Below are positions 1 through 50,883 of a DNA stretch of 50,883 nucleotides, one piece after another. The notes beneath the pieces are model-generated. The model was given only the letters and a program-made list of their open reading frames with translations, did not search any database and was not told where the DNA came from. The DNA lies in contig JBIOXB010000172.1 in assembly GCA_044869275.1 (NCBI GenBank), positions 1-50,883 of the forward strand. The letters are read 5' to 3'. This stretch comes from a bacterium (GTDB lineage: Bacteria; Zhuqueibacterota; Zhuqueibacteria; Zhuqueibacterales; Zhuqueibacteraceae). Each line of letters starts with the position of its first letter. Position 1 is the first letter of the stretch. A program made the position numbers and the translations under genes.

Positions 1-211
1 CTTCAATTTCAGTCACAACTTTTTGCTTAAAAGCAAGGCTGTAGCGTTTGTGAAGCCCAGGGTCTGACATAAAATGGTCTCCTGAAATAGGTGCAAAACC
101 TGTCAACCTATATCAGGACGAGACAACCTTACACGTTACACGTGTAAAGTGTAACGTGTAATGTTTTTTGTGAATCGGAACGAACATCAAGAAATTTTAT
201 CCCCGTACCCT

Positions 212-1378
212 ATGGCGATTCTGTTCTGGCTTTGCGCCGGTTTGATTTTGTGGGTCTATGCCGGCTATCCTCTGGTGCTGTGCTTGCTGCAGCTCTTGCG
301 CCCGGCGCGCCTGGCGTCTGGCAAAGCTCCGGAGCCGGAGGTGACGCTCGTCATCAGTGCCTACAACGAAGCCAGCGTGATTCGCCAAAAAATCGAAAAC
401 AGCCTGGCGCTCGACTATCCGCGTGACAAGCTGGACATCGTCGTGATTTCCGATTGCTCGAGCGATGATACCGATGGCCTCGTGCGTGCATACGAGCCGC
501 AAGGCGTGCGTTTGTGGCGCATGCGCGAACGCGGCGGCAAGACCGCGGGCTTGAATGCCGTGGTCCCCCAGGCCCGCGGCGAGATTGTCGTGTTTTCCGA
601 TGCCAACGCCATGTACGATCGCCAGGTCGTGCGCCGTTTGGTGCGCAATTTTGCCGATCCGCAAACCGGCTGTGTCACCGGCGAATCCCGCTACAATCTC
701 GAGGGAGCGACGGATTCGACGCAGAGCGAAAATTTGTATTGGCGCTATGAGCTCGCCATCAAAAAAATGGAAACCCATGTTGGCTCGCTGGTCGGCGGCG
801 ACGGTGCAATTTACGCCATTCGCAAGAACCTGTATCGCCCGATGCGGGTTTCCGATCTCAGTGATTTTGTCAATCCCATGCAAATCACTCTGCAGGGTTA
901 TCGCAACGTTTATGAGCCGGAAGCCGTTTGTTATGAAAACGGCGCGGACACTTTTTCTCAGGAATTCCGCCGCAAGGTTCGCATCGTCAGCCGCGCATGG
1001 CGCGGATTCTGGCGCGTGGCCGGTGTATTGAATCCGTTACGCTTCGGTTTTTTCACGGTACAGGTCATTTCACACAAGTTGCTGCGCTGGCTCGTGCCCG
1101 TGTTCATGATCGGAGCGTTCGTGGCGAATCTCTTGCTGCTGCAGGGGTCGGTATTTTACAGCACCATGGCTGCCGCCCAAATCTTGTTCTACGTTCTCGC
1201 ACTGGGCGGCTGGGCCCAGGCACAGCGCCCCTCGGTTCCAAAAGTCCTTTACGTGCCGTATTATTTTTGCCTGATCAACTACGCCTCCCTGCTGGGCATT
1301 TTGAGCTACTATCGCGGGCAGACGTTTACCACTTGGCAAACGGTGCGCGAACCGTCGCTGGTGATGAGTAAGCAGTGA
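212..1378 (+). CDS. Glycosyltransferase family 2 (cellulose synthase/IcaA-like), membrane-bound
   Basis: GT-A motifs ISAYNE, DCSSD, GKTAGLN, FSDAN, GAIYAIR, with N- and C-terminal TM helices. ORF track starts at 161; ATG at 212 (MAILFW) preferred. Confidence 0.9.
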   Translation: MAILFWLCAGLILWVYAGYPLVLCLLQLLRPARLASGKAPEPEVTLVISAYNEASVIRQKIENSLALDYPRDKLDIVVISDCSSDDTDGLVRAYEPQGVRLWRMRERGGKTAGLNAVVPQARGEIVVFSDANAMYDRQVVRRLVRNFADPQTGCVTGESRYNLEGATDSTQSENLYWRYELAIKKMETHVGSLVGGDGAIYAIRKNLYRPMRVSDLSDFVNPMQITLQGYRNVYEPEAVCYENGADTFSQEFRRKVRIVSRAWRGFWRVAGVLNPLRFGFFTVQVISHKLLRWLVPVFMIGAFVANLLLLQGSVFYSTMAAAQILFYVLALGGWAQAQRPSVPKVLYVPYYFCLINYASLLGILSYYRGQTFTTWQTVREPSLVMSKQ

Positions 1379-1433
1379 GCAGTCAACCGCAACGGACTGC
1401 CGATGGCCGACCACTGGTCACGGTCAAACCCCG

Positions 1434-2498
1434 GTGGTCCTGTCAAAAATAAAGAGGTCTCGTCTCAAAGTGGCATTCACAAAACTGATCAAAAAGATTC
1501 TGTTCTACTGCGGTTTTTATCACCTGCTGCGCCTTCTGTTTCCGCATCACAAAGTGGCGATATTGCGCTACCATGCCGTGGTCGATCCGCAAGACAATTT
1601 TTATACCACCCCGAGCATCAGCGTTTCGGTGCAGGATTTCGAGCGGCACGTGCGGTATTTTGCCAAACGCTATCGCATTCTGTCTTTGGATCAACTCCTC
1701 GAGGCCTTGCTGGCGAAAAGGCCTTTGCCCAGAAACGCCGTGGTGTTCACGTTCGACGACGGCTACGCCGACAATATGATCGCCGCACAAATTCTCAAAA
1801 AGTACGGCGGCTCGGGCGCGTTCTATCTCACGACGAATTGCATCGATCGCCAGGAGCCGCTGTGGCTTGCCGAGCTGCATTATTTGATTCGCGCCGCACG
1901 CGCGCCGAAATTTTCTTTGCGCTACAACGGCACGCTACTCGAGTTGCCCTTGACCGGCGAGGCAGCGCGGCAATCCGCGGCGCGCGAGATCACACGCATC
2001 ATCAAAAGCAATAACCGCACCGTGCGCGAACAGGTGCGGCAGCAATTGCGCGAGCAACTGGGCGGAGCCGAATCCCAAGAGGTATTGCATGGCATCATGC
2101 TGCGCTGGGACCAGGTCGAACAAATGCTGCACGACGGCATGGTCATCGGCGGCCACACGCTCAGCCATCTGAATTTGCCCAATGCCGAGCCGGCCGAGGC
2201 CTTGCTGGAAATTTCCCGCTGCCGCGAGGTGTTGGAACAAAGGGTGAAGAGGCCCATCCGCCATTTTTCCGTGCCCAATAGCGGTCCTTATGCCTACTAC
2301 AACGAGGCGGTCAAACAAATGGTGGGCGAGAGCGGGTTTGTGTCTGCGGTGGTGTCGGCGCATGGATTCGCCGATCACAACAGCGACCTGCTGGAGCTGC
2401 ACCGCATCCGTACGGTTCCGGAGCTTTATGAGGTCATCGCTACCATTGAATTGGGCAGGTGGGAGAGCACGAAGAGCAGCGGAGACAAGCCAAAATGA
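1434..2498 (+). CDS. Polysaccharide deacetylase (CE4/NodB family)
   Basis: ILRYH, TFDDGY and GGHTLSHLNL motifs. Confidence 0.9.
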   Translation: MVLSKIKRSRLKVAFTKLIKKILFYCGFYHLLRLLFPHHKVAILRYHAVVDPQDNFYTTPSISVSVQDFERHVRYFAKRYRILSLDQLLEALLAKRPLPRNAVVFTFDDGYADNMIAAQILKKYGGSGAFYLTTNCIDRQEPLWLAELHYLIRAARAPKFSLRYNGTLLELPLTGEAARQSAAREITRIIKSNNRTVREQVRQQLREQLGGAESQEVLHGIMLRWDQVEQMLHDGMVIGGHTLSHLNLPNAEPAEALLEISRCREVLEQRVKRPIRHFSVPNSGPYAYYNEAVKQMVGESGFVSAVVSAHGFADHNSDLLELHRIRTVPELYEVIATIELGRWESTKSSGDKPK

Positions 2499-2684
2499 AG
2501 AAATTGTAACAGGGCGCATTTTTGTTTTCCGCCATTCGCATTTTTGTCGGTAAATTCTTATGATGATAACACGCCATAAAAACGGCCTTCATGCCGGCGC
2601 ACTAAATTAGGCGGCGGATTTACGAACTGTTTTTGTGACGGCAATTGATGCATGGTAAGGATGCCAGCGAGCAGAGAGGACGCA

Positions 2685-4001
2685 ATGAAGATCAGCATTT
2701 TTGGACTGGGGTATGTCGGTACGGTCACCAGCGCTTGCTTCGCGCGCAACCGGCACGAAGTCATCGGCGTGGACGTCAACCCAACGAAAATCGCGCTCGT
2801 CAATGACGGCAAAAGCCCGATCGTTGAAGAAGAAATCGGAGAGCTGGTTCTGCAGCAAGTGCAGGCCGGGAAACTGCGTGCCACGGATAATGTCGAAGAA
2901 GCCATCAACGATTCCGAAATCAGTTTGATTTGCGTCGGCACGCCGAGCAACGGGAACGGCTCGTTGAGCATGCATAGTTTGTTGGGCGTGACCAAAAGCA
3001 TCGCCCAGGCCCTGCGCCACAAGAAAAGCAGACATGTGGTCGTGGTGCGCAGCACGGTCGTCCCCGGCACGGTCAGCCGCCAGCTCATTCCGCTGATGGA
3101 ACGCGAATCCGGCATGAAAATGGGGCAGGGTTTCAGCATCTGCTTCAATCCGGAATTTTTGCGCGAGGGCAGTTCGGTGAAAGACTTCGATGCGCCGCCG
3201 TTTACATTGGTCGGCGTGTGCGAGGAGACGGCAGCCGAAAAAGTGCAGGAACTGTACGCCGGCATTCCCGCGCCGTTCTTTGTGTCGAGCCTGGAAGTGG
3301 CGGAAACCGTGAAATATTCCAGCAACATTTTTCACGCGCTTAAAATTGCGTTTGCGAACGAAATCGGCAGCTATTGCAAGACGCTCGGCATCGACAGCCA
3401 TGAAGTGATGGACTTGTTCTTCCAGGATGCCAAGCTCAATCTTTCACGCGCCTATTTGCGGCCGGGCTTTGCCTTCGGCGGCTCGTGCCTGCCGAAAGAT
3501 TTGCGCGCGCTGCTGTATCACGCCAAAATCAACGATTTGCAACTGCCTTTGCTGGAAGCCATCATGCCCAGCAATTATCTGCACGTCGATCGCACGGTGG
3601 AGATGATTCGCAAGCTGGGTAAAAGAAAAGTCGGCATGCTGGGTTTGAGCTTCAAAGACGGCACCGACGATTTGCGCGAAAGCCCGCTGGTCTTGCTGGC
3701 CGAAAAACTGCTCGGCAAGGGCTATGAAATTTGCATCTACGATCGCGACGTCTCCATGGCACGCCTGATGGGCGCGAACAAGGAATTCATCGAAAAAGAA
3801 ATTCCGCATCTTTCCCGCTTGCTCGCGCGCTCGCTCGACGAAGTGCTGGGCTTTGCCGAAATCGTGGTCATCGGCAACGGCAACAAGGAGTTTGCGACGG
3901 CATTTGACAAAAGAAAGCCGGAGCAAATCGTCATCGACCTGGTGCGCATGCTCAAAGACGGCGGCAAGTCACAGCCGAATTATCAAGGCATCTGTTGGTA
4001 A
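2685..4001 (+). CDS. GDP-mannose/UDP-glucose 6-dehydrogenase (AlgD-like)
   Basis: GLGYVG Rossmann motif, CVGTPS, NPEFLREG, catalytic FGGSCLPKD, DDLRESP, C-terminal GICW. GAGAGGA RBS precedes ATG 2685. Confidence 0.93.
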   Translation: MKISIFGLGYVGTVTSACFARNRHEVIGVDVNPTKIALVNDGKSPIVEEEIGELVLQQVQAGKLRATDNVEEAINDSEISLICVGTPSNGNGSLSMHSLLGVTKSIAQALRHKKSRHVVVVRSTVVPGTVSRQLIPLMERESGMKMGQGFSICFNPEFLREGSSVKDFDAPPFTLVGVCEETAAEKVQELYAGIPAPFFVSSLEVAETVKYSSNIFHALKIAFANEIGSYCKTLGIDSHEVMDLFFQDAKLNLSRAYLRPGFAFGGSCLPKDLRALLYHAKINDLQLPLLEAIMPSNYLHVDRTVEMIRKLGKRKVGMLGLSFKDGTDDLRESPLVLLAEKLLGKGYEICIYDRDVSMARLMGANKEFIEKEIPHLSRLLARSLDEVLGFAEIVVIGNGNKEFATAFDKRKPEQIVIDLVRMLKDGGKSQPNYQGICW

Positions 4002-4099
4002 AAAATCAAGAGAGCATTCCGGTTTGCGCCTGCGGTGCGCATGCCGGAGCTCGCCCGCTTCTGAAGGCAGCCTGAGCTGCCTTTTGTTTATTTCGAGGG

Positions 4100-5524
4100 T
4101 TGACCTTGGCTTCTCTTCGCAAGAAAGTTCTATTCATCGCCTATATTTTTCCGCCTTTGGCGCGCGCGGGCGTGCATCGCACGGTGCGCTTCACGCGCTA
4201 TTTGCCGGCCCGGGGCTGGGATCTTACTGTGCTGACCGTGGCCGAGCCGAGTTATCCGCCGCTCTCTCCCGTCGATCGCGAATTGCTCAAAAAAATTCCC
4301 GCCGGCGTTCGCATCGCTTCGGCGCCGGCCTTTCAAGGCACGGCAAATTTGTTTCGCGCCAAGGAGATTTTTCGCCGCCACACGCCAGCGGCGAGAATGG
4401 AAAGCCAGGCCGCGCCTGCGGCTGCAAAGAACGCCTCGAAATCATCCGAAACAGAGGGCGAGGAGTTGCCCGAGCAACGGAAAAAACACGGCTTGAAGCA
4501 GCGCACGAAAGACTTTTTATATGATTTGCTCACGACGCCCGATAAGGAAATCAATTGGCTGCCGTATGCTTTGCGCCTGGCGCTGAAATTGCACCGGCGG
4601 GAAAAGTTCGATTTGATTTATTCCACCGCGCCGCCGTTTACGGGGCATTTGATCGCCAAGTATTTGAAGCGCCTCACTGGCCTGCCCTGGGTGGCGGATT
4701 TCCGTGATCCCTGGGCGCGCGCGCCGTGGAAATCCGAAATTCTCGCCGGCTCGTGGCGGGGCAAAATGGCTGCCCGTCTCGAACGGCAATTCGTCGAGCA
4801 CGCCGATCGCGTGCTCTTGAACACCGATTGGAATGCGCGCGAGTTTGCGCAGTTTTACGGCGAGAAACTCGCACGGAAATTCAACGTGATTACCAACGGT
4901 TTCGATCCGCAAGATTTTGCCGGCCTCGACCTGCGCGCGGAACGACGTGGCAAGCTGATTCTCACGCATACCGGCGCGCTGTACCGCCGCCGCAATCCGC
5001 TGGAATTCTTCAAAGCGTGCGAGAATCTCCTGGCACAACGGAAAATTTCACCGCAGGAGCTGGAAATCCGCTTTGTCGGTGTGATCGCGCCGGAGCTTTA
5101 CAAAAGCTTTGAGGGCGGGGAGGAATTGCGCAGCGTAATTACGGTGATGCCGCAGGTGTCCCATCGCGAGGCGCTGGCGCATCAGATGGAAAGCGACGTT
5201 CTGCTGATTCTGCAGCCCGGCACCAGCGTCTCCGTGCCCGGAAAAATCTTCGAATACATCGGCATGCGCAAACGCATTCTGGCGCTCACCCCGGCCGGCG
5301 CCACCGCCGACATCGTGCGCGATAACAATCTCGGCCCGGTGCTCGAGCCGGAAGATATTCCCGGCATCGAAGCGGCGCTGCTGCAACTCGTTCATGAATT
5401 TCGCAACGGCGGAGTGCAAGCGCCCTCCGCCAACGGGGCTTTCAAAAAATATGACGGCGTCGAACTGGCGCGCCAACTTCACGAAGAATTTCTGCTGTGT
5501 CTCGAGCATGCCCGGCGCGATTGA
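4100..5524 (+). CDS. Glycosyltransferase family 4
   Basis: IAYIFPP, STAPPF, WVADFRDPW, ITNGFD, PGKIFEY: GT-B/GT4 pattern. Confidence 0.88.
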   Translation: MTLASLRKKVLFIAYIFPPLARAGVHRTVRFTRYLPARGWDLTVLTVAEPSYPPLSPVDRELLKKIPAGVRIASAPAFQGTANLFRAKEIFRRHTPAARMESQAAPAAAKNASKSSETEGEELPEQRKKHGLKQRTKDFLYDLLTTPDKEINWLPYALRLALKLHRREKFDLIYSTAPPFTGHLIAKYLKRLTGLPWVADFRDPWARAPWKSEILAGSWRGKMAARLERQFVEHADRVLLNTDWNAREFAQFYGEKLARKFNVITNGFDPQDFAGLDLRAERRGKLILTHTGALYRRRNPLEFFKACENLLAQRKISPQELEIRFVGVIAPELYKSFEGGEELRSVITVMPQVSHREALAHQMESDVLLILQPGTSVSVPGKIFEYIGMRKRILALTPAGATADIVRDNNLGPVLEPEDIPGIEAALLQLVHEFRNGGVQAPSANGAFKKYDGVELARQLHEEFLLCLEHARRD

Positions 5525-6584
5525 TGAAGTCATGCAGCGTTTGCAGGCGCAGGCCGCCGAGCTTTGGCCCGGAGTGCGGCTGAAAAAAATCGCCATCACC
5601 AACCAGATTCAGCGGCCATATTCCAATACCTTTCGTTTGGCGTTGTTGCCCGGCGACCTCGCGCCCGGAGCGCAGTGTCCCACCGCGGTTTACGCCAAAA
5701 TCATTCGGCCCACCGACAAGAATCGCGACAACACCCAAAAGTACGTAGAGCGCCTGCAGAAAGAATTCGAGGTCGCGCGCATGCTGCAAAAGCGGCTTCC
5801 CGCTGTTGCGGAATACGGCACCGTGCGGCCGGTGGCGCATTTTGGTGACTTGTTGTGTTTGGTCTCCGAAGAAGCGCCAGGCAGAATGTTGGCGGAGTTG
5901 ATTGCCGCAGACGCCAAGCGCTGGCATAAAAAAGCCAGAGGTGAAAAAACCGCACGTCATTGCCAGCGGGCCGGTAAATTGCTGGCGGCTCTGCAATCCG
6001 TCACCGCGGTGAATCAACCCCTCGAGGTTGGGGAGATACTGGAATATGTCGATATTCGGCTGCAGCGTTTAGTGGAAAGCGCGAAGACGCCCTTCTCGCC
6101 ATCGGACGCCAACAACGTGCGGAAGTATTTGGAAAAAACGCTGGCGAGTGTCCCGGGCGAACAATTGCGACAATGCGGCAGCCACAGCGACTATGCCCCT
6201 TTTAATTTGCTGGCCGATGAAGCACGCCTCACGGTTTTCGATTTTGCCATGTTCAAGACCGGATCGATCTACAACGACGTCGCTTACTTCTGCCATCGAT
6301 TAGAAGGCTATTTGCACAAGCCGACTTTTAGCCGGGGCAAAATTCACGGGTTGCAGCGCGCTTTTTTGGAGGGCTACAATCAAGCAAGCCCGTGCGCAGA
6401 AACTCGTATTGAGAATGATCAAATGTTTCGCGTGTTTTCCATCAAACACGTGATCAATAATTACAGCGCGATCATGCGCCAGCGCGTCGTGGGCGCGTCG
6501 GCGCGATTGAGCCTGCCGGTGCGCCTGTTCAACCGGCGCGTCTTCCAGCGTTACAATGACTGGCTGCTGCGTACGTGCTCTTGA
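5508..6584 (+). CDS. APH/choline-kinase-like phosphotransferase
   Basis: VYAK lysine, HSDYAPFN catalytic loop (HxDxxxxN) and VFDF metal-binding motif. Start chosen at ATG 5508, overlapping the upstream gene end. Confidence 0.7.
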   Translation: MPGAIDEVMQRLQAQAAELWPGVRLKKIAITNQIQRPYSNTFRLALLPGDLAPGAQCPTAVYAKIIRPTDKNRDNTQKYVERLQKEFEVARMLQKRLPAVAEYGTVRPVAHFGDLLCLVSEEAPGRMLAELIAADAKRWHKKARGEKTARHCQRAGKLLAALQSVTAVNQPLEVGEILEYVDIRLQRLVESAKTPFSPSDANNVRKYLEKTLASVPGEQLRQCGSHSDYAPFNLLADEARLTVFDFAMFKTGSIYNDVAYFCHRLEGYLHKPTFSRGKIHGLQRAFLEGYNQASPCAETRIENDQMFRVFSIKHVINNYSAIMRQRVVGASARLSLPVRLFNRRVFQRYNDWLLRTCS

Positions 6585-6606
6585 TATTGAGGCGATTTAT
6601 CACGTC

Positions 6607-8922
6607 ATGAATTTGAATAAACTACGCACCATGTCTTTTGGTGAAGTGCGCTACCGCCTGCAAATGTCGGGCGCTAAAAAAGTACGCACGTACTTGCGAG
6701 AAAAATACCGCGAGGCGATGGCGCCCGCGCGCTATTTGCGAAAATGGCGCCTGCCGGAAGAGGCTTCCCCGCTGTTCACGGAAGCGGTCTTACAGGCGCA
6801 ATGGCCGGCCGCAGAGGAGGCGCTGCAGCGATACATGCGAGCGCGATTCCTTGACGAAAGCGAGCGCGGCCAGGCAACGCATTTTTTCATTGATCCGCGG
6901 CAACGCTCACGGCTTTCGGATCTCGCGCGCCTGTTTTCGCATGCGGCGGCGGATTTGGCAGCGGCCGGCCACTTGCGCGCACGGCGCTTTTCTTATTTGG
7001 ACATTGAAGCCAGTTTTCCCAGCGGCCTCGACTGGCACATGGATCCGATTTCCCGCCGCCGCTGGCCGCAGAAATTCTATACCGAGATCAAATTCTATGG
7101 CCAGCGTGACGGCGAGCAGGAATTGCCGGGAGACGTGAAATATGTTTGGGAACTGAATCGCCACCATCATTTTGCGGTGTTGGGCAAGGCGTATTGGCTC
7201 ACCGGTGAGGAGGAATACGCCACCGAAGTGCTGGCGCAGTGTGAGAGCTGGATCGAGCAAAATCCGTATTTGTGGGGTATCCATTGGACCAGCGCTTTGG
7301 AAGTGGGCATGCGCGCCCTATCGTGGTTGTGGGCTTATGTTTTCTGCCTGCCGGCGAGCAGCTTGACGCCACAAACCCATGCTCGCCTGCTGCGTATGCT
7401 GCAATTGCACGGGCGGTATATCAGCCGCCATTTGTCTTTTTATACCAGCCCTTACAATCATCTGGTGGGCGAATCCGCCGCACTTTTTATTCTGGGCATC
7501 GTGTTTCCGGAATTTCCCGAAGCGAAGCGCTGGCGCGACCAGGGTTGGAAAATCTTGGGGGAGGAGGTGACCAGGCAGTTTCATACGGACGGCATGTCGG
7601 TCGAGCAAGCGCTCTCCTACCATCATTTCACGCTGGGCCTGTATTTGCAGGTGCTGATTTTGGCGCAGCGCAACGGGATAACCGTGCCGCCGCCGATGCG
7701 CGAACGTCTGGAAGCGGCACTGGAGTTTTGCATGCACAGCCAGCAACCGGACGGCAAGCATCCCATGATTGGGGACAATGACAACGCTTTTGCGTTTTAT
7801 TTCGGTGCAAAACCGGCCTGGGATTTTCGCGACTGCCTGGCGCTGGGCGCGATTCTTTTTCAACGCGGCGATTTCAAATTTCTCGCCGGATCGTATCACG
7901 AAGCTTGCCTCTGGCTGCTGGGCCCGGAAAGTCGGCAGCAATTCGAAAAACTGGCGGCGCGACCGCCCGCACACAGCAGCCTGCTGTTGCCGGAAAGCGG
8001 CTATGCCGTCTTACGAAACGGCTGGCAGCGCGACTCGCATTGTTTGATGTTCGATTGTGGCCCGCAAAGCCACGGCCTGTTCACGGACGAAAATGTTTCG
8101 ACGGCACACGGCCATGCCGATGCTTTGAGCTTCTGTTTAACTGCACACGGCCGGTCATTTTTGATCGATTCCGGGATGTTGACCTACAATGGCGAGCTGC
8201 GCTGGCAAAATCATTTTCGCAGCGGCGCGGCGCACAACAGCATTACGATCGATGAGCAAAGTGCATGCAAAATCGTGGGCCGGTTGGGATATTCGCACGT
8301 GCCGAAAGTGGAGCGCTCCGCCTTCCTCCAACAGCAAGATTTCGTTTTTGTGGAAGCACATGTCACTGGCTTCAGCTGCAACGCGCGCCATCGCCGCGGC
8401 ATTTTTTATTGCCGGCAGGAATACTGGTTGATCTGCGACCGTGTGGAGGGTGAAGGTGAACATGTTGTCGACCGCTGGCTGCATTTTGCGCCGGAGCTGG
8501 TGGTGCAAAATGTGAATGGTCAAATCATCGCGCAATATGCCGAGGGGCAAAAACTGCTGGTCTGCGACCTCAGCGTGCCGCCAGCGGCAGGCGAAATTTT
8601 TTGCGGCGGGCAAACGCCGGAGCAAGGCTGGGTCGCGCCGGCCTATGGTCGCAAAATCGCCGCACCAGTTTTGCGCTGGCGCATGCCCGCGCGCATGCCC
8701 GCGCAGTTTGTGACTTTATTGATGCCGTTTAGAGAGGAGCTCCCGACGATACATGGTGAATGTTCCGGGCGATACCAGGAAAACGACCACCAGCCGTTTG
8801 TGGTTCAGGTGAGGGGCGAAGCTTGGCAAGACCGCATCGTGTTCCAGCGGCATGATGGGGAGATCAGAATTACGGTGTCACAAAACTGGGCGGGCAAAGA
8901 CAAAATCCCACCATCTGATTGA
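6607..8922 (+). CDS. Heparinase II/III family polysaccharide lyase-like protein
   Basis: DVKYVWELNRHHH, YNHL, EQALSYHHF, PMIGDND, HGHADALSF and AAHNSITID motifs. Confidence 0.88.
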   Translation: MNLNKLRTMSFGEVRYRLQMSGAKKVRTYLREKYREAMAPARYLRKWRLPEEASPLFTEAVLQAQWPAAEEALQRYMRARFLDESERGQATHFFIDPRQRSRLSDLARLFSHAAADLAAAGHLRARRFSYLDIEASFPSGLDWHMDPISRRRWPQKFYTEIKFYGQRDGEQELPGDVKYVWELNRHHHFAVLGKAYWLTGEEEYATEVLAQCESWIEQNPYLWGIHWTSALEVGMRALSWLWAYVFCLPASSLTPQTHARLLRMLQLHGRYISRHLSFYTSPYNHLVGESAALFILGIVFPEFPEAKRWRDQGWKILGEEVTRQFHTDGMSVEQALSYHHFTLGLYLQVLILAQRNGITVPPPMRERLEAALEFCMHSQQPDGKHPMIGDNDNAFAFYFGAKPAWDFRDCLALGAILFQRGDFKFLAGSYHEACLWLLGPESRQQFEKLAARPPAHSSLLLPESGYAVLRNGWQRDSHCLMFDCGPQSHGLFTDENVSTAHGHADALSFCLTAHGRSFLIDSGMLTYNGELRWQNHFRSGAAHNSITIDEQSACKIVGRLGYSHVPKVERSAFLQQQDFVFVEAHVTGFSCNARHRRGIFYCRQEYWLICDRVEGEGEHVVDRWLHFAPELVVQNVNGQIIAQYAEGQKLLVCDLSVPPAAGEIFCGGQTPEQGWVAPAYGRKIAAPVLRWRMPARMPAQFVTLLMPFREELPTIHGECSGRYQENDHQPFVVQVRGEAWQDRIVFQRHDGEIRITVSQNWAGKDKIPPSD

Positions 8923-8960
8923 AGCCGGGGGAACGTCATTCCCGTGAAAGCGATTCCGCC

Positions 8961-9818
8961 TCAAACCCTCATCGGCGATTTCTTGCCCGCAAGGCTGTCT
9001 TGATAAATTTGCTCGAGCTGGCGATACAAGCCTTCACACAGCCTGATCATCTCCTCGGGCACGTCTGGAAATTTGTCTTTCCCGACGGAGGAACTGTACA
9101 CGCCGCGCACGAATTTTTCCTGGTAAGGGCACTGGATGAACCGAAACAAGCGCGGAAAGTGCTGGCCCGGTGCTTTTACCAGCTCTTCGTATTTCACCAA
9201 ACATACCTCCTCGCGGCGATGCAGGTCCAAATCCAGAAACAGATGATTGCGCAAAAACCACATCAGCGCATAGGCGGTATGTGAGGACATGTCCGCACTA
9301 TAGAAGCGGCGCACCAGTTCCACTCTTTCGGGCGTCAATCCACCAGCGCGCCAGCCGGCCGCGGGGAGATTGCCGGAAGCAATGTGCTTGAGATTGTTTA
9401 GGCCGTGCCGCCATTTGCGCACCGCGGAGTTGGCCGAGTCTTTGTAGTTGCGAAAAATCCAGATCGCTTTCGACTGCGGAAAATAATCGAGCAATTCGGC
9501 CGCGCGATGCGAGTCGCAAATCGGCTTGAAGGCAACGAGGGGGAACAAACTCTTGCGCAACAGCTCGCGCACTTCCGCATTGCTCTTCAACAGATTGCGG
9601 TTAAAGGCGCGGGAATTACCTTCCTTGTAGGTCATAATGTGCGGCGCAAGATCGAGCACGTCCATGGGCAGCCGCGTGCCCGAGCGCTGCGAGCCGAAAA
9701 CGAAAACGGCGCGTGCGGGCTGTGCCTCAGCGTGAGCGAGGCGCTTCAGCCATTGCCGAGAGCTTTTGACGATGCGCCGTGTTTTGCGCTGCAGGCGAAC
9801 TTTGAGCGGTTTGGGCAT
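8961..9818 (-). CDS. Sulfotransferase family protein
   Basis: 5'-PSB loop VFVFGSQRSGT, 3'-PB-like WIFRNYKDSANS, and VKYEELV. Confidence 0.8.
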   Translation of the reverse strand: MPKPLKVRLQRKTRRIVKSSRQWLKRLAHAEAQPARAVFVFGSQRSGTRLPMDVLDLAPHIMTYKEGNSRAFNRNLLKSNAEVRELLRKSLFPLVAFKPICDSHRAAELLDYFPQSKAIWIFRNYKDSANSAVRKWRHGLNNLKHIASGNLPAAGWRAGGLTPERVELVRRFYSADMSSHTAYALMWFLRNHLFLDLDLHRREEVCLVKYEELVKAPGQHFPRLFRFIQCPYQEKFVRGVYSSSVGKDKFPDVPEEMIRLCEGLYRQLEQIYQDSLAGKKSPMRV

Positions 9819-9848
9819 GGGAACCTACCTGTTTCAGAAACGCCACAT

Positions 9849-10928
9849 TCACGCGTGGACCAGCAATTCAACTTCCTCCGCCAGAGTGTTGCGCACGGCC
9901 GGGCGTGAGATTTTTGCTTTGACTTGTGCATAGTTTTGCAAAACATGCTCCAGCTTGGCTGCCAGATCGCCCTCCTCGCCCGTCTTGAAAAGAATGACTT
10001 CTTTGGGCCGCAGCTCGTTCTCACATCCCACCACCGGAACACCCAGCGACAGCGCCTCCAATACCGAGCTGCAGACGCCGTCGAATACATAGGTGCGCAC
10101 GAAAACTTTCGAGCGTTTGACCACGGTCAGGAAAGTGGCGTGCGGCAGATCGCCTGCCCAATGAATATTCTCACTCAGGCCCAGTTCTTCCACCATGCGA
10201 AAAACCGTTGCGGCATCCATGTCTTCCGCGCGCTTGGTCGAGCCGATAAAGATCATGCCCAGGCGCGGCCACTTTTGTTTGAGCGCTGCCAGTGCGCGCA
10301 GCGTCGTATCGAGGTGAAAAGTCGGACGCAGCAGGCTGTACGAAGAAAGCACAGGCTCGTGCTGCTGCATGAATGTCTCGAGCGCCGGCTCGATTGCGGT
10401 TTCATCAAATTCCAGGTACTGCGTGCTGAAGGCGGGAATGGGAAAGACTTTTTCCCCGCGCACGCCATATTCGCAAATGCGCCGCTTCACCGCCTCCTCG
10501 TTGCAGATGATCTTCCGGCTGAGCGCGAAAATGGCGAGAAGCACCAGTACGCCGAGCTTGCTGTTGGATCGCGGAAAGTAAATTTGATCGGTGCCGGCGT
10601 GAAAAGTCAAGATGCTGCGCCGTCCAAACAACAGGCTGAGGCTTTGGCTCAACAGGCAGAGCACGAAACCCTTGGGCGATTGTCCGTTGACGTGCATGTG
10701 AACCTGATAGCCTTTGGCGCAGTACTGCAAAACCTTGTGCACGTAATCGCGCGCGCTTTGCACGTCTTCGTATTCCGGACTTTTGATCTTGCGGCTCTTG
10801 CCGATGTTGATCACGGTGCAATTATGCCCGCGCCGCAACAGCTCGCTCTTCACCATGGCCACGCGCACGCCCCAGCCGGAATGCGGAGGTGGATATGAGC
10901 TGATTTCCAAAATTTTCACTTTTTGCAT
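9849..10928 (-). CDS. Glycosyltransferase family 4
   Basis: N-terminal ISSYPPPHSG, TFHAG, DGVCSSVLEALSLGVPVV. Start trimmed to MQKVK. Confidence 0.85.
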   Translation of the reverse strand: MQKVKILEISSYPPPHSGWGVRVAMVKSELLRRGHNCTVINIGKSRKIKSPEYEDVQSARDYVHKVLQYCAKGYQVHMHVNGQSPKGFVLCLLSQSLSLLFGRRSILTFHAGTDQIYFPRSNSKLGVLVLLAIFALSRKIICNEEAVKRRICEYGVRGEKVFPIPAFSTQYLEFDETAIEPALETFMQQHEPVLSSYSLLRPTFHLDTTLRALAALKQKWPRLGMIFIGSTKRAEDMDAATVFRMVEELGLSENIHWAGDLPHATFLTVVKRSKVFVRTYVFDGVCSSVLEALSLGVPVVGCENELRPKEVILFKTGEEGDLAAKLEHVLQNYAQVKAKISRPAVRNTLAEEVELLVHA

Positions 10929-11248
10929 TTTTGAAAGGAATTGGTGTTCTCCGCGCACAGCTTGGCCCGGGGCTTGCCCCGCGTCAGGCCCATTCAGAAT
11001 GTCAGCCCCGCCTGACAGAGGCACGCCCCCGTTGCATCAGCTTGGTATATACTGGCCCCTCCACCAGGATGGTGAAATCCATTACAGTTATTTAGAGAAC
11101 CGCGCGCCGGCAGAAGAGAATTGCTGCACGGCCTTAACAACATTCTTGCCCCCATTCTTCCGCAAAGCGCGCGTGCGTGAGGTAAGATTGATTCTGTATT
11201 TCAGAGTTGTAAGATCGCGTGTTTTGAATCACTCAGGAACCTCTCGCG

Positions 11249-12244
11249 ATGATCAACCAATTGTTTGATAAAACCGTCGCCGCCCACAACGAGCGCGTGG
11301 TCTTGATCGAAGGAGACCGGCAATTCTCCTATTTCGAGCTGCACGTGTACGTCGAGTGGATGGCGCGGTACTTCCAGTCGCTCGGCGTGCAGCCCGGCCA
11401 CCGGCTGGCGATTTTCATGCCGAATACGCACGAATTCGTGATCAGCTTGCTGGGACTGTGGCGCTTGTACGGCATCGCCGTACCGCTGACAACCAGTTGC
11501 AACGCCGCGGAAGTGCGCGCCGCATTGGAGGCCGCCAAAGCCCATGCCGTGATCACCATTCCGCGCCATCGCGAGTTCATGATGGAGGTTCTCTCCTCTG
11601 CGCCGGAAAGCGCATGGCCTCTGCAAAAACTGCCTTTGGCCATCTTTGAGGAAGATAACATTGCGACCTCGCGAGGCGCCGCTCTGCCGCTGCTGCGAGA
11701 AGGTGAGGTAGCAGTGCCCCATGCCAGCGGGACGCCGGGCGCAAGAAAAGTGACGAACGGCCACACGCACACTGCCGCGCCGGTTACGACAAAAGGAGAA
11801 AACGACCGTGCCGCGGGGCTGTTTTTCGAAACACATGCCACGCACGGCGTGGAATCGCGGCGATATACGCATCGCGAGCTTTTTGAGGAAGCGGAAAAAC
11901 TGGCACAGCTCTCAGGTCTCACCTGCGACGATTGTGTCTTGTCGGAGTGGCCGTTTGCGCACACACGCGGATTGGTCGGCGGCCTGCTGGCGGTGATCGC
12001 CACGGGGGCAAAAATGATTTTGGCGGAGCCGGCCAATGCCGCTGCTCTGCTACGAACGATGCTGGATAAGGGCGTGACGGTTTATTCCGGTGGTCCCGCC
12101 GGCGTTGAGTATTTGGCTGAAGCCGCAACCGATGCTCTCTCCGAAATCAAAGCACTCAGGTTGTGTTGGTGTGAAGGCGCGGCGCTGTCTCCAGAAACTT
12201 CAGAAGCACTGCAGCGGCAGCACTTCAGCTTGCAGTTGCTTTGA
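11249..12244 (+). CDS. Truncated, degenerate AMP-binding (ANL superfamily) N-terminal domain protein
   Basis: FSYFEL, GVQPGHRLAI and LTCDDCVL..PFAH..GL align with acyl-CoA synthetases. The TSGSTG loop is replaced and the whole C-terminal part (YGxTE, TGD, catalytic Lys) is absent. Confidence 0.65.
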   Translation: MINQLFDKTVAAHNERVVLIEGDRQFSYFELHVYVEWMARYFQSLGVQPGHRLAIFMPNTHEFVISLLGLWRLYGIAVPLTTSCNAAEVRAALEAAKAHAVITIPRHREFMMEVLSSAPESAWPLQKLPLAIFEEDNIATSRGAALPLLREGEVAVPHASGTPGARKVTNGHTHTAAPVTTKGENDRAAGLFFETHATHGVESRRYTHRELFEEAEKLAQLSGLTCDDCVLSEWPFAHTRGLVGGLLAVIATGAKMILAEPANAAALLRTMLDKGVTVYSGGPAGVEYLAEAATDALSEIKALRLCWCEGAALSPETSEALQRQHFSLQLL

Positions 12245-12336
12245 GCGAGAGTTGCTTTCCCCCGTGCCTGCAAAAACCCTGAGATTCTCAAAATTCCTGT
12301 GTTCATGACTACTGGGCTGTTGATGTCCGAAGCTTT

Positions 12337-15210
12337 GTGATGCAAACGAATAAAGTAACAGAAAAGCGCTTTTGGGTGGAAAAGGTGATTCTGGTCGGCA
12401 TCTTGCTGCTTTTGCCCAATAGCGGATACCTAATCGCCTTCGCCGAGAATTCGTTCTTTTACATGCTGAACGTCTTTCTGCACGTCGGCTTGGGCCTCGC
12501 TGTGCTCATTCCGGGATTGATTTACGGCCGGCGTTTGCTGGCCCAAGATGCGCGCACCGGCAAAGGGCTGGCGTTGTTTTTGGGACATCTCGGATTTTGG
12601 TGTTGCGTGCTCGGCGTTGTGGCTGCTCTTTATTTGACGCTGGCGGGTAATTTCAAGGCCTCCGAATGGATTCTGTATGCGCACGTGGTGTTTTGTTTCC
12701 TGGGGGTCGTGTTCTTGACCACGGCCATCCGGCGCGTCGGGCATCAAATCAGCATTCGGAACCGCTACGACACCGCCGGCCGCTGGTTGTTGGTCTTCGC
12801 CGTCGCCGGTGTGTGTATTCCAATTATGGTGCATACCTACCGCTTTTTGTTCGTGCATTACGATGACCGCGTGCACAATCCGCCGTTTGCGCCCGCCTCC
12901 ATGGAAGCGGAAGCGATAGGCGGCGCGCAGGGACCGTTCTTCCCCTCCAGCGCTGCGACCGTTTCGCAAGACACAATTCCGGCATCGTTTTTGATCGATG
13001 CCGAAGCCTGCGGCGCCGCCGGATGCCATGAGGACATCTATCAGCAATGGCGCACCTCGCCGCATCGCTATTCCGGTTTCAACAACTTGTGGTACCAGGC
13101 GGCGTTCGCCAGGGCCGAGGCCCAAGCGGGAAACACCGCGACGAAGTGGTGCGCAGGCTGCCACACACCGGCAGCTTTGCTCAACGGGACATCGAACCTG
13201 CCGGCGGCGGCCCAGGCACAGAAACCGGCGGCGCAGGCCGGCGTCACCTGTACCGCTTGCCATGCCGTCGTGAATGTGCGCGGCACGATGGGGCAAGGCG
13301 GTTATGTCGTCGAAAAGCCTGCAATGTTTGAATGGCTCGCCGGCAACGAAGCTTGGAAGAAACAGATCTTCGCCTGGTTCGTGCATTTGGACGCCAGACC
13401 GCACCGCAAAGCCTTTTTACAGCCGTTTTATCGCAATGAGAACGGCGCGTTTTGTTCTTCCTGCCACAAAGGCCACGTGGACCAGTCGCTCAACGGCGCT
13501 CGGTGGGTGCAGGTGATGAATGATTACGACAGTTGGCAGGCCAGCAGCTTCGGTCTGGGCGCGCGCGACTACCAACGCGCACCGGAACGGAAAGACTGCG
13601 TGGCGTGCCACATGCCCGAGGTCGCTTCCCAGGATGCCAGTGCGACGCAGGGCAAGGCGAGCGATCATCGTTTCTTGGGCGGCAATACGCTGCTGTCGCT
13701 GACGCAGGGCGGCGAAGAACGGCTGCGCGCGACGATGGACTATTTGCGTGAGGGCCGGATTGCGTTGGATATTTTTGCGATGAGCCTGTCGCAAACGCCT
13801 CGGCGCAAGCCACGGCTCGTGCCGGCGGATTCGAACGACACGCACATGGAAAACGTCGAAGTGGCGAGCTTGATGAAGAATCCCGGGGAGGAATGGAGTT
13901 TGCAGCGCGTCGAAATCGCTCCCGACGATGCGGATTCGTTGATCGCGCCGCTGGCCGGGACGATTCCTCGCCTGCTCGCCGGGCAGTCTTTCCGGCTTGA
14001 CGTTGTCGTGCGCTCACGCGACATCGGCCATAATTTTCCAGCGGGCGCGGCGGATATGGCCCAGGCGTGGCTGGAGCTGAAAATCGTCGATGAGCGTGGC
14101 AAAATAGTTTTCTGGAGTGGCGCGGCGCGTGGCGAGGGGCAGGACGAGGTCGATCCACAGGCGCATGTCTACGGCATTCACGCGGTGGATAGCGCCGGCA
14201 CGCGCACGTTTCATCCTGAAAGCTGGAAAATGCAAGCCGCGGCCCGGGTGAATTTGCTGCCGCCGAACGGCGCGGAAGTCGTGCGTTATCGCGTCAGCCT
14301 TCCCATGGATTGCGGCCAGGAGCTTCGCGTGACGGCGAAACTGAATTACCGCAAACCCCATCCCCAAGCACTGGCCTGGCAGCGTGATCCTGCCTCTCCG
14401 CGTTTATCCGCCGCGGATTCAGCGGCGTATTCACGCGCCCGGCAAATTCGTCCTCCCATCGTGGAAATGGCGCACGCGGAAACCGTGTTGCGGTGGAGTG
14501 AAACGGCGTCCGCTCCCGGCGCCACTGCGGACAAAACTGCACCAGCGGTGCGCTGGCAGGATTACGGGGTTGGCTTGCTGCGCCAACACGATGTTGCTCC
14601 TGCGGAGCGGGCCTTCTTGAAGGCGCATGAATTGGCGCCCGGCAATGTCGATGTGTTGGTCAATCTGAGCATCGTCAAGCTGCGCACCGGCGAAACGGCC
14701 GCAGCAAAGGAGTTTCTTGCCCAAGCGCTACGACTGGACAAGGAGGACGCGCGCGCGCATTATTATTTGGCCTTGGCACTGAAGGCCGAAGGCGATTATC
14801 GCCAGGCACGCGCGCAAGTCAAAATAGCCTCCAGCCTCGTGCGGCGCGATCGCGAATTTCATCTGGAGCTGGCTCGTTTGCATTACTTGTTGGACGACTA
14901 TTTACACTCCAAGCGCGCTTTCAAGCGCGTGATTCACATCGATCCGGAAGATCCGGTCATTTATCAGGGATTGCTGCGCGCCTATCGCAGCGAAGGCGGC
15001 AAGGAACCGAGCATTGCGCGCGCCGAGCCGCTGCTGCGCCGTTTTAGCAAAGATGCGCAGATGCAAGCGCTCACGCGCCTGGCAAAATCACAAGTCGCGC
15101 CGCACGATACGGTGAGCGTATTCTATCATGAGTATCATTCGGCTGCTCCCGATTTCTGGCCGGAGGAAACGGCGAGCAACGGCCACGCCGTTTCTTCCTC
15201 CAAAAAGTGA
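12337..15210 (+). CDS. Membrane-anchored multiheme c-type cytochrome (c554-like) with C-terminal TPR repeats
   Basis: About five N-terminal hydrophobic helices; heme motifs CGAAGCH (CX4CH), CAGCH, CTACH, CSSCH, CVACH; GHNFPAG; TPR-like helices in the last ~200 aa. Confidence 0.85.
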   Translation: MMQTNKVTEKRFWVEKVILVGILLLLPNSGYLIAFAENSFFYMLNVFLHVGLGLAVLIPGLIYGRRLLAQDARTGKGLALFLGHLGFWCCVLGVVAALYLTLAGNFKASEWILYAHVVFCFLGVVFLTTAIRRVGHQISIRNRYDTAGRWLLVFAVAGVCIPIMVHTYRFLFVHYDDRVHNPPFAPASMEAEAIGGAQGPFFPSSAATVSQDTIPASFLIDAEACGAAGCHEDIYQQWRTSPHRYSGFNNLWYQAAFARAEAQAGNTATKWCAGCHTPAALLNGTSNLPAAAQAQKPAAQAGVTCTACHAVVNVRGTMGQGGYVVEKPAMFEWLAGNEAWKKQIFAWFVHLDARPHRKAFLQPFYRNENGAFCSSCHKGHVDQSLNGARWVQVMNDYDSWQASSFGLGARDYQRAPERKDCVACHMPEVASQDASATQGKASDHRFLGGNTLLSLTQGGEERLRATMDYLREGRIALDIFAMSLSQTPRRKPRLVPADSNDTHMENVEVASLMKNPGEEWSLQRVEIAPDDADSLIAPLAGTIPRLLAGQSFRLDVVVRSRDIGHNFPAGAADMAQAWLELKIVDERGKIVFWSGAARGEGQDEVDPQAHVYGIHAVDSAGTRTFHPESWKMQAAARVNLLPPNGAEVVRYRVSLPMDCGQELRVTAKLNYRKPHPQALAWQRDPASPRLSAADSAAYSRARQIRPPIVEMAHAETVLRWSETASAPGATADKTAPAVRWQDYGVGLLRQHDVAPAERAFLKAHELAPGNVDVLVNLSIVKLRTGETAAAKEFLAQALRLDKEDARAHYYLALALKAEGDYRQARAQVKIASSLVRRDREFHLELARLHYLLDDYLHSKRAFKRVIHIDPEDPVIYQGLLRAYRSEGGKEPSIARAEPLLRRFSKDAQMQALTRLAKSQVAPHDTVSVFYHEYHSAAPDFWPEETASNGHAVSSSKK

Positions 15211-15237
15211 ACATTTATTCGATCTTTGCATTGACAT

Positions 15238-16254
15238 ATGGCAGACATTCGCGCGCAGAACGGCGCTGCTGCACGCGCCGCCGAATTGTTGTTTGTCTCT
15301 TGGGCCGCCAATTGCAGCCGCAGCGATGCGCTGGCGAAACTGCTGGGCGGCGTTTCGAAAATGGTTTATGTCGAAAGCCTGGGCAGTCGCGCGGCCACGG
15401 TCTGGCTGAAATATCTCATTCAGATGTGGCGAACGTGGTGCCTGCTGTTGCGGGAAAAGCCCCGCGTGGTGATCGTGATGGTGCCCCCCGTTTTTATTTG
15501 CGCCCCGGTTTATCTCTACTGCCGTCTTTATCACGCCGGTTATATCACCGACACACATACGGCGGCTTTCACGATGTCGCGCTGGAAACCCTTGTTGTTT
15601 CTCAACGCCTGGTTCTATCGGCGCGCGCTCACGAATATTGTCACCAACACCCATCTTGCCGGGCAGGTGGCCGCTTGGCAGGCGCCGTACGTGGTCATTG
15701 GCGATTTGCCGGTGACCTTCGAAAAAATAACACCGTTCCCGGCGAATGGCCGTTTTATCATCACCGTGATTTGCAGCTTCAATGCTGACGAACCGCTGGA
15801 TGACATCTGGCAATCCGCGCTTCAACTTGGCGACGTCGATTTTTACGTTACCGGCAAGGTGAAAGACGCGCCCGCGCGTTTGCGGGAACGCAAGCCGGAC
15901 AACGTGAAGTTCACGGACTATCTCGCGCTCGATCTTTATGCCGGCTTGTTGCAGGCCAGCAATGCGGTCATGGTGTTGACCACGCGCGATCACACGATGC
16001 AGCGCGGTGCTTACGAGGCGATGGCACTTGGCACACCCATCATCACTTCGGACTGGCCGCTGCTGCGCGAGACGTTTCGCCAGGGCGCACTGTTCGTGAA
16101 TAATTCTCCTCAAGACATCGTGCGTGCCGTCCGTGCGCTGCAAAAGGAAGGCCCGGCTTACCGGACCGCCATTCAAGCGCATCGCCAGGAGCGGCTTGAG
16201 GTTTGGCGCACGAATGAACGGGCCTTGCGCACGGCCCTGTCCCGGAAAGATTGA
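15238..16254 (+). CDS. Glycosyltransferase family 4
   Basis: DTHT, SFNADEP, GAYEAMALGTPIITSD. Confidence 0.85.
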   Translation: MADIRAQNGAAARAAELLFVSWAANCSRSDALAKLLGGVSKMVYVESLGSRAATVWLKYLIQMWRTWCLLLREKPRVVIVMVPPVFICAPVYLYCRLYHAGYITDTHTAAFTMSRWKPLLFLNAWFYRRALTNIVTNTHLAGQVAAWQAPYVVIGDLPVTFEKITPFPANGRFIITVICSFNADEPLDDIWQSALQLGDVDFYVTGKVKDAPARLRERKPDNVKFTDYLALDLYAGLLQASNAVMVLTTRDHTMQRGAYEAMALGTPIITSDWPLLRETFRQGALFVNNSPQDIVRAVRALQKEGPAYRTAIQAHRQERLEVWRTNERALRTALSRKD

Positions 16255-16258
16255 AGGA

Positions 16259-18025
16259 ATGACCATCCGAGCAGACCTAAGCCGCACACCGCGCTTCGAT
16301 CGCATGCGCCAAGTTTTGCCCGAACCCTGGCGCACGCTGCTGCTCAAAGATACAATCTTCGAACTCACCGGCGCGTGGAAGTTTTTCACGCATCTGTCCG
16401 CAACGCAAGCCGTTCTTTTCTATCTGCCCGGTTTCAGCGCCATGCCGTTGGCGTTTGCACGGCATGTGGCGCGCGTCGATCTTTTCGGGCTGGCGCCGGA
16501 AGAACAAGAGTTGATCGCAGAAATGGCGGCCGCCAAGGCGCTGGCGAATTTGCGCTGCTTGCACTCGCTCGCCGACCTGCAACCGCCTTACGCCACGATC
16601 GTGTTGATGCCCGAACTGGAAAGCTGGCGTCAACCCGGCTGGCAGGAACTGCAGGAGCGTCTGCACGCCGGCGCCCACAGCGCGGAGGAGTATTGGTTGA
16701 TTTTGCGCCATTCCGGCCGGCGGAGATTGAGGCAGCATGGGGAAAAGTTTTTACGCACCATTCTGCGCCGGCCAAAATTGATGGGGGTGCAAAGATACTT
16801 GCGCCCGGGCTTTATGGCCGATGGTATTGCCGGAGCTTCGCAGGCGGCGAAATTTTTCCCGGTGTGCGCGCAAGCGGAGCGGCTCATGCTGACGTTAGCG
16901 CCTTGTTTCCCTGCTCCTCGACATATTTCGATTGCGCCGGAAAAGCCCAGCATGCTCTCTCACGTGCATGCGGAGAAACCGGCGCACGCAGAACATGTCA
17001 TTTGTGCACAGCGGCCTGCGGCGCAGGCGTTCTCTTACCTGGAAAGATTGTTGCGCCATCTCACTCTGGTGTCCAAGCAAAGCTGGCGGCCGGCCGGAGC
17101 GATGCGAGTGCTGCCCGGCGGAAAAGTGCAAGTCGTTTTGCATCAGGAAGGCACGCCACGCCCGGCCGCCTTGCTCAAGCTACCGTTGATTCCTTATGCC
17201 GCGGCGCGCATGCGTGAGAATGCCGGCCATCTGCTGCGCTTGTCGCAGGCGCTGGAACTGCTGCCGGAGCAGCGCGAGTGCTTTCCGCATCATCTCGCGG
17301 CCGGACAATTTGAAGCGCAGGCCTATTATCTTGAGACCTTTTTACCGGGCTGCTCTCTCGACCAATTGCCCGCGACGGCGCACACCGCCCGGCAATGGCA
17401 TAATATTTTCCGGCTGTGGTTTGAGATTCAACAACGCCTGGCGCGGCGCGTTCAGATGGATGACCGCGTGCTCGCCGGTTTGATCGGTGAGCATGCGCGC
17501 GATCTGCAGGCATGGTTGTCGCCCGGGCCGGTCGAGAGTGTGCGCCTGCAACGCGTTGTAGCGTATTGCTACGAGGTGTTCGCTGGCCGGGAACTGGCGC
17601 TGAGTCTGGTGCACGGTGATTTTTCGATCAAAAACATTTTGATTGATCCTTCGACCCAAGAAGTGAGGGGCGTGATCGATTGGGATTTGGCGGATTTTCT
17701 CTCCGCGCCGCCTTTGGATGTGCTGCATTTTTTTGTGCGCACGGACGAACGCTCGTTCCACGAACCCGCGCCCGCCATCGCTTTGCGTTTGATCAAAGAC
17801 CGCACCGGCCGGCACACCAGTTATTTTGACGAGGCCTGCGAACGATACGGTTATCGCCGCGCGGATTGGCCAGCGCTCGTCTTGATGTATTGGCTTTTGC
17901 GACTGCGCGCCTACCTCGGATCGGACAAAAACATGGATGCAAAATTTGTGCGGCGGCAATTCTCGGACATGCTCGAGCTGTTCGAACGTGAGCCGCTAGC
18001 GCCGCGCATCGGAGTCGCCGTTTGA
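16259..18025 (+). CDS. Degenerate methyltransferase-like N-domain fused to an APH-like phosphotransferase
   Basis: C-terminal LLK, HGDFSIKNIL and GVIDWD kinase motifs. N-terminus resembles a class I SAM-MTase without the glycine-rich loop. GAAGGA RBS precedes ATG 16259. Confidence 0.7.
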   Translation: MTIRADLSRTPRFDRMRQVLPEPWRTLLLKDTIFELTGAWKFFTHLSATQAVLFYLPGFSAMPLAFARHVARVDLFGLAPEEQELIAEMAAAKALANLRCLHSLADLQPPYATIVLMPELESWRQPGWQELQERLHAGAHSAEEYWLILRHSGRRRLRQHGEKFLRTILRRPKLMGVQRYLRPGFMADGIAGASQAAKFFPVCAQAERLMLTLAPCFPAPRHISIAPEKPSMLSHVHAEKPAHAEHVICAQRPAAQAFSYLERLLRHLTLVSKQSWRPAGAMRVLPGGKVQVVLHQEGTPRPAALLKLPLIPYAAARMRENAGHLLRLSQALELLPEQRECFPHHLAAGQFEAQAYYLETFLPGCSLDQLPATAHTARQWHNIFRLWFEIQQRLARRVQMDDRVLAGLIGEHARDLQAWLSPGPVESVRLQRVVAYCYEVFAGRELALSLVHGDFSIKNILIDPSTQEVRGVIDWDLADFLSAPPLDVLHFFVRTDERSFHEPAPAIALRLIKDRTGRHTSYFDEACERYGYRRADWPALVLMYWLLRLRAYLGSDKNMDAKFVRRQFSDMLELFEREPLAPRIGVAV

Positions 18026-19368
18026 ACGCCACTTGTTTTGCCAGCCTGCTGCACTTGCTGCACACGCAAAATATTCCCTATCTCGTTTTGCGCGACCATC
18101 CCGAGTCCCCGGCGATGCGGGATTTTGACCTGTTGATCGACCGCCGGCGCTCTGGCGATTTCATGCAATGCGCGCGGCAGCAGGGTTTTCATTTATTGAA
18201 ATCCGGCCGGCTCAACCCCGGCAAAAAAGTGCTGCTGCGCTGGGAGAAAAACGGTTCGCACGTCATCGACCTGCACGAGCGCCTGATTTATCGCGGCTAT
18301 GAGTTTCTGGACGCCGGGCGCGTGCTTGCCCGCCGGCGAAGAATCGGGGCATTCGATTTTCCCAGCCCGGAGGATGAGCTGTTGACCCTGCTCTGGCATA
18401 ATGTCCTGAGCAAGGAAGAGATTCAAGCCAAACACCGCGCTCGGCTGCTCGCGTTGCTAGCGATGCCGTTGGAGGAGGAATATCTCCGCGAGCATTTGCA
18501 GGCATTCGGATTGGACCGGCTTTTTCAGGAAATCCGGGAAAATTTTCAAGCACTGCTGCAGGAGCCGAAACTCGTACAACGGGCCAGACGGCGTGCGCTG
18601 CAGCGGCTGCGCTTCAAGCCGTTCGCCAATGCGGTGCGGCGCGCGCGCCTCGGCTTGCTCGGAACACTCGACGGCCGTATGGGCGCACGGCGCGGTGCAT
18701 TGATCGCGTTCATCGGCCCGGATGGCTGTGGCAAAAGCTCCCTCACCAATGCCGTGCGGGAAGAATTTCGCCGCGCCACCATCGCCACGGACATCGTTTA
18801 TCTCGGCCCGTGGGGGCAAAACCAATTGCCGTTGTTTGATCTGGTGCGCGTGTTACACCTCAAGCCTTTTCATCAAGAGGAAAAAAACAAGCGGGACTTC
18901 AACCGCAAGCTCGAAGTACAGCCCGGCTTGGTGTCGCGCATAAAACTGTTCCTGCGTGGCACTCTGTTCTATGCCTTTCTGGCGCTGGAATTGTGGTTTC
19001 GTTATTGGACCGTGGTCTTGCCGCGTTTGCGTCGCGGCCGCATCGTTCTGGCCGATCGTTATATCTACGATTTATTGGTCGGTTACAAGAATCGGCCGTT
19101 GCGGCATTTCCGCCGCTTGCGGGAGTGGTTGTGCCGCCGTTACCCCCAGCCCGATTTTACCGTGTTATTGGATGCCACGCCGGAAGTCATTTTCGCGCGC
19201 AAGCCGCAGTTCAAAGTGGAGCAGCTCGAATACATTCGCGGCGCCTATCAGGAGCTGGGCAAAAGTTTTGCGCTGCACAAGCTGGACACGAGTGTGAGCG
19301 TCGAAAAAACGCTCACGGATTTCCGGCAAGAAATTCCGCCCGTGCTTTGGCAGCGGTGGAAGGCATGA
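18022..19368 (+). CDS. Nucleotidyltransferase-like domain fused to thymidylate-kinase-like P-loop domain
   Basis: YLVLR...RDFDLLI...IDLH (Pol-beta-like DxD plus third Asp); GPDGCGKS P-loop, LADRY and PQPD (TMK-like). Confidence 0.72.
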   Translation: MNATCFASLLHLLHTQNIPYLVLRDHPESPAMRDFDLLIDRRRSGDFMQCARQQGFHLLKSGRLNPGKKVLLRWEKNGSHVIDLHERLIYRGYEFLDAGRVLARRRRIGAFDFPSPEDELLTLLWHNVLSKEEIQAKHRARLLALLAMPLEEEYLREHLQAFGLDRLFQEIRENFQALLQEPKLVQRARRRALQRLRFKPFANAVRRARLGLLGTLDGRMGARRGALIAFIGPDGCGKSSLTNAVREEFRRATIATDIVYLGPWGQNQLPLFDLVRVLHLKPFHQEEKNKRDFNRKLEVQPGLVSRIKLFLRGTLFYAFLALELWFRYWTVVLPRLRRGRIVLADRYIYDLLVGYKNRPLRHFRRLREWLCRRYPQPDFTVLLDATPEVIFARKPQFKVEQLEYIRGAYQELGKSFALHKLDTSVSVEKTLTDFRQEIPPVLWQRWKA

Positions 19369-19463
19369 TGGTTCCAACTCTCGTGGCGGCGATCGCGGCG
19401 GTGACGCTGGAGCAGATGGCCGGCGCGTCAGAAAAACTCAAATTACTTTGTCCGGCAGATTAA

Positions 19464-21005
19464 ATGTCGCAAAAGCCCAAAAGTATCGGCGAACAAGCCA
19501 AACTCGGAATTGTTTACAATTCCATGTCGCGCCTGAGCGGCACCTTCATGCAGTTTTTCGGCAGCATTGCGCTGGCGCGCATGCTGGACGTGAAAGACTT
19601 CGGCCTGGTGCAAATGTCCATGATGATCGTGGAGTTCGCTACTAAAATGGGGGAGTTCGGTTTCAGCATGGGACTGGTGCAGCGCCGCGAAGAAGTGACG
19701 GAAGAGCATATCAATACGCTGTTCTTGATGGATTTTATTTTCAAGATCACGCTCTTCGGTGTGATCATGGCATTCCTGCCTTTTTTGGCGGAGTATTTTC
19801 GCGAGCCCAGATTGTCCACGGTATTGCCCGGCGTGGCGTTGTATATGGTGCTCGATTGTTTTGAAGCTGCCGGCACCACCATGCTCGATCGCCAGATGAA
19901 CTTTCAAAAATCGGCGCAAATCGAGATCATCGGACGGTTCACGGAGATCTTTTCTTCCGTCGCGCTGGCCTTCATGGGTTTCGGCGTGTGGAGCCTGATT
20001 CTCAGCAAGATCTTGGGCATCTCTATCGTGGGTTTTCTCGCGGCGCGCGCCATTCATTGGTGGCCCTCGCTGAAATTCGACATGCCAGCCGCGAAAGAGC
20101 TGTTTCGTTTCGGCGGCTGGGTATTTTTGCGCAATTTTTTTCGCTACCTGGCCGACAACGCCGATCGTTTCGTCATCAGCCGTTTTCTGGGCGCACAACA
20201 ATTGGGATACTACTCCAAGGCCTTTGATTTGATGCGGCTGCCGCAACGCCGCATCACGCGCGCCCTGAATTCCGTCATGTTCGCGGCTTTTTCCCGCGTG
20301 CAAGATCAACCGGAAAAAGTCAAAGCCGGTTTTCAAAAAGCCGTGCTCGCGGTTTCGCTGGCCAGCTATCCGTTGTTGATCGGGGTGATGATCATCGCCC
20401 CGGAATTCGTGGATTTCTTATTCGGTGAAAAATGGCGGCCGATGACTTTGCCTCTGCAAATCATGTGCGTCGCCGGGGTGTTGCGTTCCATCGATCCCTT
20501 TTTGAACTCGGTGGTGACCGCCACGGGTTTTGTGCGCAATTCCACTTTCCGCCGGCTCATCGAATTCATTTTGCTGGCTTTTGCCGTTTACCTTGGCGTG
20601 AATTACGGCATCGTCGGCGTTTCCGTGGCCGTGGTGATCGTATCCGTCATCGTGATGTTTTTGATGGTGAACCTGCTCAAACGCATGGGGGTGGTGGGCT
20701 GGCGCGAATATCTCGGCCCGCAAATGCCCGCGTTTTGGGGGAGCCTGGCGATGGCAGCGGTGATGCTGGCGAGCCGCTATGTCCTGGCGCACAAGCTTGG
20801 GGTGCGGCCGGTATTCACCATGTTCGGCATGATGTTCGCCGGCGCCGTAACCTATCTCGGCGGTTTATGGCTGACCAAGCCCAAGCGCGTCGTGGCGCTT
20901 TGGCAAGAATCCGCCGGTGATGTACGGAAAGCCACGGGCACCCTGCGCAAAAAAATGGGCGGCATACTCAACAAATGGGGCTGGGCCGCCAGCACCTTCA
21001 AATGA
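19464..21005 (+). CDS. Wzx-type polysaccharide flippase (PST family)
   Basis: Multi-TM protein with LARML..DFG, GFGVWSL, NADRFVI..LG...LGYY and LFGEKW. Confidence 0.92.
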   Translation: MSQKPKSIGEQAKLGIVYNSMSRLSGTFMQFFGSIALARMLDVKDFGLVQMSMMIVEFATKMGEFGFSMGLVQRREEVTEEHINTLFLMDFIFKITLFGVIMAFLPFLAEYFREPRLSTVLPGVALYMVLDCFEAAGTTMLDRQMNFQKSAQIEIIGRFTEIFSSVALAFMGFGVWSLILSKILGISIVGFLAARAIHWWPSLKFDMPAAKELFRFGGWVFLRNFFRYLADNADRFVISRFLGAQQLGYYSKAFDLMRLPQRRITRALNSVMFAAFSRVQDQPEKVKAGFQKAVLAVSLASYPLLIGVMIIAPEFVDFLFGEKWRPMTLPLQIMCVAGVLRSIDPFLNSVVTATGFVRNSTFRRLIEFILLAFAVYLGVNYGIVGVSVAVVIVSVIVMFLMVNLLKRMGVVGWREYLGPQMPAFWGSLAMAAVMLASRYVLAHKLGVRPVFTMFGMMFAGAVTYLGGLWLTKPKRVVALWQESAGDVRKATGTLRKKMGGILNKWGWAASTFK

Positions 21006-21100
21006 GATTTACGCTGTCGCCTTCCTCTGAGGGTACAGAATCACTTGAACATTCCCATTTGCGAGTTTAATCAGGCGAATTTTACAACCGAGCAATAATC

Positions 21101-22447
21101 GTGTCTCTCCGCGCCACATTAGCGATCTTAGTGTTGGTGGTCGGCTGCTTCTGGACGCTGCGGCGGCCGATTGTGGGCGTCTGTATGGCCGTTTTGTTCT
21201 TTCATCTCAATCTGCGCACCCTCGGCGCCGGTTTGGAAGAAATCCGTTTTCAGTTTGTGATTACGCTCGTGTTGATGATTTCCTACATCCTCAACCGTGA
21301 AGAACTTCTCCGGGACGTACAGCCGCTGCGCACACCGATGAAATGGATGTTTGCCTTTACCGGCATGACGTTTTTGACCAGTATATGGGCGGTGGCTTCT
21401 CCTGAGATTGCTTTCGATAGCGCGGTGGATTTTGCCAAAATCATTTTGTTCACCTGGTTGATGATGCGCATTGTCCGCACTGAGCTCGAATTGCGCATTC
21501 TGATGTACGTCACCTTTGCGGGGATGTGGTACACCTCGTTTATGGCGGCGTGGGGAGTGGAATGGGGTTGGATCAATGAATTGGAGGTGGGCGTGGCTAC
21601 CGGCGGCGCAGGTGCGCATCTGATGATGTTCATGCCGTTGTTGGTTTTGCTCACGCTTTACGGCAATTGGAAGGAAAAGCTGTATTGCGCCTTCGTGATT
21701 CCTTTCGTGCTAAATTTCCTGCCCAATACCCCCGACGGCAGCCGCTCGACCTTGGTTATTCTCGTCACCTCCATGGCGCTCATGCTGATGCTCGCGCCCG
21801 GTTCCATGCGTTTCCGCATTGCCGTGCCGATTCTGACCGGCGGATTATTGTTCGTCTTCTTTCTGACGCCGCCTGAATACTGGGCCGATATGGCGACGAT
21901 TCTCGATCCGCACAGCGAGAGTTCTTCCGCCTCACGCTTCGCCATCAACGACGCCACCTATGAGATCATCGGCGAGTATCCGGAAGGCATCGGCTACAAC
22001 AATTACTCGCTGATCTCGATGAAGTATCTGCCCGAAGAGATGCTCACCGAACTCGGCACGCGCGACGCGCACAACAGCTATCTCAAAGTGATGGCGGAGT
22101 TCGGCATTGTCGGTTTTTGCATTTGGATCTTGATGTTCTTTCTTACCTGGCGGAGTTTTCGCATGGTGCGCAAGACCATGCAAAACGGCGTGCCGCCGAC
22201 GCGCTTGCAGTTGCATGCCCTGGCTTTTGAGCTGGGCTTGATCGGCATCTCGCTGGGCATTTGGACGCACGCCTATAACGATCTCGACACGTTATATTGG
22301 TTTGTCGCCTTCAGCAGCATCGTGATGAATTTGCACGAACAGCAACAGACGGCTCAGCCCGACGCGCCCGCGGCAGCTCTCCCCGACTCCAGAGTGCAGC
22401 AACCCAACGACCTCACCAGGAAAAAAACAGAGCCGGTAGCGGCTTGA
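21101..22447 (+). CDS. O-antigen ligase / Wzy polymerase family protein
   Basis: Multi-TM protein with GSR, periplasmic R..., P.GIG and DAHNSYL...AEFG (Wzy_C pattern). Confidence 0.85.
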   Translation: MSLRATLAILVLVVGCFWTLRRPIVGVCMAVLFFHLNLRTLGAGLEEIRFQFVITLVLMISYILNREELLRDVQPLRTPMKWMFAFTGMTFLTSIWAVASPEIAFDSAVDFAKIILFTWLMMRIVRTELELRILMYVTFAGMWYTSFMAAWGVEWGWINELEVGVATGGAGAHLMMFMPLLVLLTLYGNWKEKLYCAFVIPFVLNFLPNTPDGSRSTLVILVTSMALMLMLAPGSMRFRIAVPILTGGLLFVFFLTPPEYWADMATILDPHSESSSASRFAINDATYEIIGEYPEGIGYNNYSLISMKYLPEEMLTELGTRDAHNSYLKVMAEFGIVGFCIWILMFFLTWRSFRMVRKTMQNGVPPTRLQLHALAFELGLIGISLGIWTHAYNDLDTLYWFVAFSSIVMNLHEQQQTAQPDAPAAALPDSRVQQPNDLTRKKTEPVAA

Positions 22448-22676
22448 GAGCACCCCCTACGCCGTGGTAAAGCGCGCCTTTCCCGCGGGCATGGGTGCAT
22501 AGGTCCTCGCTTCCAACACAGTCTATTCGCCAGCTCGCCTTCCAGCGGCGTTCCGGCGGAGTGGTGCTGGCGCTGCCAAGCCGAATGCGCAAGAGCGCCG
22601 GCCCGGCATGCCGCCTCATATGTAAGGGAATACCGACAGAAGTGATGATGCCAGTGACGATTTAGGATCGGAATGA

Positions 22677-23360
22677 ATGAAAAAGCTGGTGACGTTTTGC
22701 GGCATGGTGGGGAGCGGGAAAACCACCAATTCGAAAAAAACGCTGCGTTGGCTGTGCCAGGCCGGTTACGAGCCTTACTATCTCCGTTTTCGCTCCGTGG
22801 GGTGGCGTAGTTTGCTGCGCCCGCCGGCCCTCAGCCCTTGGCAGGACCGTGAATCGCACGGATCGCGTCCGGATCGCCGGTCGGCCTCGCGCAAAGCGCC
22901 GCGCCATTTGCAGGCCACGAAAAGCCTGAGCTTGCTTTTGACGTTAGGCTATTTGGTGCGGGCGATGCGCTTTCGCCTGTTCTGTTTTTTGTACCATCGC
23001 CATCACCTGGTCGTGGTGAATCGCTATTTCTATGACAGCTTCGCGCATTACCACCTCGCCACGGCGAGCGAACGCAGATACCTGCGCTGGCTGATGGCGG
23101 CGATTCCACGGCCGGAGCTCGCGGTTTTGCTCGTCTTGCGTCCGGAGACCGCCCACCGCCGCAAGCCTTTTTACAACGTGGAGGAATTGCGCCAATGCGC
23201 CGAGAACGTGGCGGCGTTCCAGCGTCTGGTGCCGAACTTGAAAATCGTCGCGACGGATAACATCGCGACCATCGATCGACAGGTGGAAAAACACTTGCGG
23301 GAGATTTTTCCGCAACAGCGGAAACGCGAACATGTTCAAGAAGGTTATCCGCAAAATTAA
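22677..23360 (+). CDS. Thymidylate-kinase-like P-loop protein
   Basis: GMVGSGKT P-loop, VVNRYFYD, PRPE and AHRRK lid. Confidence 0.7.
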   Translation: MKKLVTFCGMVGSGKTTNSKKTLRWLCQAGYEPYYLRFRSVGWRSLLRPPALSPWQDRESHGSRPDRRSASRKAPRHLQATKSLSLLLTLGYLVRAMRFRLFCFLYHRHHLVVVNRYFYDSFAHYHLATASERRYLRWLMAAIPRPELAVLLVLRPETAHRRKPFYNVEELRQCAENVAAFQRLVPNLKIVATDNIATIDRQVEKHLREIFPQQRKREHVQEGYPQN

Positions 23361-24567
23361 AATTGCCCATCTCGCCAACGAAATGAATGTCGGCGGCAAA
23401 GAACGCGGGATTCTGAATCTCGTCAACGCCATGCCTGAGGAGATCTTCGAGAATCATGTGTACGTGTTCAAGGCCGGCGGCCTCATGCTGCAGGCGCTCG
23501 ACCGCCAGAAATGCCGCGTGGTGGAATTGGGCGCGCGCGCGGGCGGGGATTATCGCTATGCTTTCAAGCTTTTCAAACTTTTCCGGCAGCATGGCATCGA
23601 TCTCGTGCACACGCGCTCGTGGGGCACTTTGCTGGAGGGCATGCTCGCTGCCATGGCGGCGCGCGTGCCGGCCCTGGTGCACAGCGAGCACGGCTTCATG
23701 CGCGTCGATACTCAGTTGCATGTGCTGATTCAAAATCTGTTTTGGCGTCTGGCCGATCGTGTGATCAGTGTTTCCGAAAACCTGGGCGATACGCTGCACG
23801 CGAAAATCGGTTTTCCGCGGCAACGCATACATGTCATTCGCAATGGCGTGGATGTGCGCAAACTCGATGCCATTGCGGAGCGCACCAATATTCGTGCGGA
23901 GCTGGGCCTGCCCCAGGAGACCTTGCTTTTTGGCAGTGTCGGGCGATTGGTGCCGGTGAAAAACTATGCCTGCTTGATTCGCGCGGCCCAGCTGGTGTTC
24001 GAAAAAGGGCCTGAGGCCGCCTTGCTTTTCGTCGGTGACGGACCGCTGCAAGCCGAGCTCGCCACGCTCGCGCAACAACTGGGGATTGGCGGCAAAGTTC
24101 ATTTTCTGAATTGGCGCAAAGACGTGCCACAGATCCTGCGCGAATTGGATGTCTTCGTGCTCTCCTCCTTCAGCGAGGGGATGTCCAATTCGATTTTAGA
24201 AGCAATGACGGCCCGCAAACCGGTGGTGGCCACGGGCGTGGGGGGCAACACTGAGCTGGTGGTGGAAGGTGAAACCGGCTTGCTCGTACCCTCAGATGAT
24301 CCCTTCCAGATGGCGGAAGCGCTGTTGCATTTGTTGCGCGAGGGGCCACGGCGCGTGGCCATGGGCCAAGCCGGCCGGCGGCGCATTGAAACGTTTTTTA
24401 CGCTGCCGCAAATGCTGCGGAATTACCAGCGGATTTACCTCGAAGTCGCGGCGCGGCATTTTACTTTTCATCCGGAATTGCGCGAACGCATCCATCAACA
24501 TTTTGCCGGCGAACCGGTGATGCTTCGTTCGAGTGCGAAACGAAGGGATTATCAAAAGGTGGTATGA
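23332..24567 (+). CDS. Glycosyltransferase family 4
   Basis: GGKER, HSEHG, IRNGVD, VGRLVPVK, SFSEGMSNSILEAM. Confidence 0.92.
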   Translation: MFKKVIRKIKIAHLANEMNVGGKERGILNLVNAMPEEIFENHVYVFKAGGLMLQALDRQKCRVVELGARAGGDYRYAFKLFKLFRQHGIDLVHTRSWGTLLEGMLAAMAARVPALVHSEHGFMRVDTQLHVLIQNLFWRLADRVISVSENLGDTLHAKIGFPRQRIHVIRNGVDVRKLDAIAERTNIRAELGLPQETLLFGSVGRLVPVKNYACLIRAAQLVFEKGPEAALLFVGDGPLQAELATLAQQLGIGGKVHFLNWRKDVPQILRELDVFVLSSFSEGMSNSILEAMTARKPVVATGVGGNTELVVEGETGLLVPSDDPFQMAEALLHLLREGPRRVAMGQAGRRRIETFFTLPQMLRNYQRIYLEVAARHFTFHPELRERIHQHFAGEPVMLRSSAKRRDYQKVV

Positions 24568-24814
24568 GGGGCCGGCGTTTCATCGGTTTGGCATTGCCCT
24601 GCCCTGTCATCCTGAAAATAAGTTTTGTAGTGGCTCCCTCAGGAGCCGAGTGTTCGCTACCGCATGGTGCCTTAAGGCACTACTACGAACATCAGTTTCA
24701 TTATGATCGGGTGCGAAGCCGGACATGGCAATTCCTTCTGACATGAGGAGTAATCACGTTCCCGTGCCTCTGCGCGGGAATGCCTTTCACGCCTCCGCGC
24801 TATTTTGAACCTCT

Positions 24815-25876
24815 ATGCCAATTGTGATTCGTGAAGCCGATCCCCAAGCGGACCGGCAAGTGATGAGGGATTGCCTGCTGCGCAATCGCACGCGCTATGA
24901 AGAAAACGAAATATTCGAAGCGCGCTTCGATTGGGCCTATCGCGATAACCCGCACGGGCCAGGCCGGGCTTGGCTCGCCCTTGATCAAAGCAAAAATCAA
25001 GTGGTGGGATTCACTTCGGCATTTCCACGCCGGGTGTGGGTGGCGGGCAAACTCCTCACCGGGTGGAACTGTGCGGATTTTTCCATCGACCAAGAGTATC
25101 GCACGCTGGGGGTGGCCATGAAATTGCGCCGCGCCGCCAAGGATTGCGTCGATCGCGGCGAGTTCGATTTTTTGTTTGCGCACCCCAATGATCGTATGCG
25201 TGCCGTGCACGAGAAAGTCGGGCATCAAGCCATCGGCAAAATGGTGCGCTACGCCGCGGTGTTGCGCCTGGATGACAAACTTGAAGGCATGGTGGGCAAC
25301 AAGCTCGCGGCCCATGCGCTGGCCACGCTCGGCAATCCCTTTCTGCATTTCATCACGCCCGGCCGCGCGGTGGCAGGCCAGTATGATTTTTCTTTGGTGG
25401 AGGAAAAAGAGTTCGGGCCGGAATATGATCAATTGTTCGAAAGAGTGATCGGGCAGCATCGTGTGATCGTGCAGCGGGACTCGGCTTATCTTACCTGGCG
25501 CTTTTTGCACAACCCGCTGTATCGCGTGCGCAGCTTGCGTATGCAGCGCGGGGAGAAATTGCACGGCTACGTGTTGTTCTATGAAGCCCAGGGTGCGGCG
25601 CGCGCCATGGAATGGCTGGTCGAGGGGCAAGAATCTGAAATGCGGCTGCTTTTGCGCGCTTTGATTTATCATTTGCGCAAGGCTCGCATCAATAGCATTT
25701 CGTTGCGGATGCATGATATGAACCCTTGGCTTGGGGTCGCGCAGCAACTCGGCTTCCGCTATCGCGACGACGCCACTTCCACGGTCATCGCTTATGCCAA
25801 GGACTCGCAGCCTTATGCTGCAACGATCCTCGACGGCAAGAACTGGTTTATGACAGTGGGCGATCGGGACATTTGA
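24815..25876 (+). CDS. GNAT-family acyltransferase (tandem-GNAT size)
   Basis: FDWAYRDNP, DFSIDQEYRTLGVA (motif A), PN, RDSAYLTWRF..NP and C-terminal GDRD. Confidence 0.8.
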   Translation: MPIVIREADPQADRQVMRDCLLRNRTRYEENEIFEARFDWAYRDNPHGPGRAWLALDQSKNQVVGFTSAFPRRVWVAGKLLTGWNCADFSIDQEYRTLGVAMKLRRAAKDCVDRGEFDFLFAHPNDRMRAVHEKVGHQAIGKMVRYAAVLRLDDKLEGMVGNKLAAHALATLGNPFLHFITPGRAVAGQYDFSLVEEKEFGPEYDQLFERVIGQHRVIVQRDSAYLTWRFLHNPLYRVRSLRMQRGEKLHGYVLFYEAQGAARAMEWLVEGQESEMRLLLRALIYHLRKARINSISLRMHDMNPWLGVAQQLGFRYRDDATSTVIAYAKDSQPYAATILDGKNWFMTVGDRDI

Positions 25877-25882
25877 CGAATA

Positions 25883-25960
25883 CCAGTAGTCAGTGGTCAG
25901 TGGCCAGTAAACTGATTGCTGATAACCGACAACCGACTACCGACAACTGACAACTGACAA
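25883..25960. repeat. Heptamer tandem/inverted repeats
   Basis: CAGTRGY x3-4, then ACCGACA/ACTGACA x5. Confidence 0.8.
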
Positions 25961-25973
25961 CTTTGGAGTTCTC

Positions 25974-26222
25974 ATGGACGTCCGCTCTGATATTAAAGCT
26001 TTTCTCACGAAACAAGCGCCAAAAGGCGCCAGCTTTTCGGAGCAAGACAATCTGCTCATGAAAGGCGTGATCGATTCTTTGAAAATGCTCGACCTCATCA
26101 GTTACATCGAGAAGCAATTCGGCATTGCCATCGACGAAGACGAAATGATGCCCGATAATTTCGAGTCGGTTGACGCCATCGTCAATTTCGTGAACGAAAA
26201 GCGCCGTGCTGTCGATGCGTGA
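25974..26222 (+). CDS. Acyl carrier protein (DltC-like)
   Basis: 82 aa, acidic; GVIDSL phosphopantetheine site, IEKQFGI and PDNFESV. GGAG RBS. Confidence 0.92.
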   Translation: MDVRSDIKAFLTKQAPKGASFSEQDNLLMKGVIDSLKMLDLISYIEKQFGIAIDEDEMMPDNFESVDAIVNFVNEKRRAVDA

Positions 26223-27438
26223 AGTAAGCATTCCCTGGGCGGCCTGGTGCGGCGATTATCCTCAGCCCCTGGCTTTTCCCGAGCTGTGGGAGGTACAAGT
26301 CTGCGCCATGCGCGATGCCCCTGCGCTTTCCGTCGAACAAATGCGCGCCGCATTGCGGCAGACGATTGCCGCGCCACCGCTGCGCGAAATGCTGCAGGGT
26401 TGTGGAACCGTTGCCATTGCCGTCGATGATTTGAGCCGGCCCACGCCCACGCACGTGCTCCTGCCTTTTTTGTTAGAAGAATTGTTCGCGGTTGGCATGC
26501 AAAGAGAAAATATTACCTTCGTCATCAGCCTCGGCTCGCATACGGCTTTGACCCCGGCCGATCTTGCAAAGAAACTCGGCAAAAGCATTGTAACGCAATA
26601 TCGCGTGTTGAATCATGATTGTCATGGCGCTCTCACCGATCTCGGCGTGAGCGTGGGCAAAGTACCGGTGCGCCTGAATGCCGCCTTCATGGCGGCTGAT
26701 TTCAAGATTCTGCTGGGCAGCGTGGTGCCGCACGCTTTTGCCGGCTTCAGCGGCGGCGCGAAAATGGTCTTGCCCGGACTCTCGAATATCGAGAGCATCG
26801 AATGGACGCACAAAGCCGTGATGATGGGTCTGCGCGGCAAGGCCGGCACGCTCGAAGGCAATCGTTTCCGCGCGGAATTTGAGCGCGTCGCGCGGCATGC
26901 GGGCGTTCAGCTCAGTATCAACGTCGTCGTCAACGGCAACCGCGAGATTGCCGGAGTGTTCGCGGGTGATCTCGAAGCCGCGCATCGCGCCGGCGCCAGC
27001 TTCGCACGCGAGGTTTATGCCACGCCGTTGCCGGAAGAGCCTTTCGATATTGTCCTGCTCAACGCCTATCCCAAGGATGACGAATTGCTGCAAGCCGAAA
27101 ATGCCTTCATGTTCCATCACACCGCGCCGCCGGGTTATTTGAAAGAGGATGGCGTGATCGTGATGTCGAGCGCCTGCTCGTTGGGCATGGGACATCACGG
27201 CCTATTCGGCGTGAATCAAAGACTCTATCGCCAGCCGGCGCCCAAAGGCTTTTTGGGCAGCCGCCAGCTTGTTGCTTTCATGCCGGGTGTGACGGAGGAA
27301 GAGTTTCATCAGGTCTATTGGGAAGGGTATCCGCACTTTATCACATGGGAAGCGACTATTGATTTCCTGATGGAAAAATATTCGGAACGCACGCGTGTGG
27401 GGGTTTTACCTTGTGGCAGTATTCAAGTTGCAGTTTGA
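26215..27438 (+). CDS. LarA-superfamily nickel-pincer-dependent racemase/epimerase (lactate racemase domain)
   Basis: DDLSRPTP, LGSH, NHD, PHAFAGFSGGAKMVLPG with His 16 residues after the Lys, and AYPKD. Overlaps the ACP stop. Confidence 0.88.
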   Translation: MREVSIPWAAWCGDYPQPLAFPELWEVQVCAMRDAPALSVEQMRAALRQTIAAPPLREMLQGCGTVAIAVDDLSRPTPTHVLLPFLLEELFAVGMQRENITFVISLGSHTALTPADLAKKLGKSIVTQYRVLNHDCHGALTDLGVSVGKVPVRLNAAFMAADFKILLGSVVPHAFAGFSGGAKMVLPGLSNIESIEWTHKAVMMGLRGKAGTLEGNRFRAEFERVARHAGVQLSINVVVNGNREIAGVFAGDLEAAHRAGASFAREVYATPLPEEPFDIVLLNAYPKDDELLQAENAFMFHHTAPPGYLKEDGVIVMSSACSLGMGHHGLFGVNQRLYRQPAPKGFLGSRQLVAFMPGVTEEEFHQVYWEGYPHFITWEATIDFLMEKYSERTRVGVLPCGSIQVAV

Positions 27439-27468
27439 TCAAAAGACTACTCATCATCCTGGCCCGCT

Positions 27469-29067
27469 ATGATTTCCTATCTCATTCACCACTTCCTCGA
27501 ACATCACGCCCAAACCACGCCCGAGCAAATGGCTTGTATCCACGCCGGCGAAGCGGTAAGTTACGGCGAAATGGATCTTGCCGCAAATCGCGTGGCGCAT
27601 ATGCTGCGCGATTTGGGCGTGCAGCGCGGCGACCGTGTGGCGTTGCTGATTGACAACTCCAGCGCCTACCTCGCCGCCTATTACGGCATTCTCAAAGCCG
27701 GCGGCGTTACCGTGGCCATGTATGCGACCACAACGGCAAAAGCTTTGTCGTACATCGTCAACGATTGTGAAGTCAGTGTGCTCATCACGCAAACCCGGCA
27801 ACTGCCGCTGCTGCAAGAAGTGCACGACAAATTGCCCAAACTGCGCGCCGTGGTGTTGTTGGATGCCATTCGCCCCGCAGAAAATTCTGTGCCGGAGGAG
27901 ACACAAAAGAGCGAAATAACGTCGTGGCCCATGATCACGACGCAAGCCCTCGCGCAACAACCGGAAACGCCGCTGCCTTTGCACTTGATCGATCAAAACC
28001 TGGCCTCGATCATTTACACCTCGGGCAGTACCGGCGACCCGCGCGGGGCGATGCTGACGCATCTCAATATCGTTACCAATACGCGCAGCATCGTGAGTTA
28101 TCTCAGCCTTACGCCGCAAGACCGCATCATGGTGGTTTTGCCGTTCGCCTATGTTTATGGTAAATCGCTGCTGAACACACACTTCGCGGCCGGCGGCACG
28201 GTGATAATCGACAATCGCTTTGTGTTTCCGAATCTCGTGCTCAAAACCATGCAGGACAAGGAGGCGACCGGATTCTCGGGCGTGCCTTCAACCTACGCGA
28301 TTTTGCTGGGCAAGTCCGCCGTGCGCAAAATGGAATTTCCAGCGTTGCGCTATATCACCCAAGCCGGTGGTGCGATGGCGCCGGCACTCATTCGCGAGGT
28401 CATGGAAGTTTTTCGAGGCAAGAAAGTTTTTATCATGTATGGCGCGACCGAAGCTTCGGCGCGGCTCAGCTATCTGCCGCCGGAAGAGTTGCCTCGCAAA
28501 ATCGGGAGCATCGGCATTCCCATTCCCAATGTCGTATTGCGCCTGATTAAAGAAAACGGCGAGGAAGCTGCGCTCGGAGAACCCGGCGAAATTGTCGCGA
28601 GCGGGGCGAATCTCATGCAGGGCTACTGGAATCAACCCGAAGAAACCAAAGCGGCACTGACGCGGCACGGCTTTCACACCGGCGACCTTGGCCGCATGGA
28701 CGACGAGGGTTTTTTTTACGTCGTGGGCCGCAAGCGCGACATGATCAAATCCGGCGCCAATCGCGTGAGTGCGAAAGAAGTCGAAGAAACCATTCTCGAA
28801 CATCCGTACATTTTGGAAGCGGCGGTGATTGGCGTGCCGGATCAATATCTCGGTGAGGCGATCTGCGCATATCTTACGCTCAAGCCGGAACATGGCAACG
28901 GGCATGAAGAAAGTTTGGCGGAGAAGATTGTCGCTTTTTGCCGGGAAAGATTGCCTGAATTCAAAGTGCCGCGTACGGTGATCGTGCAAGAGAAGCTGCC
29001 CAAGAATGCTTCGGGGAAGATCATGAAGGAAGTCTTGCGCAGTTTGCATCAGAATGTGGCCCTGTAG
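27469..29067 (+). CDS. Acyl-AMP/acyl-CoA ligase (ANL superfamily)
   Basis: YTSGSTGDPRG, YGATEA, TGDLG, GRKRDMIK and PKNASGK all intact. Confidence 0.93.
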   Translation: MISYLIHHFLEHHAQTTPEQMACIHAGEAVSYGEMDLAANRVAHMLRDLGVQRGDRVALLIDNSSAYLAAYYGILKAGGVTVAMYATTTAKALSYIVNDCEVSVLITQTRQLPLLQEVHDKLPKLRAVVLLDAIRPAENSVPEETQKSEITSWPMITTQALAQQPETPLPLHLIDQNLASIIYTSGSTGDPRGAMLTHLNIVTNTRSIVSYLSLTPQDRIMVVLPFAYVYGKSLLNTHFAAGGTVIIDNRFVFPNLVLKTMQDKEATGFSGVPSTYAILLGKSAVRKMEFPALRYITQAGGAMAPALIREVMEVFRGKKVFIMYGATEASARLSYLPPEELPRKIGSIGIPIPNVVLRLIKENGEEAALGEPGEIVASGANLMQGYWNQPEETKAALTRHGFHTGDLGRMDDEGFFYVVGRKRDMIKSGANRVSAKEVEETILEHPYILEAAVIGVPDQYLGEAICAYLTLKPEHGNGHEESLAEKIVAFCRERLPEFKVPRTVIVQEKLPKNASGKIMKEVLRSLHQNVAL

Positions 29068-29254
29068 ATAGCTTTTGAACTGAATGAGCAACCGGATTAT
29101 TCTGAATCCGTTGGCGAAGAAATTTTCAGAATTTTGTTCTGACTTTGAGTGCCTTATGGCTTGAACTTGACATTGTCGTACTACGCTGACAAGGTCAAGT
29201 TGCGTTCCCAAGAAAGAGCAACCAGTATCGAGTATCCAGCATCCAGGAGCTTTC

Positions 29255-30370
29255 ATGCCTTTAAGAATTTGCAACATTGTCGGCGCGCGGCCGAATTTTA
29301 TGAAGATTGCGCCGCTCATTGATGAAATGAGAAAACATCCGGAAATCGAGGCCAAGCTGGTGCACACCGGCCAGCATTACGATGAGAAGATGTCCAAGCT
29401 CTTCTTTCATGATCTGGGATTGCCGGTGCCCGAGGTTTATTTGGGCGTGGGCTCCGGCGGGCATGGTGAGCAAACCGGCAAAGTCATGATCGAGTTTGAA
29501 AAGATCCTCATGGCGGATCGCCCGGACGTGGTGCTCGTGGTCGGCGACGTCAACTCCACCATTGCCTGTGGCTTGGTGGCGGTGAAGCTGGGCATCAAGC
29601 TTGCGCACGTCGAGGCCGGCTTGCGTTCGTATGATCGCGCCATGCCGGAGGAAATCAACCGCGTGCTCACCGATCAAATCTCGGACTATTTGTTCTTGAC
29701 GGAGCGCAGCGCCTTCGCCAATCTCGAGCGCGAAAGCGTCGCGCGTGAAAGATGCTTTTTCGTCGGCAATGTGATGATTGATTCGCTCATGAAGCATCGC
29801 GACCGCGCCGAAAAGTCCTCCATTCTTCATGAGCTGAAAGTGGACAGCAAAAAATTCGGCTTGATCACGCTGCACCGGCCGAGCAATGTCGATGTCCAAG
29901 AAAATCTCGAAAACATTTTCGGCGCGCTGCTGCACATTCAGCGCGATCTGCCGCTGGTCTTTCCCGTGCATCCGCGCACGCGCAAGCAAATGCAGCTTTT
30001 CGGCTTGGGTGAAAAAATCGCGCAGGCCCCCAATTTGGTTTTAACCGACCCGCTCGGCTATCTCGATTTTCTCAAGCTCACCGCGCATGCACGGCTGGTA
30101 ATCACGGACAGCGGCGGCATTCAAGAGGAAACCACGGTGCTCGGCGTGCCGTGCATCACCGTGCGCGAGAATACCGAACGCCCGGTGACCGCGACCGAGG
30201 GCACGAACGTCGTGATCGGCATGTCCCCGCAGCGCATCTTGGAAGAGAGCTATCTGATATTGGAAGGGAAAGGCAAAAAGGGCGGCGTACCGGAGCTTTG
30301 GGACGGCAAGGCGGCGGAGCGAATCGTCAAGATTCTTCTTGAAAAAGAAGGTCCCGCTGCGATTCATTGA
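29255..30370 (+). CDS. wecB: UDP-N-acetylglucosamine 2-epimerase (non-hydrolysing)
   Basis: GARPNFMK, HTGQHY, HVEAGLRS, MPEEINR, TDSGGIQEE, RENTERP. Confidence 0.96.
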   Translation: MPLRICNIVGARPNFMKIAPLIDEMRKHPEIEAKLVHTGQHYDEKMSKLFFHDLGLPVPEVYLGVGSGGHGEQTGKVMIEFEKILMADRPDVVLVVGDVNSTIACGLVAVKLGIKLAHVEAGLRSYDRAMPEEINRVLTDQISDYLFLTERSAFANLERESVARERCFFVGNVMIDSLMKHRDRAEKSSILHELKVDSKKFGLITLHRPSNVDVQENLENIFGALLHIQRDLPLVFPVHPRTRKQMQLFGLGEKIAQAPNLVLTDPLGYLDFLKLTAHARLVITDSGGIQEETTVLGVPCITVRENTERPVTATEGTNVVIGMSPQRILEESYLILEGKGKKGGVPELWDGKAAERIVKILLEKEGPAAIH

Positions 30371-30534
30371 GGTTTGCAAAAATCAAGAAAATGTCATTTG
30401 GAAGCATCTTTTTTGTTACAAACGCTTTTATTGAATTCTGGTAAGATTCATCCGAACTCGCAGCAAGGCGATATTGGCATAGCCATGCCATATTTATGCA
30501 ATCGTGACAATGTTTTTGTTTCCAAATTTTCGGC

Positions 30535-30744
30535 TCACGCGGCCATAGATCTTTGTCTGTGGGCAGTGCGTGATGCTTGATAGAGCTTGGTTCTGGAACC
30601 ATCGTCGAGAAACTCTTCTCCACAATTGGCGCAAATCCAAACCTCAATCGCCTTAATCGTTTTGCGCTGGGAGTGTAGAAAAACATCCCGTCTTTGCTTG
30701 CGCAGCTTTTTCGAACCGCACATGCGGCAAAAGTCACCTGACAT
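30535..30744 (-). CDS. YgiT/MqsA-type zinc-finger protein (putative antitoxin)
   Basis: CRMC...CANCGE zinc ribbon; starts 3 nt after the upstream gene. Confidence 0.75.
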   Translation of the reverse strand: MSGDFCRMCGSKKLRKQRRDVFLHSQRKTIKAIEVWICANCGEEFLDDGSRTKLYQASRTAHRQRSMAA

Positions 30745-30747
30745 AAA

Positions 30748-31065
30748 TTATGCTCCTAAAGTAGACCTCTTGGCTGAAATAATGATGTAAAACGTTTCTT
30801 GATTACCCACCGTTCGAATCACGCCTTTTGTATACATCAGGACGCCATCGTACGTGAAGCTCTCGATAATATAAACCTTCTCTTTAATGTTGAGTTTATC
30901 TTGACTCGTTGAATTCTTTTTCACAATATAAGCCGCATTCAAGATGGCCTCTATGGCATCTTCTTTGGCCAAGCCATCATTCGCCAATTGAATTTCAGCA
31001 GATAAGCGAAATTCATATCTGCCTTGAAGAATTAGTCTTTTGATTTTTATAAGAGTGTGGTCCAA
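30748..31065 (-). CDS. Putative toxin (DUF4258/MqsR-like)
   Basis: 105 aa basic protein directly upstream of a YgiT finger; LMYTKG...YIIISAK. Confidence 0.55.
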   Translation of the reverse strand: MDHTLIKIKRLILQGRYEFRLSAEIQLANDGLAKEDAIEAILNAAYIVKKNSTSQDKLNIKEKVYIIESFTYDGVLMYTKGVIRTVGNQETFYIIISAKRSTLGA

Positions 31066-31350
31066 TTGGCGGCACGCTTTCCTTTCTAAAGGTTGTTATT
31101 TTAAAATACCGAGCCACATTTTTGTAGTCAAGAAGCTTGTTGGAAAAATAAGGGATGTTCACATAATTACGTTTGCTTCTGTGGCATGATCTTCATATTT
31201 TGCTTTGATCATGATGCTATAATTATTGTGGAGGAGGTTGCCGCAATGAGAAAATATTCGTGGGTGAGAAATCGTTTGGAAGCGACGGCATTTGGGAGAC
31301 ATCGAAAAAATCCGCCACTGTAAAACCTTGAGGGCTGGTCGTGCAAAACG

Positions 31351-31596
31351 TTAGCATTTTTCCGCGATCCAGCGTTCGAGCAAGGCTTCAATGCTCAATT
31401 TTTGGCGCCGAGCTTGTACTTCTACCTTCTTAAATACTTTGCGATCAATACCGACATATCGTTTTTTCTTCAAATCAAAAGTCACTTTCACTTCCTCCGT
31501 GCCATCAAACTCAAGCAGGCTGTGTTCATCCCAAAATACCGAGGCTTGTTCGACGCTCATATTTTTGGGAAGCGGTTTTTTTTTGTTTTTTGCCAT
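31351..31596 (-). CDS. BrnA/CopG-like antitoxin
   Basis: EQASVFWDEHS motif and ribbon-helix-helix-like C-terminus (A..Q..S...L...WI.EK). Confidence 0.75.
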   Translation of the reverse strand: MAKNKKKPLPKNMSVEQASVFWDEHSLLEFDGTEEVKVTFDLKKKRYVGIDRKVFKKVEVQARRQKLSIEALLERWIAEKC

Positions 31597-31885
31597 ATCT
31601 TCGCCTCTCAATCGTTTTTATATCGCGTGCTGAAATGATCAATGCACGATTGCCCGGTTTTTCGATGTAGAAAATCGATAAATACCGCCCCGCCTCGGTA
31701 CGTCCAAGGGCGTTAAAAACGTCCTCGCCTTCGACCTTACCTTTCTGGTTGCGGTAATGTAGGGTCTGCCTGGACTCCAAGACTTGCTCAACTTCCGCTG
31801 GTACCACATAATGTTTCCACGCCAGTTTGTCGACAATATGATCGAGCCAGATGATTTCTCTAAAAGTCACGGAATCCACCCGCAA
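31526..31885 (-). CDS. BrnT-family toxin
   Basis: IIW...KLAWKH.V...EVE, ALGRTEAGRYL, IISARD...ERRRY. Confidence 0.8.
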   Translation of the reverse strand: MRVDSVTFREIIWLDHIVDKLAWKHYVVPAEVEQVLESRQTLHYRNQKGKVEGEDVFNALGRTEAGRYLSIFYIEKPGNRALIISARDIKTIERRRYGKKQKKTASQKYERRTSLGILG

Positions 31886-31988
31886 AACTTCGAGGTGATT
31901 GGCCTTGAGTTCAAGACCTTACCATCAAACCATGATACAAATAATACGCAACTCTCATCGAAAAATCAAGCCAGGAGTTTCTTGATGA

Positions 31989-32071
31989 ATACTACAACGT
32001 TAAGTCAACGCCTCCACTCGGGATGACAGTGCTCCCTTTTGTGCAAATACGCGAACTTAACGTTGTAGTAT
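31989..32071. repeat. Palindromic element
   Basis: Perfect 17-bp IR ATACTACAACGTTAAGT / ACTTAACGTTGTAGTAT with an internal CGGGATGACA. Confidence 0.82.
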
Positions 32072-32244
32072 GAAGTAGTAAGTATTGAGGAATTCTTATT
32101 TTCACAACCATTGCTTCTCTATAGTAACCTATTTGCCTTATTGTCATCATTTTTTTCTCAGAATTTTTCGTGATTATAAACTCTGATTGTTTTCACCCTA
32201 TGTAGGCTAAAAACGTCCACTGAACACCGGCCATTTATCTTTGT

Positions 32245-33804
32245 ATGACCTCTTCTCTCAATAAAAAGGTCGGCTTCGCCGCCCTCATCATGATGGCCTC
32301 GGTGCTGCTCAGCCGCGTCATCGGCCTGCTGCGCGAAATGGTGATTGCGCGCTACGGCGGCGCGGCCGGGGAAGTGGACGCCTACAACATTGCCTTCATC
32401 ATTCCTGAGATTCTCAATCATGTCGTGGCCAGCGGATTCCTGTCCGTGACTTTCATTCCCATTTTTTCAAAATATCTTGTTGAACATCGCGAAGACGAGG
32501 GCTGGAAGGTTTTCTCGATCATTTTGAGCGTCTTTGGAACCGTTCTGCTGCTGCTCATTGCGATCGCCTGGCTGCTCGCGCCGCAACTCGTGCCGCTTTT
32601 TGCGCCGGGGATTGAGAATGCCGAGATTTTGCTCCGCGCCATACGCATGACGCGCATCATCCTGCCCGCGCAGTTGTTCTTTTTTGCCGGCGGCCTGTTG
32701 ATGGCGGTGCAATTTGCCAAGGAACAGTTCAAGCTGCCGGCGCTGGCGCCCTTGATTTACAATTTGGGAATCATCGCCGGCGGCATGGCGTTTTACGCGT
32801 GGCTGGGGATGGAGGGGTTTGCGTTCGGCGCTTTGATCGGAGCGTTCCTGGGAAATTTCTTGATACAATTTTTCGGCGCAAGCCATGCCGGCATGAAGCT
32901 TTCTTTCACCTTTGCTCCTCATCACCCCGATCTCAAAAAATACCTCATGCTCACGCTGCCGTTGATGGTCGGTCTCACCATGACGTTCTCGACGGAATTC
33001 TTCACGCGCTTCTTTGGATCGTATCTGCCCGAAGGCGGCGTGGCGGCACTGAATTACGCTTTACGCATTATGTTTATTCTCGTCGGCTTTTTCGGGCAGG
33101 CCGCGGGCGTGGCCTCGTTTCCTTATCTTGCCCGCCTGGCGGCGGAAAACAAAATGGACGAAATGAATCAATTGCTGAATGACACCCTGCGGCGTTACAT
33201 TGCCCTGGTCATTCCATGCTCAGCTTTGTTGATCGTTTTGCGGCATGAGATCATCTTCATTCTTTTTCAGCGCGGGCGTTTTGACGCGCTGGCGACCGCG
33301 CGCACGGCCGAGGCTTTGGCCTTCATGTCAATTGGCGCATTTGCCTTTGCCGCGCAAACCGTAGTCGTGCGCGGATACTATGCCGCGCAGAATACGCTTT
33401 TCCCTACGATCATCGGTACGCTGGCGGTGGCAGCCAGCCTTCCGCTTTATTGGTTCGGCGTGCATGAATTTGGCAACAAAGGCCTGGCGCTGGCGATTTC
33501 TGTATCGGCGATTTTGCAAGTCGCTCTGCTATACGCGCTGTGGAATCGGCGCAGTGGCAATCGTGGCGGCAAAAAAGTATATGCTTTCTTTGCCAAGATT
33601 ATTTTATTGAGCGCGATGATCGGCGTGTTGTTGTATTTGGCAAAGGCCCATTTTTTTTCTGCACTCGGCCAAAATACTCTTGGCGGCAATCTGCTTGTGT
33701 GCGCGATCATTTCTTTGTTGTTTTTTGCTGTCTTCGCTGGAATAGGATATTTGTTTCGCATAAGGGAAATAGTGAATGTCGTTCGGCGTGTCTTGCGTCG
33801 ATGA
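32245..33804 (+). CDS. murJ: Lipid II flippase MurJ (MviN)
   Basis: LSRVIGLLRE, DAYNIAFIIP, TFIPIF, LNYALR, LFQRGRF, RGYYA. Confidence 0.92.
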   Translation: MTSSLNKKVGFAALIMMASVLLSRVIGLLREMVIARYGGAAGEVDAYNIAFIIPEILNHVVASGFLSVTFIPIFSKYLVEHREDEGWKVFSIILSVFGTVLLLLIAIAWLLAPQLVPLFAPGIENAEILLRAIRMTRIILPAQLFFFAGGLLMAVQFAKEQFKLPALAPLIYNLGIIAGGMAFYAWLGMEGFAFGALIGAFLGNFLIQFFGASHAGMKLSFTFAPHHPDLKKYLMLTLPLMVGLTMTFSTEFFTRFFGSYLPEGGVAALNYALRIMFILVGFFGQAAGVASFPYLARLAAENKMDEMNQLLNDTLRRYIALVIPCSALLIVLRHEIIFILFQRGRFDALATARTAEALAFMSIGAFAFAAQTVVVRGYYAAQNTLFPTIIGTLAVAASLPLYWFGVHEFGNKGLALAISVSAILQVALLYALWNRRSGNRGGKKVYAFFAKIILLSAMIGVLLYLAKAHFFSALGQNTLGGNLLVCAIISLLFFAVFAGIGYLFRIREIVNVVRRVLRR

Positions 33805-33909
33805 GCAAAGAATAATGCTGCTTGTAAATGGCTGGCGAGACGGAAACAAAAGAACATGCATTTTTCCGTGGGAGTTCATTTCCGCGAGCCAGACTTTTTG
33901 ATTATGTTC

Positions 33910-34062
33910 TAACTTGGCAATGTTAAGTTGGTCCTCAAAGCCCCCGTTCTCTGTCATGCTGTAAGCATCTTCCCAAGAGGGCTGCACTAAAATCTGGGGA
34001 AGATGCTTACAGCATGACAGATTGAGAGGGCGTGAATTTAAGCTAACATTGTCAAGCTAAGT
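33910..34062. repeat. Nested palindromic element (REP/MITE-like)
   Basis: Perfect 24-bp IR at 33951-33974/33997-34020 inside outer arms CTTGGCAATGTTA / TAACATTGTCAAG. Confidence 0.85.
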
Positions 34063-34240
34063 TCATTTGATTCAGCGTCTACCCGAAACCTCACAGTGCC
34101 ATGCTGAAAGCGCCTTGGTAGATTCAGTAACCCTTCCCTAATTATGACTGTGCAGAATTCAACCAAGAGCCCTACGGGATGACATATTGTGGTTTTGGGA
34201 TAGGCTCTCAATCGACACCCCGCTTTTTTTGAACACCTAC

Positions 34241-34323
34241 CGTTCGGAACCGAACGTTCTTCCAGCTATCAACATCTTCAACTCCATTGAAATCAATAAT
34301 TATTTTCTGGAATGTTCTTTGCG
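34241..34323 (+). promoter_or_regulatory. Putative sigma-54 promoter (-24/-12) with upstream palindromic enhancer site
   Basis: CTGGAATGTTCTTTGC at 34307-34322 has GG-N10-GC spacing, ~60 nt before ATG 34382. CGTTCG-N4-CGAACG palindrome at 34241-34256. Confidence 0.55.
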
Positions 34324-34381
34324 TTTACAGGTGTCAAAATCATGCTGTTTCCCTGTAAAATCCGGGACTTTCTTTCATAAA

Positions 34382-35626
34382 ATGGACCGCCCTCTCGCTC
34401 CCGAAATTCTACAACGCGAAAATATCAAACGCGCGCTCAAGATCGCCATGCCGGTGATCGCGATTGTCGCCGTGTTGATGTTGATCTCGGCCTGGATCCA
34501 TCCCTCGATCAACCGCAACCGCATTCGCACGGCGAAAGTGGAGCGTGGACCAATTGTGGCCACGATTACGGCCTCCGGTACAGTGATACCGGAATTCGAG
34601 CAGGCTTTGTCCAGTCCAATCGACAGCCGCGTGCTCAAAGTCTTGAAAAAGCCCGGTGCGGTTGTGGCGAAGGGCGAAGCGATCTTGGAATTGGACGTGA
34701 GTGCGGCACAATTTGATTTGGAGAAAGTCACCGATCAAATCAAACTGAAAGAAAATCAGCAAGCACAGCTTCGTCTCGATCTCGATAAAACCTTGACCGA
34801 CTTGCAGACGCAGGCGCGCATCAAGCAATTAAGGCGTGAATACTTGCAGGCCAAATCCGCGCAGCAAAAACAGCTCTTCGCCATCGGCGGCAGCTCAAAA
34901 GAACAACTGCGCCAGTCGGAGCTGGAAGAAGAAATCGCCGAGCTGGAATTGCAGCAGCTCGATAGCAACATTCGCAATACGCAAAATTCCTTGCAGAATC
35001 AGTTGCAGGGTGTGGCCACGGAAATTCGCATTTTGCAAAAAGAACGCGTGGAAGCGCAGCATCAATTGGAATTGGCCACCACCAAAGCAGAGCGCGATGG
35101 GGTGCTGACTTTTGCATTGTCGGAGGAAGGCACCACCGTGCGCAAGGGCGAGGTGCTGGCGCGCATCGCGGATTTGGGCAGTTTCCGCGTGCAGGCTGCG
35201 GTTTCCGAGGTGCACGCCACGCGCCTGGCCGTGAACCTGCCGGTCAAAATCAAAGTGAACGAAGATTTTCTCACGGGCAGCCTCGCCGCGATTTATCCCA
35301 AGATCGAAAATGGCATCATCACGATGAGCGTCAATCTAGATGACAAGTCAAATGCCGCGCTGCGTTCGAACCTGCGTGTCGAGGTGTTTATTATCACCGC
35401 GAGCAGAGACAACGTTCTGCGCCTGAAGAAAGGCGCCTTCGCCGCCGGCGAAAGCATGAATGAAGTCTTCGTCCTCCGCGACGAAACCGCGTTCAAAACC
35501 CCGGTGCGCTTGGGCTTGTCCAGTTTTGAGTATTTTGAAGTGACCGAAGGTTTGTCCGAAGGAGACGAAGTGATCATCTCGGATATGCGGGATTTTGCGC
35601 ACGTGAAGGAAGTGAGGGTGAATTGA
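34382..35626 (+). CDS. Efflux periplasmic adaptor subunit (HlyD/MacA-like)
   Basis: N-terminal TM, ASGTV.P, lipoyl-like halves flanking a long coiled coil, GLSEGDEVIISD. Start trimmed to MDRPL. Confidence 0.9.
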   Translation: MDRPLAPEILQRENIKRALKIAMPVIAIVAVLMLISAWIHPSINRNRIRTAKVERGPIVATITASGTVIPEFEQALSSPIDSRVLKVLKKPGAVVAKGEAILELDVSAAQFDLEKVTDQIKLKENQQAQLRLDLDKTLTDLQTQARIKQLRREYLQAKSAQQKQLFAIGGSSKEQLRQSELEEEIAELELQQLDSNIRNTQNSLQNQLQGVATEIRILQKERVEAQHQLELATTKAERDGVLTFALSEEGTTVRKGEVLARIADLGSFRVQAAVSEVHATRLAVNLPVKIKVNEDFLTGSLAAIYPKIENGIITMSVNLDDKSNAALRSNLRVEVFIITASRDNVLRLKKGAFAAGESMNEVFVLRDETAFKTPVRLGLSSFEYFEVTEGLSEGDEVIISDMRDFAHVKEVRVN

Positions 35627-35640
35627 GGCTGAAGGGAGAT

Positions 35641-35785
35641 GATCGAGGATCGAAGATAGAAGATAGAAGATCGAAGATAGAAGGTCGAAGATAGAAGATA
35701 GAAGATGGAAGTTAGAGGTCGCATCAATCCTCGATCTTTTATCTTCTAACCTCGACCTTCGATTCTCGATCTTCGACCCTCGATC
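35641..35785. repeat. Heptamer tandem array with inverted array (hairpin)
   Basis: 11 x GATMGAR-like units (35641-35717), then 8 reverse-complement units (35730-35785). Confidence 0.9.
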
Positions 35786-35830
35786 TGAAACCCGCTCGCT
35801 TCAGAACCAACGACAAAGAGGAGACCAAAT

Positions 35831-36496
35831 ATGATCCAGCTCGAAAGTATTGACAAGGTTTACCGCACGGACAAAATCGAAACCATGGCTTTAAACAACA
35901 TCAATCTGCAGGTGCGGGAAGGGGAGTTCATTTCAGTGATGGGACCCTCGGGCTGCGGCAAAAGCACTTTGCTCAATATCATTGGTTTGTTGGATGTGCC
36001 GACGAAAGGCAAAATCGCGTTGCACGGCGACAAGATTACGGCCTATCGCGACAAGCAGCTCGCGCGGCTGCGCAACGAAAAGATCGGCTTCATTTTTCAA
36101 AGCTTTCATCTCATTCCGGATCTCAACGTGGCCGACAACGTCGAGATTCCGCTGCTCTACCGCCGCCTGTCGAACGCCGAGCGCCGGCGTTTGGCGCTGC
36201 TGGCGTTGGATCGCGTTGGCTTGACCGCGCGTGTGCAGCATTTTCCCTCCCAGCTTTCCGGCGGCCAACAGCAGCGTGTGGCCATCGCGCGCGCGATTGT
36301 TGGCAGGCCCAGAATTTTGCTGGCGGACGAGCCCACGGGGAATCTCGACAGCCACATGGGCGACGAAATCATGGCGATCCTGCAGGAGTTGAATCAGAAA
36401 GAAAAAACCACCGTCATTATGGTCACGCATGACCCGCGCCTTTCGGAGAGAACCGAACGGATTGTGCGGTTGTTTGACGGCAGGCAGGTGAATTAG
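35831..36496 (+). CDS. ABC transporter ATP-binding protein (MacB/LolD-like)
   Basis: [30 protein letters not shown]. Confidence 0.96.
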
Positions 36497-36498
36497 AT

Positions 36499-36600
36499 GA
36501 TCGAGGATAGAAGATGGAAGATAGAAGATGGAAGCTCGCGCCTCTTCGATCCTCTATCCTCGATCATCAATCTTCGATTCTTGATCATCGATCCTCGATC
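36499..36600. repeat. Heptamer tandem array with inverted array (hairpin)
   Basis: GATCGAG/GATAGAA/GATGGAA units followed by TTCGATC/CTCGATC-like units. Confidence 0.88.
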
Positions 36601-36615
36601 CACAAGGGAGAACGC

Positions 36616-37866
36616 ATGCTCAAAAACTATCTCAAAATAGCGATCAAAGTCCTGCTGCGCCGCAAGTTCTTCACCTTCATCAGCCTGTTCGGCATCAGCT
36701 TCACGCTGATCGTGCTGATGATCGCGGCAGCGCTGCTGGATCATGCATTCGGGCCGTTAGCGCCTGAAACGAAAACCGATCGCATGCTCGGCATTTATAC
36801 CGTCCGTATGGAATTGTCGCAAAGAGGCGGGGCGCGGACCGGCTTGGCCCCCTACTGGTTTTTGGATCGCTATGTACGCACACTGGCAACAGCGGAAAAG
36901 GTCTCCATCTTCTCCTCGCAACGCACCGTGAGCGCATTCATCAATGGCGTCAAGCACGGCGTTTTCTTGAAGCGCACCGATGGCCGGTTTTGGGAGATTT
37001 TGGATTTCAACTTTTTGGAGGGTGGGCCATTTACGGTGGAGGATGAAAAGAACGCCAATTTCGTCGCCGTGATCAATGCCGCGACGCGGCAAAAATTTTT
37101 TGGTGAAGCCCCAGCCGTGGGCAACACGATCGACGTCGATGGGCAGAAGTTTCGCGTGGTGGGCGTGGTGCCCAACATTCCCATTTTCCGCGTCACCTCC
37201 CACGCCGACGTGTGGGTGCCGTTGAGCACGGCCAAATCAAATTCCTATTTGCGCGAAGTGAGCGGCGATGATTTCTCGGCGTTGATGCTGGCGCGCAGCC
37301 GCGCCGATGTTCCCAAGATCAAGGAAGAGCTGCAAAGCGTGCTGCCGCGCGTCGAGTTTCCCACTCCGGATTACAATCGCATGATCACGGCGGCCGAGAC
37401 TTTGTTCGAGTCCGTGGGCCGGGGATTTTTCGGCCAGGATCGCGACGCGCGCGATTATTCCGGCCATCTGTTTGCCCTGCTGTTCACGCTCGCCCTGCTC
37501 TTCATGCTGCTGCCCACCATCAATCTTATCAACATCAACATCAGCCGCATCCTGGAGCGCGCCTCTGAAATCGGTGTGCGTAAAGCATTCGGCGCCTCTT
37601 CCTGGAAATTGATCGGCCAGTTCGTGGTGGAGAACGTTGTGCTCACGCTGCTGGGCGGCGCCATCGCGTTTGCCGCTACCCTGGTGATTTTGCAAATGCT
37701 CAACCACAGCGGCTTGATCCAGTATGCGGAGTTTCAAATGAATTACCGCATCTTTATGTACGGCTTGCTCACGGCCCTGTTTTTCAGCCTGTTTTCCGGG
37801 GTCTATCCCGCCTGGAAAATGTCGCGTTTGCACCCGGTGGAAGCCTTGCGAGGAAAAAGCATATGA
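36616..37866 (+). CDS. ABC transporter permease (MacB/FtsX family)
   Basis: MLKNYLKIA, ERASEIGVRKAFGA, YPAWKMSRLHPVEALR. Confidence 0.92.
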   Translation: MLKNYLKIAIKVLLRRKFFTFISLFGISFTLIVLMIAAALLDHAFGPLAPETKTDRMLGIYTVRMELSQRGGARTGLAPYWFLDRYVRTLATAEKVSIFSSQRTVSAFINGVKHGVFLKRTDGRFWEILDFNFLEGGPFTVEDEKNANFVAVINAATRQKFFGEAPAVGNTIDVDGQKFRVVGVVPNIPIFRVTSHADVWVPLSTAKSNSYLREVSGDDFSALMLARSRADVPKIKEELQSVLPRVEFPTPDYNRMITAAETLFESVGRGFFGQDRDARDYSGHLFALLFTLALLFMLLPTINLININISRILERASEIGVRKAFGASSWKLIGQFVVENVVLTLLGGAIAFAATLVILQMLNHSGLIQYAEFQMNYRIFMYGLLTALFFSLFSGVYPAWKMSRLHPVEALRGKSI

Positions 37867-39059
37867 TCAAACATTTTTTCAAAATCGTGTGGAACCGCAA
37901 GCGTTCGAACCTGTTGATCATGCTCGAGATCTTTTTTGCCTTCATCGTGATGTTTGCAGTGCTCACCTTGAGCGCTTATTACGCCGACAATTATCGCCAG
38001 CCCCTCGGCTTTTCGTACGAGAACATTTGGAATATCAGCATCGACATGAACGTGGCCACGGATGACGTTTGGACCGAGGAAATGGTGCAAACCACACGGC
38101 AGCTTTTTTTGGCGCTGCAGGATTTTCCGGAAATCGAGAAGGCGGCGGGAGCCTTGAGTGCGCCTTATGATTTTGGCAGTCGCAACTCGGTCAACAGATA
38201 CGACGGTAAGGAAGTCGAGATGGAAGTGAATGAAGTTACGGATGACTTTCTGCAAACCCTGGGATTGGAATTGGTGCAGGGACGCTGGTTCGAAAAAAGC
38301 GACGACGCATTAAATTGGCGGCCGGTGGTCATCAATCAACGCTTAAGCCGCGAAGTTTATGGCGAAGAAAATCCCATTGATCAAGTCTACAAGCCCTGGG
38401 TCTCGGACGAGGTGGAGGTGCGCGTCATCGGCGTGGTGACGGATTTTAGAAAAGGCGGAGAGTTTGCCGGTCCGGGGAATTATCTCTTCGAGCGCAAACG
38501 CTTGGACGATCCCCAAAACCGGCCGCCGCGCAATCTTTTGATCAAATTGCGCCCGGGCACGACGGCCGTGTTTGAAGAGAAATTGGCGGAAAAGCTTCAA
38601 GCCGTGGCGAAAGAATGGTCGTTTGAAATTTTGCCGTTAACGCGCATGCGTGAGATCGCCTTTAAATTTCGTTTGGTCCCCATCATTATTTTGGGATTGA
38701 TCGCCGTGTTTTTGATGATCATGGTGGGTTTGGGATTGGTGGGTGTGCTGTGGCAGAACGTGACGCAAAGAACGAAGGAAATCGGCCTGCGCCGCGCCAA
38801 AGGCGCAGCGGCGAGCGACATTCACAAACAAATTCTGGGTGAATTGCTCGTGCTCACCACTTTGGGATTGGCCGCTGGCATGCTTCTCGTCGTGCAATTT
38901 CCCTTGCTCAATTTGATTGGGTTTATCAGCGCCAAAGTTTATGCCCTCGGCCTGTTGGCGGCGCTTGTGATCATTTATAGTCTGACGCTCACGGCGGGTT
39001 TGTATCCCAGCTGGTTGGCCACGCGCGTGCAGCCGGCAGAGGCGCTGCATTATGAATGA
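37863..39059 (+). CDS. ABC transporter permease (MacB/FtsX family)
   Basis: RTKEIGLRRAKGA and PSWLATRVQPAEALHYE; ATGA overlap with the upstream permease. Confidence 0.92.
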   Translation: MIKHFFKIVWNRKRSNLLIMLEIFFAFIVMFAVLTLSAYYADNYRQPLGFSYENIWNISIDMNVATDDVWTEEMVQTTRQLFLALQDFPEIEKAAGALSAPYDFGSRNSVNRYDGKEVEMEVNEVTDDFLQTLGLELVQGRWFEKSDDALNWRPVVINQRLSREVYGEENPIDQVYKPWVSDEVEVRVIGVVTDFRKGGEFAGPGNYLFERKRLDDPQNRPPRNLLIKLRPGTTAVFEEKLAEKLQAVAKEWSFEILPLTRMREIAFKFRLVPIIILGLIAVFLMIMVGLGLVGVLWQNVTQRTKEIGLRRAKGAAASDIHKQILGELLVLTTLGLAAGMLLVVQFPLLNLIGFISAKVYALGLLAALVIIYSLTLTAGLYPSWLATRVQPAEALHYE

Positions 39060-39097
39060 GTGAAGAACGCCCGCGCACGGAAGGGCAGGTGGGCGGC

Positions 39098-40207
39098 TCA
39101 CTTTTCCGAAACAAACCCGGCTGCGATATCTTCGGAAGTTTGCGCTGCCGTCACGCTTCCTTCGACATTGCTGACGACGTCAAAGCGATCGACGATCTTG
39201 CCATCAATATCTTTGAAATAGAAAGACGCCGCATTGGGCTTGCCTCCCACGAAGAACGTGCCAAAAAGCGCGCCATAGTTGGCGTTCTGGGTGGAGGTGT
39301 AGATGCTTGCCCACCAGTTCCCGGACAGCTCCTGGTTGCGAATGCTTTCGCCTCCGAGTCCGGAAACAAAAACAAATGTTTTACCTTTGGTGACGACCAG
39401 CGTTTCGGAGCTGCTGGCCACGGTTTGATTGACAATGCTACTAAGCAGATGCGTTCGACTATAGGAGTGTTCATGCGCGGTCGCAATAATTGCGCCCCCC
39501 TCTCTTGCGGCCTCATAAACACCCCATCCCGTCTCATCTGATTTGCCGCCAACTTGCATGGCGCGCATGTTTTTGTGCCAGCTGCAAATGCTCCAAATCG
39601 AGTTATCCGCCGCCAATTGGTCCCGAATATAGGCCTCGTGGCCGGATCCCATTGTTCCCGGCCCCGCGAGCACGATGAAAATGCCCTTATAAGTAACCGT
39701 TGATTGCACGCCCAAATCGCCCTTCCAGGTGATTCCCAAACGCTGCAACCGGTTTTTCAGGAGCTGCTGATAGCCGTTTGCTCCGCCCCATCGCGCTTCG
39801 TCATGGTTGCCAATGGATGCGAAATAGGGAAAATCGGCTCCGAATACTTCGTTGATCTGGGCCTCCCATGCTGCCGGGTCGTCGTTATAGTCAAAATCTC
39901 CTTGATGCATGACCAAATCGGTGCCTTCATTTTTGATCAGTGTAAGCACGGCCTTGGCCTCGGCGCTCGACCCTTGATCACCAATAAATGCGATTTTGAA
40001 ATCCGGCTCCTGCCTTCTGGCATCGCCGCCCGAATCAGAAGGATTTTTCCCGCAGCCAAGATAGACCAGCGCCACCATCGCGTAAGAAAGCAAAATCAAC
40101 GGCCTCTCCAGCGCAGCCGTTGCGGCAGCGATGCCGAGGGTTAGACCCTTCCGGTGGTTTGCAGAAAAATTGCACGTCGAAGAAAGACAGGTGATGGGGA
40201 AACGCAT
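39098..40207 (-). CDS. Calcineurin-like metallophosphoesterase, probably exported/lipoprotein
   Basis: GDQG, GDFDY, GNHD, WH and AHEH motifs; hydrophobic stretch ending LVYLGC. AAGGAG RBS precedes ATG 40207. Confidence 0.82.
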   Translation of the reverse strand: MRFPITCLSSTCNFSANHRKGLTLGIAAATAALERPLILLSYAMVALVYLGCGKNPSDSGGDARRQEPDFKIAFIGDQGSSAEAKAVLTLIKNEGTDLVMHQGDFDYNDDPAAWEAQINEVFGADFPYFASIGNHDEARWGGANGYQQLLKNRLQRLGITWKGDLGVQSTVTYKGIFIVLAGPGTMGSGHEAYIRDQLAADNSIWSICSWHKNMRAMQVGGKSDETGWGVYEAAREGGAIIATAHEHSYSRTHLLSSIVNQTVASSSETLVVTKGKTFVFVSGLGGESIRNQELSGNWWASIYTSTQNANYGALFGTFFVGGKPNAASFYFKDIDGKIVDRFDVVSNVEGSVTAAQTSEDIAAGFVSEK

Positions 40208-40340
40208 GATTCCGGCTCCTTGCATGATTCTGCGATTTAATGCGTATACAAAATCTTGCTCAAACCAGCAACAGAATTTTTGAATTGCCATGATAAACTT
40301 CTGAGCTGAATCATGCAAGCAATACTGTTCAAGAAGGCAA

Positions 40341-40450
40341 AGCGCAGAGGGCAGAGGGCAGAGGGCATAGAGCATAGCGCATGGAGCGTGGCGTATAGCG
40401 CCGAGCAGGGCTCTTCTCGTTATTCTGCCCTCTGCGCTCTGCCCTCTGCA
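40341..40450. repeat. Heptamer tandem/inverted repeats
   Basis: AGGGCAG/AGAGCAT-like units followed by TCTGCCC/TCTGCGC units. Confidence 0.8.
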
Positions 40451-40929
40451 TTACGGACAATTAGTATGCCAAAGGCGCTCGCCATAGGGCTGTTGCAATG
40501 GTCTAACTTCGCCAAATAACAGTATGCTGCAAGTCAAAGTGCAATCGGTTTTCACCTTCTGTTGTAACACTGTTTAACGAATTTGTCATAAGTGTACATG
40601 TAAAAAATACCAGGCTGAAATACAAATGTGGAATTTCTTGCATGGTCTTGAGCCTAACTTCGTGGCGCGAATTACACGTGACGCGCCGTCTCCGGCGCCA
40701 AGCGAGATTCCGAATCTTCGGGAAGTCTTTGCATTTTTTTATCAAGAGTTCACATTTAATGGGTATTGCATCTCATTGATTTAAATCTTAATTTTTTATG
40801 AGATCACCAGAGCAATTTCGCTCTAAATCCAACATGGACTAAGAATTTGCGAGAGCAGCGGCACCGTGTGCTTCGTGGCAATCGATCTTTACATTTAGCG
40901 GAACCTTCCGTTTCAAGTGGCTCGCATTC

Positions 40930-42324
40930 ATGCAATCTCACGTGAGCAATTCCATTCTCATTGTCGACGACGACTTCTCCGTTACCGCTTCGTTGGTCTT
41001 GCTGTTGAAGCAAGCGGGGTATCGCTCTCGCACGGCGGCGTCTCCTGTGGAAGCATTGGAGCTGCTGGCGCGTGAAAAGCCCGACTTGATTCTGCAGGAC
41101 ATGAACTTCTCACGGCAAACCACCGGCGAGGAAGGCCTGGCTTTGCTCAACGCAGTCAAAGCGCAGCAGCCGCGTCTGCCGGTGGTTTTGATGACGGCAT
41201 GGGGCTCGATCGCATTAGCCGTGAAAGGCATGCAAGCCGGGGCCGCAGATTTCATTACCAAGCCGTGGAGCAACGAGCAGATCTTGCAGGCCGTCAAAAC
41301 CGCGCTGGGATTGGCCGCGGCCAAGGCTTCTTTCGAAGGTGAAAAAAGATTGTCGCGCGAAGAATTGGATGCGCGCTATGATTTTCAGCAGCTCGCGGGC
41401 TGCGACCCAAAGTTTCTCAAGGTGCTGGAAGTGATCGGCCGCGTGAGCGCCACCGAGGCCGCGGTGCTGATCACCGGCGAAAGCGGCACCGGAAAGGAAA
41501 TGATCGCCGAAGCGATTCACCGCAACAGCCTGCGCCGGGACCAGCCATTTATCAAAGTCAATCTCGGCGGCATCTCGGCGAACTTGTTTGAAAGCGAGAT
41601 GTTCGGACACGTCAAGGGTGCGTTTACCGACGCGAAGTTTGATCGCAAAGGCCGGTTCGAGCTGGCCCATGGCGGTACGATCTTCTTGGATGAAATCGGC
41701 GATCTCGATTTGAACTGCCAGGTGAAGCTGTTGCGCGTTTTGCAGGATCGCCACTATGAAGTTTTGGGCTCGAGCCACACCCGCGTCGCGAACGTGCGCG
41801 TGATCTCCGCCACCAACCGCAATCTACCGGAGCTGGTTGCCAGAGGTGAGTTTCGCGAAGATTTGCTTTATCGCTTGAATCTGATCGCTCTGCACTTGCC
41901 GGCGCTGCGCGAGCGCCGGGAGGACATTCCTTTGCTCGCGGAATCCTTCCTGAAGCAGCTGGGCCACGTCTATCGCCGCAACGCACTCACGCTCAACCCC
42001 GCCGCGGCTGCATGGCTGCTCGCTTTGCCCTGGCCGGGCAATATCCGGCAACTGAAGCAGTTGCTCGAAAGAACCGTGTTGATGAGCAACAAAGACCTGC
42101 TTGAGCGAGAAGACTTCATCCTCGCTCAACAAATGCAGCCGGAAGAGGGGGAAAAGGAAGTTTTGCCGGCAGTGGGAAGCATGACGCTGGAAGATTTGGA
42201 AAAAGCCATGATCGTGAAGGCCCTGCGGCATTATGAAGGCAACATCACCAAAGTCGCCGAGGCTTTGGGTTTGAGCCGCGCGGCGCTGTATCGCCGCTTT
42301 GAAAAATTCGGAATCACGCCGTGA
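40930..42324 (+). CDS. Sigma-54-dependent response regulator (NtrC family)
   Basis: Receiver (VDDD, DMN, KPW), GESGTGKE, ESEMFGH, GAFTDA, FLDEIG, WPGNIRQL and Fis-type HTH. Confidence 0.95.
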   Translation: MQSHVSNSILIVDDDFSVTASLVLLLKQAGYRSRTAASPVEALELLAREKPDLILQDMNFSRQTTGEEGLALLNAVKAQQPRLPVVLMTAWGSIALAVKGMQAGAADFITKPWSNEQILQAVKTALGLAAAKASFEGEKRLSREELDARYDFQQLAGCDPKFLKVLEVIGRVSATEAAVLITGESGTGKEMIAEAIHRNSLRRDQPFIKVNLGGISANLFESEMFGHVKGAFTDAKFDRKGRFELAHGGTIFLDEIGDLDLNCQVKLLRVLQDRHYEVLGSSHTRVANVRVISATNRNLPELVARGEFREDLLYRLNLIALHLPALRERREDIPLLAESFLKQLGHVYRRNALTLNPAAAAWLLALPWPGNIRQLKQLLERTVLMSNKDLLEREDFILAQQMQPEEGEKEVLPAVGSMTLEDLEKAMIVKALRHYEGNITKVAEALGLSRAALYRRFEKFGITP

Positions 42325-43625
42325 GCTTGCGCCTCAAGATCATTCTTTATCTGCTCTTCATTCATTTCGCCATCGCCGGCCTTGCGCTCTATTTTTTGTG
42401 GGAACATCGCGCCTGGCTGCTGGCGCTGGAAGCGTTCTTCGCGATTTCTTTTATCATCTCGTTCCGGCTTTTCCGCGCGCTGCTCAAGCCGATTGAGCTG
42501 GTCGCGGCCGGCGTGGAAACTCTCAAGCATCGCGATTTTTCCTCCAAATTACTCGCCATCCACCAGCCGGAAATCGACCGGCTCATCGAAGTTTATAATC
42601 AAATGATCGAGCAACTGCGCGAGGAGCGCATTCGCTTGCAGGAGCAGCATTTTTTTCTCGACAAAGTGCTCGCGGTTTCGCCCTCCGGCATCATCACTTT
42701 GGATTTCGAGGACCGCATCGCCACCGCCAATCGCAGCGCCGCGAGCCTGCTGCAAAACGCGCCGGAGCTTCTGGCCGGAAGAAAACTGGGCGAGATCCAC
42801 TCTCCTTTTGCCGCCGCCTTGAGCCGTTTGCCGGCCGGAGAGTCGCAAGTGCTGCCTTTGCTGGGCAGCCGGCGCGTAAAATGCCAGAAAGCGCAGTTTC
42901 TCGATCAAGGCTTCTATCGCAGTTTTATATTGATGGAAGAATTGACCGAAGAGCTGCGACGCTCGGAAAAAGCGGCCTATGAGAAATTGATTCGCATGAT
43001 GTCGCATGAAGTCAACAATTCCATTGGTGCGGTGCATTCGCTCTTGCAATCCTGCCTGTATTACAGAGATCAGTTGCGTGAGAGCGATCGGCGTGATTAT
43101 GAAAACGCTTTGCAGGTCGCCCTCGCGCGCACGGAGCATTTGAACGACTTTATGCGCGGCTTTGCCGACGTCGTCAAGATTCCGCCGCCGCGGCGCCAGC
43201 CAGTCGAGGTACGCCAGCTGCTCGAAAGAATAGCCGCTTTGTTTCATGCGGAAAGCAATACACGGCAGATACGATGGGTTTGGAAAATCGAGCAAGATTG
43301 GGAGCCCGTGGCCATGGACCTCGTGCTCATGGAGCAGGCGCTGATCAATATTTTCAAAAATGCCGTGGAAGCCATCGGGCAAGACGGAGTGATTGGCATT
43401 CACATGGGAAAAAAAGGACAACGCCGTTTCGTCACCATCGAAAATTCGGGTCCCGGTATTGCGCCGGAGGTGCAAGCGCAGCTCTTCACGCCGTTTTTCA
43501 GCACGAAAAGCGGCGGCCAGGGCCTGGGCTTGACCGTGATCCAAGAAATTCTGAGCAAGCATCAATTCGAATTTGCTTTGGAAAGCAAGCCGCCACAGCC
43601 CACGACTTTTACCATCCTTTTTTGA
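42321..43625 (+). CDS. Sensor histidine kinase (HAMP/PAS/HATPase)
   Basis: MSHEVNN H-box, NIFKNAVEA, NSGPGI, FTPFFSTK, GQGLGL; GTGA overlap with the regulator. Confidence 0.93.
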   Translation: MSLRLKIILYLLFIHFAIAGLALYFLWEHRAWLLALEAFFAISFIISFRLFRALLKPIELVAAGVETLKHRDFSSKLLAIHQPEIDRLIEVYNQMIEQLREERIRLQEQHFFLDKVLAVSPSGIITLDFEDRIATANRSAASLLQNAPELLAGRKLGEIHSPFAAALSRLPAGESQVLPLLGSRRVKCQKAQFLDQGFYRSFILMEELTEELRRSEKAAYEKLIRMMSHEVNNSIGAVHSLLQSCLYYRDQLRESDRRDYENALQVALARTEHLNDFMRGFADVVKIPPPRRQPVEVRQLLERIAALFHAESNTRQIRWVWKIEQDWEPVAMDLVLMEQALINIFKNAVEAIGQDGVIGIHMGKKGQRRFVTIENSGPGIAPEVQAQLFTPFFSTKSGGQGLGLTVIQEILSKHQFEFALESKPPQPTTFTILF

Positions 43626-43720
43626 CCGTTCCGCCAAGACCTCAAAACCAGCCGACCGGATGAAGCTTGGATGCTTGCCTCTCCTTTAGGATTCTGAATT
43701 AAATAACTTTCCCATTTCTC

Positions 43721-43791
43721 AAACCGCGAATGAACGCTAATAAACGCGAATGGAGAACATATTCGCGTACATTCACATTAATTCGCGGTTT
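43721..43791. repeat. 9-mer-based inverted repeat downstream of the two-component operon
   Basis: AAACCGCGAAT..AAACGCGAAT / ATTCGCGT..ATTCGCGGTTT. Confidence 0.7.
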
Positions 43792-44090
43792 CAAACATCG
43801 GGAAAGTTATTCAAATGGCGACCCTTGGTACCTGAATTTTGCAACGAAAGGAGAACCGCAACGAAAAAAGCCTTTAGAACCGCATCCTTATCGAGCATAC
43901 TTGAAAACACCAAGCCACCCATTGGGTGAGTTTCGATAAGAATTTTGAATTGAAAATCTTCTTTTGTTGCGGTTCCTTTTTCGTTGCAAGCATTTTTAGG
44001 CGCACAATTCAGGTAATAAACGTTTTGCACCTCTGCCTCGTCCTTTGAGAAAGGCCTCTTGACGAAGTTTGACCTCGTCTGAAGAGTATT

Positions 44091-45275
44091 ATGGAATCCC
44101 TCCAATTTGGCCCCTGGGCGATGCTCTATGCGGCAGCCGCTCTTCAGGGTTTGTTTATATCGGGAATTCTCTTTTTTACGGCGCGGGGAAATTCACGCGC
44201 AAACAAGCTGCTGGCCATTTTGATCCTGACTTTTTCTTGGACAAGGTTTTTGGCTTTCGCCAGCCTGGCAGAGCTCTATCGCTTCTGGCCACACCTGCTT
44301 TCTGCGGGAGCACCATTTTGGTACATCCTCGCTCCGCTTTATTATTTTTATGTGAAAGCACTGCTGGCCCAGCCGGTGCGATGGAATTTAATCAGCACCT
44401 TCCACGCGCTTCCCGCTCTCGCGATCCTGGTTTATAGATTGCCATTTTATCTTTTGCCTGCGGCAGCCAAGTTCGATTTTGCTTTTAACCCGGATTTGTC
44501 CGGCGAGGCCAGGCTGACCATGCTGGGTTTTTCTTTGCTGTACGGCCTGCAAAACATCGTCTATTTGGGAATGAGCATCAAGCTTCTGCGAGCCCCGCGA
44601 CCGGCTGGCGAGCATGAGGCGGTGGCCGCCAAGCCGGCTCATGTCAGTTGGCTGAAGTTTTTGTTCACCTTGATGATGCTGTTTGGCGTGTTTCATGTGG
44701 TGGTGGCCAGCGTGGAATTCCTGCTGAACAAAAACCTGGTTGCAATGGATTACTTGCCCATGGCGTTTTTTACGATCATGGTTTATGCCATTGCCTATTT
44801 GGCGATACAACAACCCGAAAAGCTTTTTCCGGCACCGTTACGAGTCAAGCAGAGCCCTTGGTCGCGCGATTTACCGCTTCCTGAGGCAGGCGCGGCAATT
44901 AAGCAGCTCCGCCACATCATGGAAACCGAGAAGCCTTATCTCGATTGCAATCTGAAATACTCTGACCTGGCGGCGAAGCTCGGCATCTCGGTGCGTTATT
45001 TGTCGCGCATTTTAAATGAAGAGTTGAGACAAAGTTTCAACGATTTTGTGAATGCCTACCGTATCAGGGAAGTTCAAGTGCAGCTTCTGAATAAGCAGAA
45101 TGGGGAACACACGTTGCTTGCGATTGCGCTCGAGGCAGGTTTCAACAGCAAAACTTCCTTCAACCGTATTTTCAAAAGCCACACCGGAATGACGCCCACT
45201 CAATTTCTTCAGGCCAATCGTGCTCATGCAAAGCCCGAAGCCTCGCTCACGCTTTCAGATTCTCCCGCCCAGTAA
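44091..45275 (+). CDS. AraC-family regulator with multi-TM N-terminal sensor
   Basis: About seven TM helices, then KPYLD..L...DLA, FNDFVN.YR, IALEAGFNSKTSFNRIFK..TGMTP. Confidence 0.92.
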   Translation: MESLQFGPWAMLYAAAALQGLFISGILFFTARGNSRANKLLAILILTFSWTRFLAFASLAELYRFWPHLLSAGAPFWYILAPLYYFYVKALLAQPVRWNLISTFHALPALAILVYRLPFYLLPAAAKFDFAFNPDLSGEARLTMLGFSLLYGLQNIVYLGMSIKLLRAPRPAGEHEAVAAKPAHVSWLKFLFTLMMLFGVFHVVVASVEFLLNKNLVAMDYLPMAFFTIMVYAIAYLAIQQPEKLFPAPLRVKQSPWSRDLPLPEAGAAIKQLRHIMETEKPYLDCNLKYSDLAAKLGISVRYLSRILNEELRQSFNDFVNAYRIREVQVQLLNKQNGEHTLLAIALEAGFNSKTSFNRIFKSHTGMTPTQFLQANRAHAKPEASLTLSDSPAQ

Positions 45276-45432
45276 GTTTGACAATGTTAACGTCGCTGAC
45301 CTCCCCCGATTCATGTCATCCCGGAGGGGTCTTTTTCTGCGCTTGGCACTATGCCTATGCCCAAAAAGATCCCGCCCGCGCGGGATGACAAGAAGTGAGT
45401 GAGCTATTCAACTTAACGTTGTCAAGCTAAGT
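45276..45432. repeat. Nested palindromic element (REP/MITE-like)
   Basis: Outer arms TTGACAATGTTAA / TTAACGTTGTCAA; inner TGTCATCCCG / CGGGATGACA. Ends TTGTCAAGCTAAGT like the 34.05 kb copy. Confidence 0.82.
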
Positions 45433-45654
45433 CTGCATACAGATTTTTTCTTGCATACATGTGCCAAATGCTGCAAACAGAGCGAAAGCGAGAAAAACTC
45501 TTGCGATATTACTTCAGCTTGCATTGAAATCACCCTGCTTGCAACGCTTATCCTAATCCTGGGAAACAAAACTCACTCTGTGACGCTCTGCGCACCCCGT
45601 GTCTCAGCGTTGAAAGGCTCTTGCGTTACGATCAGGAATATCAGGAGAAACAAC

Positions 45655-48087
45655 ATGTCAAAATTATTCGCATGCATGCTTTTATTAATCGTGGCCGCGG
45701 AACTTTCGGCATTGGCTTCAAATGCCGCAAGCAACGATTGGCCGCGCTGGCGTGGCGCAAATTATAATGGTGCCTCCAAGCAAAAAAACGTTTTCCGGGA
45801 AAACTCGGCGCTCGAAATTGTCTGGAAAAGAAAGCTCGGGTCCGGCTATTCTGCCATCTCCATTGCAAAAGGCCATGCTGTAACCATGTTCTCAGATGGC
45901 GAATACGATTATCTGATCTCTCTTGACCCGGCCTCCGGCAAGGAGCAGTGGCGTTATCGCATCGCTACCACCTACCCCGGACGGGACGGCGCCAACCCCG
46001 GGCCGGTATCGACGCCGGCGATAGACGGTGAAATGGTATTTGGACTCGGCCCCAAAGGCCAGCTCCTGGCGCTCGAGCTGCAAACGGGCAAGCCTCTTTG
46101 GTCAACTCATTTGATTGAAAAGCACCAAGCGGTGCCGCCGCATTGGGGTTTTACCACTTCTCCTCTCGTTTATGATGACCTGTTATTGGTAGAAACCGGT
46201 GGAACCCTGAGCAATGCCATCACTGCCTTCAACAAAAAAACGGGTAAAGTCATCTGGAGCGCGCAGAAGGACACGGTGGATTACCAATCGCCGCTCATTG
46301 CCAGTCTCGCCGGCCGCACCCAGCTGCTCTGGGCCGGGCAAAGATTTCTCTTCGGATTCGATCCCAACACTGGCAAAGAGCTTTGGCAATTTCGTCACGC
46401 CGGCGACGGTTTTTATCAGCGCATCGTCAATCCCGTGGTTGTGGGCGGGAACAGATTGCTGTTGACCAACACCGCCTCGCAGGCAAAGCTGATTCAAATC
46501 GACCAAAACAGCAGTGGTTTTGCGGTGGCAGAAATTTGGAAGACCGCGCATCTCAAGCGCAACTATAACATTCCCGTCTATCACGAAGGTTATCTCTACG
46601 GCTATAGCGGCGATTTTCTAACTTGTGTGGACGCCGATTCCGGCAAGCTCGCTTGGAAATCTCGACCGCCGGGCAATGGCTTTACCATTTTGGTGGACGG
46701 GCATTTGGTGATTTTGACCAAAAGAGGCGCCCTGCACGTGGCCCAAGCCTCGCCCAGGGGTTACATTGAAACTGCAAGCATAACGCTTTTCGACAAGCTG
46801 GCCTGGACGCCGCCCAGTTTCGCCGAGGGCAGGATTTATGTGCGCAATTCATTCGATGACATCGCTTGCGTCGCCCCCGTGTCTCGCGATCGAGTTGCAG
46901 CGGAGAGCTCAAACCTTCCGCGGAGCATGTTTTTTCCCGAATCCGAATTCGGCAAGTTTATCAAACGCGCGGAAGGCGCCTCGGATAAAAAAGCTCTCGT
47001 GGAACAATTTGTCAAGTCGCAAAACCGGTTTCCCATTATTGAAGGGGACAGTCTGGCTCATATCGTTTATGTTGGCGAAGCCCGCGACTTGGCACTGCGC
47101 GGAGATATGTTCGAAGACGGAGAAGAGAGGCCGATGCACCGTCTCAGCGGCACGGATTTCTACTATGCCTCTTTTAAATTCGAACCAGAGGCCAGAGTGT
47201 GCTATCAATTCATCAAAGATTTGGAACAAAGAATGGCGGACCCGCGGAATCCGGATAAAACCAACTGGACTTTGTTTGTCGGAGAAGCCTCTGAAATTTA
47301 CATGCCGCGCAGCGATCGTGCCCGCCATTTTCTCGAACCGCCGGCGGGACCGCGCGGACGCCTGGACACGCTCAGCTTTACCTCGGAGAAAATCCGCATC
47401 AGTCACCGCACTTGGGGCGGCGAGCGCAGAGTACAAGTCTATCTGCCGCCCGGCTATGACGCCGCGACGAAAAGATACCCGGTGATCTATGTCAACGATG
47501 GCGACAATTCCCTGGAGCACGGCCAAATGAAAAACACGCTGGACAATCTCATCGGCAAGACTGTGCAGCCGGTGATTGCGGTTTTTATACAGTCCCGCAG
47601 TCCGTACGAATTTGCCAGGTTGGAGCGCAAGAGTTACGCCCGGATGGTGGCGGAAAAGGTCGTTCATTTTATCGACGCAAAGTATCGCACCATAACCCGG
47701 CCGGAGGCGCGAGCGCTCCTGGGTGGCGATGAGGGAGGCTATTCCGCCGTTTACACCGGTTTTCTTCATTCCGAGGTGTTTGGAAAAATCGCCGGACAAT
47801 CCGTTCTCGCCATTGCCGATGGCGGTCCGGAGTTGATCACGCTGGCGCAAAATTCTCCGCACCTCCCGCTCAAACTATATCTGGATTGGGGAAAATATGA
47901 CTATCGCTATTCCAGCTATGAATACGACGTGGCCGGCTTCAGCCGCGGTTTGGTGAAAGTATTGCGAGATAAAAAGTACGAGGTCGCCGGCGGCGAAGTG
48001 AATGAAGGAGCCGATTTCGCAAGCTGGCGCAGGAGGACGGATAAGATCTTGCAGGAATTTTTTCCAAGCCAACGTGATTTCCAATAG
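45655..48087 (+). CDS. Secreted PQQ-like/BamB beta-propeller fused to an enterochelin-esterase-like alpha/beta-hydrolase domain
   Basis: Signal peptide, DWPRWRG, repeated D..TGK..W blades; VYLPPGY, YPVIYVNDG. Nucleophile elbow reads GGDEGG. AGGAG RBS precedes ATG 45655. Confidence 0.85.
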   Translation: MSKLFACMLLLIVAAELSALASNAASNDWPRWRGANYNGASKQKNVFRENSALEIVWKRKLGSGYSAISIAKGHAVTMFSDGEYDYLISLDPASGKEQWRYRIATTYPGRDGANPGPVSTPAIDGEMVFGLGPKGQLLALELQTGKPLWSTHLIEKHQAVPPHWGFTTSPLVYDDLLLVETGGTLSNAITAFNKKTGKVIWSAQKDTVDYQSPLIASLAGRTQLLWAGQRFLFGFDPNTGKELWQFRHAGDGFYQRIVNPVVVGGNRLLLTNTASQAKLIQIDQNSSGFAVAEIWKTAHLKRNYNIPVYHEGYLYGYSGDFLTCVDADSGKLAWKSRPPGNGFTILVDGHLVILTKRGALHVAQASPRGYIETASITLFDKLAWTPPSFAEGRIYVRNSFDDIACVAPVSRDRVAAESSNLPRSMFFPESEFGKFIKRAEGASDKKALVEQFVKSQNRFPIIEGDSLAHIVYVGEARDLALRGDMFEDGEERPMHRLSGTDFYYASFKFEPEARVCYQFIKDLEQRMADPRNPDKTNWTLFVGEASEIYMPRSDRARHFLEPPAGPRGRLDTLSFTSEKIRISHRTWGGERRVQVYLPPGYDAATKRYPVIYVNDGDNSLEHGQMKNTLDNLIGKTVQPVIAVFIQSRSPYEFARLERKSYARMVAEKVVHFIDAKYRTITRPEARALLGGDEGGYSAVYTGFLHSEVFGKIAGQSVLAIADGGPELITLAQNSPHLPLKLYLDWGKYDYRYSSYEYDVAGFSRGLVKVLRDKKYEVAGGEVNEGADFASWRRRTDKILQEFFPSQRDFQ

Positions 48088-48319
48088 TAGAGCAAAAAGC
48101 AAATAGCAAAGAGCTGCTTTGGGCTTGCTGTAAGATGGCCATTCAGAACATACCCGCCAATACTGACCGGTCGCTTAAAGCATGCGCCTTTTGATAGACA
48201 TTGCTTGCAATAGCGACCGGTCAGTTCCACTGGTAAGTGAGGCATTACACACTCCTGTTTTTGCGCTTGACATCTCCTGCCCATTTTTGCATATTTCGGT
48301 AAAATTATAAAGGGATGGT

Positions 48320-48460
48320 GTGACGCCATCACTTCTTCGCAACTCCCACACGCAAAAATCCAAACTTCTCGACCAGGTGCGCCGTGTCCTTCGCATGAGG
48401 CGCTACGGCTATCGCACGGAAGATGCTTGTGCCGGCTGGATTTGCCGTAACTGGAAATGA
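48320..48460 (+). pseudogene. intI: Integron integrase N-terminal remnant
   Basis: Manual translation: VTPSLLRNSHTQKSKLLDQVRRVLRMRRYGYRTEDACAGWICRNWK*. This matches the IntI N-terminal pattern KLLDQVR..IR..HYS.RTE.AY..WI.R and lies next to attC sites. Confidence 0.8.
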
Positions 48461-48589
48461 ATGGAACGAGAGGGCTTTCAAAAATTTCCTAATACTGGGC
48501 ATTGCGAGATTTCCAATATTGGAAAGTCTGGAGAAGAAGTTTCCAATATTGTAAACAATTTCCTATAGTTGGAAAATTCATGGGGTACC

Positions 48590-48617
48590 GGGCCGTTCCG
48601 GCGAATAACTGTTAGCA
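48590..48617 (+). mobile_element. Probable attI site
   Basis: GGCGAATAACT-GTTAGCA: GTT core at 48611, between the intI remnant and the first attC. Confidence 0.5.
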
Positions 48618-48639
48618 CTGCGCTGTTAAGAACGAACCA

Positions 48640-48717
48640 TGAAGGTTGCGAGAGCAGATCTTGCTGAAAGTCGAGATGCCCTAGAAGGCGTCAGCGCCGC
48701 AAACGCTTGTGTTATGC
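48640..48717 (+). mobile_element. Partial attC (right arm only)
   Basis: GCGTCAGCGCCGCAAAC (48688-48704) is identical to 50221-50237, followed by a 6-nt spacer and GTTATGC (48711-48717). No left arm. Confidence 0.75.
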
Positions 48718-48754
48718 GCCACGCTGCATGATGACCAATGATGAGAGGACTTCT

Positions 48755-49903
48755 ATGCCGAAAAAATTTCAGATTTCCGCGCTCGTGCTCGTCCTCATTC
48801 TTTTTCTTGTCCATCACTCGGGCCTGGCACAAGAGAGCGAACCAATCGTGATTGGTCAAAAGGTCAAGTTGAACTCAAAGATTCTGAATGAAGACAGGAT
48901 GCTCTGGATCTACTGCCCCGACACATCGAGCGCGTCAGGTCAGCGATTTCCAGTGATGTACCTGCTCGATGGAGAGTCGAACTTCATTGGCGCAACGGGG
49001 ATAGTACAGTTTCTGTCAGCAAACGACCGCATACCGAATACAATTGTCGTGGGAATTGAGAATACGAACCGCATGCACGACCTCACACCGCTGCCCGCAG
49101 ACACGAACTTCGCTGGTTCCGGAGGAGCAGATACTTTCCTGGAATTTATCAGTCGTGAGCTGATCCCGTATGTCGACTCTCACTATCCAACCGCTCCGTT
49201 CAGAATGCTCGTCGGCCATTCCATCGGCGGTTTGTTTGCGTTGAACGCCCTTCTCACAAACCCGAAAACATTCAACTCCTACGTGCTTATCAGCTCGAAC
49301 CTGTGGTGGGGTAATGACGCGATCCTGAATCGGCTCGAAGCGTTTCTCACGAAAGTTCCGAGGATCAGAGCATTCATCTATCAAACGACGGCGCAGGAAT
49401 CCCCAAGAAACCTAGCCTCGACGGAGCGCCTTGTGAACCTGATCGACACCTATCAGGTGGACGGGCTGGAATGGAAGGTACAATACATGCTAAGCGAGTC
49501 CCACAGCTCGGTCGTCCACAGATCAATCTACGACGGGTTGGAATTTATCTTCTCATCCTGGGAGGCTCGCGGAGACCTCACGAAAATCGGCATGCCAGGA
49601 TTGCTGCGGCATTACAACCGATTGTCGAATCGGTATGGATACAAAATCGACCCACCCGAAAGTAGCGTGAATTCTCTTGGTTATTCCTTCCTCAACAACG
49701 GCAAGGTCGAGGAGGCGATCAGCATTTTCAAGTGGAATGTCCAACAATATCCAAATTCGTGGAATGTCTATGACAGCCTCGGCGAAGCGTTTGCAGCAAA
49801 AGGTGAGACGATGCAGGCCATAGTGAACTACGAGCGGTCAGTCGCGCTGAACCCAAAGAACACTGCGGGCATCGAGGCCCTCAAGAAGCTGAAGGCAAGA
49901 TAG
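48755..49903 (+). CDS. Secreted alpha/beta-hydrolase (IroE-like esterase) with C-terminal TPR; integron cassette gene
   Basis: Signal peptide, PVMYLLDG, GHSIGG, ESH, TPR (NVYDSLGEA). GAGAGGA RBS. Confidence 0.88.
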   Translation: MPKKFQISALVLVLILFLVHHSGLAQESEPIVIGQKVKLNSKILNEDRMLWIYCPDTSSASGQRFPVMYLLDGESNFIGATGIVQFLSANDRIPNTIVVGIENTNRMHDLTPLPADTNFAGSGGADTFLEFISRELIPYVDSHYPTAPFRMLVGHSIGGLFALNALLTNPKTFNSYVLISSNLWWGNDAILNRLEAFLTKVPRIRAFIYQTTAQESPRNLASTERLVNLIDTYQVDGLEWKVQYMLSESHSSVVHRSIYDGLEFIFSSWEARGDLTKIGMPGLLRHYNRLSNRYGYKIDPPESSVNSLGYSFLNNGKVEEAISIFKWNVQQYPNSWNVYDSLGEAFAAKGETMQAIVNYERSVALNPKNTAGIEALKKLKAR

Positions 49904-50122
49904 TCGCGGAGACCGGTTAAGAATTGAGAAACACACTCGCACGATGCGTTTTTGCGAAAAATAACTACTAAGCTGCGCGGCGTACAACTTTGGCTGGCTC
50001 CACGTGCAGTTCGCAAAGCGCTGTATCGTGCATCCGCCGGCCCCGAAAGAATAATGAGCTTGCAGTGGAAAGTGGTGTCGCTAACTTGCGCGAACAAAAT
50101 CATTAAAGAGTTAGGGTTCTTG

Positions 50123-50250
50123 TGCTAACTCCGTGTGTTGCGGACGCTGACGCGCCGCGATGATTTTTAAAGCTGTGCAAGTTGCGAGCTTTGTCAACTT
50201 CGTCTGAACGCACTGGAAGCGCGTCAGCGCCGCAAACACTGGCGTTAGGC
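50123..50250 (+). mobile_element. attC recombination site (128 nt)
   Basis: R'' TGCTAAC, 5-nt spacer, left arm GTGTTGCGGACGCTGACGCGC pairing with GCGCGTCAGCGCCGCAAAC leaving two unpaired bases, 6-nt spacer, R' GTTAGGC. Confidence 0.88.
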
Positions 50251-50297
50251 GGCATTCTTCTTTACTATTGAATTGATATAAACCGAGGAAACGCAGT

Positions 50298-50720
50298 ATG
50301 CCAGAAACGATTCGGAAAAGACCGGTAATCAACATCACGCTTTGGATCCTGCAGGGTTTGATGGCGCGGGCGTACCTCAATGCTGGGTATATGAAAACGT
50401 TTTTACCAATCGATGAAATCGCTCCAACCATTTTCTGGGCACCCAGATTGCCAGAACTATTAGTGCGTTTCATTGGAGTTTCTGAGCTCCTTGGAGCAAT
50501 CGGTTTAATCCTACCGACACTGTTGAGGATACGCCCAGGCTTCACCACGTTGGCAGCGGCAGCATTGTCCCTCGTGATGTTTTTTGCAAACCTCTATCAT
50601 ATTGCGAAAGGGGAATTCTTCGTTCTCCCAATGACGGGGTTGTTCTTATTCGTATTGGGCTTTATTGCTTATGGCCGATGGAAGCTTTCGCCAATCACAC
50701 CGAAGACGCATGCCGCCTAA
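50298..50720 (+). CDS. DoxX-family membrane protein; integron cassette gene
   Basis: LWILQGL, FIGVSELLGAIGLILP, LAAAAL; four TMs. The stop codon lies inside GCCTAAC (R''). Confidence 0.88.
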   Translation: MPETIRKRPVINITLWILQGLMARAYLNAGYMKTFLPIDEIAPTIFWAPRLPELLVRFIGVSELLGAIGLILPTLLRIRPGFTTLAAAALSLVMFFANLYHIAKGEFFVLPMTGLFLFVLGFIAYGRWKLSPITPKTHAA

Positions 50721-50883
50721 CTTTGCGTACGTGTGCCAAGATAAACCTGAGACGTTGGGATCAACTAAACAGGAGTAAGGAGAGAAATTCGTCAATGTTT
50801 CCCAGTGGGTGACTGATCCGTTCCAACGGATCGGAAGTCCCACCTGACCCAAGCGCCCGTCCGCAGGTCAGTAGCGAAGCCCA

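Follow-up and report, generated by a model that had tools for sequence, protein, structure and literature searches.

What does a LarA-superfamily protein do when its gene is lodged between those for a stand-alone acyl carrier protein (ACP) and an adenylating ligase, among genes for a surface polysaccharide? The LarA enzymes in the literature that we examined all act on free 2-hydroxy acids, and all depend on LarB, LarE and LarC. The locus lies in a window (the whole stretch of DNA analysed) of 50,883 nucleotides, with the following features:

1434..2498, + strand: polysaccharide deacetylase (PF01522)
19464..21005, + strand: Wzx-type flippase (model matches)
21101..22447, + strand: Wzy/O-antigen-ligase-type membrane protein (model matches)
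23332..24567, + strand: GT4 glycosyltransferase, upstream neighbour (best model TIGR03088, below cut-off)
24815..25876, + strand: tandem (Eis-like) GNAT acyltransferase, 353 aa (ESM Atlas, weak Pfam match, profile match)
25884..25962, no strand: short 7-mer tandem arrays in the GNAT-ACP spacer (repeats)
25974..26222, + strand: stand-alone ACP, 82 aa (PF00550; alignment of 33 sequences)
26215..27438, + strand: LarA-superfamily protein of the ACP-linked clade, 407 aa (Pfam, predicted structure, alignments)
27469..29067, + strand: ANL-family adenylating ligase, 532 aa (Pfam AMP-binding and AMP-binding_C)
29255..30370, + strand: wecB, UDP-GlcNAc 2-epimerase, conserved downstream neighbour (TIGR00236, over cut-off)

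The layout given in a first-pass annotation of this DNA stood when the coordinates were checked: four co-oriented ORFs lie between the GT4 gene and wecB, the larA ATG (26215) falls inside the end of the ACP gene with an 8-nt overlap that reaches the ACP stop (26220-26222), and 30 nt separate the larA stop from the ligase start. Two spacers had been missed, one of 97 nt 5' of the ACP gene and one of 247 nt 5' of the GNAT gene; promoter and terminator scans of the locus stayed at chance level. Arrays similar to the 7-mer arrays of the GNAT-ACP spacer occur in other spacers of the window and are not specific to the cassette. The proposed setting, a Wzx/Wzy polysaccharide cluster, is borne out by the neighbouring genes, identified with Pfam in the window and in relatives.

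Do these genes belong together? The first-pass annotation had pointed to the neighbourhood of this LarA clade as the place to look, and there the ACP/ligase context recurs strongly, in genomes and in metagenomes. Among the order-level genomes, the ACP gene lies directly upstream of larA in all 14 with upstream DNA (12/12 plus 2/2 more), and a ligase gene lies downstream in all 15 with downstream DNA; the larA-ligase interval holds unrelated genes in 9 of these 15, which we count against our best explanation. The least fixed part is the GNAT gene, found directly upstream of the ACP gene in 9/14 genomes and absent from that position in 5/14; of the GNAT-ACP-LarA-ligase module originally proposed, the ACP and ligase links hold and an obligate GNAT does not. 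In metagenomes, an ACP or ligase gene occurs near larA at 19 of 26 clade loci (members down to 34% identity) versus 0 of 44 outside the clade, and the counts are 13/14 versus 0/15 at loci flanked by 2.5 kb or more in each direction. The ACP-linked group forms one side of a branch with an SH-aLRT of 94 in quick trees. Polysaccharide genes surround the cassette, with wzx, wzy and glycosyltransferase genes in its context even at 34-45% identity, and the adjacency of ACP to larA persists while all other neighbours change. Three family genomes gave no larA match: in G107 and G115 the contigs break inside the cassette, and in G119 larA, GNAT and ligase are missing together, with no match to any of the three. 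The plasmid search yielded canonical LarAs only, at no more than 35% identity, and none from the clade. Many uncultured bacteria carry the cassette within their sugar-coat clusters, and a cultured host of a clade member is Caldithrix abyssi DSM 13497; the literature searched contained no description of the cassette. Because the gene order recurs so widely, the cassette stands above chance: the ACP-larA-ligase cassette is real and old, and it very probably functions in glycan tailoring.

What might such a cassette attach? In the ACP (PP-binding, PF00550), Asp34-Ser35 is invariant in the alignment of 33 (Ser codon 26076), and an AcpS-type PPTase gene is present elsewhere in the genome that carries the window (G000); from motif and gene, Ser35 would be phosphopantetheinylated. 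The ACP scores best against the ornithine-lipid ACP model, far below its cut-off, and is also far below that of DltC. The Asp of amino-acid adenylation domains binds the alpha-amino group of the substrate. The ligase, which has an invariant R332 and the catalytic K517, carries V229 at this Asp235 position; V229 lies opposite the LgrA Asp in the alignment, and the position is Val in 19, Ser in 10 and Asp in none of 29 module ligases. Because the amino-acid-binding Asp is absent, a hydroxy acid fits as the ligase substrate, as far as sequence can tell, and family, pocket and the Sinorhizobium-type pair described below suggest that the ligase would adenylate a small non-alpha-amino acid and load it onto the ACP. 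It scores 414 of 592 bits on TIGR03098 (XrtA-associated), below the curated cut-off. The GNAT gene has no family match at E 0.001; the call is based on a weak match to Acetyltransf_3 that is over the model's cut-off (E 0.002), on neighbours in the ESM Atlas (0.98) and on a profile match to the tandem GNAT structure 3N7Z (E 0.002), and a C-terminal DRD motif is invariant. This GNAT is the candidate for moving the acyl group from the ACP onto an amino sugar, a step that another acyltransferase would take in some lineages, and the deacetylase (1434..2498) may be the source of the free amine.

Is the LarA-superfamily protein still equipped as an enzyme? It matches Lar_N (PF09861, E 3e-47) and not the LarA_C Pfam model, and its predicted model (pLDDT 94.8) has the two-domain LarA fold, with Foldseek matches over the full length (TM 0.82-0.84) to 5HUQ (L. 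plantarum LarA), 9EIA (I. pallida LarAH2) and 6D6Z (malate racemase Mar2). The codons singled out earlier, His 26731, Lys 26761 and, 16 residues past the Lys, His 26809, are correct, and Asp 26428, Arg 26437 and His 26539 can be added. The protein retains D72, R75, H109, H173, K183, H199 and Q293, equivalents of D72, R75, H108, H174, K184, H200 and Q295 of the superfamily. Across the 33 aligned ACP-linked sequences, the nickel-pincer nucleotide (NPN) anchors R75, K183 and H199 are invariant (33/33), as are the catalytic residues equivalent to D72, H108 and H174 (33/33), both catalytic His included. Two features had gone unnoticed: a lid segment about 20 residues shorter, and the replacement of K298 by N296 (Asn codon 27100; N 27, G 4, T 1 and S 1 of 33), with the Q295 equivalent retained. 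The Y294 equivalent is also altered in the alignment of 33, and the Arg after the first catalytic His is replaced in 32/33. According to the available part of PMC11851776, K298 binds the substrate carboxylate in LarA, and the authors of PMC7583248 question whether proteins lacking it are racemases; the invariant K287, close by, might substitute for it. One member of the nearest described LarA group has been tested and was inactive on six substrates. Every NCBIfam subfamily cut-off (LarA, LarAH5, LarAH6, LarAH10, LarAH14-16) is missed, and the best scores are those of malate racemase models (top 255 of 500 bits, below cut-off). The malate-racemase (LarAH4-6) signature that we used is H/Q followed by K at the W358/T359 positions; in this segment the clade has R339 (30/33), with a register that differs between MAFFT and hhalign. 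A predicted LarA-ACP complex scored 0.02 against a mark of 0.32 and has no bearing either way.

With dN/dS of 0.05-0.17 in five pairs lacking larB and larE, similar to neighbouring genes, larA is by this measure under purifying selection. The same genomes hold a second gene of the LarA fold, in which the cofactor anchors and catalytic His are lost. We rejected it as a sign of family-wide cofactor loss, since genomes with larBCE carry it in degenerate form too, and used it only as a control for the appearance of drift. No DUF362 gene was found in G000, and candidate DUF362-LarA fusions were rejected, their N-terminal halves having no Pfam match.

From where would the enzyme obtain its cofactor? 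Absence of larB, larC and larE had been named as evidence against the original proposal, and two of the three are indeed absent: G000, 94% complete, has larC (C89, 388 aa, full Ni_insertion domain) without larB and larE. Neither gene was found in any of the 19 genomes of the family, ten of which carry the cassette and reach 93% completeness or more; the absence stands on two genuine LarB and three genuine LarE queries, and relaxed searches returned only PurE and long PP-loop enzymes. The larC gene is present in 12/19 and absent in 7/19; G101, G110 and G114 (97-100% complete) lack it along with larB and larE, and it looks truncated in G117. This distribution, and its position at unrelated housekeeping loci, led us to reject a link of larC to the cassette. 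In the sister family, G098-G100 carry the cassette together with larB, larC and larE. LarA-like genes occur in 110 of the 125 genomes of the class, larB in only 28 and larE in 30, and canonical LarAs without larBCE occur elsewhere, as in the closed genome G044 (intact LarA, none of the three); the missing genes therefore do not single out the ACP-linked clade. Nor can the ligase and ACP be taken as a LarE replacement, because ACP-less canonical LarAs lack larBCE too, and G098-G100 have both. Since larB and larE are absent from G000 and its family, a canonical nickel-pincer supply within the cell is not a safe assumption; the cofactor would come from other cells by salvage or arise by a route other than LarB/LarE, and our searches identified no pincer-cofactor salvage route or transporter.

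We favour, at a probability of roughly 0.45, a cassette that uses a carrier protein to acylate a surface polysaccharide of the Wzx/Wzy-dependent kind, with LarA inverting a 2-hydroxy acid at C2; the acid, free or as an acyl group on the ACP, would undergo the usual two-His hydride-transfer chemistry. In its favour, the cofactor anchors are invariant in 33/33 while the second LarA-fold gene lost them, and dN/dS is low despite the lack of larB and larE; against it stand larB/larE in 0/19, the loss of K298 in 33/33 and the GNAT missing from its position in 5/14. Of its parts, a pincer-type cofactor is probable and stereo-inversion somewhat favoured. A malate-like acid is the best guess for the substrate, albeit a doubtful one: a 2-hydroxy-dicarboxylate such as malate would be tethered via its far carboxyl, and 4-D-malyl and L-malyl N-acyl groups occur on bacterial polysaccharides, as stated in the part of PMC3210612 available. 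Lactate or glycerate, the earlier suggestion, is not favoured, the lactate-racemase marker residues not being kept; of the earlier interpretation, the neighbourhood, the polysaccharide setting and the non-amino-acid ligase pocket survive, and the cell's own larBCE supply does not.

Thioester tethering activates the C2 hydrogen. An isomerase of the ACP thioester, free of cofactor or using another one, in which two His epimerise the acidified C2 without a nickel pincer, is the leading alternative, albeit an unlikely one. It would suit a larA kept under selection in genomes without larB, larE and sometimes larC, the overlap with the ACP gene, and the replaced post-His Arg, shortened lid and lost K298. 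However, the residues with a known role in holding the cofactor (K183, H199, R75) are invariant here and lost in the cofactor-less paralog, relatives without ACP also have the short lid and lack K298, and a general cofactor supply is the simpler account, because canonical LarAs in the class lack larBCE as well.

Less likely still is a pincer-dependent enzyme that is no racemase and subjects the acyl group on the ACP to net oxidation or reduction (e.g., hydroxy to keto) or to hydride shuttling. The changed K298 and Y294 equivalents would agree with this, other hydride reactions have been suggested for such groups (PMC7583248), and a pincer enzyme that shuttles hydride between molecules is described in the available text of PMC13524815; but the two His needed for two-sided proton transfer are both invariant, and no redox partner recurs beside the cassette in the neighbourhoods. 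No DUF362 gene was found in G000, and candidate DUF362-LarA fusions were rejected, their N-terminal halves having no Pfam match.

Eis-type tandem GNATs are amine or lysine acyltransferases. The resemblance of our GNAT to these, and the ACP's best score on the ornithine-lipid model (far below cut-off), would agree with an acyl group that ends on lipid or protein; this is improbable given the wzx, wzy and glycosyltransferase context kept at 34-45% identity and the homologous LarA-less GNATs that also lie in polysaccharide clusters. Quite improbable, too, is a LarA whose substrate for epimerisation is a sugar acid from the polysaccharide pathway and whose link to the ACP is one of position only. 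Next to neuB genes, a related clade has LarA fused to a cytidylyltransferase; of the clade members, L095 is flanked by wzx and wzy and shows no ACP within the available sequence, and L092 has neither ACP nor ligase within 7 kb on each side, but ACP adjacency outlasts the change of all other neighbours, and the known LarA mechanism requires a free 2-hydroxyl. The first-pass proposal as written, a canonical NPN racemase of lactate or glycerate served by the cell's own LarB, LarE and LarC, has larC, the 94% complete G000 and the fully equipped G098-G100 on its side and is very improbable in view of the family-wide lack of larB and larE, the fruitless relaxed searches and the unkept signature residues.

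The cassette LarA probably sets the handedness of an acid that decorates the sugar coat. If so, the LarA family reaches into the making of the cell surface through the ACP-linked clade, which would open a genetic way to hydroxyacyl groups of D configuration (4-D-malyl, for example) on bacterial glycans. The occurrence of LarA without larBCE in the class would mean that the cofactor is shared, that a second synthesis route exists or that some LarAs are cofactor-free. For the cassette itself we suggest, tentatively, a LarA-fold enzyme that works on a carrier-tethered acyl group in cells lacking the LarB/LarE route, by a cofactor that microbes trade, an undiscovered pathway or cofactor-free inversion.

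Among known systems, DltA/DltC use a ligase and a stand-alone carrier in teichoic-acid D-alanylation. The cassette shares this logic, and a distant locus (L117) reads GNAT-MBOAT-DUF1574-ACP-larA-ligase, but the cassette ligase lacks the amino-binding Asp, the ACP falls far below the DltC cut-off and the window contains no MBOAT gene. The cassette LarA resembles Mar1/Mar2 in a YPKD loop and differs from characterised LarAs in the changed K298 and Y294, the shorter lid, the tie to ACP and ligase, and a host family without larB or larE. LarAH group 23, a function-unassigned group of Desguin et al. 2020 (PMC7583248), offers a lead: compared by eye, Nitrospira NIDE0743 shares the AWFGD start, HPVAGFSGGAK, GxHELF and a changed K298, whereas Table S1 of that study gives the group no neighbouring gene family, and neither supplement contains an ACP COG. 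As in PEP-CTERM/XrtA exopolysaccharide loci, the GT4 and Wzy proteins score best on XrtA-associated models, all below cut-off, and a relative's cluster has wza, wzz, a DUF3473 deacetylase and a FemAB-like GNAT. The cassettes of S. meliloti (asnB-ACP-ligase) and Azospirillum (GT4-deacetylase-ACP-ligase-asnB-nadE-GNAT) have ligases 37-38%, an ACP 29% and a GNAT 24% identical to ours. According to the part of PMC7232532 available, SMb20650 acts in vivo as the acylating enzyme of SMb20651 and does not belong to the long-chain acyl-CoA ligases; the S. meliloti pSymB locus that we compared would, by gene order, hold the SMb20650 ortholog. Like cassettes of the SMb20650/51 type, ours pairs a ligase with a stand-alone ACP with an intact Ser, linked across genomes. 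The S. meliloti AsnB-linked ligase has Asp where the cassette ligase has Val, and no AsnB/NadE-like amidotransferase was found by Pfam beside the ACP in the window, although AsnB is present at one LarA-clade locus (L089): where those cassettes have AsnB and NadE-like amidotransferases, this one has LarA in their place.

The four ORFs of the GNAT-ACP-larA-ligase cassette, their co-orientation, the 8-nt overlap of the ACP gene with larA, the 30-nt gap between larA and the ligase gene and the cited codons are all as claimed in the first-pass annotation. Pfam matches identify the second to fourth products as an ACP, a protein with the LarA N-domain and an ANL ligase; the GNAT is a weaker assignment than these three, yet one on which three methods concur. 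In gene content, the window is a polysaccharide cluster of the Wzx/Wzy type, comprising GT2, GT4s, a deacetylase, a heparinase-like lyase and a nucleotide-sugar dehydrogenase, along with kinase-like genes, wecB and murJ, and the source label of close homologues is candidate division KSB1. Four conserved genes of the cluster, two of them APH-like and two thymidylate-kinase-like, possibly function in glycan phosphorylation, and numerous short arrays with 7-nt units lie mainly in intergenic spacers:

5394-6584, 16124-18025, 18022-19368, 22677-23360: APH-like (two) and thymidylate-kinase-like (two) genes
25884-25962, 29217-29246, 35637-35793, 36494-36601, 40332-40449: arrays of 7-nt units

The cluster also contains a short AMP-binding protein (11249-12244; 331 aa) that lacks the C-terminal subdomain; because its length is the same in the clusters of relatives, the gene is not broken. 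Another conserved gene of the cluster (12337-15210) encodes 957 aa that match multiheme cytochromes and TPRs.

Orthologs of larA were detected in 16 of the 19 Zhuqueibacteraceae genomes and in 5 of the 10 genomes of the sister family. The ACP gene is directly upstream of larA in all 12 stretches having upstream DNA (among 14 ortholog-bearing stretches fetched), in both of two further genomes and at 10 of the 11 loci of a GTDB scan, the eleventh locus being cut; the scan loci partly overlap with the fetched genomes, so that the scan count is kept apart. The ligase gene follows larA at all 15 loci with downstream DNA, separated from it by unrelated genes in nine. The GNAT gene immediately precedes the ACP gene in 9 of 14 genomes; in the other five, all of one genus, this position is occupied by a 650-855 aa protein, with a GNAT homolog (40-43%) on a different contig in the three genomes checked and a FemAB-like GNAT upstream in one such cluster. 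These counts identify ACP-larA as the fixed core of a conserved cassette, the ligase as its steady partner and the transferase as the changing component. The family tallies and neighbourhood counts take in two genomes that are unpublished, G116 and G120, the former of which also contributes to alignments A3-A5, to the trees and to a single dN/dS pair; when both are excluded, larA is found in 14 of 17 family genomes and the cofactor genes larB and larE in 0 of 17, with all conclusions unchanged. Large genes unrelated to one another recurrently occupy the larA-ligase interval (G116, G108, G118, G123, G098, G114 and others); the product of one is a secreted beta-propeller protein whose tail is T9SS-like. 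Elsewhere, the polysaccharide cluster of G124 encodes a 782-aa FtsZ-like protein (L220:12431-14776), with an unannotated 724-aa ORF at the matching position in G117.

The expectation of the first-pass annotation that this LarA clade would recur with ACP and ligase genes was borne out in metagenomes. A scan with distant clade members as queries confirmed at least 508 of at least 596 stretches, and the best 80 were taken; 70 of these entered the tree, the remainder being nine partial ones and one unparsed. Among these best 80 of at least 508, an ACP or ligase gene was nearby at 19 of 26 loci of one LarA clade versus 0 of 44 outside it, and at 13 of 14 versus 0 of 15 when at least 2.5 kb was available on both sides; in these counts, the node was picked with labels in sight, the HMMs were built from cassette members and kin are non-independent. 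A quick tree, built from 77 rows after removal of 15 that were near-duplicate or long, supports the clade with an SH-aLRT of 94; FastTree gives 81. Two of the 26 loci are KSB1-like, the others encoding proteins 34-45% identical to the window LarA; the clade loci have polysaccharide genes as neighbours, one with an MBOAT, whereas those outside are mostly flanked by catabolic or transport genes, or by neuB next to a cytidylyltransferase-LarA fusion. The fusions (~655 aa; L099, L101, L102, L103, L105, L107, L110) adjoin neuB wherever the neighbour was checked. Two ~820-aa proteins (L088:218-2689, L097:5750-8215) comprise LarA in the C-terminal half and had no Pfam match in the N-terminal 410 aa; in L097, a DUF362 gene and an ACP gene lie upstream.

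The predicted model of the window LarA is confident and matches LarA structures. D72, R75, H109, H173, K183, H199 and Q293, the equivalents of which are named as catalytic or cofactor-binding in PMC7583248 and PMC11770544, are invariant in the alignment of 33 ACP-linked members. None of the 33 has Lys at the position of K298, a carboxylate ligand (PMC11851776); an invariant K287 sits in a YPKD loop that ACP-linked LarAs share with malate racemases, and the lid is shorter by ~20 residues. Because non-ACP relatives show both the K298 and the lid change, neither is proof of a tethered substrate. The window LarA reached the cut-off of no LarA subfamily model; its nearest described relative is probably group 23, of unknown function, the single tested member of which was inactive, and impure (PMC7583248).

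The first-pass annotation had proposed a nickel-pincer enzyme and a check of the genome for larB, larC and larE, and only larC was there: the window's genome (94% complete) carries it in full, and larB and larE were not found by HMM, by tblastn with the proteins of relatives or by a PP-loop motif scan. Neither was found in any of the 19 family genomes, relaxed cut-offs in five genomes yielding only weak PurE-size and long PP-loop matches, and larC was likewise not found in three cassette-bearing genomes (G110, G114, G101). Even so, five pairs lacking larB and larE give dN/dS values of 0.05-0.17 for larA, against 0.06-0.10 for two pairs in which larBCE are present. In the same genomes, a second LarA-fold gene (G000:C34:30650-31933, in the window's genome; L080, L164) with orthologs in 23 of the 29 genomes of the order has lost D72, R75, H108, K184 and H200, so these anchors can drift when unused; its product is a probable pseudoenzyme or has a new function. 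The shortage of cofactor genes extends over the class: of its 125 genomes, 110 have a LarA-like match (active sites examined for a few only), 28 larB, 30 larE and 43 larC. Eight canonical LarAs were aligned, one from a larBCE genome and seven from genomes without these genes, among them G044, a single contig and 100% complete, which encodes a LarAH2-type enzyme with all catalytic and cofactor residues (G044:C1:2929822-2930688, L228). Since canonical LarAs thus also occur without larBCE, the absence of larB and larE refutes in-house synthesis of the cofactor and is still compatible with dependence of LarA on it. L230 and L079 likewise encode LarAH2-type enzymes with the full set of catalytic and cofactor residues in genomes lacking larBCE; at these two loci and at L228, larA is flanked by DUF4254-type and rubrerythrin-like genes, and a cysteine desulfurase gene comes next (by Pfam for L228 and L230).

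In the literature searched (titles and abstract openings; few subscription journals), we found no account of LarA paired with an ACP inside a glycan cluster, nor of nickel-pincer cofactor salvage. The 2020 LarA gene-context table (PMC7583248) lists no ACP among the neighbours; its group 15 is near an acyl-CoA synthetase but belongs to a subfamily other than that of the cassette LarA. The 1212-sequence LarA tree of PMC11770544 and supplement 1 of PMC7583248 may allow a more precise placement of the cassette clade.

Replicons of Sinorhizobium and Azospirillum carry asnB-ACP-ligase cassettes, with whose ligases the cassette ligase shares 37-38% identity. The S. meliloti ligase acylates its own ACP in vivo but is inactive on long-chain fatty acids (PMC7232532), and AsnB homologs modify ACP-bound acids (bioRxiv 10.64898/2026.04.24.720606). 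It is therefore reasonable, by analogy, that LarA in the same slot would be a tailoring enzyme of a carrier-bound acid, although every chemical step is one that we infer, the data themselves showing gene content, linkage, residues, selection on larA and the absence of larB and larE. The position taken by Asp in amino-acid domains and in the S. meliloti ligase is Val or Ser in each of the 29 module ligases. The invariant Arg332 could hold a second carboxylate, but AsnB-type ligases have it too; malate as the acyl group is a guess, with a precedent in the N-linked 4-D-malyl and L-malyl groups of bacterial polysaccharides (PMC3210612). Collectively, the cassette is a real variant of ACP/ligase glycan-tailoring cassettes, not described in the literature searched, and the cofactor question that it raises is directly testable.
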